From a virus (taxonomy: Duplodnaviria > Caudoviricetes): a DNA stretch of 55,360 bases. The position numbers were made by a program, and so were the translations under genes. Positions 1 through 55,360 of the stretch are shown piece by piece. Numbering within the stretch: the first letter of the stretch is position 1; each line of letters starts with the position of its first letter. Under the pieces are notes generated by a model. It worked only from the letters and a program-made list of their open reading frames with translations, did no database searches and had not been told where the DNA came from. Location: positions 1 to 55,360 of the IMG/VR virus record IMGVR_UViG_3300020044_002247; one strand, 5' to 3'.

Positions 1-1
1 T

Positions 2-418
2 ATTATATTCGCGCTATTTAGAAGCACTATTGATACCATCCATACATACTTAACAAAAAAGAACATAGCTACTGAGTGCATACATGGTGACATACCGCCA
101 AGCAAACGCGCAGATACAATCAGACGCTTTCAGAATGAAGCAGACCCACGTGTACTAGTTATGCAACCACAAGCATCTGCGCATGGAATCACGTTGACTG
201 CTGCTGATACTGTTGTCTTTTATGGACCATTGATGTCTGTTGAGCAATACATTCAGTGTATCGCACGTGCTGATCGTAAAGGTCAGGACTCAGACAAGGT
301 AACAGTTATCCACATACAAGGCAGTCCAATTGAGAAGAAGCGCTTTAAAGACTTGGAAAATAAAGTTGACGATAATACATCGCTAACTAACCTTTTCATG
401 GCTGAAATAAAATCTTAA
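2..418 (+). CDS. SF2 (SNF2-like) helicase, C-terminal domain, 5'-truncated by the window
   Basis: Frame is open from base 2 (IIFALFR...IHGD...RRFQ...). Helicase-C motifs AHGITLTAA and QCIARADRKGQ are present. Confidence 0.85.
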   Translation: MIFALFRSTIDTIHTYLTKKNIATECIHGDIPPSKRADTIRRFQNEADPRVLVMQPQASAHGITLTAADTVVFYGPLMSVEQYIQCIARADRKGQDSDKVTVIHIQGSPIEKKRFKDLENKVDDNTSLTNLFMAEIKS

Positions 419-426
419 AAAACTTA

Positions 427-454
427 TTGCATTTATTTTTGTTGTCTGTAAAAT
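427..454 (+). promoter_or_regulatory. Putative sigma70 promoter for the replication/middle genes
   Basis: TTGCAT-N16-TAAAAT in the AT-rich gap upstream of ORF 491. Confidence 0.5.
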
Positions 455-469
455 GTCTAACTGTAGACA
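454..469. promoter_or_regulatory. 16-bp palindromic operator candidate (family A)
   Basis: TGTCTA-ACTG-TAGACA, similar to TGTCAA-ACGT-TAGACA at 51845-51860. Confidence 0.6.
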
Positions 470-490
470 AAATAATATAAGGAGAAGCAA

Positions 491-895
491 ATGGCTGATG
501 ATGTTATTCCGCTTGATAAGTTGACTAAAATTTATCGCAAGATCAAATTAGAAATCGATACGCTCACGCAAGAATACGATACAAAAATCGAATTACTTAA
601 AGCACAGCAAGATCAAGTTAAGTTTGCATTGAAAGACCAAATGAAGGCAGTAGGTGTTAAGTCTGTTAATACTGCCTTTGGTACTGTGTCTATGATTAGT
701 AAGACACGGTATAGCACAGAAGATTGGGATTCATTCAAGAAGTTTATTGTCGAGAATGATGTTGTTGATCTTCTGGAGAAGCGCATCGCCCAAACAAACA
801 TGGCGCGATGGTTGGAAGAAAATCCGGGCAAGGTTCCTCCGGGGCTGAACTCATTTTCTGATTTTGAAATACGCGTAACTAAACCTACTAAGTGA
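491..895 (+). CDS. Conserved phage replication-module protein with N-terminal coiled coil
   Basis: 134-aa ORF with strong RBS AAGGAG, located between the helicase and SSB-like genes. Confidence 0.8.
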   Translation: MADDVIPLDKLTKIYRKIKLEIDTLTQEYDTKIELLKAQQDQVKFALKDQMKAVGVKSVNTAFGTVSMISKTRYSTEDWDSFKKFIVENDVVDLLEKRIAQTNMARWLEENPGKVPPGLNSFSDFEIRVTKPTK

Positions 896-902
896 GACTA
901 CT

Positions 903-1814
903 ATGAGCAATATAATGGCATTCAATCCATCGCAAGTTCCTGACTTCGCACGTAACAACCAACTCTCTGATACAGCGCTTGCATTAACTGGTGGTGGTAC
1001 AGGTGGTGGCATCAAACGCATCTCCATCAAAGGCGGTGTGTTCCGTTTGATCGCAAGCGGTAAAGAGATGGCTGCAATCGATGAGCGTTTCTTAGACGTT
1101 ATCATTGTTAAAGCTGCACCGAAAGTTAGCCGTATTTTTTACGCAGGTAAGTGGGACCCAACCGCAGCAGCGGCAGCTCCTGATTGCTGGTCGAACGACG
1201 GTGAAACACCTGATGCAACTGCAAGCAACAAGCAAGCAGCAACATGTATCAACTGCCCACAGAATCAAGCGGGTTCAGGTCAAGGTAACAGCCGTGCTTG
1301 CCGTTACAACCAACGTCTTGCTGTTGTGTTGGCTAATGATCCTGATGGTGATGTACTGCAGTTAACACTACCTGCTACATCCGTGTTCGGTAAAGAAGAT
1401 GGTGACAAGCGCCCACTGCAAGCATACGCTCGCTTCTTGGCACTACAGTCTCCACCAATCAATCCAGAACAGATCGTTACTCGTATGCGTTTCGATACCG
1501 CTTCTGAATCACCTAAGCTGTTCTTCCAACCTATGCGTTGGTTGACTGATGTTGAGTACCAATCAATAACAGAGCAAGCTAACTCCTCTGATGCGCAACG
1601 TGCAGTCGTCATGACTGTAGCGCAGGGTGACGGTGTTAAACCTGCTGTACCTATTGCACTGCCACCTAAAGCTGAAGCTCCTGCTAAGAAAGCTAAAGCA
1701 CCAGTCGATGCTGACGAAGAGCCAGAAGTTCGCAAAGAAGCAGCTAAACCTTCTGCTGTGCCTGAGAAGAAAAGCAAACTAGCGGACATCGTTTCTGATT
1801 GGGACGACGAGTAA
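903..1814 (+). CDS. Putative single-stranded DNA-binding protein
   Basis: 303 aa; four Cys (C...CxxC...C); Pro/Ala/Lys-rich linker; acidic-aromatic tail SDWDDE; replication context. Confidence 0.55.
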   Translation: MSNIMAFNPSQVPDFARNNQLSDTALALTGGGTGGGIKRISIKGGVFRLIASGKEMAAIDERFLDVIIVKAAPKVSRIFYAGKWDPTAAAAAPDCWSNDGETPDATASNKQAATCINCPQNQAGSGQGNSRACRYNQRLAVVLANDPDGDVLQLTLPATSVFGKEDGDKRPLQAYARFLALQSPPINPEQIVTRMRFDTASESPKLFFQPMRWLTDVEYQSITEQANSSDAQRAVVMTVAQGDGVKPAVPIALPPKAEAPAKKAKAPVDADEEPEVRKEAAKPSAVPEKKSKLADIVSDWDDE

Positions 1815-1927
1815 TTTAAGAATAGCCCAGCGGGGGGTGGCGCATGTAACACCCGCAGTGGGGGGCACGGCCTTTCGGTATTTGTTTTTTCACCGTGCTG
1901 ACCCCACACCCTTAACTAAAGATAACT

Positions 1928-2206
1928 ATGGCCTACTCACAAAAAACGATTGACAGGATCAGGTACGGTAAGAAAACACCGGGCAACCAGCTCGGTCGTT
2001 GGGCAATCCATCTTGAATTTCCTGTTACTAAAATTGCGTACGCATTAGGTGTTACGCGACAAACGGTTTACAACTGGTTCGAAGGTAAGGATGTATTCAT
2101 TGCTTATCAGAATCGGGTTGACTTACTTTTAGAAATTTTTAAAACATCAAACAACGCCGATGAGGCATGGAGAAGAATATGCAAAACATACGACCTGAAT
2201 CCCTAA
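1928..2206 (+). CDS. Cro/XRE-like helix-turn-helix regulator
   Basis: VTKIAYALGVTRQTVYNWF is a typical HTH motif. Confidence 0.8.
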   Translation: MAYSQKTIDRIRYGKKTPGNQLGRWAIHLEFPVTKIAYALGVTRQTVYNWFEGKDVFIAYQNRVDLLLEIFKTSNNADEAWRRICKTYDLNP

Positions 2207-2352
2207 CTAACTCCGAATTGGAGCGCATGGTTTACATCAATGATGGCAAGTTACCGCCACACTGGACAGCAGAACTAATGAAACGTTTTGCATCATTAGA
2301 CGTTAAAGAAGCTCACACACCTGATCCAAAACAATTGCCGCTGTTCGACTAA
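2167..2352 (+). CDS. Small hypothetical protein ending in a clamp-binding-like motif (start may be 2179)
   Basis: Fills the operon gap; C-terminus QLPLFD. Confidence 0.6.
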   Translation: MEKNMQNIRPESLTNSELERMVYINDGKLPPHWTAELMKRFASLDVKEAHTPDPKQLPLFD

Positions 2353-2370
2353 AACAACTAAAGGATTCAC

Positions 2371-5262
2371 ATGACCCCGCTTGAATTCCTAGCGGTTGTT
2401 TTGCCGTCCCCGAATCATGGGCTGTATTGCACATGTGAGATGACGGCTAAGAAAGAACACATCTTTGTTCAGGATACAGCCGAGTTTTATCCAAAGATTG
2501 ATACGTGGGTGGAGAACAGATGTAACGTTTATTTTGCATTGGCTACGTTCGACGAGAAGGTTGCGGAGATCAAAGGCAATAAGGATAGGCGCACGATTCC
2601 GAACTCACGCTATATCAAATCTTTATTCATTGATATGGATGGCTATGCTTCCAAGAAAGAAGCGGCTTCTGCATTGAATCGTTTCTTGATGGAGACAGGG
2701 CTTGATCTACTTGGCTTGCCGTGGATTGTTTCATCGGGTGGTGGCATTCATTGTTACTGGCCGTTTGAAAAAGAAATCGAGGTTGCTCAGTGGAAACCTA
2801 TTGCTGAAAATTTTAAACGTCTGTGTGTTCAGCAGAAGTTAAGAATTGATATGACCGTGACGGCTGACTCGGCACGGATACTGCGTGTTCCTGAAACGTT
2901 TAACTTCAAGGACAAGTATCCTGAGCCGCGTCAGGTGCGCATACTGTCTGAAGGCGACATATTTAATTTTGATGATTTAGGTTCGCACATCACGAGCCAA
3001 CTCAAAACTATACCTGCCGTCTCAATGATGCCTACGTTTCAGCTTGAGGGTACACGCCCAACAGCAGCGCCGTCAGCCACAGCAGTTAAGTTGTTCGAGA
3101 ATAGTGTTACCAAGTTCCGCACTATCGTTGAGAAATCAAGGAAGGGTGTAGGCTGCGGGCAGATCATGCACTACATGGAGCATGCCGCTGAAGATGGTAT
3201 GGAGCCGTTGTGGCGTGGTGTTCTGTCGATTGCTCAGAAGTGTGAAGAGCATGAGCAAGCAGTGATTTGGATTTCAGATATGCACCCCTACGATCACGAC
3301 CGTATGCACACCAAGCTACGTGAGATCAAAGGTCCGTATCCGTGCACGAAGTTCGACAGCGAAAATCCGGGCATCTGCACATCATGTCCACACTGGGGGA
3401 AGATTACTAATCCGTTGGCGCTTGGTCGTGAGTATGCGGTTGAGGTTGCGGAGAAAGTAATTGATGTCGGTGTTGAAGAGATGGCACGTCAGATACTTCG
3501 TCCTGAACCGCCACGTGGTTATGCGTATGGTCGTAACGGTGGTGTGTTCATGGAGAAGAATGACGAGGACGCTGAAGGCAACAAGGTTGTGCGCCAAGTA
3601 CCACTGCTTGCATACGACTTGTTTCCTGTGGACATACTGAACATGAATGGCGAACACTTGGTACACATGTCTGTTGTTCGTCACAATCAAGTTGAGACTG
3701 TTACGATTCCGCAGAAGTCCATCGTAAGCAAAGATGAAACAGCAAAGCATCTAGCTAATCAAAACGTGTTGGCTGCGTTTGGTTCAGGCAATGACAAGAA
3801 CTTGTACGACTACGTTCGTGCATGTGTCGAAAAGATGAGCACTGAGAGAATACCAATCATTGTTCCATCTAGTTATGGTTGGCAGGAAGATGAGACGTTT
3901 GTATTTGCGGGCAAGATATATTCTAAGAAAGGCTCAATTGCTGTACCGATGCCGGGCTTAGAGAACATCGCTGCTAATACTGTACCGACAGGAAGCATTG
4001 ACGCATGGCGGGCATTTATACACTTGCTTATTAAGAAAAAGATGTGGAAACATTTGGCTGTCTTTTTAGCAGGTGCAGGGTCAGCGTTAATGAAGTTCAC
4101 AGGTATATACGGCATCATTTACCACTGCGCTTCAACTGCATCTGGTACAGGTAAATCATTAGCGTTGGAAGCGGCTGCATCAATTTGGGGTCATCCTGTT
4201 CATTACCGCACAGGTAAGGGCACGTCACCAGTAGCGATGCAACAACGTCTGGGTTTATTAAACAGCATTTCGTTAATCACTGATGAGATCACATCGAAGA
4301 ACCGCAAAGACTTCTCTTGGTTTCCTGAGTTCTTATTAGATGTAACTGAAGCACGTGGTAAAGAGCGTATGGATTCAGGCTCTAACAAAGAACGCTTGAA
4401 CTTATCGACATGGGCAACTAACTGCCTTATGTCATCCAACACATACACTGTTGACTTCTTAACTGGAGCGCAGGAATTCTCAGCCGAAGGTGAGATGCGA
4501 CGTTTGCTTGAGTTCGCAATGAATGATGTTTTGAAATGGGAACCAGATGAGATTGAGATCATTAAGACGCTACACAGCAACTATGCCATCGCTGGTCACA
4601 TGTTTGTGGAGTATATGGTTAAAGATGTTCCGTCGTTGAAAAGCATGGTTAAGGAATATATACAACAGATGAGTGCTCAGCTAAAGATAACTAATGACGA
4701 ACGTTTCTGGTCAGCAGGTATTGGTGCAAACGTTGCAGCCGCTGTGTTGTTCTCGAACAAGCATGCAGGGATTGTTGACGTACCACTAGAGCCTGTGTTG
4801 GAAGCATACTCAGATGCAATTACGTATATGCGCACATCAATCAAAGCGGGTGCACGTACGGCTGAGGACGTTCTAAATGGGTATACGAGCAAGTACTATG
4901 GCAGCCTAATCATCGTTAAGTTCCACGACAAGAACAGCGTGTTGGCTGAACTTGGTAACGGAGAAGCTATCGATGCGTCAACTACGCGCTCGAATGTCAT
5001 GGGCAGGATTGAGCATGGTGTGACTCCGGGATACATTGACTACTACCTTGAGGAGCGTTTGCTGAAAGCATACTGTGCAACCATGAGCTTTGGTTATGCA
5101 GACTTCAGACGACAGCTTGAGGGAATGTTTAGTGTGACGCACATGCCTAAGAAAGACATGATGGCTAAAACCAGAGGGCCGCAGATGCGTGTATCGGTGT
5201 TACGTATCAGCCGCAGAGAAGATGAAGAAGCTCTCAGTCAGCTATCCTTGGGCATCGACTAA
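2371..5262 (+). CDS. Primase-helicase: RepB/AEP-type primase, DUF927-like region and P-loop helicase
   Basis: FIDMD, SSGGGIHCYW and RILRVP primase motifs; Cys cluster CTKF...CTSC; Walker A ASGTGKS; Walker B LITDE. Confidence 0.85.
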   Translation: MTPLEFLAVVLPSPNHGLYCTCEMTAKKEHIFVQDTAEFYPKIDTWVENRCNVYFALATFDEKVAEIKGNKDRRTIPNSRYIKSLFIDMDGYASKKEAASALNRFLMETGLDLLGLPWIVSSGGGIHCYWPFEKEIEVAQWKPIAENFKRLCVQQKLRIDMTVTADSARILRVPETFNFKDKYPEPRQVRILSEGDIFNFDDLGSHITSQLKTIPAVSMMPTFQLEGTRPTAAPSATAVKLFENSVTKFRTIVEKSRKGVGCGQIMHYMEHAAEDGMEPLWRGVLSIAQKCEEHEQAVIWISDMHPYDHDRMHTKLREIKGPYPCTKFDSENPGICTSCPHWGKITNPLALGREYAVEVAEKVIDVGVEEMARQILRPEPPRGYAYGRNGGVFMEKNDEDAEGNKVVRQVPLLAYDLFPVDILNMNGEHLVHMSVVRHNQVETVTIPQKSIVSKDETAKHLANQNVLAAFGSGNDKNLYDYVRACVEKMSTERIPIIVPSSYGWQEDETFVFAGKIYSKKGSIAVPMPGLENIAANTVPTGSIDAWRAFIHLLIKKKMWKHLAVFLAGAGSALMKFTGIYGIIYHCASTASGTGKSLALEAAASIWGHPVHYRTGKGTSPVAMQQRLGLLNSISLITDEITSKNRKDFSWFPEFLLDVTEARGKERMDSGSNKERLNLSTWATNCLMSSNTYTVDFLTGAQEFSAEGEMRRLLEFAMNDVLKWEPDEIEIIKTLHSNYAIAGHMFVEYMVKDVPSLKSMVKEYIQQMSAQLKITNDERFWSAGIGANVAAAVLFSNKHAGIVDVPLEPVLEAYSDAITYMRTSIKAGARTAEDVLNGYTSKYYGSLIIVKFHDKNSVLAELGNGEAIDASTTRSNVMGRIEHGVTPGYIDYYLEERLLKAYCATMSFGYADFRRQLEGMFSVTHMPKKDMMAKTRGPQMRVSVLRISRREDEEALSQLSLGID

Positions 5263-5410
5263 ACAGGGGCAGGGGTTTTTCATCCCCTGCCTTGATGTTT
5301 ATGCGGTTAAAGAAGAAGGTCTACAAGAGGCGCTTCGGCATCGGGTACTTAATGCCAAAGCGCAAGTAGGTGTTAAGGCTGGTTTAGTTGGCGTCTGGTT
5401 CTTTCGGTAG
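5222..5410 (+). CDS. Small hypothetical protein, possibly DNA-binding
   Basis: MKKLSVSYPW...GQGFFIP...GVWFFR; overlaps the primase end and converges on the giant gene. Confidence 0.55.
   Translation: MKKLSVSYPWASTKQGQGFFIPCLDVYAVKEEGLQEALRHRVLNAKAQVGVKAGLVGVWFFR
5268..5291 (-). terminator. GC-rich hairpin at the convergence point, possible terminator of the late transcript
   Basis: GGCAGGGG-N8-CCCCTGCC; only a weak U-tract on the - strand. Confidence 0.3.
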
Positions 5411-8400
5411 CATCCAAGAACGCATTAGCGAAAGTGTTTTGCGCTGTGTCTATACGTTTTAACACTTCGTCTTTTTGTTCTTGCGACATCTGAGAACGCA
5501 TTACGTTACGACGTATTGTTGCAAACTCACCCAAACGTTGTTGCGCACCACCAGCAATAGAACCTAGCGCGATGTCACCACGTATTCTATCCATCAACTT
5601 CTCAGCACCTTCTGTGTTACCTGATGCCATCATTTCTTTAAACGTGCCCTTAGCTTGTTGGATGTCCAACATCGTAGCGTAGGCTGCATCTAACGTGCCG
5701 CGTCCTTCATCAGGTTGGAACAAACCACCAACGAAAGGCAACTGACTTGTCTTAGTGGTTGGGCGTTCCTTCTCCGCACCTGTGCGGAGGATAGGGTTCA
5801 CCATAGAAACCAGAGCAACACCTAATGGTCCTGTGTAGCCACGTATTAAATGATCTAACTTGATCGGTGTTAAACCTGCATCACCCGTCACGCTACCTAC
5901 CAACTTGGATACTTCAGTCGTACCATCACGATAGCGTTCGGTTGGCAACAATGTTTTCTGTTCACGTTGTGATTCAATATCGCCACCGTAGAACGATTTG
6001 CCTAAGTACACCTCAGTCAACGGCTTAACTGCTTGTGGCAACGAGAGTGGGTTGGACAACGCTAACAGCTTGCCCATACCTTTAGTGATGTCCTCATTAC
6101 GCTTATCTTCAGCCGATGCGTTCATCACTGCTTCAGGTAAAGACTTGAACAAGTACCCCAATTCAAACGGCACAGGTATGCGCATCAACTCATCGCTAAA
6201 CGGATTAGGCACGAACCAGTTACCCAGACGTTCTTCAGGTTTGGCACGTTTGTATCTATCGTCGTCACCCATAGCCGCAGCGTAAGCCATTGTGCATACC
6301 GCCATCAACATACCGCGAGCCAGTAGCTTTCTTTGTATATCTAACTTCTCGCTGTAAGGCATATCGCCTTTAATTGCACGGTACAGAACATCAAGACCTT
6401 GAATCTGTGCATTGAAGAAAGGGATGATAGTAGAAAGCATCTGTATCGATGGCGACAAACCACGGCGACCAAAGTTCATGGACTCAAGCGTACGCAACAA
6501 CGCTTGTTGCTCAGTCATGCCTTTGTTTAGTGAGTCTTTGTAAACGACTGCACGTGTGGCTGCGTCACCTTGCATAGCAAACGCATCGAGCTGCGCCATG
6601 ATCTTAGCCCAACCTGCTTTGCCGGATGTGATCTTGCGTAGGGCTGCTGCCATGTCTTGCTCGTCACCAGTTAGTACGTTACTGGAGATTGCGCCTGAAG
6701 CCATCAACTGACGCTCTACTTCGCTGCGTCCGGCCACCATACTAGAAAGTTCTTTAAACGCATTGAGTACTGGTATGCCATCTGTGCCTGTTGTCATCCA
6801 TGCAGTCAACGGATCACGGATAGCCTGTTTAACTGCATACGCAGGGTTACGTGTAACAAACTGACGTAAGATGTTTGCAGGTATGCCAAGCATCTTCATG
6901 AACGCAGGTATGCTTGTCTTGATACCTTCCATGCCTTTGACGATTAAGTCAGCAGGTATGCCATACAAATCTTTATCAATGACAACGTGATACTGCTCAC
7001 CCTTCTTAAAGAAGCGTACGGTATCAGGACCATCAGGACCCATGCCTTCATTCAAGCGGGTAGCAATACCTACCTTCATTAATGTGAATGCGCTTTCTTT
7101 AATGCTTTGGTTGCGCAAACCCATTTGGGTAATCATGAATGTGTTTTGTATAGCACTGGTAAAGATAGGTTGTATCTGTCTTGCATCGCCAACAAGAGCG
7201 TGTAGTTCGGGCTGGTCACGTAAGTTACCAATACGTATCGGTGTCTCACCAGATACGACTAGCTCAACCACGTCTTTGTCCACACGGTAGTAAGGCACGT
7301 ATGGGATTGACTTTAAACGTGCAGCTTGCTCTGGCTTCATTGCGCCTGTCTGTACCAAGAAGTCCAACAGTCCTGCGTTGTACTGGCGGTAGATGTCCAT
7401 AGCTTTGTCGAACATCGCCTTGTCATCAGGACGGTTTTTCAACGTAGCCACGATGCTGTTGTACTCTGCTTCAGCAGCTTTAGGGTTAGCTACGTTTAGC
7501 GTATCCCAGCCCAACACTTTCGCACGTTCGCCTGCAACCAAAGCCGTTAACATGGCTTCTTTCTCGGTGTCGTTACCAATCTTAGATGGTGCAATAGCAT
7601 CGGCTATCTGCAACATATTGGCACCCGGTGTGCTCTTGTAGATACGCTCCACCCCATTTGGGGTTTTTGTTTCCACCACTTGAACAGGACCATTCGACAA
7701 GAACTGTGTAGCGTACTGGCTGCGGTTCTGACCAAAGCGTAAAAAGTACTCAGCGTTCTGTGCTTCCAAGTCACTGATCTTAGCGTCGCTCAAACCTTCT
7801 TTAAAAGCAGCAGACAACGCAGCGTCTTTATCTACGAACTGCACACGACCTGTTAGCCCTGTCACGTTACCAATTAACGTGTCTTTAAATGCAGGCTTCT
7901 GCGCTACAAACGATTGAGCAACAACAGACGGTTGTGTCTGCGCACGGAAACCAAACGCACCTTTAGCTTTTTCAAACACACCAACAGAATCATCCGACCG
8001 CGCATAGCGTGGGACTTCGGGTTCTATTGTTACGGCTTCGGTAAACTCCGCATCCCTAACAGCGTTAGGCGCGTCTATTGTACCTTCTCGTAAAAATCTA
8101 AACTCGTGTGTAAGTGGTTGATAGCCATTTAACTTTTCAAACGCTTTTTCTATTTTAGTGGCAACCGCTAACTTATCTTCATAAGTTTTTTGATCTCTTA
8201 AAAGAATAACCAAAGGACGATCAAACAAGGATGAGAAATAAAAACTTCTTTCATTATTTTCATTAAGGCTTGTAGGCATGGTGGCTACCACTTGCTCTCT
8301 AAGAGTTTTAGGGTTTATGCCCACCGCTTCCGCTAGTGCATGCGTATATTCTGCATATGCCATTCTTACTTGTGGTGGTAAGTTTGCGGTGCCTGTTTCG

Positions 8401-11400
8401 TCGTTATCTGCTAATACAAAAGCTTTACCAGTTACATCTTCAATACCTTTAGAATCTTTGTATATTTTTTTAAAGTTTCTTATTGCATCAGTAGTCATTA
8501 GATAGTCTACTGTATACGAATCCATTTCTTCCACATTTGCAGTAACTGCTTCTGGCGCAGTTAAATACAAAGCGCCGGTAATCCCGTTTAATACAATATT
8601 TTCTAATTTTACTTTTCCGTTAATAGTGGCCCTTGCATCCCCGCCTCCCGCAGCTCCCAAATTATTAACGACTGCGCCATCTGCCAAGTTAATTTCGGTG
8701 TTGTCTCTTAGCTTTAACGTACCAATCTTTTTTATTTTTGGTAAATTTACTATGGTGCTTGCGCGCACATCCAATGCATTAACGTATTCTAAGTTAACAA
8801 ATTTAGGAGCTGATAATTTATCCACGTCAATCTCAGTTATAGCGCGTACATCTTCATACGGTATTTCGTGAAGATTAGTTGGATTTCCGTCAGCATCAAG
8901 CTCGTCACTAAAAGCGTATGTTAGTACTTTCTTATCTCCGGTATCAATACCCATGCTGCCAAGTAAATAACCTTGCTTTGCTGCATTCTTAAAACTTTTG
9001 TTAAGTTTTTCAGCTACCAAATCTTTTGTTTCTTCAGACGGACGTACACGATAGTGCCCGTAAATAGGACCAAAATCTAATATAGATTCTGCAAGGTCCC
9101 TATCGCTGCCGTATGTTTTTTTAGCCCTAAACTGAAAAAGTTCTTCCGGCGTAAAATCACGGTCATTAGATATAACTTCTTTTAAAATTTGCTTGTTAGC
9201 AAATGCGTTTGTAAATTGAGACGAGTTACTAAAATTCTTTTCATTTAAAAAAGCAGTGGCAATTTTTATTTGTTCAGACGTTAGTCCTTGATCTTTCGTG
9301 TTTCCACGAACTTCGCCTATCTTACTGTCGCCAAACATACGCACAGCAACTTCTGGTCTGCCGCTGTCATAGTAAATATAAAAATCGCCTTCTTTAATTT
9401 GATTAGTAGCATGCCCCATTGATGCGCCAGTACACCACGTTGTGCCTGCAGCACCTGCGTTTAATGCAACAGCAGCCTCATACTCGTCTGACTGATTAAA
9501 CTTTTGCCAACCTTGTTTACGTTTGTTTTCTTTTGCAGCAACGTCAGCATTCTTTTGCAAACCGTCAAGGAAAGCCTGCTTTAAACTTTTACCTGCACGT
9601 AACTCTTCAATGACAGCATTAGCAGACGCGTGTCCAACAACCGCAACAGAATGACGGTTGTTGTCGTCAAGGTTAACTAATTTTAAACGTCCGTCTTTAC
9701 TTGAAATAACGCTGTACTGCGCAGCAGCTTTAGCCACCAACGCTTGTTCGGCAAGCGTGTAATCAGGATTAGATTGCAAATACGTAACTAACGCTTCAAA
9801 GTCTTTGAGGCGTTCTTCGTTTACTTGCTTCGCTTCTTTACGACGTAACTCAGGGTCTTTCAATGCTTCTGCCGCAACCATGTTTGTTACGTCACCAGTA
9901 ATGTAGTGTACTGGATCATCCCGATCAAAAATTCTACCGTCAGGCATTGTTGCATCACGTTTATAATCTAACGTGCTTTTTTCTTCGAAGCCTTTAAGTC
10001 GCTGCTCTTCCGTATTTATGTCGGCTGCTAACTTAAAATCACGAAGAAAGAAATCGCGCTTAAGATCAAAAGGTTTAGTTATAACAACTTGTTTAAGATA
10101 CTTCTCGGGCGTAAACTGCATATTAAACAGTACGTCCATAGCAATACGATCCACATCTTCTGGTTTACGATCTGCTTGTTTAATCAATGGACCAAACTGT
10201 TCAGCAAACTGGCGCATGGAGTTACTGCCCGTATGCAACGCTGCAATGTCTTTAGCGGAATACCTACGATTAGCAGGGACTTCTTTAGGTGCGCCTGAAC
10301 GTTGAACACTGCTTGGGATCATCAAAGCATCAACAGCTTTGATCGATGCGCCTAACATGGTGTCTACATTCTTAACACCCAACATTCTTAATATTGAGCT
10401 TACAAAACCGCGCAGTGCATCAGACACACGCCAAGGCTTATTACGTAACTGCTCTTGTAAGTTACGGTTGGACAGCACTTCAGCAGCAAACTCGGACAGG
10501 CTACCTTTAGCGTTGGTGCTAGTGATACGTGGGTCACGTTTGATTGCGTTGTGTAATGCGCGCAGTTCTTTAAACGCAGCCTGCTGCCCCGGCAATAGCT
10601 TGGTTATATCTTCTTCGCCCAACTGAATGACACGCTCAACAGCAGCGTGTGTACCTTCATGCAACAACACTTCCTGAGACAGACCGCCTTTGCGGCTCAA
10701 CATAATGCGTGTGCTAATTGCTTCGCCCAAGACTTCTTTACCTTCGTTGTCAAACAGCACGTCTTTTATTTCAACACGTGTGTTATCCAACATGTCGGCT
10801 AACGCTTTAGCTACGGCACGGTTTAGATCGCTTGTATTAGGATCGTTGTGGATGTCGTTCAATACATCCGTTAGCTTACCTTCTTCTAACTTAGCAACTT
10901 GGTCTTTAGTTAAGTCAGGGCTTTCAACTTCCACACCACGTGCGTACTTACCTTCCTCTTCCCTTGCTCGTGCTTCAGCTACGTCTGCTGCAGCTTTGGT
11001 CATGGCTGCTGCCATCGCGGTCGATGGTTTCTTAGCGGCACGTTTGCCCATCTCAACCAGCTCTTGCTTGCGTTCGTACTCACGCGTGTTGCCTGTTTCT
11101 TCGTCAAGCATTTCTTCTTCAAACGCAGCTTGATTTTTTGCAGACTGAGCGCGGCTCTCTGTTGAACCCGTTGGGAATTTTTTGAGTACGTTAATTTCGC
11201 GTGTGACTTGTTTGGTGCGTAGGCTCTTAACCGTTTGCTTACCGTACTTACTTTGCTGTGCTGCAGTCGCAGCGTACTCAGCTTGCGCTTCTTGCACGGC
11301 CTCTTCAAAGTCAGGAGACTCTCTACCCTTCTCGATAGCGCGGGCTTTGATTTTCTCAGCAGTTTCTTTTTCAAGTGTTCTAAAAACAGCGTAGGCTTCG

Positions 11401-14207
11401 TCCTGCGCTTTTAATGTTTCGGCTTCTGCTTTCTTAAACTCGTCACTATTTTCGCCAAACTCGTTTTTAACTTTGGCAACTTTTGCCATTTCTTTTTTAT
11501 AGTTAACTTTAAACGCATCAAGCGCTTCTTTAACTGCTTTTGTTTGCTGCGTGTAGAAGCGTTTAACAGCGGGCAGCGTCATGCCCAAATCTTCAGCTAC
11601 GGCATCTTCACTAACTTCAGCGGTTGTTGCGGCAACAGCTTGTTCAGAACGAACACGGTTTGATTTACCTAAAGCAAGAACTTCAGCTTGCTTCTCTGCT
11701 TCTGTTTTAGGCGTACTGGTTTTATATACTGATTGTTGTAATGCTTTTAATCTGTCCATGTGCGGTTTAACAACCGCAAGCTGGTTTGCTAAATGTTCTT
11801 TAGCTTTTGCTAGTTTAACTTTTGCCCTAGCAATTTTTGCTGGGTCAGCTTTAGCATCTTTTAATTCTGCTAGTTCTTGCTCTTTCAAGATGCGCTCAAC
11901 GGATAGGTCATGCAACCTTTCCATCATCGAGCGCTTGTACACACCTTTCTTAGTGGTGTGGCCTTCTTCCATTTTCTTTCTTTGTGCAGCAAGTTCATCT
12001 GCTATTTGCTCAGACAAATACACTTCTTGTTTGTTACCGTTGTGGTCAGTGTACGTGTATGTACCTTGCACTTTCTCGTAACGTTTGATACCGCGAATAG
12101 CATCTTTAAATGTTTCTTCTGTTTTAGTGTTTTCGCTTGGCTGAGTTAAGTATCCTGACTTACGATCTCTACGACGTTCTGCATCCTCGTTCTCACGATG
12201 CAGTTTGCTTAACAGTGCTTGGTCGCCATTGAGAGTGGCAGTTCTAAGTACGTTAAAGTCGCTAAACAAATCTTGCGTAGTATCTACACGCTTCTCTTCT
12301 GTATCAGGCTGCACGGGTCCTGCCTTAATATCAGGCGTAACTTTACCCATCTTGCGTCCTGTTACAGCGTTGACCATTTGTACTGGCTTGGTCTTACGTG
12401 GAATTACAGGTGTCTCAGAAGCAGGGAACAAGTTCATTGTCTCGTTCACTTCTACTTTAGGACGACGCATTCTGCGTTGACGCTCGATCTCTTCTTTGGC
12501 TCTGTCGCCAAACAAGTCAGGCTGCATGGTGCCACGCACACGCTTTTCTTTTTCGGGCGGGAGGGGTCCCGCGCCAGCTTCGATTGGTTTAACAACTTCT
12601 TTATTGGCTTGCTGTACAGGCTCAAACAACGATGGTGTTTCGTTCTTAGGCGTTGCCTGTATGCGGAATAACTGCTTGCCTCTATCTAAAGCATCAACAG
12701 CTTCTTGACGTTTCTTTTTAAGCTCTTCTAGCTTGGCGGTAATTTTTGCTTCCGCAACAGTGTCGCCATTAGTGACTGCTGTTGCAAGACGGTTAGTAGT
12801 TGTTTTTAAATTTTTATCGAGTGCAGCAATTTGGTTTTGCTGCATTGCAATAAACTGATCTTTGTTTCCGCCACCGCCCTGCGCTTCAATACCTGTACGT
12901 AATTCTTCAAGCGCATTTTTCTTTTGCTCAAATTCAGCTCGCAATGCTTTGAGTTTTTCTAAATCTCCGGCGTTAATTGCGTTCTGCCTTGCATCTTGTA
13001 GTGCATCAACGTCTTTTTCAAGCACCTTATACTCGTCCATCATATCGATGACGTTGCGTGGGGCAGCAGGTGTGCTTGGCGGTGCCACATCTGTTCGAAC
13101 AGTTGGTTCTGGGATTGGTTCCGCAGTTGCTGCCGCTAGCTGTTCTTGTACTGCTTGAATTGCTTGAGCCGCATCTTGCGGTGCAGCAGGTGCAGTAGGT
13201 TCAACAGGGGCAGGAGGTGTTATCGCGGGAGGGGTCCCGCCTTGTGGTTGTACAGGACTGCCAGTAAAAGGCGCAGTAACACCAGCACCAAGCGCACCCA
13301 TTAAAGCTTCTTGTGTAGCGGCACCCGCCACACCTTCCATAGTAGGCGTAGCAAACCCTTGCTTCTGTAACGCCAAGTTCGCAGCCAGTTGTTCTTGTCC
13401 GCCTTGTACACCTTCAGTAAACGCTTCAGAACCAATAGCGCCAAGTTTACGAACCGCTTTACCTGCTGTAGGCGCAAGCAATTCTTCCAAACCTGTACGA
13501 CCTGCTACGTAACCCAAGCCACCACCAGCTGCAATACTGCCTAAGTTCTCGCCCATGTAGGACTGTGCTTGAGCCGCAGTCTGTGCAGCTTCTTCGTCAG
13601 ACATCCCTGACTTTTTCAATGCGTTGTAGACGTTATCGTAAATGGTGCCTTTAACCGCGCCCGCACCTTCCAGTACACCAATAGCCGTATTCGCCGCAGC
13701 ACGTGCGGCAATACCTGCACGGGCAACACCCACACCGGGAATCAATAACGTGGCTAAGTTAGGAACAATAGAACCGACTGCTTGTGCAGCGGATTGGATA
13801 GGTGCGGCTTTAACACCTTGTAGTGCGACTTTGGCTTCAGCTAAAGCACCTTCTTCTTTAGCCTTCTCCATTTGATCTTGGTAATACGCAAGTTCTCTTT
13901 GACGTGCAGGCGAATACATGCCTGACAGTTCTTCTTGCGTTTTACCTAACGATTGAGACACCGCGTTGTCTGCGCCAAAGACATCGGCAATAGTTTTACC
14001 TACACCGACAACACCTTGACCCGCAGCAACGGCGGTATCTTTTAACGAGAACGGCGCAGTAGGTACGCCCTCTGGCGTGGGTGCCTGCACAGGTGCAGGC
14101 GGTGCCATCATTCTTGCTATTTCGTCAGCAAGAATCCGCGCATCCTCTGTTCTACCTGCCTTATCTGCATTGATGAGAGCCGCTTCAAGCTGACGTATTG
14201 TTGGCAT
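5373..14207 (-). CDS. Giant internal virion (ejection) polyvalent protein: coiled coils, HExxH metallopeptidase, PcfJ-like domain, LRR-like segment, C-terminal LPD38-like domain
   Basis: 2944 aa; LLHEGTH...SEFAAE; GTTWCTG...FYIY...AVRM...EVRG; RIPVPFELG; last gene of the virion operon. Confidence 0.75.
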   Translation of the reverse strand: MPTIRQLEAALINADKAGRTEDARILADEIARMMAPPAPVQAPTPEGVPTAPFSLKDTAVAAGQGVVGVGKTIADVFGADNAVSQSLGKTQEELSGMYSPARQRELAYYQDQMEKAKEEGALAEAKVALQGVKAAPIQSAAQAVGSIVPNLATLLIPGVGVARAGIAARAAANTAIGVLEGAGAVKGTIYDNVYNALKKSGMSDEEAAQTAAQAQSYMGENLGSIAAGGGLGYVAGRTGLEELLAPTAGKAVRKLGAIGSEAFTEGVQGGQEQLAANLALQKQGFATPTMEGVAGAATQEALMGALGAGVTAPFTGSPVQPQGGTPPAITPPAPVEPTAPAAPQDAAQAIQAVQEQLAAATAEPIPEPTVRTDVAPPSTPAAPRNVIDMMDEYKVLEKDVDALQDARQNAINAGDLEKLKALRAEFEQKKNALEELRTGIEAQGGGGNKDQFIAMQQNQIAALDKNLKTTTNRLATAVTNGDTVAEAKITAKLEELKKKRQEAVDALDRGKQLFRIQATPKNETPSLFEPVQQANKEVVKPIEAGAGPLPPEKEKRVRGTMQPDLFGDRAKEEIERQRRMRRPKVEVNETMNLFPASETPVIPRKTKPVQMVNAVTGRKMGKVTPDIKAGPVQPDTEEKRVDTTQDLFSDFNVLRTATLNGDQALLSKLHRENEDAERRRDRKSGYLTQPSENTKTEETFKDAIRGIKRYEKVQGTYTYTDHNGNKQEVYLSEQIADELAAQRKKMEEGHTTKKGVYKRSMMERLHDLSVERILKEQELAELKDAKADPAKIARAKVKLAKAKEHLANQLAVVKPHMDRLKALQQSVYKTSTPKTEAEKQAEVLALGKSNRVRSEQAVAATTAEVSEDAVAEDLGMTLPAVKRFYTQQTKAVKEALDAFKVNYKKEMAKVAKVKNEFGENSDEFKKAEAETLKAQDEAYAVFRTLEKETAEKIKARAIEKGRESPDFEEAVQEAQAEYAATAAQQSKYGKQTVKSLRTKQVTREINVLKKFPTGSTESRAQSAKNQAAFEEEMLDEETGNTREYERKQELVEMGKRAAKKPSTAMAAAMTKAAADVAEARAREEEGKYARGVEVESPDLTKDQVAKLEEGKLTDVLNDIHNDPNTSDLNRAVAKALADMLDNTRVEIKDVLFDNEGKEVLGEAISTRIMLSRKGGLSQEVLLHEGTHAAVERVIQLGEEDITKLLPGQQAAFKELRALHNAIKRDPRITSTNAKGSLSEFAAEVLSNRNLQEQLRNKPWRVSDALRGFVSSILRMLGVKNVDTMLGASIKAVDALMIPSSVQRSGAPKEVPANRRYSAKDIAALHTGSNSMRQFAEQFGPLIKQADRKPEDVDRIAMDVLFNMQFTPEKYLKQVVITKPFDLKRDFFLRDFKLAADINTEEQRLKGFEEKSTLDYKRDATMPDGRIFDRDDPVHYITGDVTNMVAAEALKDPELRRKEAKQVNEERLKDFEALVTYLQSNPDYTLAEQALVAKAAAQYSVISSKDGRLKLVNLDDNNRHSVAVVGHASANAVIEELRAGKSLKQAFLDGLQKNADVAAKENKRKQGWQKFNQSDEYEAAVALNAGAAGTTWCTGASMGHATNQIKEGDFYIYYDSGRPEVAVRMFGDSKIGEVRGNTKDQGLTSEQIKIATAFLNEKNFSNSSQFTNAFANKQILKEVISNDRDFTPEELFQFRAKKTYGSDRDLAESILDFGPIYGHYRVRPSEETKDLVAEKLNKSFKNAAKQGYLLGSMGIDTGDKKVLTYAFSDELDADGNPTNLHEIPYEDVRAITEIDVDKLSAPKFVNLEYVNALDVRASTIVNLPKIKKIGTLKLRDNTEINLADGAVVNNLGAAGGGDARATINGKVKLENIVLNGITGALYLTAPEAVTANVEEMDSYTVDYLMTTDAIRNFKKIYKDSKGIEDVTGKAFVLADNDETGTANLPPQVRMAYAEYTHALAEAVGINPKTLREQVVATMPTSLNENNERSFYFSSLFDRPLVILLRDQKTYEDKLAVATKIEKAFEKLNGYQPLTHEFRFLREGTIDAPNAVRDAEFTEAVTIEPEVPRYARSDDSVGVFEKAKGAFGFRAQTQPSVVAQSFVAQKPAFKDTLIGNVTGLTGRVQFVDKDAALSAAFKEGLSDAKISDLEAQNAEYFLRFGQNRSQYATQFLSNGPVQVVETKTPNGVERIYKSTPGANMLQIADAIAPSKIGNDTEKEAMLTALVAGERAKVLGWDTLNVANPKAAEAEYNSIVATLKNRPDDKAMFDKAMDIYRQYNAGLLDFLVQTGAMKPEQAARLKSIPYVPYYRVDKDVVELVVSGETPIRIGNLRDQPELHALVGDARQIQPIFTSAIQNTFMITQMGLRNQSIKESAFTLMKVGIATRLNEGMGPDGPDTVRFFKKGEQYHVVIDKDLYGIPADLIVKGMEGIKTSIPAFMKMLGIPANILRQFVTRNPAYAVKQAIRDPLTAWMTTGTDGIPVLNAFKELSSMVAGRSEVERQLMASGAISSNVLTGDEQDMAAALRKITSGKAGWAKIMAQLDAFAMQGDAATRAVVYKDSLNKGMTEQQALLRTLESMNFGRRGLSPSIQMLSTIIPFFNAQIQGLDVLYRAIKGDMPYSEKLDIQRKLLARGMLMAVCTMAYAAAMGDDDRYKRAKPEERLGNWFVPNPFSDELMRIPVPFELGYLFKSLPEAVMNASAEDKRNEDITKGMGKLLALSNPLSLPQAVKPLTEVYLGKSFYGGDIESQREQKTLLPTERYRDGTTEVSKLVGSVTGDAGLTPIKLDHLIRGYTGPLGVALVSMVNPILRTGAEKERPTTKTSQLPFVGGLFQPDEGRGTLDAAYATMLDIQQAKGTFKEMMASGNTEGAEKLMDRIRGDIALGSIAGGAQQRLGEFATIRRNVMRSQMSQEQKDEVLKRIDTAQNTFANAFLDATERTRRQLNQP

Positions 14208-14209
14208 AT

Positions 14210-16780
14210 TTACCCGCTTATCTGAGTCCGATTTCTAGAAAACGCATCTTGACCTGCTGCAGAAAGTCCCGCACTTTGTGACTGACCAATACCGTTTGCT
14301 TGCAACCACTGCTGGAATGTCAGGTCTTTATATGCTGGATTATATAACTTGGCATCTTCGTACACCTTAGTTAAAGCAGCAATATTTGTTCTGTCTGGCT
14401 GTCTCATAGTGTAGAACTGTTCAGCAGCATCAGCAAACGACATACCTTGCTCTTTAGCTATACGCTCAATCATGCGCTCTTCGCCTTGTGGCTTACCAAT
14501 GTTGCCAGCAATCGTTTCGTAGTAGCGACCTTGAATATCTTGGAACGCTTTAGCAGCTTCAATTTTTTCACGCTCTTGTTTCTGTTCAATCGTAGCTTTA
14601 CCTGCTGTACCAACGTTGCTTAAGAAACCAGAAATGCCTTGTTGACCTTCTGACTTAGCAGACAGTAAGTTCAAGCCCATATTTAGCCAATCTTTATCTG
14701 TAAGATTGAGTCCTGTTTTCTTAATCTCTTTACCTTCAGGCGACTTCTTAGTCTCATCAATAACTTCTTTTTTCTCTGTCTTGCTTAAATCTGCTGGTGG
14801 AGGTAGAAGCTGTGCGTTAGTACCCACAAAGTCTTTTTCCCACGCTTCATACGGACGTTTCTCAGCAGGTCTATTTTGTCCTTGCTGCGCAGCGCCCAAC
14901 ACACCTTGTGTAGGAACGATTGTTTTCTCTGCCGCATTAAGCAACTTATCTTTAACTGACGGCGGTTTATTTTCTAACTCTGCACGATATTTGGCTTCTG
15001 CCGCCGCAGCATCTTTAGCGCGAACTTCCGCCGACGCTGCTGTACCTTTAGCTTGTTCAGCGCGAACTTGAGCAGCCCGTTCTTGCATTGCAATTGTTTC
15101 AGGGGCAATCGCATGCTCGCCCGGTTTAAGTGCTTTTGGTGCTGGAGCTTCCATACCCGGCAATGACATTTGTTGTGGTACACGCTGTTCCATACCCGGC
15201 AACGACATTTGTTGCGGTACTGGTTCTGCTGCCAACGGCATTTGTTGTGTGTCTGCACGAGGCGCAGTTTTAGCGCGAGCAGCCGCTGCTTCTGCGGAAG
15301 CCTGCTTTGATCTTTCAGCTAGCATTGCTAGCCCTGCATCTGCAGGTGCAGCAGTCCCCGGTTTCTTAGGCAGATTGTATTCAACACCGCCTTGTTTAAT
15401 TACGTTACGTCCTTTAGATGCGCCCAACGGTAATAAGTTTAAAGCGTTAGTAACGTCAGATTTGTTTGCGCCTGTTATGTCGGCAATATTGCCGCCTACG
15501 TTTTCAATACCTTCACTTACTTTACCTAAAGCCGCATTTACAGGACCTTGTCTATAAGCAGCGTCATCTTGTACGCCCAATATACGTGCAGCAGGATCAG
15601 CAAAAGTTGCAGCAGCGCCACGCACTTGTTTGTCCGCTTCATCTGACGATAAAAATGGACGAGATATCGCACGGGTTATTTCACCTGCTGTGCCCGTAAT
15701 TGCATTAGGTACTACGTCAAGTAAAGAAGCTATCGTAGAAGCAACAGGGCGTTTAGTTCCTGATTGTGCTTGTGAAGCACCTTGCGATACCGAAGCTATA
15801 CCGCCCATTGGGTCAACATAATCATCTACAGGCGCAGCTTGCGGTCTTGGTGCAGCAGGTGCAGCAGGTTGTTGCGCAAGATTAGATGGGAGTGTTTGAA
15901 TACCTGCTTTATTAACAGTAGGCGCTTCTTGCGCTTGTGCTGCAGGTATAACCGCTTCAATAGCTTTACGTGCAAGGCTAGGCTCTTTGCCTTTGGACAG
16001 CGCTTCGATACGTTCAATGTATTTTTTTGGTTCCGCTTTATCTAACGCTTCTGGAACTAACTTGCCTTTGTTTTGGCGTAAATGGTTGTTAAGGTAGCCT
16101 TCACCTTGATTGTATGCAACTGCAACTTTACGTTCATCGCCTTGATACTTCTTAGTTAAATCAGCAAGATGCGCTAACGCAGCGTCCATATTTTTATATG
16201 GGTCGTAACGTTCGGAAGGTTTTAATCCGTACGCTTGTGCAGTAGCTTTTGTTAACTGACCAATACCAACAGGACCCGTTTTGGATTTAGCGTATGGGTC
16301 ATAGCCTTCAGGATGGTTCTTAGTAGAGGACTCAACACGAAACAGGCTGTCCACAAAACGTGGGTTCAATCCAAGTGCTTGTGCTTTCTTAATTGCATAC
16401 TCACGGTATGCGGCTGTGTCTACAATACCACGACGTTCAGTAGGACCTGCAGCGTAGCCTGCAATACCACCATCAGCCATGCCTTGAATGTTAGGCGCAT
16501 TTAATGGTGCGATACCTGTTTGTTCGGGTAACTGTTGTTGCGGTGCTGCTTGTTGTGGCGCTGCTTGTGGGTTAATGCTTGCAATAGCTTGGTCAGCAAC
16601 AGTAGGTTGCTTCACGCCTGCGTACTTCATGCCTTCAGCAACTTTTAATTTGTTGCGCATATCCGAAATCTTCATTGCCAACGGCAAGACATACGGATCA
16701 TTCTTGTGCATAGCCGCAAACTTCTGCAACTCTGCAGGCTCCATCAACATCATACGATCTTCAAGGGTCTGTGTATTCAT
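14210..16780 (-). CDS. Internal virion protein with lytic transglycosylase (SLT) domain
   Basis: RVESS...GIGQL...AYNQG SLT motifs; Ala/Gln/Pro-rich remainder. Confidence 0.85.
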   Translation of the reverse strand: MNTQTLEDRMMLMEPAELQKFAAMHKNDPYVLPLAMKISDMRNKLKVAEGMKYAGVKQPTVADQAIASINPQAAPQQAAPQQQLPEQTGIAPLNAPNIQGMADGGIAGYAAGPTERRGIVDTAAYREYAIKKAQALGLNPRFVDSLFRVESSTKNHPEGYDPYAKSKTGPVGIGQLTKATAQAYGLKPSERYDPYKNMDAALAHLADLTKKYQGDERKVAVAYNQGEGYLNNHLRQNKGKLVPEALDKAEPKKYIERIEALSKGKEPSLARKAIEAVIPAAQAQEAPTVNKAGIQTLPSNLAQQPAAPAAPRPQAAPVDDYVDPMGGIASVSQGASQAQSGTKRPVASTIASLLDVVPNAITGTAGEITRAISRPFLSSDEADKQVRGAAATFADPAARILGVQDDAAYRQGPVNAALGKVSEGIENVGGNIADITGANKSDVTNALNLLPLGASKGRNVIKQGGVEYNLPKKPGTAAPADAGLAMLAERSKQASAEAAAARAKTAPRADTQQMPLAAEPVPQQMSLPGMEQRVPQQMSLPGMEAPAPKALKPGEHAIAPETIAMQERAAQVRAEQAKGTAASAEVRAKDAAAAEAKYRAELENKPPSVKDKLLNAAEKTIVPTQGVLGAAQQGQNRPAEKRPYEAWEKDFVGTNAQLLPPPADLSKTEKKEVIDETKKSPEGKEIKKTGLNLTDKDWLNMGLNLLSAKSEGQQGISGFLSNVGTAGKATIEQKQEREKIEAAKAFQDIQGRYYETIAGNIGKPQGEERMIERIAKEQGMSFADAAEQFYTMRQPDRTNIAALTKVYEDAKLYNPAYKDLTFQQWLQANGIGQSQSAGLSAAGQDAFSRNRTQISG
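15149..15220. repeat. 39-bp-period tandem duplication encoding VPQQMSLPGME twice
   Basis: ttccatacccggcaaYgacatttgttgYggtac at 15149 and 15188. Confidence 0.9.
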
Positions 16781-17820
16781 TATGCACCTATGCGCATGAG
16801 AGCTAAATCAGCGAGGCCAGCAGGTTGCTGCGATACCTCACCACCATCTGCAAACAGTCCTAAACCTTTACCCACAGAAGCCGCACCTGCTGCTTGCGTC
16901 AACATATTTGCTGGTGCTTGATACATTGTCTGTGTGTATTGTGAAAGCGGTAAACCACGCAGCATGTCTGACATATACGCTAACTGTGTGTATGGGTGTT
17001 GACGTTGGTTTTGGAAATCTCGGTACTGCTGATCGAGTTGTTGCTGTTCCATCTGCTGCTGTGCAGTACCTGCAGCTTGCTGTGCGCCAGCTGCATCTTT
17101 AGCTTGAGCAAACTGCTGTTGTCCAAGATTACCAAGCGTATTGGCTAATTGTCCTGCTTGACCAAAACCTTGCAGTCCAAGATTTGATCCAAACTGCATT
17201 GACTGCTGTGCATTCTTAAACGCATCGCTCATGCCTGTGCCATAGATGTTGGCAAGGTTCTGACCTAAATTACGCTGACGTTCAGCTTCTTGTAAACCAA
17301 AACGTGAACCACCAAACGCTCCAGCACCGACAGCCTGCGCTGCGTTCTTCTGCCCCATAATTTCTGATTGGCGTTGTGCTTCATACATCTGTGGTGCTAA
17401 CGCATTTTGTACATACGGATTCATGTACGCGCTCATAGCGTTAGGATTGGTAGCTTGTTGGGTGTACTGATTACCTGCGTTCAAAGACCCAAGCCCTGCC
17501 ATACCCGCCATCATTGAGCCTACTTGCCCTTGCTGTGTGGGACCTAATTCCCCTACAGTTTTAAATGCTTGGTTCTGTAAAGGCGTAAAGCCAGCTAGTC
17601 GCTGGCCGCCATATGTTTGGTATGGAGATTCAGTAAGCGCTTCTGCTTTACCAAGCATCTTCTCCACATACGGCTTGGCGTATTCTGGTATAGAAGTTTG
17701 GGTAACGTTCTGGCTAGATGGTGCAGGGGCAGGAGAACCGCCACCGTCGCAGTTATAAAGTCGAACACCGTCGGGTGAATACCCGTTAAATTTAGTTCTT
17801 ATTAGCATCTCGTGCCTCAC
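16780..17820 (-). CDS. Internal virion / DNA ejection protein, Gln/Gly/Ala-rich
   Basis: 346 aa; YMNPY...GAFGGSR motif typical of podovirus ejection proteins; position in the ejection cluster. Confidence 0.7.
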   Translation of the reverse strand: MRHEMLIRTKFNGYSPDGVRLYNCDGGGSPAPAPSSQNVTQTSIPEYAKPYVEKMLGKAEALTESPYQTYGGQRLAGFTPLQNQAFKTVGELGPTQQGQVGSMMAGMAGLGSLNAGNQYTQQATNPNAMSAYMNPYVQNALAPQMYEAQRQSEIMGQKNAAQAVGAGAFGGSRFGLQEAERQRNLGQNLANIYGTGMSDAFKNAQQSMQFGSNLGLQGFGQAGQLANTLGNLGQQQFAQAKDAAGAQQAAGTAQQQMEQQQLDQQYRDFQNQRQHPYTQLAYMSDMLRGLPLSQYTQTMYQAPANMLTQAAGAASVGKGLGLFADGGEVSQQPAGLADLALMRIGA

Positions 17821-18295
17821 ATTCTTTAGCCAGATTTACCATGTACTCGTCAAATGTTTCTTCATGTGCCCAACGACGAATAGCAGGACCGATTTCTTGT
17901 GCCCAACGCATACCACCTACAATAAACGCTGAAGCAGATAAAAGATCGATATATGCACCACGCAATATAAATGCTATGGATTTGTCTTTATCGTCGCCTT
18001 CACGTTCTAATTTATTTGCAACGTGCCAGTTAACAATTGCGTTTACTAACGTGCTGCTTAACAGCGCAAGGTTTCGTACATAAAAAGGATCAGTCGGCAG
18101 CACAACTAATAAATCCCAGAACACAGAATTTATTTCGTCATCTGTAAGCGTTTTGTCCTTGTCAATTAAGTCATCCCAAACATGCAACGCTCTAAACACA
18201 CGTACAACAAATTGCACTGCCTCGGTGTTGCCGAGTAAGAACTCGTTGAATAACGGTACGTGTTTGTCTAAGCGGTTAAATTCGGGTGTGTTCAT
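17792..18295 (-). CDS. All-alpha DDxxD protein, isoprenoid synthase/prenyltransferase-like
   Basis: HVWDDLIDKD Asp-rich motif after a hydrophobic helix; overlaps both neighbouring genes. Confidence 0.5.
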   Translation of the reverse strand: MNTPEFNRLDKHVPLFNEFLLGNTEAVQFVVRVFRALHVWDDLIDKDKTLTDDEINSVFWDLLVVLPTDPFYVRNLALLSSTLVNAIVNWHVANKLEREGDDKDKSIAFILRGAYIDLLSASAFIVGGMRWAQEIGPAIRRWAHEETFDEYMVNLAKECEARDANKN

Positions 18296-20163
18296 GCAGG
18301 TAACAACCTTTCAGCTTTAGTGTTCTTCGCTACTTGTTTTTTGCCTACTGTTTTACGACGTGCATTTTGAACGCGATCCATCATGGCGTAGAGTTTTCTT
18401 GCTCCTGCCTCCGTGCTTCCGTTACCGATTTCCGATACGATTCTAGCGGGAACCACAAACTCTCCGTCAGCCAAGCGAGCAGGCTGACGATTACCAATAG
18501 AAGCAGGAATAGAATCAGATACGCCATCACCGGGTCCTCTCAGTAAACGACCACCGTCTGAATAACCACCCAAATCAGCAACACCACCAACAGCATACTG
18601 TGCAATATCGGACTTAGGAGACTCCGCGCCTATCTGTGCTTGCTGTTGTGGGGGCATGTATGGGTCGATCATACCGCCAATTGTTTTAGTTGCTACAGTA
18701 GGCATTTGCTGTTGCTGACGTTGCTGCATTAACTGCCGAATTAAACCGCCACCAAAACCGCCCATAGCCGCTGAAGCCGGACCATTTCCCATACTACCGC
18801 CTAACCCCATCAATCCTAACCCACCAAAAAACGGATTTCGCTGTGCGGCTGGAGGTGTTGTGGTTGTCTGGGTGTACGTCATGTCCTGCGGGTTGTATTT
18901 ATAGTCAATCGTAGGACCAGTGGCTTGTGAAGATGCAGCAGCGGTTCCGCCGCTACCAAATGCAGTCATACCGCCACCTGCCATACGCGCCTCGCCCGTA
19001 AATGAGTCTACGTCCACATCGCCTGATGGGTTAATTACTTCACGTGCCATTGGGCGTTGCATACTGGGGTCAGAGTACATAGGGGTTTGTAGCTGCGCCA
19101 TTGGGTAATTAGCGTTCATGCCCACTGCTTGAAATGCCGCTTGTTGTTCAGGTACCCCACCTACGGCTAAACCTACTATCCCGCCGTCAGCCGCATACTC
19201 AGGCCCCGGCGCTTTGTAAGGTTTTCCTGCTGTAAACGTATCGTTAAAGAAGTTACGTTCGCTTGAATCCATCAAGTTGCCACGAGAATCTACAGGCATA
19301 CGTTGTCCGCTACTGCTAATCTGCGAGTTGTATGCGTCTGGGTTTTGTTGGCGGTTTAAAGTGTAAGGGCGAATCATGCCTGTGTTATCGGCAGGCGTAA
19401 TGCCTTTTTTGTCGTTCATCCCCATTAAAGCGTAGGCACCGAGAGCAGGAAGTGTCCCGTCAGGTAGGTTGCCGTACAGCGTTTTAAGACCTTGCATGCC
19501 GTTACCAAAACTGGCTTTAGCGCCTTCACCGATTGCACTAAAACCTGATGGGGCGGTTGTGCTAGCTATCTGCGTTGTAGGTACGCCCATCGGATTACCG
19601 GATGCAATCCTACTAGCTAAAGAAGTTTGGTCAAATGCGGCTTTACCAAGATTGCCTGCAGCTTGCCCTGAATTGAGGGCGTAATTACTAAACTGGTTAG
19701 CTCCGCCCATACCCGCTGCGTTAATTGAACTATTTCCTAATGCTGTTGCGGGAGCTGATGTAACGGCACCAGTTGCGGCTGGAGCAGATGCTGTAAGACC
19801 TGCACCTAAACCTGCACCACCATAAGCGCCAAGACCTGCTGATAAACCTTTTTCCAAACTGCCTGTTGCTAGACCTGTAGCAGCGCCAACGGTCAATGCG
19901 GAAGCCAACGGAGTAGCACCCAAGAACGCCAATGACGTACCCGCAGTCAAGGGGGCTAGCGCAAAGCCAGCAATCATCGGGAGCAGTTTGCTTAAAAAGC
20001 CTGCTTCAGGAAGTCCGGTTTGTGGGTTAATTGTAAGAGAACCCCCGTGAGCCATAGCTAGGGATTGTAGGCCGCCAACTTCTTTTGGGGTCATGTGAAC
20101 AAGCACAGAGTCGTCGTTACGACCTCTGGACTGCACTTGTTGGGCTAAATCGTGAAGGCTCAT
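18292..20163 (-). CDS. Internal virion protein
   Basis: 623 aa; N-terminal GRNDD..LVH...E...GGSLTINPQTGLPE; hydrophobic Gly/Ala stretch; C-terminal GPGDGVSDSIPA...LADGEFVVPA. Confidence 0.7.
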   Translation of the reverse strand: MSLHDLAQQVQSRGRNDDSVLVHMTPKEVGGLQSLAMAHGGSLTINPQTGLPEAGFLSKLLPMIAGFALAPLTAGTSLAFLGATPLASALTVGAATGLATGSLEKGLSAGLGAYGGAGLGAGLTASAPAATGAVTSAPATALGNSSINAAGMGGANQFSNYALNSGQAAGNLGKAAFDQTSLASRIASGNPMGVPTTQIASTTAPSGFSAIGEGAKASFGNGMQGLKTLYGNLPDGTLPALGAYALMGMNDKKGITPADNTGMIRPYTLNRQQNPDAYNSQISSSGQRMPVDSRGNLMDSSERNFFNDTFTAGKPYKAPGPEYAADGGIVGLAVGGVPEQQAAFQAVGMNANYPMAQLQTPMYSDPSMQRPMAREVINPSGDVDVDSFTGEARMAGGGMTAFGSGGTAAASSQATGPTIDYKYNPQDMTYTQTTTTPPAAQRNPFFGGLGLMGLGGSMGNGPASAAMGGFGGGLIRQLMQQRQQQQMPTVATKTIGGMIDPYMPPQQQAQIGAESPKSDIAQYAVGGVADLGGYSDGGRLLRGPGDGVSDSIPASIGNRQPARLADGEFVVPARIVSEIGNGSTEAGARKLYAMMDRVQNARRKTVGKKQVAKNTKAERLLPA

Positions 20164-20199
20164 AGGGCACCTCTAAAGAATTTTGTCAATGGTAACATT

Positions 20200-20856
20200 T
20201 TATAGTCTGGATACATAGGTCATTGTGGCAATAGCACTAGGGATTGCTGGGCGGGTTGGGGTTGTGCCAGCAACATATCTTCTAATATTGGCTCCTATAT
20301 CCGACGTACACCAGACAAGTTCTACATAGTCCCCAGCATTTAATTGCAAAAAATAATTCAGCCCCGCTATTACATGGAAAGGATCGCCCGGAGCTTTTCT
20401 TGGGGCTAATCCAAAACGGCTATTAGACGCAGGAATATCTGTGCCATTTTTTCTAAACCAAATGTCTATATCTACCGAGTTGGCTGTAGTGTTGTGAAGT
20501 TGTACAGAAAATTGTAAGTTATACACCCCCGCATACTCAACAGTAAAGCGACTATTGCTTACCATCGTCACGCCATTTGAAAAATCTGTAGTATCAAATG
20601 TTATAGGGTAAGCAGTTGTTGTATTAGCTGCGGTCTGTGTAGTGCTATCTTGAAACGCCCCATACGGAGCGCTTAAAAACCTTGTGCCATCTATATTTAA
20701 TAATGACGCTGTTAAGTTATCAATCTGAGTAAAGTACAGGCGTAACTGATTATTCAACAAGTCTTGGTACTGTCGGTTGTATTCAACTGGCGCAGTGGCT
20801 AATACGGACTGACTTGTCCCGTTTAGCTTTTCTTTACCTATATTACTTACTGTCAT
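20200..20856 (-). CDS. Tail-associated protein with beta-sandwich C-terminus (needle/spike-like)
   Basis: Short N-terminal coil followed by a C1q-like pattern (GVYNLQFSVQ, LNAGDYVELVW); follows the tail hub gene. Confidence 0.55.
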   Translation of the reverse strand: MTVSNIGKEKLNGTSQSVLATAPVEYNRQYQDLLNNQLRLYFTQIDNLTASLLNIDGTRFLSAPYGAFQDSTTQTAANTTTAYPITFDTTDFSNGVTMVSNSRFTVEYAGVYNLQFSVQLHNTTANSVDIDIWFRKNGTDIPASNSRFGLAPRKAPGDPFHVIAGLNYFLQLNAGDYVELVWCTSDIGANIRRYVAGTTPTRPAIPSAIATMTYVSRL

Positions 20857-23081
20857 TATCTACGCCCGTCTTTGCGAATGTCGATTGTTGGAACGCCCAA
20901 CTGCCATGCCGTGCCTCTAGCATTAGAACTAATTTGGAATGTCAACTGACGACCACGTACACGTGTGTAAACAATCTCAGTAAATTCTTGTACCTTGTAC
21001 GTGTAACGCTGCGCATAAGATTGTGTAGACGTTACTGATGGGTCAGGCGCGTAGCCCGGAGCACCACCCGGCGCTTGTTTAGGTATCAGCGCCATATCAA
21101 CGGTTGGGTATGAAGGCGCACCCGTAGTAGAACCGTCGAATGTTACGTCAGGCACCATACGCCATACAAACGAGAAACGATCTCCATCTTCAATATCAAA
21201 CAGCGATGTTTGTATGTACGAATAGATTGCGCTTGGCGGGTTAGTCGTACCGTCATCTGGACCTTGTTCGTGGTACACAAGTAAGTTGTTCTGTGTAGTA
21301 GCCATAGGACTTATGCGTAAACCAGAATCTAGCCATGCGGTGCGCGGTAGAGTGCCGTAGTACCAAACTTTGTCAAGATGGTTAAAGATAACGTAACGAT
21401 CGATAAAACGATTAGGGTTTGATGTTGTGCCCGTACCATCTGCACCAGTAATAGAGCAATAGAACCACCAAACTTCGTTATAGCCTTCGTTAGTACCCGC
21501 AAATATCTGACTAGACTGATCTCTGTTTAAGTCATTAAATATATACTGACGAACAGAACAAGGCAGTGTTTCAACACGACCTGTGTAAGCGTAGAACTTG
21601 TCTGCACCCATCCAGTATGTTGCGCCTGCCGCTGTTGCCATAGCATTCTGGGACATGATGGATACGTTATCTGCAAGTAAATTAAAACCCCAGATATACG
21701 GTGGTCCTAGATATTGCATGGAGTAGATAGCAGAATCTGTCCACACAAGAATCTCTTGACGTGTTTGTAGTGCGCTTACAATTGTTGAACCGTGCGATAG
21801 ACGATAGCTACCTGCTTGGTTTGTTGCACTTGGTACCCATGCTGTGTATGACTCTTGTTCTGACCAACGAATTAACATTGGATCAAATGCGCCATCACCA
21901 AGCGGTGCCGTGTAGTTTGAGCAGCCAAAACAAATCGTAATGCGCGTTGCATCCGACACCGTCATAAAATTAATCTCTGTTGGTATTTGTGTACCTACAG
22001 CTAACTGCCCACGATTAAACACCGGAGTTATGCTGCCTATGCCGCCAGACGGGTCCCAATAATAGAGGGGTCCTTGGCGTGGAGCAAACAGTAAAATCTG
22101 ACCAAAGTTTGCTTGATTCCATAAACGTAAGGCAAGAGCAATACCTGTTGTAAAACCTGTACCCCAACCATGCGCCCACGCATCTGCAGCACTGCCTGCA
22201 TTCCACGGACCCGCACCCCAACCAGTACCAATCGTTACGCTGTCATTACCTGTGTTGATCTGGTATACGGCATCAGTTGCTGTTGTAGAAGGTCCCGAAC
22301 CGCCGTTACCTGTATCAGAAGCGTTGGAGAAAACTAGTGGTGTCTCTAAAGCATCAGTCCCGCTTACGCCCGTTGCAGGCACTTGTCGTGCATTGATCGT
22401 GTAATTAGTAGCATCAATCTGCCCTACTATTTGATATTCTTGATTAAGAATAGCGGCAGTTATATTTCCACCGAGTGTAATTGCACTTGAAAATGTAACA
22501 AAGTCATTAGCTTGTACACCGCTTGCAGTAGCAGCAGTAACAACAAGCGTGGAACACGTGACGTTAGCACCAGTTAAATGTGAAGCCGCAGTCGTATCGT
22601 TAAAACCACGAACGCAGTTGGTCAATGTGTTGGCTGAAACACCTGAGTACCTGATTTGTTCTGCGCCAATTTTAATAATCCCGCCAACAGTAGAAAAATT
22701 GGTAGCGCTAGTAACGGGTATCGTAGTGTCTGTGTCGGTTATGCTACCGTTAAGTGTTGTGAAAGCTGCTTTAAAATAAGTGTTGTTATTAACGGTTAAA
22801 CGAGTAGGGGTGATGTCGTTATACGCACCACCGCTTTCAATATAGAATTTTAGGTTAGTACCCATACCGAGCAAGTTGTATTGCCCTAACGTCACCCAGT
22901 TCCATAATGAACGGCACGTACCTAGAAACCTAGCGTATGTGTTGGCTGTCCAGCCGCCTATCTTTTCAGGATAACCGGAACGAAAACGAATCTTGTCGCC
23001 ATCAAACCAACCGCCTTCATTAGCAAGCGATGTACCTTCGCGATTAACACCCGGTTTAAATTGAATTTTTTGTAGTGGCAT
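20856..23081 (-). CDS. Tail hub/nozzle protein (P22 gp10 / tubular protein B-like)
   Basis: 741 aa, beta-rich; MPLQKIQFKPG start, IRWSEQE, C-terminal DGRR; position before the ejection genes. Confidence 0.7.
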   Translation of the reverse strand: MPLQKIQFKPGVNREGTSLANEGGWFDGDKIRFRSGYPEKIGGWTANTYARFLGTCRSLWNWVTLGQYNLLGMGTNLKFYIESGGAYNDITPTRLTVNNNTYFKAAFTTLNGSITDTDTTIPVTSATNFSTVGGIIKIGAEQIRYSGVSANTLTNCVRGFNDTTAASHLTGANVTCSTLVVTAATASGVQANDFVTFSSAITLGGNITAAILNQEYQIVGQIDATNYTINARQVPATGVSGTDALETPLVFSNASDTGNGGSGPSTTATDAVYQINTGNDSVTIGTGWGAGPWNAGSAADAWAHGWGTGFTTGIALALRLWNQANFGQILLFAPRQGPLYYWDPSGGIGSITPVFNRGQLAVGTQIPTEINFMTVSDATRITICFGCSNYTAPLGDGAFDPMLIRWSEQESYTAWVPSATNQAGSYRLSHGSTIVSALQTRQEILVWTDSAIYSMQYLGPPYIWGFNLLADNVSIMSQNAMATAAGATYWMGADKFYAYTGRVETLPCSVRQYIFNDLNRDQSSQIFAGTNEGYNEVWWFYCSITGADGTGTTSNPNRFIDRYVIFNHLDKVWYYGTLPRTAWLDSGLRISPMATTQNNLLVYHEQGPDDGTTNPPSAIYSYIQTSLFDIEDGDRFSFVWRMVPDVTFDGSTTGAPSYPTVDMALIPKQAPGGAPGYAPDPSVTSTQSYAQRYTYKVQEFTEIVYTRVRGRQLTFQISSNARGTAWQLGVPTIDIRKDGRR

Positions 23082-23093
23082 AGCACACCTACC

Positions 23094-23996
23094 TTAATTT
23101 AATACTTTCATATCTGCGATGATATACGCAGCGTCAACATTCAGTAGCACTTTGGACTTCTTAGTCTGTGCATCAAACTGCGCAACAAAACAGTTGTTCA
23201 TATATATCGTGCGCTCTTCAGAGTACGTATTCGATCCACAAAAGACTACAGCGCCATCGAGCACGTCTAACCCTCTTAGGTATGTCTTAACGCTATCCAC
23301 AACTTTATACAGCGCCACGTCTTTAGTATGCAGATCAATCTCTACCACTTCGCCCGTGCCACTTGATAATGAATACAGCTTACCAGCTACTACTTGAACT
23401 CCGTGTGTGCGTAAGCCTGCTTCCACTAGAATCTCTGCTTCGTATGTATCTACATTAAAGTAGCCAAACTGCGAAGCGCGTTTGTTCAAGTTGTTCAGTG
23501 CAAAATAAACTTTGTCGTCAACCGCACACAAAGAATTTACATGTGCCGTATCGTGTGACTCTGCATGTTCAGGAGCCACCACATCTTGTGTTAACGTAAG
23601 CGTATTGACATCGAAAAAGCAATGCGTCTGCTTTTCAAGGTTGTGTATGCCTATCGTATTATTAGATGTGTTTGTCACGTATATGCTGTCTCTATGCCGC
23701 AATATCTTATGTGTATTAACAAACAAAGGAATGTTTAACAGTTCTGTAAGCTGATACGTGTGCTTGTTAAACTTGCCTAACTTGTTATGCGACACGACGT
23801 ATAAACAGTCTGTGTCACTTGTTATACCGTATGGGCGAAACGTCGGTCGTTTTTGCCCAGTAAACTCAACTGCATTTAATGCTTCCAACCTATTGCAGGT
23901 GTGTACAAGCTGTTTAGTCGTGCTGTCATACACAAGAAAAGTCGGGCTATTAATATCGTAGCCGTCATCGTCCGGTGTTATAACTAACAAGCCCAC
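23094..23996 (-). CDS. Beta-propeller protein (DUF4915-like)
   Basis: Repeated blade motifs RPYGIT, NTHKI, HVNSL, RTHGV, YLRGL; GTG start. Confidence 0.5.
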   Translation of the reverse strand: MGLLVITPDDDGYDINSPTFLVYDSTTKQLVHTCNRLEALNAVEFTGQKRPTFRPYGITSDTDCLYVVSHNKLGKFNKHTYQLTELLNIPLFVNTHKILRHRDSIYVTNTSNNTIGIHNLEKQTHCFFDVNTLTLTQDVVAPEHAESHDTAHVNSLCAVDDKVYFALNNLNKRASQFGYFNVDTYEAEILVEAGLRTHGVQVVAGKLYSLSSGTGEVVEIDLHTKDVALYKVVDSVKTYLRGLDVLDGAVVFCGSNTYSEERTIYMNNCFVAQFDAQTKKSKVLLNVDAAYIIADMKVLN

Positions 23997-24373
23997 TAAT
24001 AAACCCTCACTACCCAGCTACGTGTTTCTTCATCCCAACGGTACTGTTGCCCATCATCAGGTTTAGGTATAGGGTATGTCCACTGCCATGTAGGAGCGCC
24101 TATGATAAAACTAGGGTATGGGGGTGGCGGTTGTTCATAAAACACATCATGGGTTCTGTCGTATATTCCACCTACGGTTGCGTAGTTAGCACGAAGCGCA
24201 ATACCGCCATCAGGCTTACCATCTGGACCGTAATGGATACCACCTCTAGTATTGTATGAAGTCTGTATCCATGATGCTGGATCACCAACCGCGCCAGAAT
24301 CTATAAAGTCTTGCTCTGCACGGATGACATCTACCACGATATCGTTTTCATCGACTTTAGCGAAATAGGGCAT
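23996..24373 (-). CDS. Conserved tail-fibre-associated small protein
   Basis: MPYFAKVD...WIQTSYN...NYA..G..YD...F...PYPS...W.P.P...Y.WDE. Confidence 0.7.
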   Translation of the reverse strand: MPYFAKVDENDIVVDVIRAEQDFIDSGAVGDPASWIQTSYNTRGGIHYGPDGKPDGGIALRANYATVGGIYDRTHDVFYEQPPPPYPSFIIGAPTWQWTYPIPKPDDGQQYRWDEETRSWVVRVY

Positions 24374-24964
24374 TTATTTTCCGCAAGGTAATAAGTTAAT
24401 ATTAATAACAACTCTGCTAGTAGTTTTTATTGGTGAGGACTTAGCATGAAATACTTTGCCCTTCCACATTACTAACGTTCCCTTTTTAGGTGTGACTCTT
24501 TCAGTTACTTTGCCGTTAGCATCAAAAAAGAAAGTGTCGCCATCGGAATCGTTTACATAGTAAATAGCGGTGATCTGGTCATCAAACCCGTTGTCAATAT
24601 GCGGTGTGTGATACTTACCTTCGAACCTAGTATCAATTAAATTCATATTAACTTTGCACTTAGCTACAAAATAATCACCATCAACAAGGTCAATCACTTT
24701 GTTTAAAATTGGTGCAACACTATTGTACGAGCCAGAATTTATAACACCGTCTGAAACAAACATGTGCATAAACTGCGGCGCTTCTATTGTGTTGTCATCT
24801 ACTAAAAGTGCGCCAGTTAAACGCGCATCTTCACTATCCTCTTCTTTATACCCAGCAGGTACGCACGACTCACTACTGTAGAAGTAAGGAAAGTTGCCGC
24901 CCAATAACACTGTTTCTAATTCGTCTTGGATACGCGGTTTAACAAAGTTGTTAATTATCTGCAT
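24374..24964 (-). CDS. 2OG-Fe(II) oxygenase
   Basis: PHID...YYVNDSDGDT...FHAKSSP...RVVININ (HxD...H...R); start reassigned to MQIINN. Confidence 0.85.
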   Translation of the reverse strand: MQIINNFVKPRIQDELETVLLGGNFPYFYSSESCVPAGYKEEDSEDARLTGALLVDDNTIEAPQFMHMFVSDGVINSGSYNSVAPILNKVIDLVDGDYFVAKCKVNMNLIDTRFEGKYHTPHIDNGFDDQITAIYYVNDSDGDTFFFDANGKVTERVTPKKGTLVMWKGKVFHAKSSPIKTTSRVVININLLPCGK

Positions 24965-24966
24965 AG

Positions 24967-25887
24967 TTAGAATACAAAAGTCCCTGATGTGTAGTATGTG
25001 TGGTAGCAAACTCCGCTAACTATAGTAACAGTACCGCCTACTGCAATTTGATATGGGCTATTGTAAGAAATAATTACGACACCTGAACCGCCCGGTCCAC
25101 CAGACCCGCCCTGCTGCCTTCCAGCGCCACCACCACCCCCGCTATTTGGGGCACCTGCAACGCCATAACCATAACCACCGCCACCGACACCGCCCGGAGC
25201 ACCGTTACCGCCCGGATATAATTGGCTACCACCCCCACCACCTGAATAGTAAGTGCCGTTTGTCCATTGCAAACCTGCTCCACCTGCTTGAACCCCTACT
25301 GCGCCAGCACCACCACCGCCACCTCCGGTTGGATAGGCTATAGGAGCGTACGTACCATAAGTTCCGCCCCTATTACCTTGACCTGCTGTACCAGCACCAG
25401 CAGCGCCACTACCACCAGCACCGCCGCCACCTGATCCACCCGCAAAACCGGAACCGTTATCTGAGCTACCGCCGCCACCTCCGCCAATAGAAGTTACTGA
25501 TGTAACCGTAGAGTTACTACCATTACCACGTTGTCCACCACCGCCACCAACAGTGACTACAGTTGTGCCTGATGCGATCACTAGTGCTTGAGTTCTGAAA
25601 CCTCCACCACCTCCACCGCCACTAGGTAAACGATTGTCACCAGCGAACCCTGCGCCACCACCTCCACCGCCAGCAACAACAAGTACAGTAGTGTTTAAAG
25701 AAGTTCCGTTAAAAACCGAACCACTCAACGATTTAGCGTACATATCGTTAAGACTAATAACGCCTGAAGGTACCCCCGCTAACTGCCTAGACAAAGCGCC
25801 GTTTAAACTGTTCTCGCTAACAGGGGGTAAGCCAACCTCACCGCTTACGTCTTTAATAGAAATTGGGCCGGAGGATTGCGTAGTCAT
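24967..25887 (-). CDS. Glycine-rich tail fibre / adhesin protein
   Basis: VLVVAGGGGGG...GGSGVVII glycine-rich domain. Confidence 0.75.
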   Translation of the reverse strand: MTTQSSGPISIKDVSGEVGLPPVSENSLNGALSRQLAGVPSGVISLNDMYAKSLSGSVFNGTSLNTTVLVVAGGGGGGAGFAGDNRLPSGGGGGGGFRTQALVIASGTTVVTVGGGGGQRGNGSNSTVTSVTSIGGGGGGSSDNGSGFAGGSGGGGAGGSGAAGAGTAGQGNRGGTYGTYAPIAYPTGGGGGGAGAVGVQAGGAGLQWTNGTYYSGGGGGSQLYPGGNGAPGGVGGGGYGYGVAGAPNSGGGGGAGRQQGGSGGPGGSGVVIISYNSPYQIAVGGTVTIVSGVCYHTYYTSGTFVF

Positions 25888-27365
25888 TATGGGGTACCGA
25901 ACGCTGTTACGTTACCGGAAGCAATAGCATTGCCGCCCAAGTCAATTGACATTTTATCTACTGTCTTATATTTAAAATATATCTTAGATGTGTTCTCAGT
26001 ATGTGTGCCAGATTGTGAACCTGATGTAACTACAAGTGTTTGCCATGTTGCAGTACAAGTACCTGATCCAGAGAAAGCAACCACTGCACCGCCGGAAGTA
26101 AGCGATACTTGGAACGTAGTAGATGTTCTGTTTATTACGTAATAAATTGTCCCTGCAGTTATAGCAGATGGGCATCCTGCACCAAACACAACTACCTGCC
26201 CGTTAGTGGGGGCGGCGGCAACTGCAAAAACGCTAACCGTTGCAGCGGCATATGTAGCAGTTTGAGATTGTCCTAAAGTAGTCGCTAAGTTGTAAGTTGA
26301 TGATGTACGGTTAAATACATAGTAAGGCGTACCTGCTGTTACTCCTGTTGGTAACGCGCCTGTTGTAGTAAAAGCTACTGCTGTCCCGTTTGCTGGTGCT
26401 GTTGTTACCGTTACTGTCGTTGCTGCGGGGGTTGAGACAGTCATCGTTGCCGCTTGTGCGCCGTTTGTTTCGGACAACGACCAGTTAGTTAACGTGACCG
26501 GGATATTAGTCACCGCTGTTTTAACATACTCAGTTGTTGCAAGCTGTGTGCTATTAGATGCTTGCGGGGGTGTGACCGCCAGTGATACTGTAGATACAGT
26601 ATGGACACCCGTGCCGCCAGCGGTTACTTGTACTAATGGAGACAGCGTGCTGGAAGTCGATACATTAAACGTGGTCGCGTTAATCTTAGATACGTAGTAC
26701 AGCGTTCCAACCGTTAAGCCTGTAGGCAGTGTGCCAGTAGTTGTGAACACAACTGCGGCGTTAGTAACAGGGCTTGTTGCAACAGTTATTACAGACGGGT
26801 TTGCAATAGATATTGTTGCGGTTTGCGAACCCCCTAAGAACGCTGAGTTTTGGACAGTTAAGTTACCATCAAAAGTTGGAGAGCCTGACGTAACCAAAGA
26901 ACCATATACAGTTAAGTCACCAACAATCGCATTAAGCTGTTCAACAACATTAGTGTCATCACAACGCAAAAGAACTGAAGCGCCTGCCGGAACCGCAACG
27001 CCTGTACCTGCTGCTGTCGTGTTACCTGCTACGGTGCTTGCATAAACAGTTACTGTTGTTCCGGGACCGCCAACGTTAGTGGCATTAACAAACACATAGA
27101 GTTTAGTAACAGGTGGGACGTATACATTAAGCGATGTTGATAACGCACTAGTCACTCTAACCGCAGCGTTACGCGCTTCGTCGTATACACCGTCCAATAC
27201 CGTTAGTGCTTGGTCGGAGCTAAGTAGTGCAACATCTGCTAAACCTGCGATAGCATCTTCGATAATGGTGCCAAGATTGGCGTTAGTGATTGAACCCCAT
27301 GTACCGGATTTTTCACCGTTCGCCATCAATTCGATGCGTAGGTCGGGGGAGTATGTACTTGGCAT
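25887..27365 (-). CDS. Tail fibre protein
   Basis: 492 aa, Thr-rich; repeated FTTTG.LPTG..GT.YYV modules; LATTEYV motif. Confidence 0.75.
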   Translation of the reverse strand: MPSTYSPDLRIELMANGEKSGTWGSITNANLGTIIEDAIAGLADVALLSSDQALTVLDGVYDEARNAAVRVTSALSTSLNVYVPPVTKLYVFVNATNVGGPGTTVTVYASTVAGNTTAAGTGVAVPAGASVLLRCDDTNVVEQLNAIVGDLTVYGSLVTSGSPTFDGNLTVQNSAFLGGSQTATISIANPSVITVATSPVTNAAVVFTTTGTLPTGLTVGTLYYVSKINATTFNVSTSSTLSPLVQVTAGGTGVHTVSTVSLAVTPPQASNSTQLATTEYVKTAVTNIPVTLTNWSLSETNGAQAATMTVSTPAATTVTVTTAPANGTAVAFTTTGALPTGVTAGTPYYVFNRTSSTYNLATTLGQSQTATYAAATVSVFAVAAAPTNGQVVVFGAGCPSAITAGTIYYVINRTSTTFQVSLTSGGAVVAFSGSGTCTATWQTLVVTSGSQSGTHTENTSKIYFKYKTVDKMSIDLGGNAIASGNVTAFGTP

Positions 27366-27367
27366 AA

Positions 27368-27871
27368 TTAACCTTTAGATAGATACATTGCACGTTCTTC
27401 GTTTCGGCGGCGTGTCAACCCTTTGTTTACAATACCGCTTGCTTTGTTGTACAACAAGAAGGCATCGGATGCTTCTTCAAAATCACCTCGGTTGTGGCGC
27501 ATTCTGATGCTTGAACGCTGCAAGGCTCCGAGGCCACAGTTGAAGGAAAAGCTGACCAGAGCGTCAAACCTGCCTTGATTAAGACCAGTAGGGCAAAAAC
27601 GAGATACGCCTGACTCAAAACGTCGAATATCACTCCTGAGTATCTCATCGACTTCCTCCATTGTCAAAGTCCTATTCCACTCTGGCGGGCATGTCAATAG
27701 CCCAGCAGCCTTAGCTGCTTTACGTTCTTCCAGCTTCATCGCCATGTGCTGCGGGGGAGCAATCAAGTGCCCCACCCCAGTTGTCCAAAGCAGTATGTGG
27801 TCGAGGTACGGCTTGACCCGTACCCCTTCGTTTTGCTTAATTGATAACAAGCAACGATCTGAGACTTTCAT
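27368..27871 (-). CDS. Endolysin, GH24 phage lysozyme
   Basis: EG...PYLD...WTTGVGH; FDALVSFSFNCG; GLTRRRNEE. Confidence 0.92.
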   Translation of the reverse strand: MKVSDRCLLSIKQNEGVRVKPYLDHILLWTTGVGHLIAPPQHMAMKLEERKAAKAAGLLTCPPEWNRTLTMEEVDEILRSDIRRFESGVSRFCPTGLNQGRFDALVSFSFNCGLGALQRSSIRMRHNRGDFEEASDAFLLYNKASGIVNKGLTRRRNEERAMYLSKG

Positions 27872-28353
27872 TTTTTGCTAAACGCCTGAGTACCAAACCA
27901 AAATGCAATAATGGAAACTAAAATCTGCATCTCGTCTTGGTCAAAGATCATCTTCATAGCTTCGTAGAAATCCAACCCGCTAGACCATGCCCAGATAATG
28001 CCGGATATATCAACGATCATTAACAACAGCACAAACATGTAAGTCACCACTGGACGTACTGACGAGCGTAAGTTAATCACCCATTGTGATGCGCCTTTAC
28101 CTATTTCTATGTCATGCTGGTATAGCGCTTGACGTTCTTGCACGTCAGCTTGAATCTGAATCTGCTCAGTATGGATAGCTTCAATTTTTTCTTGTGAAGC
28201 AAAGCCAGCCATCTGCAGTTTCATCTGCTGTTCCATCTGCATCTGAGCTAAAAGTATTTCGTGCTTCTTGTCTGAGCGATCTTGAAAGAACGCCAGCAGC
28301 TTAGGTAAGCCGCCCATTAAGAACGATAGTGATGTTGAGATTAGTGTAAGCAT
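27868..28353 (-). CDS. Putative holin (3TM-type)
   Basis: SVRPVVTY, transmembrane helices, FWFG; adjacent to the lysozyme. Confidence 0.65.
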   Translation of the reverse strand: MLTLISTSLSFLMGGLPKLLAFFQDRSDKKHEILLAQMQMEQQMKLQMAGFASQEKIEAIHTEQIQIQADVQERQALYQHDIEIGKGASQWVINLRSSVRPVVTYMFVLLLMIVDISGIIWAWSSGLDFYEAMKMIFDQDEMQILVSIIAFWFGTQAFSKK

Positions 28354-28619
28354 TATTTTTTACCTCTTTCTTCCATAAGTTTGATTCTGACCTGTAGGTC
28401 GTGGATGTCGTTATAAATAGCTTCTTTAAGTTTATGTCTTTGTTCGGCAGATAACGGGCTATCAGTTGGTACACCTTGTGGCGTAATCAGTGCGGGCATC
28501 TGTCCTTCTATCTTTACTAGGCGCTCATTAAAAGAACCAACCTGATTAAGTAACCAGATAATTGCTGACACCAACATAGGCACTAGCGCCTTTAATATAT
28601 CTTCCATCTTAAAGTTCAT
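28353..28619 (-). CDS. Small membrane-anchored coiled-coil protein of the lysis cassette
   Basis: N-terminal transmembrane segment followed by heptads. Confidence 0.6.
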   Translation of the reverse strand: MNFKMEDILKALVPMLVSAIIWLLNQVGSFNERLVKIEGQMPALITPQGVPTDSPLSAEQRHKLKEAIYNDIHDLQVRIKLMEERGKK

Positions 28620-29236
28620 TGCGCCCCCTGATCGAACATCCATTTAATAAACCATGCAAACCCTAAAAGAATTAGCGTAATTACAAACCCACCTAAACAG
28701 TTGTAGACTATATTCATAGTCTTAGCGATAGCTCTTTTCTTACGCATCTTCTCTGCTGCTATTGCTAGTCTTGCTTCTGTTGCTGCACGTCTAGCTTCTT
28801 CTGCTTTAGCTTCACGTTCTCTACGTAATCGGCTAAGTCTTTCCCAGAACTCATCCCACATGCCACTCTCATCGAAGTGGTAGATCATGATGTGCTTGAT
28901 CTGATCGTAGTACTGCTTAATCTCTCTATCTGCTGCCATCATATCCATCACATACTCAGCGTCTGAGATGGGGTCTGCTACGGGTTCACCATTTGCTATT
29001 GCTTCGTCTTGCGCCTTCTTTGCATCTTCTAAAAGCGATCTATTTTCTTCGTACTTGCTTGCCGCCCTGAAAAACTTTTTCACTGGTGAAAGTGAATCGC
29101 CTAGTTTCTTCCCCGACTCTACACACTCGTTAATACTATCAACAGCTTCTTTGGCCTCATCGGCAGCAGACTTAACTGCGTTAACGACTAGCCGTACACC
29201 TTGTATGGCTAACCCTATTGTCATCGGGTCGATCAT
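28616..29236 (-). CDS. Coiled-coil protein with C-terminal transmembrane helix
   Basis: MIDPMTIG start, charged helix, C-terminal transmembrane segment. Confidence 0.7.
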   Translation of the reverse strand: MIDPMTIGLAIQGVRLVVNAVKSAADEAKEAVDSINECVESGKKLGDSLSPVKKFFRAASKYEENRSLLEDAKKAQDEAIANGEPVADPISDAEYVMDMMAADREIKQYYDQIKHIMIYHFDESGMWDEFWERLSRLRREREAKAEEARRAATEARLAIAAEKMRKKRAIAKTMNIVYNCLGGFVITLILLGFAWFIKWMFDQGAQ

Positions 29237-29250
29237 GATTCATCCTCATT

Positions 29251-32130
29251 TTATTGATTCAGTGGTGGGGTTATTGGCGGCACAAAATTTACAGAGCTTC
29301 CAGAAGGGTTAACACCTAAGAACCTAGACGAACCAATTGTGGCGCGTATATACCCCATGTATCCGTTACACGCACCGCCAACAAAAGTAGCACTTTGCAA
29401 TCCGCCGATACAAACATAGCTACTTGCGTTAGAGTTATTTGCAGTGGTGTTAGTAGTAGCCCCGGTCAATACCATTACACCGTTTACAAATATGCTTGTA
29501 GTACTATTATTTCTTATGATCGCAATGTGATGCCATTTGTTTACAACTAAAGGAAAAAGCGTGGATGTGATAAAAGGCGTACCGCCCGTGCCGCCAGCAA
29601 GTAAGTTTCCTGCTGTATCTGTACGGAGAAGCATGCGCCCCGCAGAATTACCGTTAAAAATATCAAACAGATAGTTAACAACGCCTAAGTTAGTTGGGTA
29701 GAACGTAAGGTCTATACAAAAATCTCCGTTGCCAAGCGAGAAATTTGGTGACATAACACTTTGCATATACCCTGTAGTCGTGCCGTCAAAATACATAGAC
29801 GGATAACCGTTATACGTAACAGCAGTGCTTGTCATACCCGTTTTTAGTGTGACTAAATTACTAAACCCACGATCATCTCGTATGGCGTAGTTACTCATGT
29901 TTAACAGTAACTTAACTGACCCCGCTGTTAAAGGATCGTTCGCAGTCAATGGCACTTGTGGCGGTGTAAAGATTACTGCGTTAATAGTGGTGCTTGCTGT
30001 TGAATACGCAGTTGGAATACCGCCTTGCACAAAACGAACGCCTGTAATAAAGCCTGTGAAAGGTAGCGTTACTGTATTAGATACACCAATCCAAAACTGA
30101 CGTGTAGCTGTACTGGTATACGCATTTGTTCCGGTTGTTGTTAACACGCCGTTAAAAAAGGTTCTATATACGCCACCAACAACAGTAATCACAACGTGAT
30201 ACCAACCACCTTGTATTAAGGTGCCGATAGTTTTAGTAGTGCCATCCGAAGTTGTGATTTGATTAGTAGTGTTTACAACAAGTGCCCAACGTGTGTCGGT
30301 AGTACCGATAATTTGTTTATTAACCCCCGTTGCGCCTGTGTAATAGAAACTACACTCTAAACAGAAATCACCAGTGCCCACAGCATAGTCGGTGCTTGAT
30401 GGTGTAGTAAGGTAGTCGCCCGTACCGTCAAGCATTACTGAACCACCATTACGCCCTGCTTCTATTGGGAAAGGGTATGTAGATGTGTTAGATGGGTTAA
30501 CTGGGCGCTGGTTAATATATCTTCCCCCCGATCCCGATGCAGACATTACTACTGCTGCAACATCACTGTTATTCTTTACTACACTGCTTTGACAAGTTAA
30601 TACACGTGTTACACCTGCAGTAGCTGTTAACGGTGCTGTAGGAGGTGTGAATGTGGTTGTATAAAGTGCCGTGGTGCTATAACGGAAGTTACTTATATAC
30701 CCCCTAAAACCCGGACCCAAAATACGCGTACCAATTTGCAATACTGTTGAAGTAAATGTACGTGATGCTAAAACAAATGGTGACGGCGCAACAATTACCC
30801 CGTCTACATAAACAGTAAACGTAGTTCCAACAGCAGCAACCGCAATGTGGTACCACTTGTTTGTGTTAATCCAACCACCCAGAGTTGACAAGAAAAACTC
30901 CGACCCCGTATAGCTCATTGAAAGCTGGCCATTAGCGTAAATGTAGAAGTCGAATCCGTCCGCCGTATCTCCCGTACGAGTGTTCATTAACGTTGTCGGG
31001 TTTTCTGCGTTTGAATCTAACTTAATAAACATCTCGTAGGTAAAGTTACCTGTACCCGCAGCGGTAACACTTGTAAGTGATAAGTAATCACCGCTATTTA
31101 GATATGTAGAATACCCTGTGTTTCTATCAATAAAGTTGTAAGGGCTAAACGATCCCTGCGCTACTTGACCAGCAGGGGTTATTGTTGCACCCAAAGCAGA
31201 ATCAATAAAAGTTTGATTGTCTGTAACGGTAGTAGTATTCGCACGTACTAGCGCCGTTGTGTTACAGAGCTGATTACTAACTAATGTATCGTTATACGCC
31301 AGATCACGTTGTACTCGTGTAGCTGCCACATCTTGTAAGGTTAAAATCCCAAGCGAGTCTGTGTGGCTATTTGAGCCACGCGTGTTATAGGGCGCGGTAC
31401 CGCCATAAGGAGAGAACTCAGAAGGACGAACAATAGTTGTGTTACCTACGGGTGTAGCAGTGAAAGGAACTGACAGTGTTGCGTTACCGTTTGAGTAGTC
31501 ATTAAGTAACGGGCCGCAGCAAGTAAGAAGCCTTGCAGAAACAATACTAGAGTTAAATTGCCGCAGTTGCATAGGTGGGTTAAACCCTGCAACAGGGTAT
31601 GCGACGGTGCCTATAACTAAACGTACATTTGATATGTACCCTGTAAACGGATTGGTTATGTTTGCATCGACACCAACACGAATAGGAATAGCAGAAGCCT
31701 CCCCCGTTAAACCGCCGTTAAAAGATGTTGAAATCGCATCTCGTTCGCCATTTACATATAAGTAAATAGTATCGGTTGCGTCTTTCTGTACGCACACGTG
31801 GTTCCAAACTCCGGGACGGATAAATGTCGACGTGCCAGTAAGCGTACTTAAACCAAAGTTAAGCGAGTTATATGCAAACTCTACTCTGTTAGTGGATGTA
31901 CGACGCAACGTAAACTGCCCTACGGTTGTGTAGTTAGTAATAATCCCTACTGTAGTAGAAACGGTTTGTGGAAATATCCATGCCTCAATACAAAATTCTT
32001 GCGTAGTAATTGTGTAATTACCCGCTGACCAAGGCGCTTCAATATACGTGCCTACAACTCCGGGAAAAATAGCAGACCATCCGGGCTGATCCCCTAACGT
32101 GTACACATTACCAATATAACGTTTTGACAT
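29251..32130 (-). CDS. Multi-LamG (concanavalin A-like) receptor-binding/fibre protein
   Basis: Four repeats of F(C/T)(I/Y/L)(E/D)...W.H...(Y/F)VNG...GYI..R. Confidence 0.8.
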   Translation of the reverse strand: MSKRYIGNVYTLGDQPGWSAIFPGVVGTYIEAPWSAGNYTITTQEFCIEAWIFPQTVSTTVGIITNYTTVGQFTLRRTSTNRVEFAYNSLNFGLSTLTGTSTFIRPGVWNHVCVQKDATDTIYLYVNGERDAISTSFNGGLTGEASAIPIRVGVDANITNPFTGYISNVRLVIGTVAYPVAGFNPPMQLRQFNSSIVSARLLTCCGPLLNDYSNGNATLSVPFTATPVGNTTIVRPSEFSPYGGTAPYNTRGSNSHTDSLGILTLQDVAATRVQRDLAYNDTLVSNQLCNTTALVRANTTTVTDNQTFIDSALGATITPAGQVAQGSFSPYNFIDRNTGYSTYLNSGDYLSLTSVTAAGTGNFTYEMFIKLDSNAENPTTLMNTRTGDTADGFDFYIYANGQLSMSYTGSEFFLSTLGGWINTNKWYHIAVAAVGTTFTVYVDGVIVAPSPFVLASRTFTSTVLQIGTRILGPGFRGYISNFRYSTTALYTTTFTPPTAPLTATAGVTRVLTCQSSVVKNNSDVAAVVMSASGSGGRYINQRPVNPSNTSTYPFPIEAGRNGGSVMLDGTGDYLTTPSSTDYAVGTGDFCLECSFYYTGATGVNKQIIGTTDTRWALVVNTTNQITTSDGTTKTIGTLIQGGWYHVVITVVGGVYRTFFNGVLTTTGTNAYTSTATRQFWIGVSNTVTLPFTGFITGVRFVQGGIPTAYSTASTTINAVIFTPPQVPLTANDPLTAGSVKLLLNMSNYAIRDDRGFSNLVTLKTGMTSTAVTYNGYPSMYFDGTTTGYMQSVMSPNFSLGNGDFCIDLTFYPTNLGVVNYLFDIFNGNSAGRMLLRTDTAGNLLAGGTGGTPFITSTLFPLVVNKWHHIAIIRNNSTTSIFVNGVMVLTGATTNTTANNSNASSYVCIGGLQSATFVGGACNGYMGYIRATIGSSRFLGVNPSGSSVNFVPPITPPLNQ

Positions 32131-32132
32131 AG

Positions 32133-34283
32133 TTATTGCCTTGTAAAACCAACGGGCGGTGGAGTAAATGTTCTTCTATAACGTGCGATTTTTGAAACGC
32201 GTACATCTTCAATATACACATTAGCAAAGCCCGTATTATCTCGCTGCGCACCGATATAAACCCCTGTTGTACTTGGGCTATCAAAGTTAGATACCGCTAC
32301 AGACGATACCCCTGACAAAACCCCATTTACATATATTGCAAGTCCATACGGCGCTACTGAAGTTCGCACAACGGCAACGTGTGTGTATGTATTAAGACGG
32401 ATTGGCTGTGATGAAGCAGTTATTGTTGTGGCGGTATAGGTAAAAGTGAACTGATTTGTAGCGTTTATAGCTAAACTCCAACCTAAACTGGTGGTTGAGC
32501 CGTACGACACTAAACCGTATGCAGTATTCGGTGTTTTTAAATACACCCACGCTTCAATCGTAAATTCGCCTGTATTAAAACGTAGCGTATCCATCTGAGC
32601 ACTGGGGGTAGTACCCCAAAGTGATGATGTGCCTATTAAATTAGCAGCTCCCGTACCATACTTAATAAATTGTGTTGCAACGGTTGTTGATGGGAATAGT
32701 GTGCCTAATGCGGTAAAAGCTACACCGTGCGCAGAGTTCATTAAACCACCACGCTGCCCAACAATACCGCCACGTAACAAAAATGTTGTGTTAGGCACCG
32801 CTGATAACGGTTCAGTAGGTATTGATGCTGGAGTGCTGTACGCTATAGCAGTACCTTTAATAACACGCACGTTTGAAATTAAACACGCCGATATGTAATC
32901 AGAGTTGGCTACGTTACTTGACCCAATAGTCATTGCTGATGCAGAGTCAGGAATACTACCTGCTAATGTTACAGGTGTTCCTGTTGATGCTCCGTTAATA
33001 TACAGCGTCCACGTAGTACCGCTTCGCACAAACGCAATATGGTTCCATGCTAAAACTTGAATAGCATTAGCAGCAGAAGTAATAGTTACGCCATAAGTTG
33101 TTCCGTTAACTGTAGCAGTGGCAGTAACTGCGTTAGATGAAGCTACTAAATTGGTTCCAGCAAACTGTGCAGTGGTTGCACGTTTACCTAACAAGCCGCC
33201 TGTAAGTGTTGTGTATGGGAACACAAACATCTCGATTGTAAAATCGGATGCACTCATATCGATTGCCGCATTGTCCGCTGCACTTATAGACGCACCACCA
33301 CTATGGTAAAAGCTACCTGTATCAAACATTGAATAGTCACAACGAAACGGTGTAACTGGGGCGCAGTAAGGTATCCCATTATTTTGCGCAACTGTTGCGT
33401 TAGTAGCTGAATAATCGCGTAGTATGCCTGTAGAAAGCACCATCAATGTAGTGTTGCCATCTGTAGTAAGTGGCGCTGTCGGCATTGTGTACGCACGAAC
33501 AGAATTAGACACTCGCACATTAAATGCGCTGTAGTTTGCCGTTGTACCTATGTCTGACCCTGTTGAATAAATACCTACAGTAGTAGGGGCGGTTAGTGTA
33601 ACAGTGCCCGATACAGTTTCTGCCTGTCCATTAACACCTATGCTAAGTGCGCCTGACGCTGATCTAAACTGTAAAAACACCCACTGATTTAATGGAATAA
33701 CTGAACTTCCAACAATACTTTTATCTGCGCCGTCGTTCCAGTAAAATGTTGCTTTGCCTGATTGATTTACCCCTGCTTCCCAATACCTACTTACTGTAGC
33801 CGCTGTATTTTTTAACAGTGTGTAATACGAAACGCTAGTAGTAGGGTACGCATATAAATACACCCAACCTTCAATTGTGAAAGTTGAAGTTGCCCCGATC
33901 GTAAACCCAATGCTGCTATAGGTACAGTTTGCCACACCTTGAAAATACATCGAATACCCTTCAGCACTAAACGGGCTGATGGCATTCTGTTGAAATTTAT
34001 TAGTGGCGGTGTTTTGGTTTATTGTACAAGTAATACCCGTTGCGCTTGTATCGAAAACCGTACCGTTAAAAGAAGCGTTAGCCGCATTGTCTGATTGCAG
34101 TTGCAAAACAGTTTCAGTAAACGCATTCTGTCCTATCCACTCGCTTGCGGCGAGTGATTGCCCTGCAGATGCAAGAGAATATATCCCGTTAGTCTGCGCA
34201 ATGGTTCCGGTTGTACTAACAACGTTAGCTGCTAACGGATCGGTTGAAGGGGCGTTAAATCCGCCTATCTGCCTTAAGGCCAT
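32133..34283 (-). CDS. Multi-LamG receptor-binding/fibre protein
   Basis: Three FTIE...W/Y.H...Y(I/V)NG repeats. Confidence 0.8.
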   Translation of the reverse strand: MALRQIGGFNAPSTDPLAANVVSTTGTIAQTNGIYSLASAGQSLAASEWIGQNAFTETVLQLQSDNAANASFNGTVFDTSATGITCTINQNTATNKFQQNAISPFSAEGYSMYFQGVANCTYSSIGFTIGATSTFTIEGWVYLYAYPTTSVSYYTLLKNTAATVSRYWEAGVNQSGKATFYWNDGADKSIVGSSVIPLNQWVFLQFRSASGALSIGVNGQAETVSGTVTLTAPTTVGIYSTGSDIGTTANYSAFNVRVSNSVRAYTMPTAPLTTDGNTTLMVLSTGILRDYSATNATVAQNNGIPYCAPVTPFRCDYSMFDTGSFYHSGGASISAADNAAIDMSASDFTIEMFVFPYTTLTGGLLGKRATTAQFAGTNLVASSNAVTATATVNGTTYGVTITSAANAIQVLAWNHIAFVRSGTTWTLYINGASTGTPVTLAGSIPDSASAMTIGSSNVANSDYISACLISNVRVIKGTAIAYSTPASIPTEPLSAVPNTTFLLRGGIVGQRGGLMNSAHGVAFTALGTLFPSTTVATQFIKYGTGAANLIGTSSLWGTTPSAQMDTLRFNTGEFTIEAWVYLKTPNTAYGLVSYGSTTSLGWSLAINATNQFTFTYTATTITASSQPIRLNTYTHVAVVRTSVAPYGLAIYVNGVLSGVSSVAVSNFDSPSTTGVYIGAQRDNTGFANVYIEDVRVSKIARYRRTFTPPPVGFTRQ

Positions 34284-34294
34284 CTAACCACCTA

Positions 34295-34696
34295 TTAGGT
34301 TAAGACATCAAAAGAAGCAACAATGTGTAATGCACTTGCAGTACCAACAATAACGCCTAACGATTGATTCTCAGTTATGTAGAATGCAGACGTTTTATCT
34401 ACAACAACAAGTGTCGCACCTGCTGGCACACTGATCTGATAAGCAATGTAGTAAGCAGTACCAGAGGCATACGTGCCGTTGTTTGATATAGCAACAGAGA
34501 TTGTCGCAGCACTTGCTGTAACGTTCGACACCATGATGGAGTTAACTTTGTTAACAGAATTTGTTGCAGGCTTTAAACCTGTCAACGATGTTGTGCCATC
34601 ATACGTCCATGCAGTGCTTACTGCGGTTGAGGAAGGTATAACGTATGCAGTTTGCCCACGAATCGTACCTACGTTTACTAGATTTGGATTTGCCAT
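34295..34696 (-). CDS. Virion structural protein
   Basis: MANPNLVNV start, beta-rich, located in the fibre cluster. Confidence 0.65.
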   Translation of the reverse strand: MANPNLVNVGTIRGQTAYVIPSSTAVSTAWTYDGTTSLTGLKPATNSVNKVNSIMVSNVTASAATISVAISNNGTYASGTAYYIAYQISVPAGATLVVVDKTSAFYITENQSLGVIVGTASALHIVASFDVLT

Positions 34697-34705
34697 GTTT
34701 GCCTC

Positions 34706-35053
34706 TTACAGATTAAATACAGATTGGTATACAAGCTGTCTTGCTTGATGTACTGCGCGTTCTGCTGGGTATGTAATAAATACATCCTGCACACCAGAAG
34801 AAAAGTTTACGATTGCGTTGGCGTTGCTTGACTCAAAAATTTCGGTTCGAGTAAGTGTGTTTAATGCTGAGTACGTGCCCAAACCTACTTCCCAGTTAGC
34901 GCCTGTTTGATCTGCAATTGTGTAGTAGCAAGTGTCTCCTACAGCCATTGCTGTAGCAAATGTTTCATAGCCTGTTACAGCCGTTAATGGGACGGTGCTG
35001 GTTCCCGGTGCATTGGTTGTCGCTTTTACACGATCTGCTGTAATTAAAGCCAT
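34706..35053 (-). CDS. Virion structural protein (fibre base)
   Basis: ADRVK...WEVGLGT...LTR...VFITYPA pattern of phage fibre N-termini. Confidence 0.65.
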   Translation of the reverse strand: MALITADRVKATTNAPGTSTVPLTAVTGYETFATAMAVGDTCYYTIADQTGANWEVGLGTYSALNTLTRTEIFESSNANAIVNFSSGVQDVFITYPAERAVHQARQLVYQSVFNL

Positions 35054-35065
35054 ATCCCACCTATA

Positions 35066-36901
35066 TTAGTTTGATACTGTATCAATCGGTTCCCATCCAC
35101 CAGACGGGTACGTTTCGTCGGAAGGTAGGCTACCCCAACCACCGGAAGGCGTAGTACCGCCTCCTTCTGGGCTGCCCCAATCTCCGTTTGGTGTTGTGCC
35201 TGTTGGTCCCCACAGCCCTGCGGCAAAACTTTCATCAGCTACCGTTATGCCTTCAAGTATATTATTAAACAGTGTTGTAGTTAGCTCATACTGATCTAAC
35301 ACGTCTACTGTTTCATCAAGATTTGCGTAGTAGTCTACTAAGCCTACGGACGCGCCTGCTGCAGTTAGCTGTTCTTGTACATAGTAGTTAACTGCATAAT
35401 CTGTAGCAACTTCATCTTCGCACAACAAAAACTGAAGAACTAACACAGTAACTAAACGGTCTATTGCTTGAGCATCACTAAACGCTGCCGATTCCGATAA
35501 ATCCGTAATTATGGTAGCTACTGCTGTTTGCTCACTGCTAGCATCTAAGTTTTCGCTAATATCGGTTACAAAACCTGTCAGAACGGTTTGTGCGGCGGCG
35601 GAGGATGCCGTTTCATCTACGCGTACTCGATACGAAAAGATGCCGTCGCTTTCCGCAGCAAAACTCATTGATTCTGAAACATCAAACAGCAAATTAACTA
35701 TTGTGTTCTGCGCGGCTGCTCCGCTTATAGCCGCAAGCAGCTCTGCCGCAAATATAACGGTTGTTGTTTGTTCCGCACTTGTTTCTATAGACTCCGTAAT
35801 ATCTGCGGGGTATAAACCAAGCGCTGTTTGTGAATCGGCAGCCTGTATTTCTTCCTCAATGCTGCCCGGTAAAATACCAATTACTGTTTGCGAAGCAGCC
35901 GCTTGTACCGCTTCGGCAATATCAACAAGCATATTTGCTATTGAGTCTGCCACGCCTGCAAGCTCAACGTTCTCTGCTATATCCGTTACAAACGTAACAA
36001 TCGTTGTTTGTTCAGCACTTGCTTGTACAGCTTCCGAAATGCTGGACACAAATACAACAATACTAGCTTGAGCAGCTTCCGCTTGTATTTCTTCCTCTAT
36101 GTCCGCAGGCAATACCGCAAGAGCCGTAACTTCATCGTCACCGCTAATGGTTTCGCTAATCTGCTGCGTGTTTTGAAAAATAACGTCTGTTTCTTCAAAG
36201 AATTCAGCTTCTTCTGTGACTGATACAACGAAGTCTGCCGTGTTTGTAACAGCGTCGCTTGCGATTGCGGATTCTGAAACGAAGTTAAGTAAGACAACAA
36301 TGTTGGTCTGCTCTTCGCTAAACTCTGCAGATTCGTCTTGGTTTAGGAATAACGCGTCGCCGCTTAAGTATGCGTCTGCAAACGTTGCCTCTTCATCAAC
36401 AGCAGCTGCAAAATCAGCGGTGGTTGTTTGGGCAGCGGAAAAACTTGCTGTGTCATCAACGGCTGCAACAAAATCAACCGTTACTGTTTGTGCGCTAGCT
36501 GTGCTAGCTGATTCGGAAACCGCCGCAGTAGTTTCTGTTATTTGTGTTTGTTCGGAAGAAAACAGCCCCGTTTCGCTAACGGTTGGAACAAAGACAGCGG
36601 ATATTGCTTGTTCGTTTGAGAAATCTGCTGCGTCGTCAACTGCCACTGCAAAATTAGCAGTGGTTGTTTGTGCGTTTGAGAAACTTGCTGTGGCATCAAC
36701 GGTTGCAACAAAATCGACCGTTACTGTTTGTGCGTTAGCTGCGCTAGCTGATTCACTAAGGGCTACGCCACCAATCGTGTCTTGGTCTTGTGCGGCGGAG
36801 ACGGTGATTGCTTCATCTACATCTTCGAAGGATGTGGTTCCTCCGCCTGAACTCGGTAGTGTCGAGTAGGCTACCTGAGAATAGGCGGAGAATCCGTACA
36901 T
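35066..36901 (-). CDS. Acidic 20-aa-repeat protein
   Basis: 611 aa; about 26 degenerate 20-residue repeats; no Lys or His. Confidence 0.75.
   Translation of the reverse strand: MYGFSAYSQVAYSTLPSSGGGTTSFEDVDEAITVSAAQDQDTIGGVALSESASAANAQTVTVDFVATVDATASFSNAQTTTANFAVAVDDAADFSNEQAISAVFVPTVSETGLFSSEQTQITETTAAVSESASTASAQTVTVDFVAAVDDTASFSAAQTTTADFAAAVDEEATFADAYLSGDALFLNQDESAEFSEEQTNIVVLLNFVSESAIASDAVTNTADFVVSVTEEAEFFEETDVIFQNTQQISETISGDDEVTALAVLPADIEEEIQAEAAQASIVVFVSSISEAVQASAEQTTIVTFVTDIAENVELAGVADSIANMLVDIAEAVQAAASQTVIGILPGSIEEEIQAADSQTALGLYPADITESIETSAEQTTTVIFAAELLAAISGAAAQNTIVNLLFDVSESMSFAAESDGIFSYRVRVDETASSAAAQTVLTGFVTDISENLDASSEQTAVATIITDLSESAAFSDAQAIDRLVTVLVLQFLLCEDEVATDYAVNYYVQEQLTAAGASVGLVDYYANLDETVDVLDQYELTTTLFNNILEGITVADESFAAGLWGPTGTTPNGDWGSPEGGGTTPSGGWGSLPSDETYPSGGWEPIDTVSN
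36421..36754. repeat. Internal duplication at 240-bp offset
   Basis: 36421-36514 is highly similar to 36661-36754. Confidence 0.85.
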
Positions 36902-36915
36902 TCACTCTTTACCTT

Positions 36916-37095
36916 TTAGGCGGCTGTTAACACATCTTCGTCAAACCAACGAGTTTGTTCAACACCGTTAACATCTTCCCAAGTAATCAAGTAACGCACC
37001 ACACCATCTTCATTCATAGCAAGGGCTTGTACAGGACCGTTTGGCAATACGCTGTTTACAATAACGTTATCGCCTTTTTTAAATTTAGTAGCCAT
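36916..37095 (-). CDS. 59-aa YodC/DUF2158-like protein (absent from the ORF track)
   Basis: MATKFKKGDNV...GP...W...RWFDEDVL; RBS GGAG; fills the gap exactly. Confidence 0.7.
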   Translation of the reverse strand: MATKFKKGDNVIVNSVLPNGPVQALAMNEDGVVRYLITWEDVNGVEQTRWFDEDVLTAA

Positions 37096-37107
37096 TTGTT
37101 TTCTCCA

Positions 37108-37698
37108 TTAAGCCGCAGTAGCGGTGAATGTGTAAGTAACGTTAACCGTATCGCCGTTGGCAACACCCTTGTTACCGCCTGTGAAGTTACCTTCAGAGAA
37201 CAAAATGTCGGTTGTTAACGATGTGGACGAAGCGTTACATAAGAATGCACCCGCAACAGTAGCAGTACCAGTAATGTTAAACACTGACGGCGATGCAGAA
37301 TTGGAAATAACCGAAAGTCCGGTGGCTAATGACGCTGCGCCCCACGTAACTAATTTTCTAGCACCGGAATAAATAGCACCGGAGCCAGCCAGCTCTGTCC
37401 AACCACCGTGTGAGTTAAGTGTGTCGCCAGCAGCATAAGACGGGGTTGATGCGCCGTTAATTAGTCCAAGATACCAGCTAGGGCTGTAGCCAGAACCGTC
37501 AAAGAAATTATCGTTAAGGTACTGTAGACCAACGTTAACAACTAAGTTATGAAATTTATCTTCCCACTTAAGATTACCGTCTTTGTCAAAACAAGTTAAA
37601 GTGAAAACACCACCAAAGCCGCTTTGCTCCATGTCTTGCGCAGTTTTGCCTACGCCAGCTTGGATTGATTCGGCCATCGAAGATTTTGCGATAGGCAT
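37108..37698 (-). CDS. Virion structural protein (fibre/filament subunit)
   Basis: NLVVNVG...GAFL...GDTVNVTY beta-rich pattern; RBS AAGGAG. Confidence 0.65.
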   Translation of the reverse strand: MPIAKSSMAESIQAGVGKTAQDMEQSGFGGVFTLTCFDKDGNLKWEDKFHNLVVNVGLQYLNDNFFDGSGYSPSWYLGLINGASTPSYAAGDTLNSHGGWTELAGSGAIYSGARKLVTWGAASLATGLSVISNSASPSVFNITGTATVAGAFLCNASSTSLTTDILFSEGNFTGGNKGVANGDTVNVTYTFTATAA

Positions 37699-37707
37699 GA
37701 TTGCTCC

Positions 37708-38127
37708 TTAAGAAAAACGAAGTAAAGCCGTTGACGCTGAATTAACAGGCATCGTAACGGTAAAAGTAGTACTGCAAGTTTTGTCTGAACCGAAATCCAG
37801 TACAGCCACAGAAGCATTGCTCCGTGTTGTGTTGTATATGAGTGCTCCACGAGCCGTAAATGTTGCCGGGTCCCATACTACATTATCGAAGTTCACATAT
37901 ACAACACCGTCTGCCGACGTGCCAATAGTCACGCCAGTAATTAGTTGACCGCCGGGCGTGTATCCAGTGCCCGCAATCTCGTTAGTTGGATCGTATGCCG
38001 TTGTGTTTGGTCCTAGCGTAGCGAACCCGTCGTACAACGCCATATACAGCGCATCAGTGGACAGGTCTTGTCCTGCCACTAGCATTTGCTGTTTAAAACT
38101 CGTCGTTAATGTTTGCTGCAACGCCAT
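37708..38127 (-). CDS. Virion structural protein
   Basis: TSFK...ALY...GYTPGG...ARGALIYN...VLDFG pattern. Confidence 0.65.
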   Translation of the reverse strand: MALQQTLTTSFKQQMLVAGQDLSTDALYMALYDGFATLGPNTTAYDPTNEIAGTGYTPGGQLITGVTIGTSADGVVYVNFDNVVWDPATFTARGALIYNTTRSNASVAVLDFGSDKTCSTTFTVTMPVNSASTALLRFS

Positions 38128-39050
38128 TACGAAGTCACTTTCATTTTATATTGACCATCGCGATACGCATCGCCACGTTCTAAGCCATCGCCCAGACGTT
38201 TCAACTGTTTGATGCCTTCATCATATTTCTGCTGGTAGAAAGCCATTACGTCTTGCTCACCCTTCATGAATCCGTACGCTTCAACTAAGCATGCGTACAA
38301 AAGTACCTGCTCGTAATTGTCGCCTAACCATGAAGTTCCGGTGGAATTATTTATCGTTTGCACGGTCGCTGTAAAGCCCACACCACCACCTAAGCGCACG
38401 TCGTTTAATGTCAGCGAATCGCCAACCACGTATAACGAACCACCATTTTCTAATGTGACAGAAGTGATACCACCGTTTGCTACCACTATTGTAGCGGTAG
38501 CCGAGGCACCAGAGCCGCCTACTAAAGCAACGTTGTAAAACACACCGTTGGTGTAGTTAACGCCCGAATTTGAAATCGATGCAAAAGTAATTACGCCTGA
38601 TACGATTGACGCAGGGTAATAGTAATAGTGCACTTCAAGCTGGTAGTCCGAATCAGGAGTAGGCGCAAACATGTACGCCAAACCATTAGTCAGTTGCCCT
38701 GATGCAACAACGGGACCGAACAATGCGTAGTACTTTGGTTCGCCTAAATCTGTTGGATCAGGATAACCTGACCGCAAAAAGTTCACGTCTTTATCTAGTA
38801 GATACTCGTAGCTGCCGTCAGGTCTGATTAGCGCAAGTGAGTACGTAGAAAGAAAGTCCTCTGGCGTAGTTAAGTACTGTCCGCCCGAAGTTAAGCGGCC
38901 AATTAAGCTTTTACGCAAATAAGCAAGCTGCACAGAATTGTAGATGCGACGTTCCGCCTCCCGCACAAACGTGGGGATATTGCTGTTAAAGTCATCGCCG
39001 TAGTTCTGAACGTAACTTTGTATCGCAACGTACAATTGTGCGTAGTTCAC
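38127..39050 (-). CDS. Head-tail adaptor / tubular protein A-like with inserted beta domain
   Basis: AERRI...PKYY...PTPD..Y...LLYACLVEA. Confidence 0.6.
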   Translation of the reverse strand: MNYAQLYVAIQSYVQNYGDDFNSNIPTFVREAERRIYNSVQLAYLRKSLIGRLTSGGQYLTTPEDFLSTYSLALIRPDGSYEYLLDKDVNFLRSGYPDPTDLGEPKYYALFGPVVASGQLTNGLAYMFAPTPDSDYQLEVHYYYYPASIVSGVITFASISNSGVNYTNGVFYNVALVGGSGASATATIVVANGGITSVTLENGGSLYVVGDSLTLNDVRLGGGVGFTATVQTINNSTGTSWLGDNYEQVLLYACLVEAYGFMKGEQDVMAFYQQKYDEGIKQLKRLGDGLERGDAYRDGQYKMKVTS

Positions 39051-39060
39051 GGATTACTCC

Positions 39061-39342
39061 TTAGCCCATCGGTCCACGTGACATGGTACCTTTAGTTGCT
39101 GCACCTGTGCCGCGCATTTTAATGCCCGTTTTCTTTTCGACCGCACGATTAGGATCACCTGCGCTTACGCGATAGGTTGGTTGACCCGGCTTCATGTCTT
39201 TAGCAGCCAAAGTGTTTGGGTCAGTCTTGATACTGATACAGTCTTTAGTGTCCACAGAACCTCCACTCATTGTGTGTGGTTTAGCGTATGTCTTGGCATC
39301 GCCAATCTCTTTACCGCCAACCTTCTTTGAAAACTTAGCCAT
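39061..39342 (-). CDS. Small basic virion-associated protein
   Basis: Lys-rich; MRGTGAATKG motif. Confidence 0.65.
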   Translation of the reverse strand: MAKFSKKVGGKEIGDAKTYAKPHTMSGGSVDTKDCISIKTDPNTLAAKDMKPGQPTYRVSAGDPNRAVEKKTGIKMRGTGAATKGTMSRGPMG

Positions 39343-39344
39343 GA

Positions 39345-39548
39345 TTAGCCCGTTTTTTGGTTAGCTGCGCGAGCCAAGTTACGACCCATGCTTTTCATAG
39401 AGTCAGTAGTCACGCCGCCTTTGGCATAGCATGAACCGCCTTTATTCATTTTCTTGCCGTGCAAGCGCTTTTCGTGCTTCTTGATTTCTTTGTCCGCGAT
39501 CTTTTTAATCAGCGGTCTGTCTTGTGCTGCATCACTATGTTTTGCCAT
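39345..39548 (-). CDS. Small basic protein
   Basis: Lys-rich; MNKGG and YAKGG motifs. Confidence 0.65.
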   Translation of the reverse strand: MAKHSDAAQDRPLIKKIADKEIKKHEKRLHGKKMNKGGSCYAKGGVTTDSMKSMGRNLARAANQKTG

Positions 39549-39557
39549 TTTAAACTC

Positions 39558-39986
39558 CTATGTCGTCGTGATTGTCACGGTTCCTACTTCGCTTGCTGAC
39601 ACCAGATAATTTGGGGTCAACACCTCATCAAATGAGCTTGCTCCACCTACGGGGTACCAGCCCCACTGAAATACTCGGCTACCGCCTGATGGATAACCGT
39701 TTGCATCAACACTTGTACCATTCACATCCGTTAACTGCAAGCCCGTGTAGCCTGATTGGTAGTAGCTCAAGTCAGGACGTGGATCGCGTACAGCTTGCGG
39801 ATCGTCCACCGGATACATACCCAACGACAACTGCGGTTGATCTGGGTCCCAGCAAGAAGGACAGACCAGTAAGTTATACGTCTTGGTCTTAATTACTTCT
39901 TTCTTTAGCTGAGTCAGCTTATATCTAAACCCACAGCGATCACACTCGGCAATCGCATTCTTGCCGGATGAGAACGCATTACCCAT
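39558..39986 (-). CDS. Zn-ribbon-containing conserved phage protein
   Basis: CDRCG...VCPSCWD..QPQ. Confidence 0.7.
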   Translation of the reverse strand: MGNAFSSGKNAIAECDRCGFRYKLTQLKKEVIKTKTYNLLVCPSCWDPDQPQLSLGMYPVDDPQAVRDPRPDLSYYQSGYTGLQLTDVNGTSVDANGYPSGGSRVFQWGWYPVGGASSFDEVLTPNYLVSASEVGTVTITTT

Positions 39987-40936
39987 TAGAGTCCACCCCC
40001 AATAAACTGCTGTCTAGGCACAAACCTTACTGCCGCCCTGTCTTGATCTTCATAAGCCGCTGTCTGCCACGCTTCATCGTACGCAGCTTTCAACATGTCA
40101 ATGCGAGTTGCGGCCTCTGGGACTTTTAACGACAAGTAATACGCAAGACCTGCCACTAAACAGGGCAAGAATCTAAACGGAATATCCATTGTCTTAGTAC
40201 CACCAGTACCCGCGTCTTGTACACGGCGCATGCGCCAGTAAACCAATTGGTAGCTATTAGCGGAGTCAGGCGTAGGCCAGACAGTCACGCTTTGCTTTTG
40301 GTTAATCGTAATAGCTGAAGCTGCTGCATGCGCAGCGGCAGTTGTGCCGTCCTGCCCGCGATTGCAATTTAATAGCAAAGCAGGGTTTGCTCCAGCCGCA
40401 GGTTGCACTTCGTTATATGCAATCAGTTCAGTACCAATCGTGATGAATCCTGCATTAGCAAAACCTGCCAGTGTGGACACTGGGATCGATGTCGCTGTAG
40501 CAGAGAGTGCCCCAACAACCGTAGCTGCACTTGGCGCTGCTTGCGCTGTTAAACGCTGGAACCATGCTTGAATCGGACGACCTTGCGTTAACTTGTTTGG
40601 AATTGTTGCGTATGTCGATACGCTAATCCGCGTTATAGTAAGGTCGGATTGGTTACTAGCGCTGTTGGCATTAGTACGAATAACATGATCGAGTACATCA
40701 ACAGTATCGTCAGGAAGTGCATAAGTTGGTTGCCCCTGTGTCAGAATGATGGCGTTTTGTTCAAACGTCCACATGTTCACGCCACGATTAGCCCAATCAG
40801 CAAATAGCAAATTCAATGAACGGCGAGCAGTCTTTAACTGATAACCGCTACGCATCTCAGACCCACAACGTTCGAAAGCCTCTTCGGTGATGTCGTTCAG
40901 GTCGAGATTAAATGCTGCTATGCCTGATGTGGTCAT
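39986..40936 (-). CDS. Head-tail adaptor protein
   Basis: EEAFERCG...ARRSLNL...VWPTPD...GLAYYL; position after the capsid genes. Confidence 0.6.
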   Translation of the reverse strand: MTTSGIAAFNLDLNDITEEAFERCGSEMRSGYQLKTARRSLNLLFADWANRGVNMWTFEQNAIILTQGQPTYALPDDTVDVLDHVIRTNANSASNQSDLTITRISVSTYATIPNKLTQGRPIQAWFQRLTAQAAPSAATVVGALSATATSIPVSTLAGFANAGFITIGTELIAYNEVQPAAGANPALLLNCNRGQDGTTAAAHAAASAITINQKQSVTVWPTPDSANSYQLVYWRMRRVQDAGTGGTKTMDIPFRFLPCLVAGLAYYLSLKVPEAATRIDMLKAAYDEAWQTAAYEDQDRAAVRFVPRQQFIGGGL

Positions 40937-41209
40937 TTAAGCTCTCGTTTTTCCGCGAATGCAGCAACCGTCTGCACGTTGTGATGCTGTGCGAACCTTA
41001 CCGCCTTTTTTCATACCGCCAGTAGCTTCCGCTTTCATTCGCGCTTGGTGAGCAGTATTAGCTTGTTCAGCAGCTGCTGCGCTACGGGCACTTTCTTCAT
41101 CGGCAATACGCTTAGCTTCTGATGGGTTTAGCATCTTACCCATTGCGCCTTCACCAGTAACTGCGCCGTATAAAGGGCTTAGTGTCCCTATAAAATTTTT
41201 AAGGCTCAT
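40937..41209 (-). CDS. Small basic protein
   Basis: MKKGGKV...RADGCCIRGKTRA. Confidence 0.65.
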   Translation of the reverse strand: MSLKNFIGTLSPLYGAVTGEGAMGKMLNPSEAKRIADEESARSAAAAEQANTAHQARMKAEATGGMKKGGKVRTASQRADGCCIRGKTRA

Positions 41210-41463
41210 TTTTTCCTCGCAGCTCTCATGTTGTCTACTAGGTTAGGGTACGGTCTACCCGCAGCTTTTGCTGCAGCCTTAGCTGCTGATTTCTTAGCAG
41301 GGCTTAACTTCTTTGACTTACCTAAGTCTTTAGGACGCGGCTTTTCCCACACCTCGCCACCGTTTTTAAACTGTGTGAAATCGGTGTCATCCCTACGAGG
41401 CTTTTTCGTCCCCGTAGGCATTTTGGAAGGGCGAATCGCACCCATACCGCGAGAGGCCATCAT
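41206..41463 (-). CDS. Small basic protein
   Basis: SRGMGAI, FKNGG, AGRPYPNLVDNM. Confidence 0.65.
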   Translation of the reverse strand: MMASRGMGAIRPSKMPTGTKKPRRDDTDFTQFKNGGEVWEKPRPKDLGKSKKLSPAKKSAAKAAAKAAGRPYPNLVDNMRAARKK

Positions 41464-41894
41464 TACTTGCCTCTGCTACCACCGCGCATCGTGCCGGGGG
41501 ACGACTTCATAACAATCTGAGTGCCTTTGGTTTTGCCTTTAGAAGCAATACCGTCACGGCTAGGAGCTGCTGTACGAACGCCGCCCATTTTGCCAACACC
41601 AACTGAACCGCCTTTAGCGTATTTCATTTCGCCAACAATACGTTTCTTTTCAGCCATAAGATTCTTCTTTCCTTTTGAAGTTGAAGCTTTTTCAGAGTCA
41701 ACACGACCCAGTTCTTCGAGTCTGTTCATACGAGAAGTATTTGCCACGTCACCACCCCTTTTAAAAGTTTTGCCTTTGTCCGCAGACGCGAACTCCTTGC
41801 CCACAGACTGCTTAATGCCGACTTTCTTGGCAAAGGCAGGGTCGTGGGCAACCGCCGCCATTAAATTGTGCTGCGCTTTACTTTTGCTCGGCAT
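41463..41894 (-). CDS. Small basic protein
   Basis: MPSKSKAQHNLMAA; FKRGG, YAKGG, RDGIASKGKTKG. Confidence 0.7.
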   Translation of the reverse strand: MPSKSKAQHNLMAAVAHDPAFAKKVGIKQSVGKEFASADKGKTFKRGGDVANTSRMNRLEELGRVDSEKASTSKGKKNLMAEKKRIVGEMKYAKGGSVGVGKMGGVRTAAPSRDGIASKGKTKGTQIVMKSSPGTMRGGSRGK

Positions 41895-42081
41895 CGTCTT
41901 TTTTCTTGCGGATTATGTCCACAAAGTCTTTGCCCGTAAACATCTCAATGATGCGCATCAAACCCAATATTGCACCAATCAACCCAAAAAGCGGGGTGAG
42001 TAATTCTAAGAATGCGCCCACAGCCGCAAACACAGAAATGACATCCACAATGTTCTTTACGTTATCGTGATGTTCTGACAT
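41878..42081 (-). CDS. Small membrane protein, holin-like
   Basis: Hydrophobic helices and a charged C-terminus. Confidence 0.55.
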   Translation of the reverse strand: MSEHHDNVKNIVDVISVFAAVGAFLELLTPLFGLIGAILGLMRIIEMFTGKDFVDIIRKKKDDAEQK

Positions 42082-42082
42082 A

Positions 42083-42328
42083 TCAACACTTCCATGCTCT
42101 TAAAGATTTATTGATGCGGCTGTTCGGGTCATTTGCCGTTTTCGCCGATGTAAGTTTCTTTTTCATGCCTGACATACGGGCGCAGAACGACTTTTTGCGA
42201 CTTCCGCCTTCCGGCTGGGGAGCCTTCAAATTCATGCCTTGCGCTTTGGCAGAGGCTCTCCCTTTGGCGTTCAAGCCGCCATTGGGATTCTTGCCCTCTT
42301 TGCGCTGCCATGCTGGAGACTTAGCCAT
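42083..42328 (-). CDS. Small basic protein (DUF6321-like)
   Basis: RKKSFCARM...SLRAWKC. Confidence 0.65.
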   Translation of the reverse strand: MAKSPAWQRKEGKNPNGGLNAKGRASAKAQGMNLKAPQPEGGSRKKSFCARMSGMKKKLTSAKTANDPNSRINKSLRAWKC

Positions 42329-42614
42329 AGAATATCGTCACGCTTGAGCCGCCTGCACTAGGCATTACCACGTAAATGCTGGTATTAAATTTAATACCTT
42401 CACCGGGGATAACAACGTCCACGACGTTATTACTATTAGCAGGAATATTAAACTGGAGACGTGTAGGACCGTTGACCCCACCGTCTCTAAATTCCATATC
42501 GCCCGCTGTAGCATCGCCAAGAAAAACAAGTCCTTTTAGACGAGTTGGCCCTGCGTACAACGTACCCGCTACGCCCGTAATATGTGCTGCTTTAACGTCA
42601 TATTGCATCGTCAT
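42321..42614 (-). CDS. Small virion structural protein
   Basis: Beta-rich; IPGEGIKF...TIFYG. Confidence 0.6.
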   Translation of the reverse strand: MTMQYDVKAAHITGVAGTLYAGPTRLKGLVFLGDATAGDMEFRDGGVNGPTRLQFNIPANSNNVVDVVIPGEGIKFNTSIYVVMPSAGGSSVTIFYG

Positions 42615-42627
42615 GATGCCCCCCTAA

Positions 42628-43101
42628 TTAGTTTTGTAACGAAGTAGGGATAGCGCCGCCATCAGAGCCACGAACAACGTAGGTAATTACAACAGTAGCC
42701 ACACCAGTAGTTAATGCAGTACCAGTAGCAGTGTATGTAATCAATGCGTCGGTTGAGCCAACGTTAGCTGCTAAAGAAGCAAAAGTCGAAGCAATCGAAA
42801 CGTCAGTAACACCAACGCTTGTAATCGTCGAAGCTGTGTTTACGTCTGTGCCAGCAATAGTGATCTTCAAAGTGGTAGCCGAGCTAAACACTGTGGAAGT
42901 AATGATTTGAACGCCAGTAATCAACGAGCCAGCAGGAATAGCACCCAAAGTGCCTGTCAAGCTAGCAAATGTGTTGTAAGTTACAGGGATTGTTTGGGCA
43001 ACAACAGTTGCGCCCATATTACGAACGGTGCCAGAAGTGGTACCTGTTGTGCTTTTAACTGTGCCCAATAGCCAAGGGCCAAGATGAGATGCGAAACCCA
43101 T
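42628..43101 (-). CDS. Putative capsid decoration / head spike protein
   Basis: Thr-rich beta protein directly after the major capsid gene. Confidence 0.55.
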   Translation of the reverse strand: MGFASHLGPWLLGTVKSTTGTTSGTVRNMGATVVAQTIPVTYNTFASLTGTLGAIPAGSLITGVQIITSTVFSSATTLKITIAGTDVNTASTITSVGVTDVSIASTFASLAANVGSTDALITYTATGTALTTGVATVVITYVVRGSDGGAIPTSLQN

Positions 43102-43110
43102 GATGAATTT

Positions 43111-43182
43111 TCCTCACATGCGAGTTAAGTATATCAATTTGCATGTTATCAGCCGGGGCTGTTTGATATACCGGATTCCCGG
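43111..43182 (-). ncRNA. Structured 5' leader (double pseudoknot candidate) upstream of ORF 43101
   Basis: Three interleaved helices CCGGG/CCCGG, GUAUAUCAA/UUGAUAUAC and ACAUGC/GCAUGU; the last abuts SD GAGGA. Confidence 0.55.
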
Positions 43183-43191
43183 AACAATGAT

Positions 43192-43200
43192 GTTATACCA
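43192..43200 (-). promoter_or_regulatory. Extended -10 promoter candidate
   Basis: TG-G-TATAAC right after the capsid terminator and about 10 nt before the structured leader. Confidence 0.45.
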
Positions 43201-43201
43201 C

Positions 43202-43228
43202 AAAAAGGGGGCCGAAGCCCCCTTTTTT
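43202..43228 (-). terminator. Rho-independent terminator after the major capsid gene, potentially bidirectional
   Basis: GGGGGC-UUCG-GCCCCC followed by a U-tract; A/T tracts on both sides. Confidence 0.9.
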
Positions 43229-43229
43229 A

Positions 43230-44144
43230 TTACGCTGCGCCTTGCGAACCAAACATACCCAGTGGGTCTGAGAAGCCGAAGGAATAACGCTCACGAGCCT
43301 TGTAACGTACGTTACCAGTATCGAAGTCACCGTCCATACCAGTAGTCATTTCAGTACGGATAAAGTGCTTCATACCGTTAGGTACGTCGGTTGTTAAGAA
43401 CCAAGCATTCGTGTCTGTCAAGAAGTGGTTGATTACCCAGCCTTCAGGGATCGAACCGTTGTTCTTGATTGCGTTGATGTCGTTATCGGTTGTGCCAACG
43501 CGCAGTGAAGTTTCGAGCAAACGAGTTGCAACGAACTGCAGTGCTGAAGGAACAATCAATTTCTTAGGACGAGCAGCAATCAACAGACCACGTTCATCAG
43601 TCCAGCCAGCGATTTGAATAACTGCGTTTTCCAACGAAGTTTCGTTCAAGTCAGCTTGGGTTGTGAATGTGTTGCTGTTGTAGCCACCAGAAATCAACGG
43701 ATGTTGTGTTGAGAACAACGCAACGCCGTCACCACCAGCGTATTGACCGCCAGTGAAACCGTTGTTTAATGGAGCAGCAGCTTTAACTTGCTTGGTGTAC
43801 GCCATAGCGCGAGCCAAGCCTTTGGTGTAACGAGCTGATAACGAGTCATACAAGTTATCTTCGATAGCTTCTTCAGTCAAGCTGAAGCCCAAAGCGATAG
43901 TTTCGTGGTTAAAGCGAGCAGTCCATGCTTCTTGTGCGTTGTCGTAACGCATTGCAGAACCTTCATTCTTAACAGGTGCTGCTGAGAAGCCGGAAAGCTT
44001 GGTTTCTTCTTCGAACGAACGCTCTGAGTGTTCGGTTTCGTAGATTTCCTTGTGCTCTTCGCCGTAACGTGCATACTCCAGACCGAACAGTGCGTTCAGG
44101 CCGGGGAGCAGCTCTTTCAATAGTTGTGCGCGTGAAATAGCCAT
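43230..44144 (-). CDS. Major capsid protein
   Basis: MAISRAQLLKELLPGLNALFG...GDGVALFS..HP...RYKARERYSFG; strong RBS; biased codon use; terminator follows. Confidence 0.88.
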   Translation of the reverse strand: MAISRAQLLKELLPGLNALFGLEYARYGEEHKEIYETEHSERSFEEETKLSGFSAAPVKNEGSAMRYDNAQEAWTARFNHETIALGFSLTEEAIEDNLYDSLSARYTKGLARAMAYTKQVKAAAPLNNGFTGGQYAGGDGVALFSTQHPLISGGYNSNTFTTQADLNETSLENAVIQIAGWTDERGLLIAARPKKLIVPSALQFVATRLLETSLRVGTTDNDINAIKNNGSIPEGWVINHFLTDTNAWFLTTDVPNGMKHFIRTEMTTGMDGDFDTGNVRYKARERYSFGFSDPLGMFGSQGAA

Positions 44145-44155
44145 TATTCAGCTCC

Positions 44156-45019
44156 TTAAGCCATCGCTGTAGCACTGTAATACTCGTGCTGTGCTTGGTT
44201 AAACTTAACTATAACTTCTGGGTACTGTGTAAACACAATTGTAGAGCCAGCAGGAATAGCAACGACGGAACCCGGAACAGCGATTGTGTTGTTCATCACA
44301 ACAGTAGTCACGTTAGTTACCGAGTTAACGTATGAACCAGTACCGATGTACTGACCATTTGAGGCAATGTAGCCAACTTCAGAACCAACAACAATTGCTG
44401 AGGTTGAAGCTAATGGTGTAGTCAGGGTAATAGTTTGTGTGGTTGAAGAACCTGTGTAAGACTGAGTTACAGCCGTATCAGGAACAACACCAACAACACG
44501 TAATGGCAGAGTAGAAGTGGTAGCTGGACCTGCTGGTGGGGTAACGGTTGGAACCAAAACTGCGTTCAACGAATTACCTGTGTTCAGGTTGCCGCCATTG
44601 TCTACGTAACCAACGTTTTGACCTACCATTGCAGAAGCAACGGAGCCGATGGTTGTACCAGAAGTTACTGCAGCAGCTTTGAAAGCGGTGTCAGGATCAT
44701 CGGTAACGATAGCCATTGCGTCACCAGCTAAAGTGCCTGTAGGCCAGAATTGGCTGAAGGTCTTTTGCTTAGTGATTGGGTTGGTGTAAGTGCAACCAAC
44801 GAAAATACCAACTGGCAGAGCAGTTGATGTGAACGAAGCAGTACTAATCGCTGTGCGAGTAATAAAGCCACGGTTCAATGAAACAAAATCGCCGTAAAAA
44901 ATGCTGGTAGCGTATCCGTACTGGATAGGTAATTGGCGAGTAGCACCCGCGAACACCTGACCACCAATCAAGTTTACCGGCTGTAGCCCATAAGGGGCGC
45001 TTACAGTTGGATAAGCCAT
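44156..45019 (-). CDS. Capsid-associated structural (cement/decoration) protein
   Basis: APYGLQP...IFYGD.V...GIFVGC.Y...DDPD; directly upstream of the capsid gene. Confidence 0.6.
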   Translation of the reverse strand: MAYPTVSAPYGLQPVNLIGGQVFAGATRQLPIQYGYATSIFYGDFVSLNRGFITRTAISTASFTSTALPVGIFVGCTYTNPITKQKTFSQFWPTGTLAGDAMAIVTDDPDTAFKAAAVTSGTTIGSVASAMVGQNVGYVDNGGNLNTGNSLNAVLVPTVTPPAGPATTSTLPLRVVGVVPDTAVTQSYTGSSTTQTITLTTPLASTSAIVVGSEVGYIASNGQYIGTGSYVNSVTNVTTVVMNNTIAVPGSVVAIPAGSTIVFTQYPEVIVKFNQAQHEYYSATAMA

Positions 45020-45036
45020 GATTAACTCCAAAAAAT

Positions 45037-45471
45037 TTACTTCGAACCTTTGCCAAACCTAGTCTCGGACGAACTTTCTTTAAAGATAGGCATACGAGCA
45101 TCACTTTGGCGCATTAGACTGTTATCAACAGACTCCATTTGGCGCTCGGCTTGATTAGCATAGTAGGCAGTACGTGACTCTACGGCTTCATCAGGGGCTT
45201 TGCACAGCATAAGTCCACCAATTTCAACATTCCCGTCTTTGGTACCTTCTAACATTAGCTCTGGGTGATCTACTGCTTTCACAGGAACCCAATGCTCCCT
45301 CATCGCTCTTGCTACGTTTTGAGGGATTGGCTGACCATTAATATGGGTAGCAATCCATCTAAACTTATAACCCGGTTCCGGTGTCGGATCAGGTAAGCTC
45401 GATGCGGGTTTGTAGTCGTACCTAGCGGTTTTTTCGCGTGTTTGTATATCACGTGGTTCACGATTAGCCAT
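45037..45471 (-). CDS. Conserved head-module protein
   Basis: PGYKFRWI...GGLMLCK...R..YY; between scaffold and capsid genes. Confidence 0.65.
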   Translation of the reverse strand: MANREPRDIQTREKTARYDYKPASSLPDPTPEPGYKFRWIATHINGQPIPQNVARAMREHWVPVKAVDHPELMLEGTKDGNVEIGGLMLCKAPDEAVESRTAYYANQAERQMESVDNSLMRQSDARMPIFKESSSETRFGKGSK

Positions 45472-46441
45472 TTCTTCTCTCCTGTTTAGCTACTTCATTA
45501 GCATACTGTTGTGGGGTCAATCCAAATTTCTTTGCGATTGCATATTGACTAGGGGTAAGCTGAATCTTTTGCTTACCTGTAGAACGAGACGCAGGCGCAA
45601 CCACAGAAGCAGGCTTCTTAGCTACTGGAGTTTCAGTATCTGACTTAGTCGCGTCGTTGCCGCCAAACAATTCGGGGAACGTCGATTTCATGCGCTCGTC
45701 TATTCGAGCGAAGTATTCGTCACTGCGCGGGTCGGTGCCCGAGTTGACTAGTTTGTGGTGCAGCCCTAGTGCATAGCTGGTGTATTCTTCGAACCCCGGT
45801 TGACCGTACCACTGGTTTTTAGCCTGCCAGCGCAGGGACTTCTCGTCCGGTTGAACCTGTTGAGGTTGAGCTTGCGGTAGTTGTACCTCATTATCTTCCT
45901 CTTGTAAAGGGGTAGGACGATAATTTTTTACTTGCAGCAAGCGCATCTTAGCTTCAGTAAATTCTTCTGAAGCGGAAATAATGGCATCAGTGTCAAACGA
46001 TTCTTGCGCATCTTTGTACTTACGACGTGCTGCTTCAAGCTGTGCTTCAGCCTCACGTGTGGCAGTATTAATGAACGCTTCTTGTCCCGTATTAACAGTC
46101 TGCTTGAGCTTTTTGTTCTCATCAGCCAGATAACGAGCAACTTTCTCTAATTCCTGACGTTCGCGCATCAATTCTTCTTTGCGACGGCGCTCGTCATGAC
46201 GTGCATGGGTCAATTCCTTGATCCGTGCCTGTACTTTGTCGGAATAGCCTTCAATTTCGTCGTCGGTCGGGTCGTCAACCTCTTTGTCTAACGGTTTACG
46301 GTTCCGATCTTTGGCAGGGGTATCGTCAATAATCTCAACTTCAACCTCATCGCCAGCAGCTTCGACGGAATTGTCCTCCAGTTCGGCTGTATTTTCTGTT
46401 TCCCTCTCATCGGGAAACTTATATTCATCATTTGGTGGCAT
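45464..46441 (-). CDS. Capsid scaffolding protein
   Basis: Acidic N-terminus, long coiled coil, C-terminal LTPSQ.AIAKKFGLTPQQYA. Confidence 0.7.
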   Translation of the reverse strand: MPPNDEYKFPDERETENTAELEDNSVEAAGDEVEVEIIDDTPAKDRNRKPLDKEVDDPTDDEIEGYSDKVQARIKELTHARHDERRRKEELMRERQELEKVARYLADENKKLKQTVNTGQEAFINTATREAEAQLEAARRKYKDAQESFDTDAIISASEEFTEAKMRLLQVKNYRPTPLQEEDNEVQLPQAQPQQVQPDEKSLRWQAKNQWYGQPGFEEYTSYALGLHHKLVNSGTDPRSDEYFARIDERMKSTFPELFGGNDATKSDTETPVAKKPASVVAPASRSTGKQKIQLTPSQYAIAKKFGLTPQQYANEVAKQERRNG

Positions 46442-46450
46442 AACTACTCC

Positions 46451-46882
46451 TTAAAATGCGCGGGTTATACCGCGTGGGTCATCAACAACGGCATCAATCT
46501 GGTCGTCATTTAACAGACGGAACTCTTTGCCGTAGATTTTGAAACGCGTACCAGAATATGTACGAACTAAAACAAAGTCGCCCGGTTTACACCAAGCACC
46601 TGATGGGTATTTCTCTTTGTCTGCATAGGCTTCGGGACCGACAGCTAACACGAACAACACAGTGGTACCGTGCTCTTCTGCTTTCATCAGGGACTCAGCT
46701 TTAACAATGCTGGAACCATCAAACTTATCTGATACATCCGGCACGCCACACAAAATCTTCCAGCCCGTAGGTTTAGGAAGCATGCGTCCACGTTCTTCAA
46801 TAGGGACTTGTTCGCTGGGTTCGTCTATTTGCTGAATTGGCTCGGGCATTGTTATTCCCGGTGGTAAGAGCAGGTCGCTCAT
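46451..46882 (-). CDS. groES: GroES-like co-chaperonin
   Basis: PTGWKIL...VLAVGP...KPGDFVL...YSGT...LLNDDQIDAVV. Confidence 0.75.
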   Translation of the reverse strand: MSDLLLPPGITMPEPIQQIDEPSEQVPIEERGRMLPKPTGWKILCGVPDVSDKFDGSSIVKAESLMKAEEHGTTVLFVLAVGPEAYADKEKYPSGAWCKPGDFVLVRTYSGTRFKIYGKEFRLLNDDQIDAVVDDPRGITRAF

Positions 46883-47078
46883 CTTCATCCTCATCTTTCT
46901 TTTGTGCATCAACAAGGTCTAGTAAGTGTCGCTCTGCTAAGGCAAGACCTTGAATAATCCCGCAGAGTTTTTGGTAAGTCGCATAGTCCGTACAGATGCC
47001 GTTAGCCATATCATCTGTAAAGGCGTTCATGTCTTTGCGTAATTTGTCGCGCAATACGCTTGCGAAGTTGTCCATCAT
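46797..47078 (-). CDS. Small hypothetical protein after the portal
   Basis: DYATYQKLCGIIQGL pattern; ATGA-type coupling to the portal stop. Confidence 0.65.
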   Translation of the reverse strand: MMDNFASVLRDKLRKDMNAFTDDMANGICTDYATYQKLCGIIQGLALAERHLLDLVDAQKKDEDEDERPALTTGNNNARANSANRRTQRTSPY

Positions 47079-49600
47079 TTAGGTTTTTTCTCCGTTGGTT
47101 GTTTTTGTTTGTTGCTGTTGTTATGTACGTGTTGCAAATGCTGTAGTGCTGCTTGTCTGCGTTGGAAATCGTGTTGCTCTTTGCTCTTGGCCAGATCAAT
47201 ACCCAGACGTACGCCTTCTGCTTCGTTCTGTGCAACCATCTTGGCTTTGTTTTCTTCGATCTGTGCGCCAACTTTCATTGAATCCAACTGCAAACGACCT
47301 TTGATTTCTTCTTTGCGAAGTTCGAGTTCGTCGGCTTTGGTTGCCGCATCGGCTGCAATTTTCTTCTCTTTGAGTGCAACTTCTTGCTGTTTGATCTGCA
47401 GTTCTTGCATTTGCATTTGCACCAACGGGTCTTGCATCTGTTGTTGTGCTTGTTGCTGTGCAGCTTGGCCTTGGCTTTGCTGTAATACTTGTTGTGCCGC
47501 TTGCGCCATCATTGTTGACAATGCTGTCTCAACTTCCGGCGGTAATTGCTCATCTTCTGGCGGTAATGAGAAACCGAGTTGCTGTTCAATCTTCTGACGA
47601 TATGCAAACGCTACGTGCTCACTTATATGTGTAGCCATCGCTGCTTGAATTTGTGGTGCTTTAGGATTCTGTCCTATTAGCTGTGCAATCATTGGATCGC
47701 TAACGGCAGCCATGTGCACTTTAATATGTGACTCATGATCTTGATACAAGAACGCTTTAGTAGGCTCGCTCTTCATTATCATCATGTTCTCTGACACTGG
47801 GTCTTTCGGCTTCATGTCATCTTCAAGCGGTATCAGCTTGTCAGCATTCTTAATACCTAAGACATCCAACATGCCACGATGTAACTGCGGTAAGTCATAA
47901 ATGTCTGGTGCCATCTGCGCCATCTGAATAACAGCTTGGTACTGCACCACGCGTTGAGACATGGTTGCTGCGTTAGGATCAGAGACAGGAATGATGTCGA
48001 CTAAATCGTAATCTTCCTTACGTGCGCGACGCTCGCCATACTCAGGTGTGTACGAGTATTCAGTATCTGCGTAGTCACGAATCAAGTTCTTAATGAGCTT
48101 AAGTTCTTTTTTCAGCGAGAAGTGGATACGTGCTTGTACTGCCGTCATTACTTTTAGTTGACGTTCGAGCAGTGCTAGCGTTGTACCGACAGGTGCTTGC
48201 GCACTCATGTCGGATACATTCATATCAGCCGTCGCAGCAAAGCGACGACCTTCTTCAACTATATTGCCAAGCAGTTGATAAAGAACCGCCGAAGGTTCTT
48301 TGTACGGCAGTGGGAGGATGCTATCTCGTATGTTTCCGCTGGACACGTCAACGTCACGCCACTCGCCGGGGGCGATAGGGGTATCGTCGCCTTTGATCCG
48401 AAGTCCACGGGACTTAAGTCCGCCCGGTAAGTTTGATAATGTCCCGGCATCAACCAGTTGTCGCATGAGGCTGGTTGCGTTTTTGGCGAACCCGCCAACA
48501 AGGTGGAACAATCCAAAGCCATACGCACCGAATCCCGGTATGTATTGGTAGTGGACAAAGTATTCGCGCTTAAGTCTAAGTGGGTCATCTTCTCTCCAGT
48601 TTCTGCGGATCGACAGTATCGTGTCGGTTCCTTTTATTATGGTTACGACGTAAGGCAATGCTATACCTGTCTCATCGCCGTCGTCATCTACATCTTCAAA
48701 GCCTTTTAAATCTAAATCAACGTGGCACTCATATAAGACATAGCGGTCATCATTCAGATCGTTAAAGCCCGTTTCTTTATCTTTAGCTTGCTGAATGTTG
48801 TCGATCTGTCTTGTTGGATCAGGCAGTTCAACGTCACGGTAAAACCCTGCTTGCTGCAACTTCAGAATCTCATTCTTGGTCTTGCGCATGACGTGCGTTA
48901 AGCGATAGCACGTATCCATATCAGTGTTACCGTATGGCAGGAGCACATCTTCGGCAGGCACGAACATCGACACCTGTCGTCCCAAATTGGGATCAAAGTA
49001 AACTTTCTTAAATGCAGAGCCTGTTGCAGGCAACGACCAGAGCATGCGCTCGTGCTCATGACGGTACTCTGTCATGCGCTCGGTCAACTCGTAGTTCATA
49101 TCATCTTCAACGTTCAGTGCAATTTCTTTTATCTCATGCGTTTCCTTGCCTAGAATCTTAGTACGCACAGGACCCTGCGCAGGGAACGTTTCGGTAATTG
49201 TCTCGGCTTGGAAGCGAACAATTGCTTCCGTCAACATTGGATGGAACACGCCACATGCGCCATTCCACGGTTCAGTACGCTCTTCGATCTGCAAGCCCAA
49301 TAGCTTTAAGCCCTCGACATACGCTTTCTCCCACTCTTTACGAGAGCCTTTGTCGTTCTCAATCTCGCCGTCAAGGTCAGACGCAACGGCAGTTAGTGCG
49401 CCATCATCCATTTCTTCAGCAAGGTTGGCATCAAAGTCATCTTCGACTTCGCCTTTCATTATGCTTAACTCAAAGCCCGGACCCTCTATATTGACCGCTT
49501 CGGGATCAATGATCTCAACTTCGATGCCTTCTTCGTCAGCACCGAGTGACTCTAAACCTTTAGGGGCTTGATATAGCCCTTTATCCATATTGGTTGCCAT
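47075..49600 (-). CDS. Portal protein, P22-like with long C-terminal helical barrel
   Basis: 841 aa after TerL; GSAFKKVY, YGFGL, PGEWRDVD; Gln-rich coiled C-terminus. Confidence 0.85.
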   Translation of the reverse strand: MATNMDKGLYQAPKGLESLGADEEGIEVEIIDPEAVNIEGPGFELSIMKGEVEDDFDANLAEEMDDGALTAVASDLDGEIENDKGSRKEWEKAYVEGLKLLGLQIEERTEPWNGACGVFHPMLTEAIVRFQAETITETFPAQGPVRTKILGKETHEIKEIALNVEDDMNYELTERMTEYRHEHERMLWSLPATGSAFKKVYFDPNLGRQVSMFVPAEDVLLPYGNTDMDTCYRLTHVMRKTKNEILKLQQAGFYRDVELPDPTRQIDNIQQAKDKETGFNDLNDDRYVLYECHVDLDLKGFEDVDDDGDETGIALPYVVTIIKGTDTILSIRRNWREDDPLRLKREYFVHYQYIPGFGAYGFGLFHLVGGFAKNATSLMRQLVDAGTLSNLPGGLKSRGLRIKGDDTPIAPGEWRDVDVSSGNIRDSILPLPYKEPSAVLYQLLGNIVEEGRRFAATADMNVSDMSAQAPVGTTLALLERQLKVMTAVQARIHFSLKKELKLIKNLIRDYADTEYSYTPEYGERRARKEDYDLVDIIPVSDPNAATMSQRVVQYQAVIQMAQMAPDIYDLPQLHRGMLDVLGIKNADKLIPLEDDMKPKDPVSENMMIMKSEPTKAFLYQDHESHIKVHMAAVSDPMIAQLIGQNPKAPQIQAAMATHISEHVAFAYRQKIEQQLGFSLPPEDEQLPPEVETALSTMMAQAAQQVLQQSQGQAAQQQAQQQMQDPLVQMQMQELQIKQQEVALKEKKIAADAATKADELELRKEEIKGRLQLDSMKVGAQIEENKAKMVAQNEAEGVRLGIDLAKSKEQHDFQRRQAALQHLQHVHNNSNKQKQPTEKKPK

Positions 49601-49609
49601 TATCTATCC

Positions 49610-51139
49610 TTAATAATATGCCGCTTTGCGTCCGATGCGACTGAACTTGTCGTCACGTTCATCAGAATCAAGGGTAATAAACCCCCCTTGTCTGAAGCGT
49701 AACAATGCCTGAGACGTAGTATCCACGTAATCGTCGTGTTCGCCAACAGGAAATGCGGCGATTTCTTCAATCACTTCTCTTGCCCATCTTGTGTCTGGTG
49801 CCCACACCGTGCCGGACGAAAACAAATCCGATACAGCATTTAGTCGGACGACTTTGTCGTTGCCACGGGAGGGATTGGTTTCTTGGACGGGGATTCCCAT
49901 CGCTCGGAGTTCTTGGATGAGGGGTGCACCAGCCGCCTTTTTCTCCACAATGAAGGCATCGGGTTCCCACTCTTTGTAGTGTTTAAGTGCGACACGCTTT
50001 AGCTCCGGGAAGTCCATACGGTCTTTGAACGCATCCAACAGGATGACCTGCGGCTTCATGTTCTCTTCCTCATTATAGAACACGCCCCACGTTGTGCAAG
50101 CAGAAAAGTCGGCGGTGGTCTTTGCCTCAAACGCCGTATCCCATGACTGTATTATATAGTCGCACTTTGGTGGGTCATCGTGATCCCATAACCGCCAGCT
50201 CTTTCGGGAGATGATGGCTGACGACTCGGATGTCGGCTGCTGCATGTACTGCGCGTTCCAATACCGTGGGTCAAGTGACGCTTTGACTTTCTTCATCGAT
50301 TCCAACGGCCACTGCTCCGGCCACAGACTTTTCTCTTTCTCCGTGTTCTCGAACAGGATCGCTGGCAACTCGACAATCTCCCACGGCTCCGCATCTGGGT
50401 TGCGTGTTTGATAATCCATCAGACGACCTGTCAGGTCGAGCAACGACCACCGCGTCATAACTACTATGATCGCCCCACCCGGCATCAAACGTTGGAGTGG
50501 ACCCGTTTGGAACCAAGACCACGCCGTATCGAACGCGAGTCTACTGTTTGACTTTACATCTTGCTCGGAATGAGGATCATCAATAACAAATAAGTCAGCA
50601 CCACGCCCAGCAAGAGCACCACCAACACCAGCAGCATAATATTGCCCGCCCGCGCCCGTCGACCATTTGCCCGCAGCTTTCTGATCGTCCGCGACAGTCG
50701 TGTCTGGGAATATGGTTTTGTATTCATCTGAGTCAATTAAGTTTCGAACCCTACGACCGAAGTCCTCTGACAGACCTGCGGTGTGGGTGCCCATGATGAT
50801 TTTCTTTTGTGGAAACCTGCCTAAGAAGTACGCCGGGAATAGATACGACGCAAACTCCGATTTTCCGTGGCGAGGCGCGATATTGATAATGACCCTCTTC
50901 TTTTTGCCTGCAATAACATCTTCAAAGATTTTTGCAAGTTTCCGATGGTGCGGGCCAACTTTAAAGCCCGGATAAACTTCGGTTGCGAAGCCCAGTATGG
51001 ATGTCTGCGCGACCTTCTTACCCGCACGAGCCGTCCGTTCTTCGAGGTCAGCAAGTAGTTCTGCTTTCTCCGCCGCAGTGTAGAGGTGTAGATTCTTTTG
51101 GAGTGCCCGAATTTCATTCTGACTCATCAACGGATTCAT
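49610..51139 (-). CDS. terL: Terminase large subunit
   Basis: APRHGKS Walker A, VIDDP Walker B, MTRW, QSWDTA and HDDYVD nuclease motifs. Confidence 0.95.
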   Translation of the reverse strand: MNPLMSQNEIRALQKNLHLYTAAEKAELLADLEERTARAGKKVAQTSILGFATEVYPGFKVGPHHRKLAKIFEDVIAGKKKRVIINIAPRHGKSEFASYLFPAYFLGRFPQKKIIMGTHTAGLSEDFGRRVRNLIDSDEYKTIFPDTTVADDQKAAGKWSTGAGGQYYAAGVGGALAGRGADLFVIDDPHSEQDVKSNSRLAFDTAWSWFQTGPLQRLMPGGAIIVVMTRWSLLDLTGRLMDYQTRNPDAEPWEIVELPAILFENTEKEKSLWPEQWPLESMKKVKASLDPRYWNAQYMQQPTSESSAIISRKSWRLWDHDDPPKCDYIIQSWDTAFEAKTTADFSACTTWGVFYNEEENMKPQVILLDAFKDRMDFPELKRVALKHYKEWEPDAFIVEKKAAGAPLIQELRAMGIPVQETNPSRGNDKVVRLNAVSDLFSSGTVWAPDTRWAREVIEEIAAFPVGEHDDYVDTTSQALLRFRQGGFITLDSDERDDKFSRIGRKAAYY

Positions 51140-51698
51140 GTTCCTCCACTTCCGTCACGTCAGTGACATCGACGATCTGTGCCATTTTGTTAAGCTTCTC
51201 TTTAATACGTAGCTCCAGTTCTGCATCAGACAGCTCGGTTTTCTTGACTTCTATCTTGTCTGTGAACAGCCCGACTTCGGTAATCTTGCCCAACATACCT
51301 AGCGCTTTTAATCTTATAGACGCTGTCGGGTGCTCACAATCTTCCAGTATTTTAGCCACAGCATAGCCACGCAGTTCTTGCGCACGTTCGACAAACTGCC
51401 AATCGTAAGCTGTGAGCATACTAACTAAATGCTGCACTGCAGCAGGGGTTTTAATTTTTGTGAGATTTTGCACAGCCGTATCTGAGCCTGTGGCTACGCC
51501 AGTAAAAGCGTGTTGCACTTGTTGCGTTTGCAAGTTCGTTAAAACTTCTTCTTCGGTGACTGCCCCGATGGATTCTAACCATTCAGTCGTTTTGACTTGC
51601 GCGTCCACGACTGCTGTAGGCTCACTTTTTTCAAGCGGCACAAAGTCTGCGGAGTCGTCGTCCACGTCTGGGGTAAAAAATATTAAGTGATCTAGCAT
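51114..51698 (-). CDS. terS: Terminase small subunit (putative)
   Basis: Directly upstream of terL; RLKALGMLGK...GLF; start at MLDHL behind AAGGA. Confidence 0.6.
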   Translation of the reverse strand: MLDHLIFFTPDVDDDSADFVPLEKSEPTAVVDAQVKTTEWLESIGAVTEEEVLTNLQTQQVQHAFTGVATGSDTAVQNLTKIKTPAAVQHLVSMLTAYDWQFVERAQELRGYAVAKILEDCEHPTASIRLKALGMLGKITEVGLFTDKIEVKKTELSDAELELRIKEKLNKMAQIVDVTDVTEVEEHESVDESE

Positions 51699-51708
51699 GC
51701 GCAGGTCC

Positions 51709-51738
51709 TTTACAACCTCGTTGCGCGGAGTGTATAGT
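51709..51738 (+). promoter_or_regulatory. Putative sigma70 promoter of the sRNA
   Basis: TTTACA-N18-TATAGT. Confidence 0.55.
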
Positions 51739-51744
51739 GCTTTT

Positions 51745-51835
51745 GGCAAGTGTGCAAGCGGCAACGCGAACTCATTTGCTTCTCCTTCACTTGTTTGAGT
51801 GAACTTCGCCCCGGTGCAATACCGGGGATTTTTTT
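51745..51835 (+). ncRNA. Candidate anti-RBS small RNA (~90 nt)
   Basis: Promoter upstream; GCG-GCAA-CGC GNRA hairpin; seed CAUUUGCUUCUCCUU; hairpin UUCACU/AGUGAA; intrinsic terminator. Confidence 0.6.
51809..51835 (+). terminator. Rho-independent terminator on the + strand with no + strand gene upstream
   Basis: CCCCGGT-GCAAT-ACCGGGG-A-T7. Confidence 0.8.
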
Positions 51836-51844
51836 ATAATATTG

Positions 51845-51860
51845 TGTCAAACGTTAGACA
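51845..51860. promoter_or_regulatory. 16-bp palindromic operator candidate (family A)
   Basis: TGTCAAACGTTAGACA, 13/16 identical to 454-469. Confidence 0.55.
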
Positions 51861-52279
51861 CTTATCATCTTGATATTTTGAAATTCGGTCATCAATGCTG
51901 CAAACTCTGCTTTGGTCATGCCGCTTTGCAAAATGATCTTCTCGACTGCATCGTAAGTCTTGCGAGGGGCGACAATCGCTTCACGTTTCGGTGATGATTT
52001 TGCAGAGAGCGATCTGCGTGTTTCACCTCTGAGGTTAGCCATGATGTCACGCACCATTGTTTTCATCGTTTCATACTTGGCGTGCTTGGTAGGCAATACG
52101 ATCTCTCCTCTGAACTCGACAGGCTTTGCACCTTCGAACCTAGTGCACACATACTCGACAACAACCGGACGCTGCGTAGCAGGTGTATCGAAACCCGCTG
52201 CGTGCATCTCGATCTGCATATCGATCTGTGACTCTAAGAAACGTGTGATTGCTGCGAAAGCTGCTTGTTTGTTTGACAT
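51854..52279 (-). CDS. Hypothetical protein, divergent early-type gene
   Basis: 141 aa from MSNKQ with RBS AAGGAGA. Confidence 0.7.
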   Translation of the reverse strand: MSNKQAAFAAITRFLESQIDMQIEMHAAGFDTPATQRPVVVEYVCTRFEGAKPVEFRGEIVLPTKHAKYETMKTMVRDIMANLRGETRRSLSAKSSPKREAIVAPRKTYDAVEKIILQSGMTKAEFAALMTEFQNIKMISV

Positions 52280-52595
52280 GGTAAATCTCCTTTGGGTAAG
52301 TGTTGTGTCGCAGAGCGAATTCCCTATCGACAAGACCCATTATCCATACACCCCGAAACGGTCAGCGATTCTCAGCCTGAATCGGGGTCATTGTGACCCT
52401 GATGATCGGCATATCTCGACCCCACCGTACCCCCACCCACCCTTTTTGACGGGGCTAGGCAGCTCGGCAGAGTATACGTGCAAGAGATAAGCGATAGACG
52501 TACTCATGCTGAGTACTTCCCGTCAGTATACGGGTTGATGTGGGACAAGTGAGCATGAGGGTCACAGTGACCCTTGCAAAATCACCTGTTTCCTA

Positions 52596-52877
52596 CCTAT
52601 CCATGATTTTGCACACTATCCAACACCCATGCCATCGCATAACCCGCGCAGATACTGGCGATGTCTAACTTGTGTCCCATATATATATCTATTTAAAAAT
52701 ACTTATATATACGTGATGGTGTCCTTTCTGGCAGCGGACAAGACTTTATCCTTGACCCTTTGCCCTTGTTGCTTTCTCAAAACATGGTATACTAGGGACA
52801 CAAGTCGTGCAAAGCTAGGCGCAGCAAGGGTTTTGGCGTGGCACGGGTAATGGATACTTAACAAAATCAAGGATACT
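52596..52877. other. Candidate replication origin: 83-bp imperfect inverted arms flanking an AT-rich spacer
   Basis: 52596-52678 vs reverse complement of 52795-52877 align without gaps at 56/83 by hand count; AT tract 52679-52711. Confidence 0.6.
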
Positions 52878-52880
52878 CAC

Positions 52881-53696
52881 ATGGATACCTCATACAAACG
52901 ATACCTCTCGTACCCTAACCGTGAGCTACAAGCGCACCTCGACAAACAGAAGGACACCATGCCAATCGAGGTACGTGAAGAGATCATGCGGCAGGTGCGA
53001 GAGCATCGCAAAGAACTACGCTCAGTCACGGCAAAAAAACGTACGGTGAACGCAGCATGGGCAGAGATCATGCGTCCGCTGAAGAGCGAGCTACGCATTG
53101 TCAAAAACATGGGACGCTATACCTCAAAGACGTACCACGTGCCCGAACGTAGCAAGGCGATCGCTGAATACCGTGCGGTATTGGAAAAGGCGGTCAGGCT
53201 GTTAACAAAATATCAGGCGGGCGATTACACACCACGTGTACTAGCCAAGATGAAGAACGTGCAAAATCATGGCGCGCATTGGGTCGATTGGATACCCGAA
53301 TCGGTGAGGGTCACGGTGACCCTTATGTTTGAAGCGATACCGCATCACTTCAAGGCGAAATCCAAAGTGCCGTTTGAGAGGCGCAATATAGATGACAAGC
53401 GGGACGTGTTGATACGTAGGTTGACACGTACCGTGAAGGAAGAACTCGATCGGGCGTACAAGGACTTAGCCAATGACCCCGATGAGTACGATAACCAAGA
53501 CCATCACGAGTACATAGCCCGTATGGAATTGGCGCAGCAAGCGATCATCGCATTACCGGATGACGCATACATACCTGCCACGTGGCAGGGTTTATTTAAA
53601 CCACCGAAGGAGAATCAAGATGACCCAAGCAGAGAAACTAGTAATGCAATTCAAGAAACAACAAGCGATGAACATACCGACAGTCGTGGTGCATAA
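52881..53696 (+). CDS. Hypothetical basic helical early protein
   Basis: 271 aa; HWVDWIP...PFER...PATWQGL; first gene after the inverted repeat. Confidence 0.75.
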   Translation: MDTSYKRYLSYPNRELQAHLDKQKDTMPIEVREEIMRQVREHRKELRSVTAKKRTVNAAWAEIMRPLKSELRIVKNMGRYTSKTYHVPERSKAIAEYRAVLEKAVRLLTKYQAGDYTPRVLAKMKNVQNHGAHWVDWIPESVRVTVTLMFEAIPHHFKAKSKVPFERRNIDDKRDVLIRRLTRTVKEELDRAYKDLANDPDEYDNQDHHEYIARMELAQQAIIALPDDAYIPATWQGLFKPPKENQDDPSRETSNAIQETTSDEHTDSRGA

Positions 53697-53805
53697 CCAC
53701 GAGTCATTGACTACGTACAAATTCGACAACCTGCAGGATTTGTTAGCGTATCTCGATGAGCAAAGCGATACGCTGTCGTTTGCGATTGACGTACCAGTGG
53801 AGTAA
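53620..53805 (+). CDS. Small early protein
   Basis: Start MTQAEK behind GAAGGAG. Confidence 0.6.
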   Translation: MTQAEKLVMQFKKQQAMNIPTVVVHNHESLTTYKFDNLQDLLAYLDEQSDTLSFAIDVPVE

Positions 53806-53810
53806 GCAAA

Positions 53811-53990
53811 ATGATACGACCACCGATGCCACGCATACCACGCACACGTGCAACCAATCTCAGCGACAAGGGCATGACGTTGCTGCAGTTTGCGGAGTAC
53901 GTAATAAACAAGGCACGTGTGCACGTGCCAACTACTATCAACATGGGGGTCACTGTGACCCCCAACCAACCGGAAGGAGCAGCAAAATGA
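53811..53990 (+). CDS. 59-aa early protein (absent from the ORF track)
   Basis: GGAG RBS; MIRPPMPR...; ATGA coupling to the next gene. Confidence 0.55.
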   Translation: MIRPPMPRIPRTRATNLSDKGMTLLQFAEYVINKARVHVPTTINMGVTVTPNQPEGAAK

Positions 53991-54178
53991 CCAATGCTGA
54001 AGTCGAAAAAAAGATGGAGCACTTAGCGCACTCGTTAGATGGTGCACTCGATCTGTTATCAGGCGACATCTGGTACGCAGATAAGGTGTTGTATCGAGAG
54101 GACGTAACCGATGCGTTGAATGACGCATACCGCAGCGTTACAAAAGCAATCGACTTACTGAAAGGAAAAGCAAAATGA
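53987..54178 (+). CDS. 63-aa early protein
   Basis: MTNAEVEKK behind GAAGGAG. Confidence 0.65.
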   Translation: MTNAEVEKKMEHLAHSLDGALDLLSGDIWYADKVLYREDVTDALNDAYRSVTKAIDLLKGKAK

Positions 54179-54315
54179 GACCGTATTACTTTAATTACCG
54201 TGTGGGCAACAACGTCCATGCGGGCGAGTTTTGGACATCGGCTGCACATTACGTGGAAGCGATGATCAAAAGAGTGCACCCCGATGCCTACCGCATCGTG
54301 GTGTGGAGAGCGTAG
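54175..54315 (+). CDS. 46-aa early protein (absent from the ORF track)
   Basis: MRPYYFNY...VWRA; AAGGA RBS; ATGA coupling. Confidence 0.55.
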   Translation: MRPYYFNYRVGNNVHAGEFWTSAAHYVEAMIKRVHPDAYRIVVWRA

Positions 54316-54383
54316 TACCCGTAGCAAAATCATGGGGGTCATTGTGACCCTCAACCTAACTAACCGAATGGAGATTTTCAATT

Positions 54384-55360
54384 ATGAAATATACAGATTG
54401 GCGAGAGCAAGAAGATGTATCCATCACTATTGACCACTTGAAGTACGTACTGGTGCACAGTCGTGCGTGGCATAGACGTGAGCAAAGCAACCACAAGATG
54501 CACCCCGCTGTAGTTACAGCACTCAAGCAGTATCGTCCAGATCGTTTGCATCTGCTTGTACTCGAGTGGGCACATCGTGCACACAGCGACCCGTCACGTA
54601 TTGCTTACACGCAGTCGGACGAGAAGGGCATCAAGGATATTCAAACCGTGACATCAGTCGGTAAGTATCTCAAGCGTCACTTCACCCATATGCCTGACCA
54701 TGTCATTCGTGACATTGCTGCGCTGTATTCAGGTCACAGCTATGCGATTGTCCGCACCATGCCAGAGATGCTGCAAGTACTGCGTGATGCGCCACAGTCA
54801 TGTATGAATAACTGTAACTGGAAAGATCGTGATTGGGCGCATCATCCGTACAACGTGTATGACCCTGCGTTTGGTTGGGGTCTTGCATACAGCAAGATGG
54901 GCAACAAGGTCACTGGTCGCTGTCTTATCAATGACAATGACAAAATCTTTGTGCGTTCGTACAACGATGGCGAGTCGTTCTCACACAGCAACGAGGGTAT
55001 CGAAATGTGGCTACGTGAGAATGGCTACCACAAGGCTAGTGATTGGCTAGGTTGCAAGCTCAAGCGCATCGAGCACAGAGGTATGTTCGTTGCCCCGTAT
55101 CTTGACGGTGACTACAAGTACGTGACTCACTACGGTGATGACTTCATTGTGTGTGAGGAAGATGAAGCTGACTACGAATGCGAGTCGCAAGGCGGCTTTG
55201 CACAACCATACAACCAGTGCACGTGCGACAGCTGTGACACAGGTATGGGCGAGGACGATGGTACGTGTGTCGGGTATCACGGTGACGCTCGTATCTGCGA
55301 TAGCTGCCTTGAGGATTACATCTACGTCATCGGTCGTGGTGGCAACGAGTACTACGTACA
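54384..55360 (+). CDS. Large early protein with SCM motif and CxxC repeats, 3'-truncated (absent from the ORF track)
   Basis: Open frame MKYTDWRE...GKYLKRHF...SCM...GRCL...FVRSY...APYLDG...CDSC..CDSC to the window end; GGAG RBS. Confidence 0.75.
   Translation, partial: MKYTDWREQEDVSITIDHLKYVLVHSRAWHRREQSNHKMHPAVVTALKQYRPDRLHLLVLEWAHRAHSDPSRIAYTQSDEKGIKDIQTVTSVGKYLKRHFTHMPDHVIRDIAALYSGHSYAIVRTMPEMLQVLRDAPQSCMNNCNWKDRDWAHHPYNVYDPAFGWGLAYSKMGNKVTGRCLINDNDKIFVRSYNDGESFSHSNEGIEMWLRENGYHKASDWLGCKLKRIEHRGMFVAPYLDGDYKYVTHYGDDFIVCEEDEADYECESQGGFAQPYNQCTCDSCDTGMGEDDGTCVGYHGDARICDSCLEDYIYVIGRGGNEYYV

Follow-up and report, generated by a model that had tools for sequence, protein, structure and literature searches.

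Two short RNAs, sar of phage P22 and OOP of phage lambda, are each transcribed from a promoter of their own up to an intrinsic terminator and act by base-pairing with phage mRNA, each being encoded opposite a sole target to which it is fully complementary. The c4 RNA of phages P1 and P7 is excised from the transcript that bears its target, and provides lysogenic immunity through control of an antirepressor. Both are classical phage cis-antisense RNAs and are cited in a review according to which c4 is a structured phage RNA whose exposed stretches bind around the ribosome binding site (RBS) of one of the phage's own mRNAs and block its translation, and few phage small RNAs regulate genes of their own phage, most of these acting as cis-antisense or immunity RNAs in temperate phages (PMC12197685). 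A second source lists C4 antisense RNA under accession RF01695 and describes the RF02278 RNAs of Burkholderia cenocepacia as 57-92 nt long, equipped with terminators and toxic when cloned in E. coli, the known members being chromosomal and their function given as unknown (PMC4603805).

Here we analyze a predicted small RNA (sRNA) of about 91 nt (51745..51835, + strand) that adjoins the DNA-packaging genes of an uncultured Caudoviricetes phage, IMG/VR record IMGVR_UViG_3300020044_002247, whose 55,360 nt are called the window throughout. It resembles c4 in being a structured phage RNA with an exposed stretch that would bind the RBS of the phage's own mRNAs, and in a predicted action on sites other than its own antisense strand. 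Unlike c4, it has its own promoter and terminator, lies beside packaging genes and has its matches in several early/middle start regions at a distance of 4-20 kb; no lysogeny gene was noticed among the few phage proteins scanned. In contrast to sar and OOP, it shows conserved complementarity to distant starts, and it probably does not overlap the main late leader.

Comparison with Rfam 15 yielded four matches over positions 50500-53500 and eight in a search of 351 bases, all below their gathering scores, and the C4 antisense RNA model was absent among the matches at E up to 10 on both the 3001 and the 351 bases. The nearest models are RF02278, Betaproteobacteria toxic sRNA, with 29.0 bits over 51779-51835 (+; E 0.0005 on the 351 bases; gathering score 50), and RF02837, anti-hemB (Burkholderia RNA 7), with 25.0 bits over 51772-51835 (+; gathering score 49.5). 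A CU-rich 5' stretch (UCUCCU), then one short hairpin and a G+C terminator with U-tract are common to the RNA and RF02278, which are also similar in size; the RNA differs in that the match omits stem-loop 1 and that the phage seed extends into the complement of the start-region spacer. A blastn search against cultured phages gave no match, and by tblastn the large terminase TerL (49610-51139, matching phrog_38 at 1e-104) has at most 53% identity to cultured phages (DSL-LC04 and the pelagiphages HTVC023P and HTVC027P). Our covariance model R2 (see below) had no match on the whole DSL-LC04 and HTVC023P records, with the window match as positive control. The available part of the HTVC023P-type genome paper makes no mention of sRNA, noncoding RNA or promoters (PMC9599517). 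This sRNA was not found described in our literature search, where supplementary files could carry non-coding annotations.

Anatomy of the sRNA gene and its neighborhood

An initial annotation of the window, made from the letters alone, had outlined in this gap a promoter-like element, a GNRA hairpin, a pyrimidine-rich stretch, a second hairpin and a + strand terminator, all of which are recovered here. The promoter (51709..51738, +) consists of a -35 TTTACA (51709-51714), an 18-nt spacer and a -10 TATAGT (51733-51738), and agrees with 10 of 12 consensus bases. Placing the 5' end of the RNA 7 nt past the -10, and its 3' end at the U-tract, gives a minimum free energy (MFE) of -34.1 kcal/mol (z -3.25), compared with -26.0 kcal/mol (z -1.5) for the opposite strand. 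Stem-loop 1 (51745..51780, +) is capped in the MFE fold by the apical hairpin GCG-GCAA-CGC (51758-51767), and its 3' arm contains CAUUUGCU, a piece of the stretch complementary to start regions. It is followed by the anti-Shine-Dalgarno (anti-SD) core UCUCC (51781..51785, +), predicted to be single-stranded with an unpaired probability of 0.99-1.0 at all five bases. Then come stem-loop 2 (51786..51803, +), which in relatives varies in sequence and retains its pairing, and stem-loop 3 (51809..51835, +), an intrinsic terminator of the form CCCCGGUG-CAA-UACCGGGG followed by A and U7, whose hairpin (51809-51827) has 8 pairs, 6 of them G-C, ahead of the T7 run. The extended seed CAUUUGCUUCUCCUU (51773..51787, +) complements the SD, spacer and AUG of the gene at 491; only 5 of its bases are unpaired, and the rest of the 15-mer lies inside hairpin 1, which must open.

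It should be noted how often such parts arise by chance. In a 3-kb scan, promoter-like sites numbered 4 where 3.3 would be expected, and terminator-like sites 3 where the expectation is 2.8. As annotated, CATTTGCTTCTCCTT at 51773-51787 is the exact reverse complement of AAGGAGAAGCAAATG at 479-493, and the accompanying warning that a few such repeats are to be expected proves correct: the window holds 4 position pairs (3 independent) of inverted 15-mers that match exactly at a distance above 200 nt, where 30 dinucleotide shuffles gave 2.1 +/- 2.0 with a maximum of 9. Taken alone, this exact match does not exceed chance. Allowing up to 3 mismatches raises the count for the 15-mer to 8, where 1.75 +/- 1.24 would be expected, and none of 100 shuffles gave as many. 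It is because of the conservation and covariation in relatives, presented in the next section, that the sRNA observation is lifted above chance.

On the - strand, directly upstream of TerL, lies the gene in the position of the small terminase terS (51114..51698, -; 194 aa), the product of which has no PHROG or Pfam match. Its likely (late) promoter is predicted at 51729..51757 (-), with -35 TTGCAC (51757-51752), N17 and -10 TACACT (51734-51729); of 117 relatives, 65 have a 17-nt spacer here, 32 one of 18 nt, 10 one of 16 nt and 10 one of 19 nt. The -10 10-mer shared by the two promoters is palindromic or nearly so in relatives (AGTGTACACT, AGTATATACT and similar). This sigma-70-like promoter likely uses the palindromic -10 region of the sRNA and fires away from it, and therefore the two transcripts would be divergent, not overlapping. 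The arrangement recalls bidirectional promoters with a symmetrical -10, as judged from the near-palindromic AGTGTACACT and the predicted TTG-type -35 on both sides, which could let polymerase bind in either direction. It differs in spacing, since the terS start site is estimated from hexamer positions to lie some 23 bp left of that of the sRNA, against a typical spacing in the original description that is reportedly 18 bp.

Consequently, the proposal in the initial annotation that the RNA is also cis-antisense to the late leader has become doubtful: the main terS transcript would diverge from the sRNA, and an overlap would be possible only with read-through from the 141-aa gene upstream (52279-51854, -; own SD and ATG at 52279). 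No - strand terminator was found between this gene and terS, the hairpin there having its A-run before it and no T-run after it. The 141-aa protein has no Pfam or PHROG match (searched as a 159-aa form), and the Atlas gave none at 0.9 or above, only low-TM structure rows. A 176-aa ORF (51960-52490, +) was considered as a gene led by the element and rejected, for the overlapping - strand ORF is the conserved one, found in 36 loci with E down to 2e-23, compared with weaker mirror matches in 13 loci for the + ORF.

Conservation and covariation among related phages

The comparison covered 159 related loci, 141 of which have at least 330 nt upstream of terS; these reduce to 118 distinct sequences, or 119 with the window. 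A descriptor requiring a -10, then a G+C hairpin, then five or more T on the strand opposite terS was passed, in the same orientation, by 117 of the 119 distinct regions, and the two that failed (L020 and L029) match covariance models. The terminator T-run lies opposite terS in every one of the 117 passing sequences, and the terS-position homologues encoded at these loci, which align from residue 1, share merely 52-63% identity. In all, well over a hundred contigs of related freshwater phages carry the element. The sRNA promoter of the relatives reads TTGnnn, a spacer of 17 nt (106/117) or 18 nt (11/117), then TAYAYT, where the position of the -10 is fixed by the descriptor and the spacing and TTG are free of it. 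When folded by MFE without constraints, 111 of 117 sequences form three hairpins, no more and no fewer, and carry (U)CUCC(U) in the first linker; in most of these 111 the linker between stem-loops 1 and 2 is (U)(U)CUCC(U)(U).

A covariance model was built from two gapless sequences and then iterated to yield R2. Already the two-sequence model gave 93 matches in 91 of 100 sources, every match opposite terS; R2 has a single match on the window, the + strand sRNA (49.8 bits, E 8e-8). Counted in an alignment fitted to the model, 93.4% of 2066 pair cells are paired, compared with 67.9% after shuffling and 44.7-54.0% with the partners slid, and changes on both sides occur in 24 of 25 model pairs. 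The covariation score is 0.589 versus 0.196 and was reached by none of 500 shuffles. All 9 pairs of helix 1 vary on both sides (93.8% of cells paired), as do all 6 of helix 2 (91.6%) and 9 of the 10 in helix 3. Plain MAFFT with RNAalifold on 40 sequences gave 3 consensus pairs, the variable hairpins being misaligned, and the MAFFT seed alignments A2 and A3 were left out with their terminator arms out of register. Two further R2 hits are worth recording: L074 3345-3444 (24 bits) was rejected as a second sRNA copy, as it is without a terminator and overlaps a start codon, and a weak match lies at L076:37-93 (18 bits).

The strand is equally well marked. The sRNA strand folds more stably than its complement in 110 of 117 sequences, by 7.6 kcal/mol on average, and G-U pairs make up 516 of 3447 pairs (15%), where the opposite strand would have A-C. 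Hairpins 2 and 3 change freely, and the anti-SD 10-12-mer is nearly invariant, the seed being kept in relatives with or without an ATG following it on the - strand. Regarding + strand coding, there is no conserved ORF, and 38 of the 117 sequences have no ATG at all. The initial annotation had named beforehand what to compare in relatives: the 21-aa uORF read on the - strand turned out not to be conserved, the orientation of the terminator is, and the GNRA loop persists as GCAA or GUGA in the forms with a short stem 1, with GCAA as family consensus, an outcome that speaks for the sRNA. Its view of a discrete + strand sRNA gene is borne out by the promoter spacing, hairpins, terminator orientation and core kept in more than 100 diverged relatives. 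On this comparative basis we regard the element as a real, new sRNA family, absent from Rfam.

Start regions complementary to the seed

The anti-SD stretch matches a start-region motif, AGGAGAAGCAA(ATG). The best predicted target, AAGGAGAAGCAAAUG (479..493, +), covers the start of the gene at 491-895 from its SD through the spacer to the AUG; this gene is the first of a replication/recombination operon. The promoter of this operon (427..469, +) has -35 TTGCAT (427-432) and -10 TAAAAT (449-454), and a 16-bp palindrome, TGTCTAACTGTAGACA (454-469, +), spans its likely start site; in relatives the promoter reads TTGCAA-N16/17-GTGTACACT, directly followed by GTCYAAC..TAGACA. The sRNA locus and the 491 promoter region have in common the 16-bp palindrome and AAGGAGAAGCAAATG, which at the sRNA locus are parted by a 48-nt insertion bearing the two 3' hairpins.

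We ranked seed duplexes over 163 candidate start regions with an SD-like sequence (mean -10.6, sd 3.6), in preference to a noisy duplex scan of the whole window on both strands with the 30-nt seed region; in the latter, 491 came 7th, preceded by the seed's own complement and by intragenic sites with gaps, some of which lie on non-coding strands. Among the start regions, that of 491 ranks best with -24.3 kcal/mol, followed by GAAGGAGCAGCAAAAUG (53972..53989, +; gene from 53987; rank 2/163; -20.7 kcal/mol), AAAGGAAAAGCAAAAUG (54160..54177, +; gene from 54175; rank 3/163; -18.9 kcal/mol) and GAAGGAGAAUCAAGAUG (53605..53622, +; gene from 53620; rank 4/163; -18.7 kcal/mol), these three being small + strand genes. 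The initial annotation had listed the same three, together with 53811, as nearly complementary; 53811 drops out of the group with -15.9 kcal/mol and rank 14/163. Its broader claim, that the seed complements the start regions of a same-strand (early/middle) gene set, is upheld, with 491 as the best. When the structure of the whole sRNA is counted (dimer minus monomers), 53620 gains -18.2, 491 -9.6 and 54175 -8.2 kcal/mol, and 14 other genes (excluding 53987 and 53811) gain 0 to -5.6 kcal/mol; 53987 gains just -3.8 kcal/mol despite its rank 2 by plain duplex. Probable further targets, as modeled, are the small genes that start at 53620 and 54175.

In relatives, the start-region motif is found within one edit in 34 of 41 distinct upstream regions of 491 homologues. 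Over six genomes, GGAGAAGCAA (at most one mismatch) occurs at 19 of 211 gene starts on the sRNA strand, compared with 3 of 267 for late-strand genes, a bias with Fisher p 4e-5 that was obtained with a crude gene caller and on homologous, non-independent genes. The seven best start regions of G003 do not include its 491 homologue. Two complete records, G024 and G032, have a 491 homologue with GGAGAAGUAA or GGAGAAGCAA, and these records hold neither a terS homologue nor an R2 match at E<=0.01, nor does the 10-mer occur in them on the opposite strand. The motif is thus kept there beside no recognizable sRNA and therefore has a reason apart from it: the sRNA is not what maintains the start-region motif.

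Seed and target can be compared directly in 26 same-contig pairs of sRNA and 491 homologue, 22 of them distinct, and 19 of these 22 have at least 10 contiguous pairs (G-U allowed). Some variants are common to both partners, namely GGAGAAAAGUAA with UUACUUUUCUCC in L109 and an extra A/U in L057 and L081. By hand count, single-base differences in the core are G-U-compatible in 9 cases and C-A in 2. The wobble combination of target GUAA with seed UUGC occurs in L147, L129, G023, G025, G028 and G029, and the C-A mismatch in L100/L101 and G030/G031. By one count the seed failed to follow the target in six distinct pairs from eight contigs; by another, six distinct pairs differ only by a wobble and two by C-A. 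Over 16 distinct pairs, cognate duplexes average -19.8 and non-cognate ones -17.9 kcal/mol (permutation p 0.005), a small advantage of 1.9 kcal/mol in a statistic that ignores phylogeny.

Proposed mechanism and alternative explanations

The RNA is probably a trans-acting translational repressor of early/middle genes. Gene anatomy, conservation, structure covariation, strand and complementarity biased to sRNA-strand genes are computed; transcription, the 5' end, repression, timing and any chaperone need are inferred. A survey of sequencing runs listed three from two studies, with shares of 0.07-0.26 and no RNA run among them; these are Logan contigs, probably of DNA, in which fragments of relatives appear with neither strand nor ends, and they weigh neither for nor against transcription. 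Host RNA polymerase of the sigma-70 type would transcribe the sRNA from a promoter that faces away from the terS (late) promoter, the two having one near-palindromic -10 region in common, and would stop at the sRNA's own intrinsic terminator. The transcript would fold into three hairpins, leaving UCUCC single-stranded between hairpins 1 and 2, and this core could meet the SD of phage mRNAs with start regions AGGAGAAGCAA(AUG). Pairing may then spread into the 3' arm of hairpin 1, covering spacer and start codon, and the resulting duplex would block 30S binding and lower the translation, possibly also the stability, of the early/middle gene set, with the gene at 491, first of the replication/recombination operon, as main target. 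To this full explanation, a + strand sRNA of about 91 nt repressing early/middle start regions, we assign a probability of roughly 0.55. The initial annotation, which had offered much the same interpretation, is partly supported as a whole.

A role in cis would require no distant target. Pairing over its full length with - strand read-through from the 141-aa gene, the RNA could bring about cleavage or termination and so insulate the late operon, the match to early starts being a by-product of a duplicated promoter/leader module. We consider this unlikely. The lack of a - strand terminator between the 141-aa gene and terS speaks for it, as do the palindrome and AAGGAGAAGCAAATG common to the sRNA locus and the 491 promoter region, which resemble such a duplicated module. 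A partner in trans fits, because pairing in cis needs no particular sequence and yet the anti-SD 10-12-mer is nearly invariant amid the varying hairpins; furthermore, some indel variants of the seed recur in the far-off 491 start region, and a likely terS promoter lies downstream of the sRNA gene, so that no overlap with the main late leader would result. Cis and trans roles are compatible with each other. If the partner is in trans, it might be a host mRNA: the RNA would be a general anti-SD RNA whose CU-rich single strand binds the strong SDs of host messages and helps to shut off or re-programme host translation, in the manner of the betaproteobacterial toxic sRNAs, phage starts not being the main target. 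The exposed UCUCC core resembles the anti-SD core of 16S rRNA, and the nearest Rfam models, RF02278 and RF02837, align over the CU-rich stretch, the hairpin and the terminator. Members of RF02278 are toxic when cloned in E. coli (PMC4603805). We judge this rather improbable, given that both Rfam scores are far below the gathering thresholds and that conservation runs past the SD complement into UUGC, a match to the phage spacer and not to the SD.

What matters might also be the DNA, or the act of transcription, and not the RNA. A bidirectional promoter could use its rightward firing to compete with the terS promoter, the terminator merely stopping the by-product before the 141-aa gene and the early genes, or else the hairpins could be a packaging (pac) signal, pac sites often lying near terS. 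The (near-)palindromic 10-mer AGTGTACACT and its variants in relatives, with -35-like TTG on both sides, suit such a promoter, and in two sources bacterial bidirectional promoters are described as pseudo-symmetrical, with mutually exclusive polymerase binding (PMC12825309, PMC10268837). A mere by-product would retain neither three hairpins with two-sided changes in nearly all model pairs nor an invariant single-stranded core, and the G-U share together with the poorer folding of the complement points to RNA, not to a cruciform or a duplex protein site, which leaves this option quite improbable. The - strand reading, finally, would make AAGGAGAAGCAAATG the RBS of a 21-codon leader peptide (51775-51710) with translation coupled to terS. 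The window does contain this ORF, which the initial annotation had itself pointed out, with a strong SD, a 6-nt spacer and ATG, and it ends 12 nt before the terS ATG. Among the 117 relatives, by an SD rule under which 3 have no SD, 51 lack any start 4-10 nt past the SD, 59 have ATG and 4 TTG; the ORFs vary in length between 1 and more than 38 codons and in frame relative to terS, their peptides are unrelated, the likely terS promoter is positioned within the ORF or downstream of it, and RNA structure is selected on the other strand. We hold the leader-peptide reading to be close to refuted.

Returning to repression in trans, it can be carried one step further, although only tentatively and with the odds somewhat against it: the sRNA would be an RNA equivalent of a phage repressor of early-gene translation, and its promoter would be fused, through the shared palindromic -10, to the late packaging promoter, so that one 91-nt RNA shuts off the early/middle mRNAs that carry the class-specific AGGAGAAGCAA(AUG) and thereby executes the early-to-late switch post-transcriptionally in a widespread, uncultured clade of freshwater phages.

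The comparative support is unusually strong for an RNA known from metagenomic contigs alone, and the case illustrates that reading raw sequence can find real non-coding genes in uncultured viruses. If the proposed repression is true, the seed and its start-region code would offer a compact, ready-made translational off-switch for reporters, and would account for the extended ribosome-site and spacer sequence common to the early gene set. It would also mean that lytic-type environmental phages time their gene expression by means of a trans-acting anti-SD RNA.

Features of the locus and its genomic context

The initial annotation had placed a small RNA gene on the + strand in the gap before the terS-position gene (terS, 51114-51698, minus strand, directly upstream of TerL), and the features it listed are present: a promoter-like TTTACA-N18-TATAGT at 51709-51738 (+), a GCG-GCAA-CGC hairpin at 51758-51767, the pyrimidine-rich CATTTGCTTCTCCTT at 51773-51787 (the seed), a second hairpin and then a + strand terminator at 51809-51827, with T7 after it. 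The predicted RNA (sRNA, about 51745-51835) has three hairpins, and its seed is perfectly reverse-complementary to AAGGAGAAGCAAATG (479-493), where the gene 491-895 (+) has its Shine-Dalgarno (SD), spacer and ATG. The caution given there about chance 15-mer repeats was correct, since in isolation none of the window features goes beyond chance: a 3-kb scan around the locus yields about as many promoter-like and terminator-like sites as expected, and exact inverted 15-mers form 4 position pairs in the window vs 2.1 +/- 2.0 in shuffles. Hence, the case for the sRNA had to come from relatives. Folding energies in the window are -34.1 kcal/mol (z -3.25) for the + strand and -26.0 (z -1.5) for the minus strand; UCUCC (51781-51785) is the sole unpaired part of the seed, with a probability of about 1, and UUUGC belongs to the 3' arm of hairpin 1, a stem that is G-U-rich in relatives.

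The window spans an entire IMG/VR virus record of 55,360 bases, linear and estimated by CheckV as 86% complete. Its + strand genes, at 1-5262 and from about 52600 to the end, comprise a helicase C-terminal piece, the 134-aa protein of 491-895, an HTH protein, a DUF927 primase/helicase and several small ORFs, and a single minus-strand block runs from 51698 down to 5373 with terS, TerL (phrog_38, 1e-104), portal and structural genes. At the far end of this late block, 5373-14207 (-) is one ORF of 2944 aa; some podoviruses have giant virion-associated proteins of this size class. Searching the window by blastn gave no match to cultured phages, the nearest of which, Phage DSL-LC04 and pelagiphages HTVC023P and HTVC027P, are distant (TerL identity <=53%). 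Judging by the position of the 491 gene, first before the primase/helicase, its product may act in DNA-end binding or replication. The same product shows a weak Pfam Phage_Mu_Gam match (20.1 bits vs a cut-off of 28.3) and also matches phrog_13900 ("minor head protein") at 1e-20, two annotations that conflict.

Conservation and structure of the RNA in relatives

Relatives were collected from IMG/VR with TerL (at least 600 stretches) and terS (275) as queries; among 159 loci, 141 extended 330 nt or more upstream of terS, giving 118 distinct upstream sequences, or 119 with the window. Their terS proteins are 52-63% identical to that of the window, yet the intergenic architecture is kept. In the sRNA direction it consists of a TTG-type -35, a spacer (17 nt in 106/117, 18 nt in 11/117), TAYAYT, about 7 nt, hairpin 1, (U)CUCC(U), hairpin 2, UUU or UUC, a G+C hairpin and a T-run. 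A simple descriptor of this unit is passed by 117/119 sequences, and the two related loci that fail it, L020 and L029, nevertheless match covariance models. Predicted lengths range from 70 to 134 nt, because a subset (e.g. L117, L129, L148, L078, L064) has an extra hairpin, TTGGCC-NNNN-GGCCAA, within stem-loop 1; these RNAs measure about 120-134 nt vs about 85 nt without it. This hairpin is similar in sequence across differing sRNA subtypes, which would fit a small insertion that is mobile or recurs.

Unconstrained minimum free energy folds have exactly three hairpins in 111/117 sequences, and the sRNA strand is more stable than its complement in 110/117, by a mean of 7.6 kcal/mol; G-U pairs, which are A-C mismatches on the complementary strand, make up 516 of the 3447 predicted pairs. 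Since a sequence-only alignment left the variable hairpins out of register, a covariance model was started from two gapless sequences. Searched against 100 sources, it gave 93 matches in 91 of them, all on the strand opposite terS (+ in the window). Standard pairs fill 93.4% of 2066 cells, vs 67.9% when shuffled and 44.7-54.0% when partners are shifted by 1-3 columns (slid); two-sided changes occur in 24/25 pairs of the model-aligned matches, with all three helices contributing, and the covariation score is 0.589 vs 0.196 shuffled (0/500 reach it) and <=0.094 slid, all these counts coming from an alignment fitted to the covariance model and thus favouring structure. The slid controls, together with the independent asymmetry between strands, speak for a real structural signal. 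A second covariance model, R2, built from the 93 matches, finds the window copy at 49.8 bits (E 8e-8) with no other match in the window. Overall, we assign a probability of about 0.9 to the existence of an sRNA gene. The whole genome sequences of DSL-LC04 and HTVC023P gave no R2 match, so that the family seems limited to the present clade of uncultured freshwater phages.

No Rfam family reached its gathering score, the nearest being RF02278 (29 vs 50 bits) and RF02837 (25 vs 49.5). Closest in mechanism to the proposed action is the c4 RNA of P1 and P7, whose exposed complementary stretches block the ribosome site of a phage mRNA (PMC12197685), and closest in shape are the betaproteobacterial toxic small RNAs (PMC4603805); by model scores the sRNA falls outside both families. 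No published description of this RNA was found in the main texts of the literature searched.

Predicted targets and alternative readings

Over the 163 candidate start regions of the window (mean seed duplex -10.6 kcal/mol, sd 3.6), 491 ranks first at -24.3 kcal/mol, followed by 53987, 54175 and 53620, all four being + strand genes. Taking the full sRNA structure into account, dimer minus monomers amounts to -9.6 kcal/mol for 491, -18.2 for 53620, -8.2 for 54175, -5.5 for 53811 and -3.8 for 53987, with the 14 other genes tested at 0 to -5.6. In five more whole genomes the best start regions lie, with few exceptions, on the strand of the sRNA, and AGGAGAAGCAA(ATG) is found at several genes per genome; in genome record G002, three of the seven best are on the opposite strand, one being the complement of the sRNA locus itself. 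With up to one mismatch, the motif occurs at 19/211 gene starts on the sRNA strand vs 3/267 on the late strand (Fisher p 4e-5), as counted with a crude gene caller and with homologous genes entering repeatedly. Upstream of 491 homologues it is present within one edit in 34/41 distinct regions, exactly in 10.

The sRNA and a 491 homologue could be compared on the same contig in 26 cases (22 distinct sRNA-target pairs), and 19/22 show at least 10 contiguous base pairs, G-U allowed. Seed and target share variants: L109 combines GGAGAAAAGUAA with UUACUUUUCUCC, and L057 and L081 have an extra A/U; a hand count of single-base differences in the core, over lineages that are not independent, gives 9 wobble-compatible and 2 C-A. 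Cognate duplexes are slightly better than non-cognate ones (-19.8 vs -17.9 kcal/mol, permutation p 0.005, 16 distinct pairs). Several genomes have GUAA in the target and still UUGC in the seed. These same-genome data support pairing in trans, short of proof.

Host polymerase would make the ~91-nt transcript exposing UCUCC, this core would nucleate on the SD of early/middle mRNAs with a AGGAGAAGCAA(AUG) start region, pairing would spread as the wobble-rich lower stem of hairpin 1 opens, and the SD and AUG would become occluded. Trans-repression of this kind is, in our judgement, somewhat favoured. The U-rich linker and U7 tail are the kind of features found in chaperone-dependent sRNAs.

Coding readings of the locus were rejected. 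A minus-strand leader peptide would use the RBS and 21-codon uORF (51775 to 51710) whose conservation the initial annotation had named as contrary evidence; among 117 distinct relatives it is not kept, in start codon, length or peptide. Within 4-10 nt after the minus-strand SD there is an ATG in 59, a TTG in 4 and no start in 51, with 3 having no SD by the rule used, and ORFs at this position span 1 to >38 codons with unrelated peptides; AGGAGAAGCAA is nonetheless nearly invariant. No conserved + strand peptide was found at the locus, 38/117 sequences having no ATG at all. A leader of a + strand gene was also rejected, as the downstream 176-aa + ORF (51960-52490) is the shadow of the antisense ORF 51854-52333 (-), the conserved one (36 loci). 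That gene probably starts at the ATG at 52279, after AAAGGAGA, and its 141-aa product is without a match in Pfam or PHROG and without an informative neighbour in the Atlas.

The other rivals, each rated well below trans-repression, are a cis insulator against read-through, a host-directed anti-SD RNA, and a transcriptional by-product or DNA signal.

Promoter geometry, module origin and exchange

The -10 region of relatives is palindromic or nearly so (AGTGTACACT, AGTATATACT and similar), and a terS-side -35 (TTGCGC- or TTGCAC-type) stands 16-19 nt from it (17 nt in 65/117), with the terS ATG 25-46 nt past this promoter; in the window the candidate is TTGCAC-N17-TACACT (51757-51729, minus strand). 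If both directions fire, the sRNA and the late operon would start some 23 bp from each other and run in diverging directions, and one polymerase would preclude the second, as described for bacterial bidirectional promoters (PMC12825309, PMC10268837). From this divergent geometry, the earlier proposal that the sRNA is cis-antisense to the late leader is unlikely for the main late transcript, and we infer that the sRNA would be physically tied to late-promoter activity. In the short terS leader (51699-51727, -), GCGCA...TGCGC could pair into a hairpin that places the SD (AAAGGA) in its loop and whose stem stops at the ATG; the arrangement recurs in relatives with altered arms, e.g. GCGCAT...ATGCGC, and may serve terS as an element of translational control.

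A 16-bp palindrome, TGTCTAACTGTAGACA or TGTCAAACGTTAGACA, has only two sites in the window. The one at 454-469 (+) runs from the last base of the 491-promoter -10 across the likely start site, and the one at 51845-51860 lies 9 nt past the sRNA T-run, overlapping the stop codon of the 141-aa gene. It is present in 32/41 distinct 491-homologue upstream regions and, in many relatives though not in all, some 10-13 nt past the sRNA terminator, and looks like an operator of a dimeric phage regulator. Moreover, 430-493 and 51773-51880 (-) align as one module of palindrome, A/T-rich stretch and AAGGAGAAGCAAATG, the terS-side copy carrying a 48-nt insertion with both 3' hairpins of the sRNA; this alignment suggests that the sRNA gene descends from an inverted copy of the promoter and leader of its target.

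R2 matched (E <=0.01) in only 7 of 26 further records with a 491 homologue, most of these records being fragments. Genome records G024, G032, G026, G022 and G027 (L220, L279, L225, L208, L236) share a 491-type gene (70-83% identity) with promoter and motif, and have neither a homologue of the window's terS nor an sRNA match, a distribution that points to separate exchange of two blocks, one for replication and one for packaging that includes the sRNA. In G024 and G032, rated complete, no homologue of this terS and no opposite-strand 10-mer copy was found, and the motif is still at early genes (one copy in G024; three in G032, on one strand); the motif thus occurs in start regions without depending on the sRNA. 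It is more sensible to infer that the seed is kept to fit a pre-existing, class-specific start-region sequence than that the start regions are kept to fit the seed.
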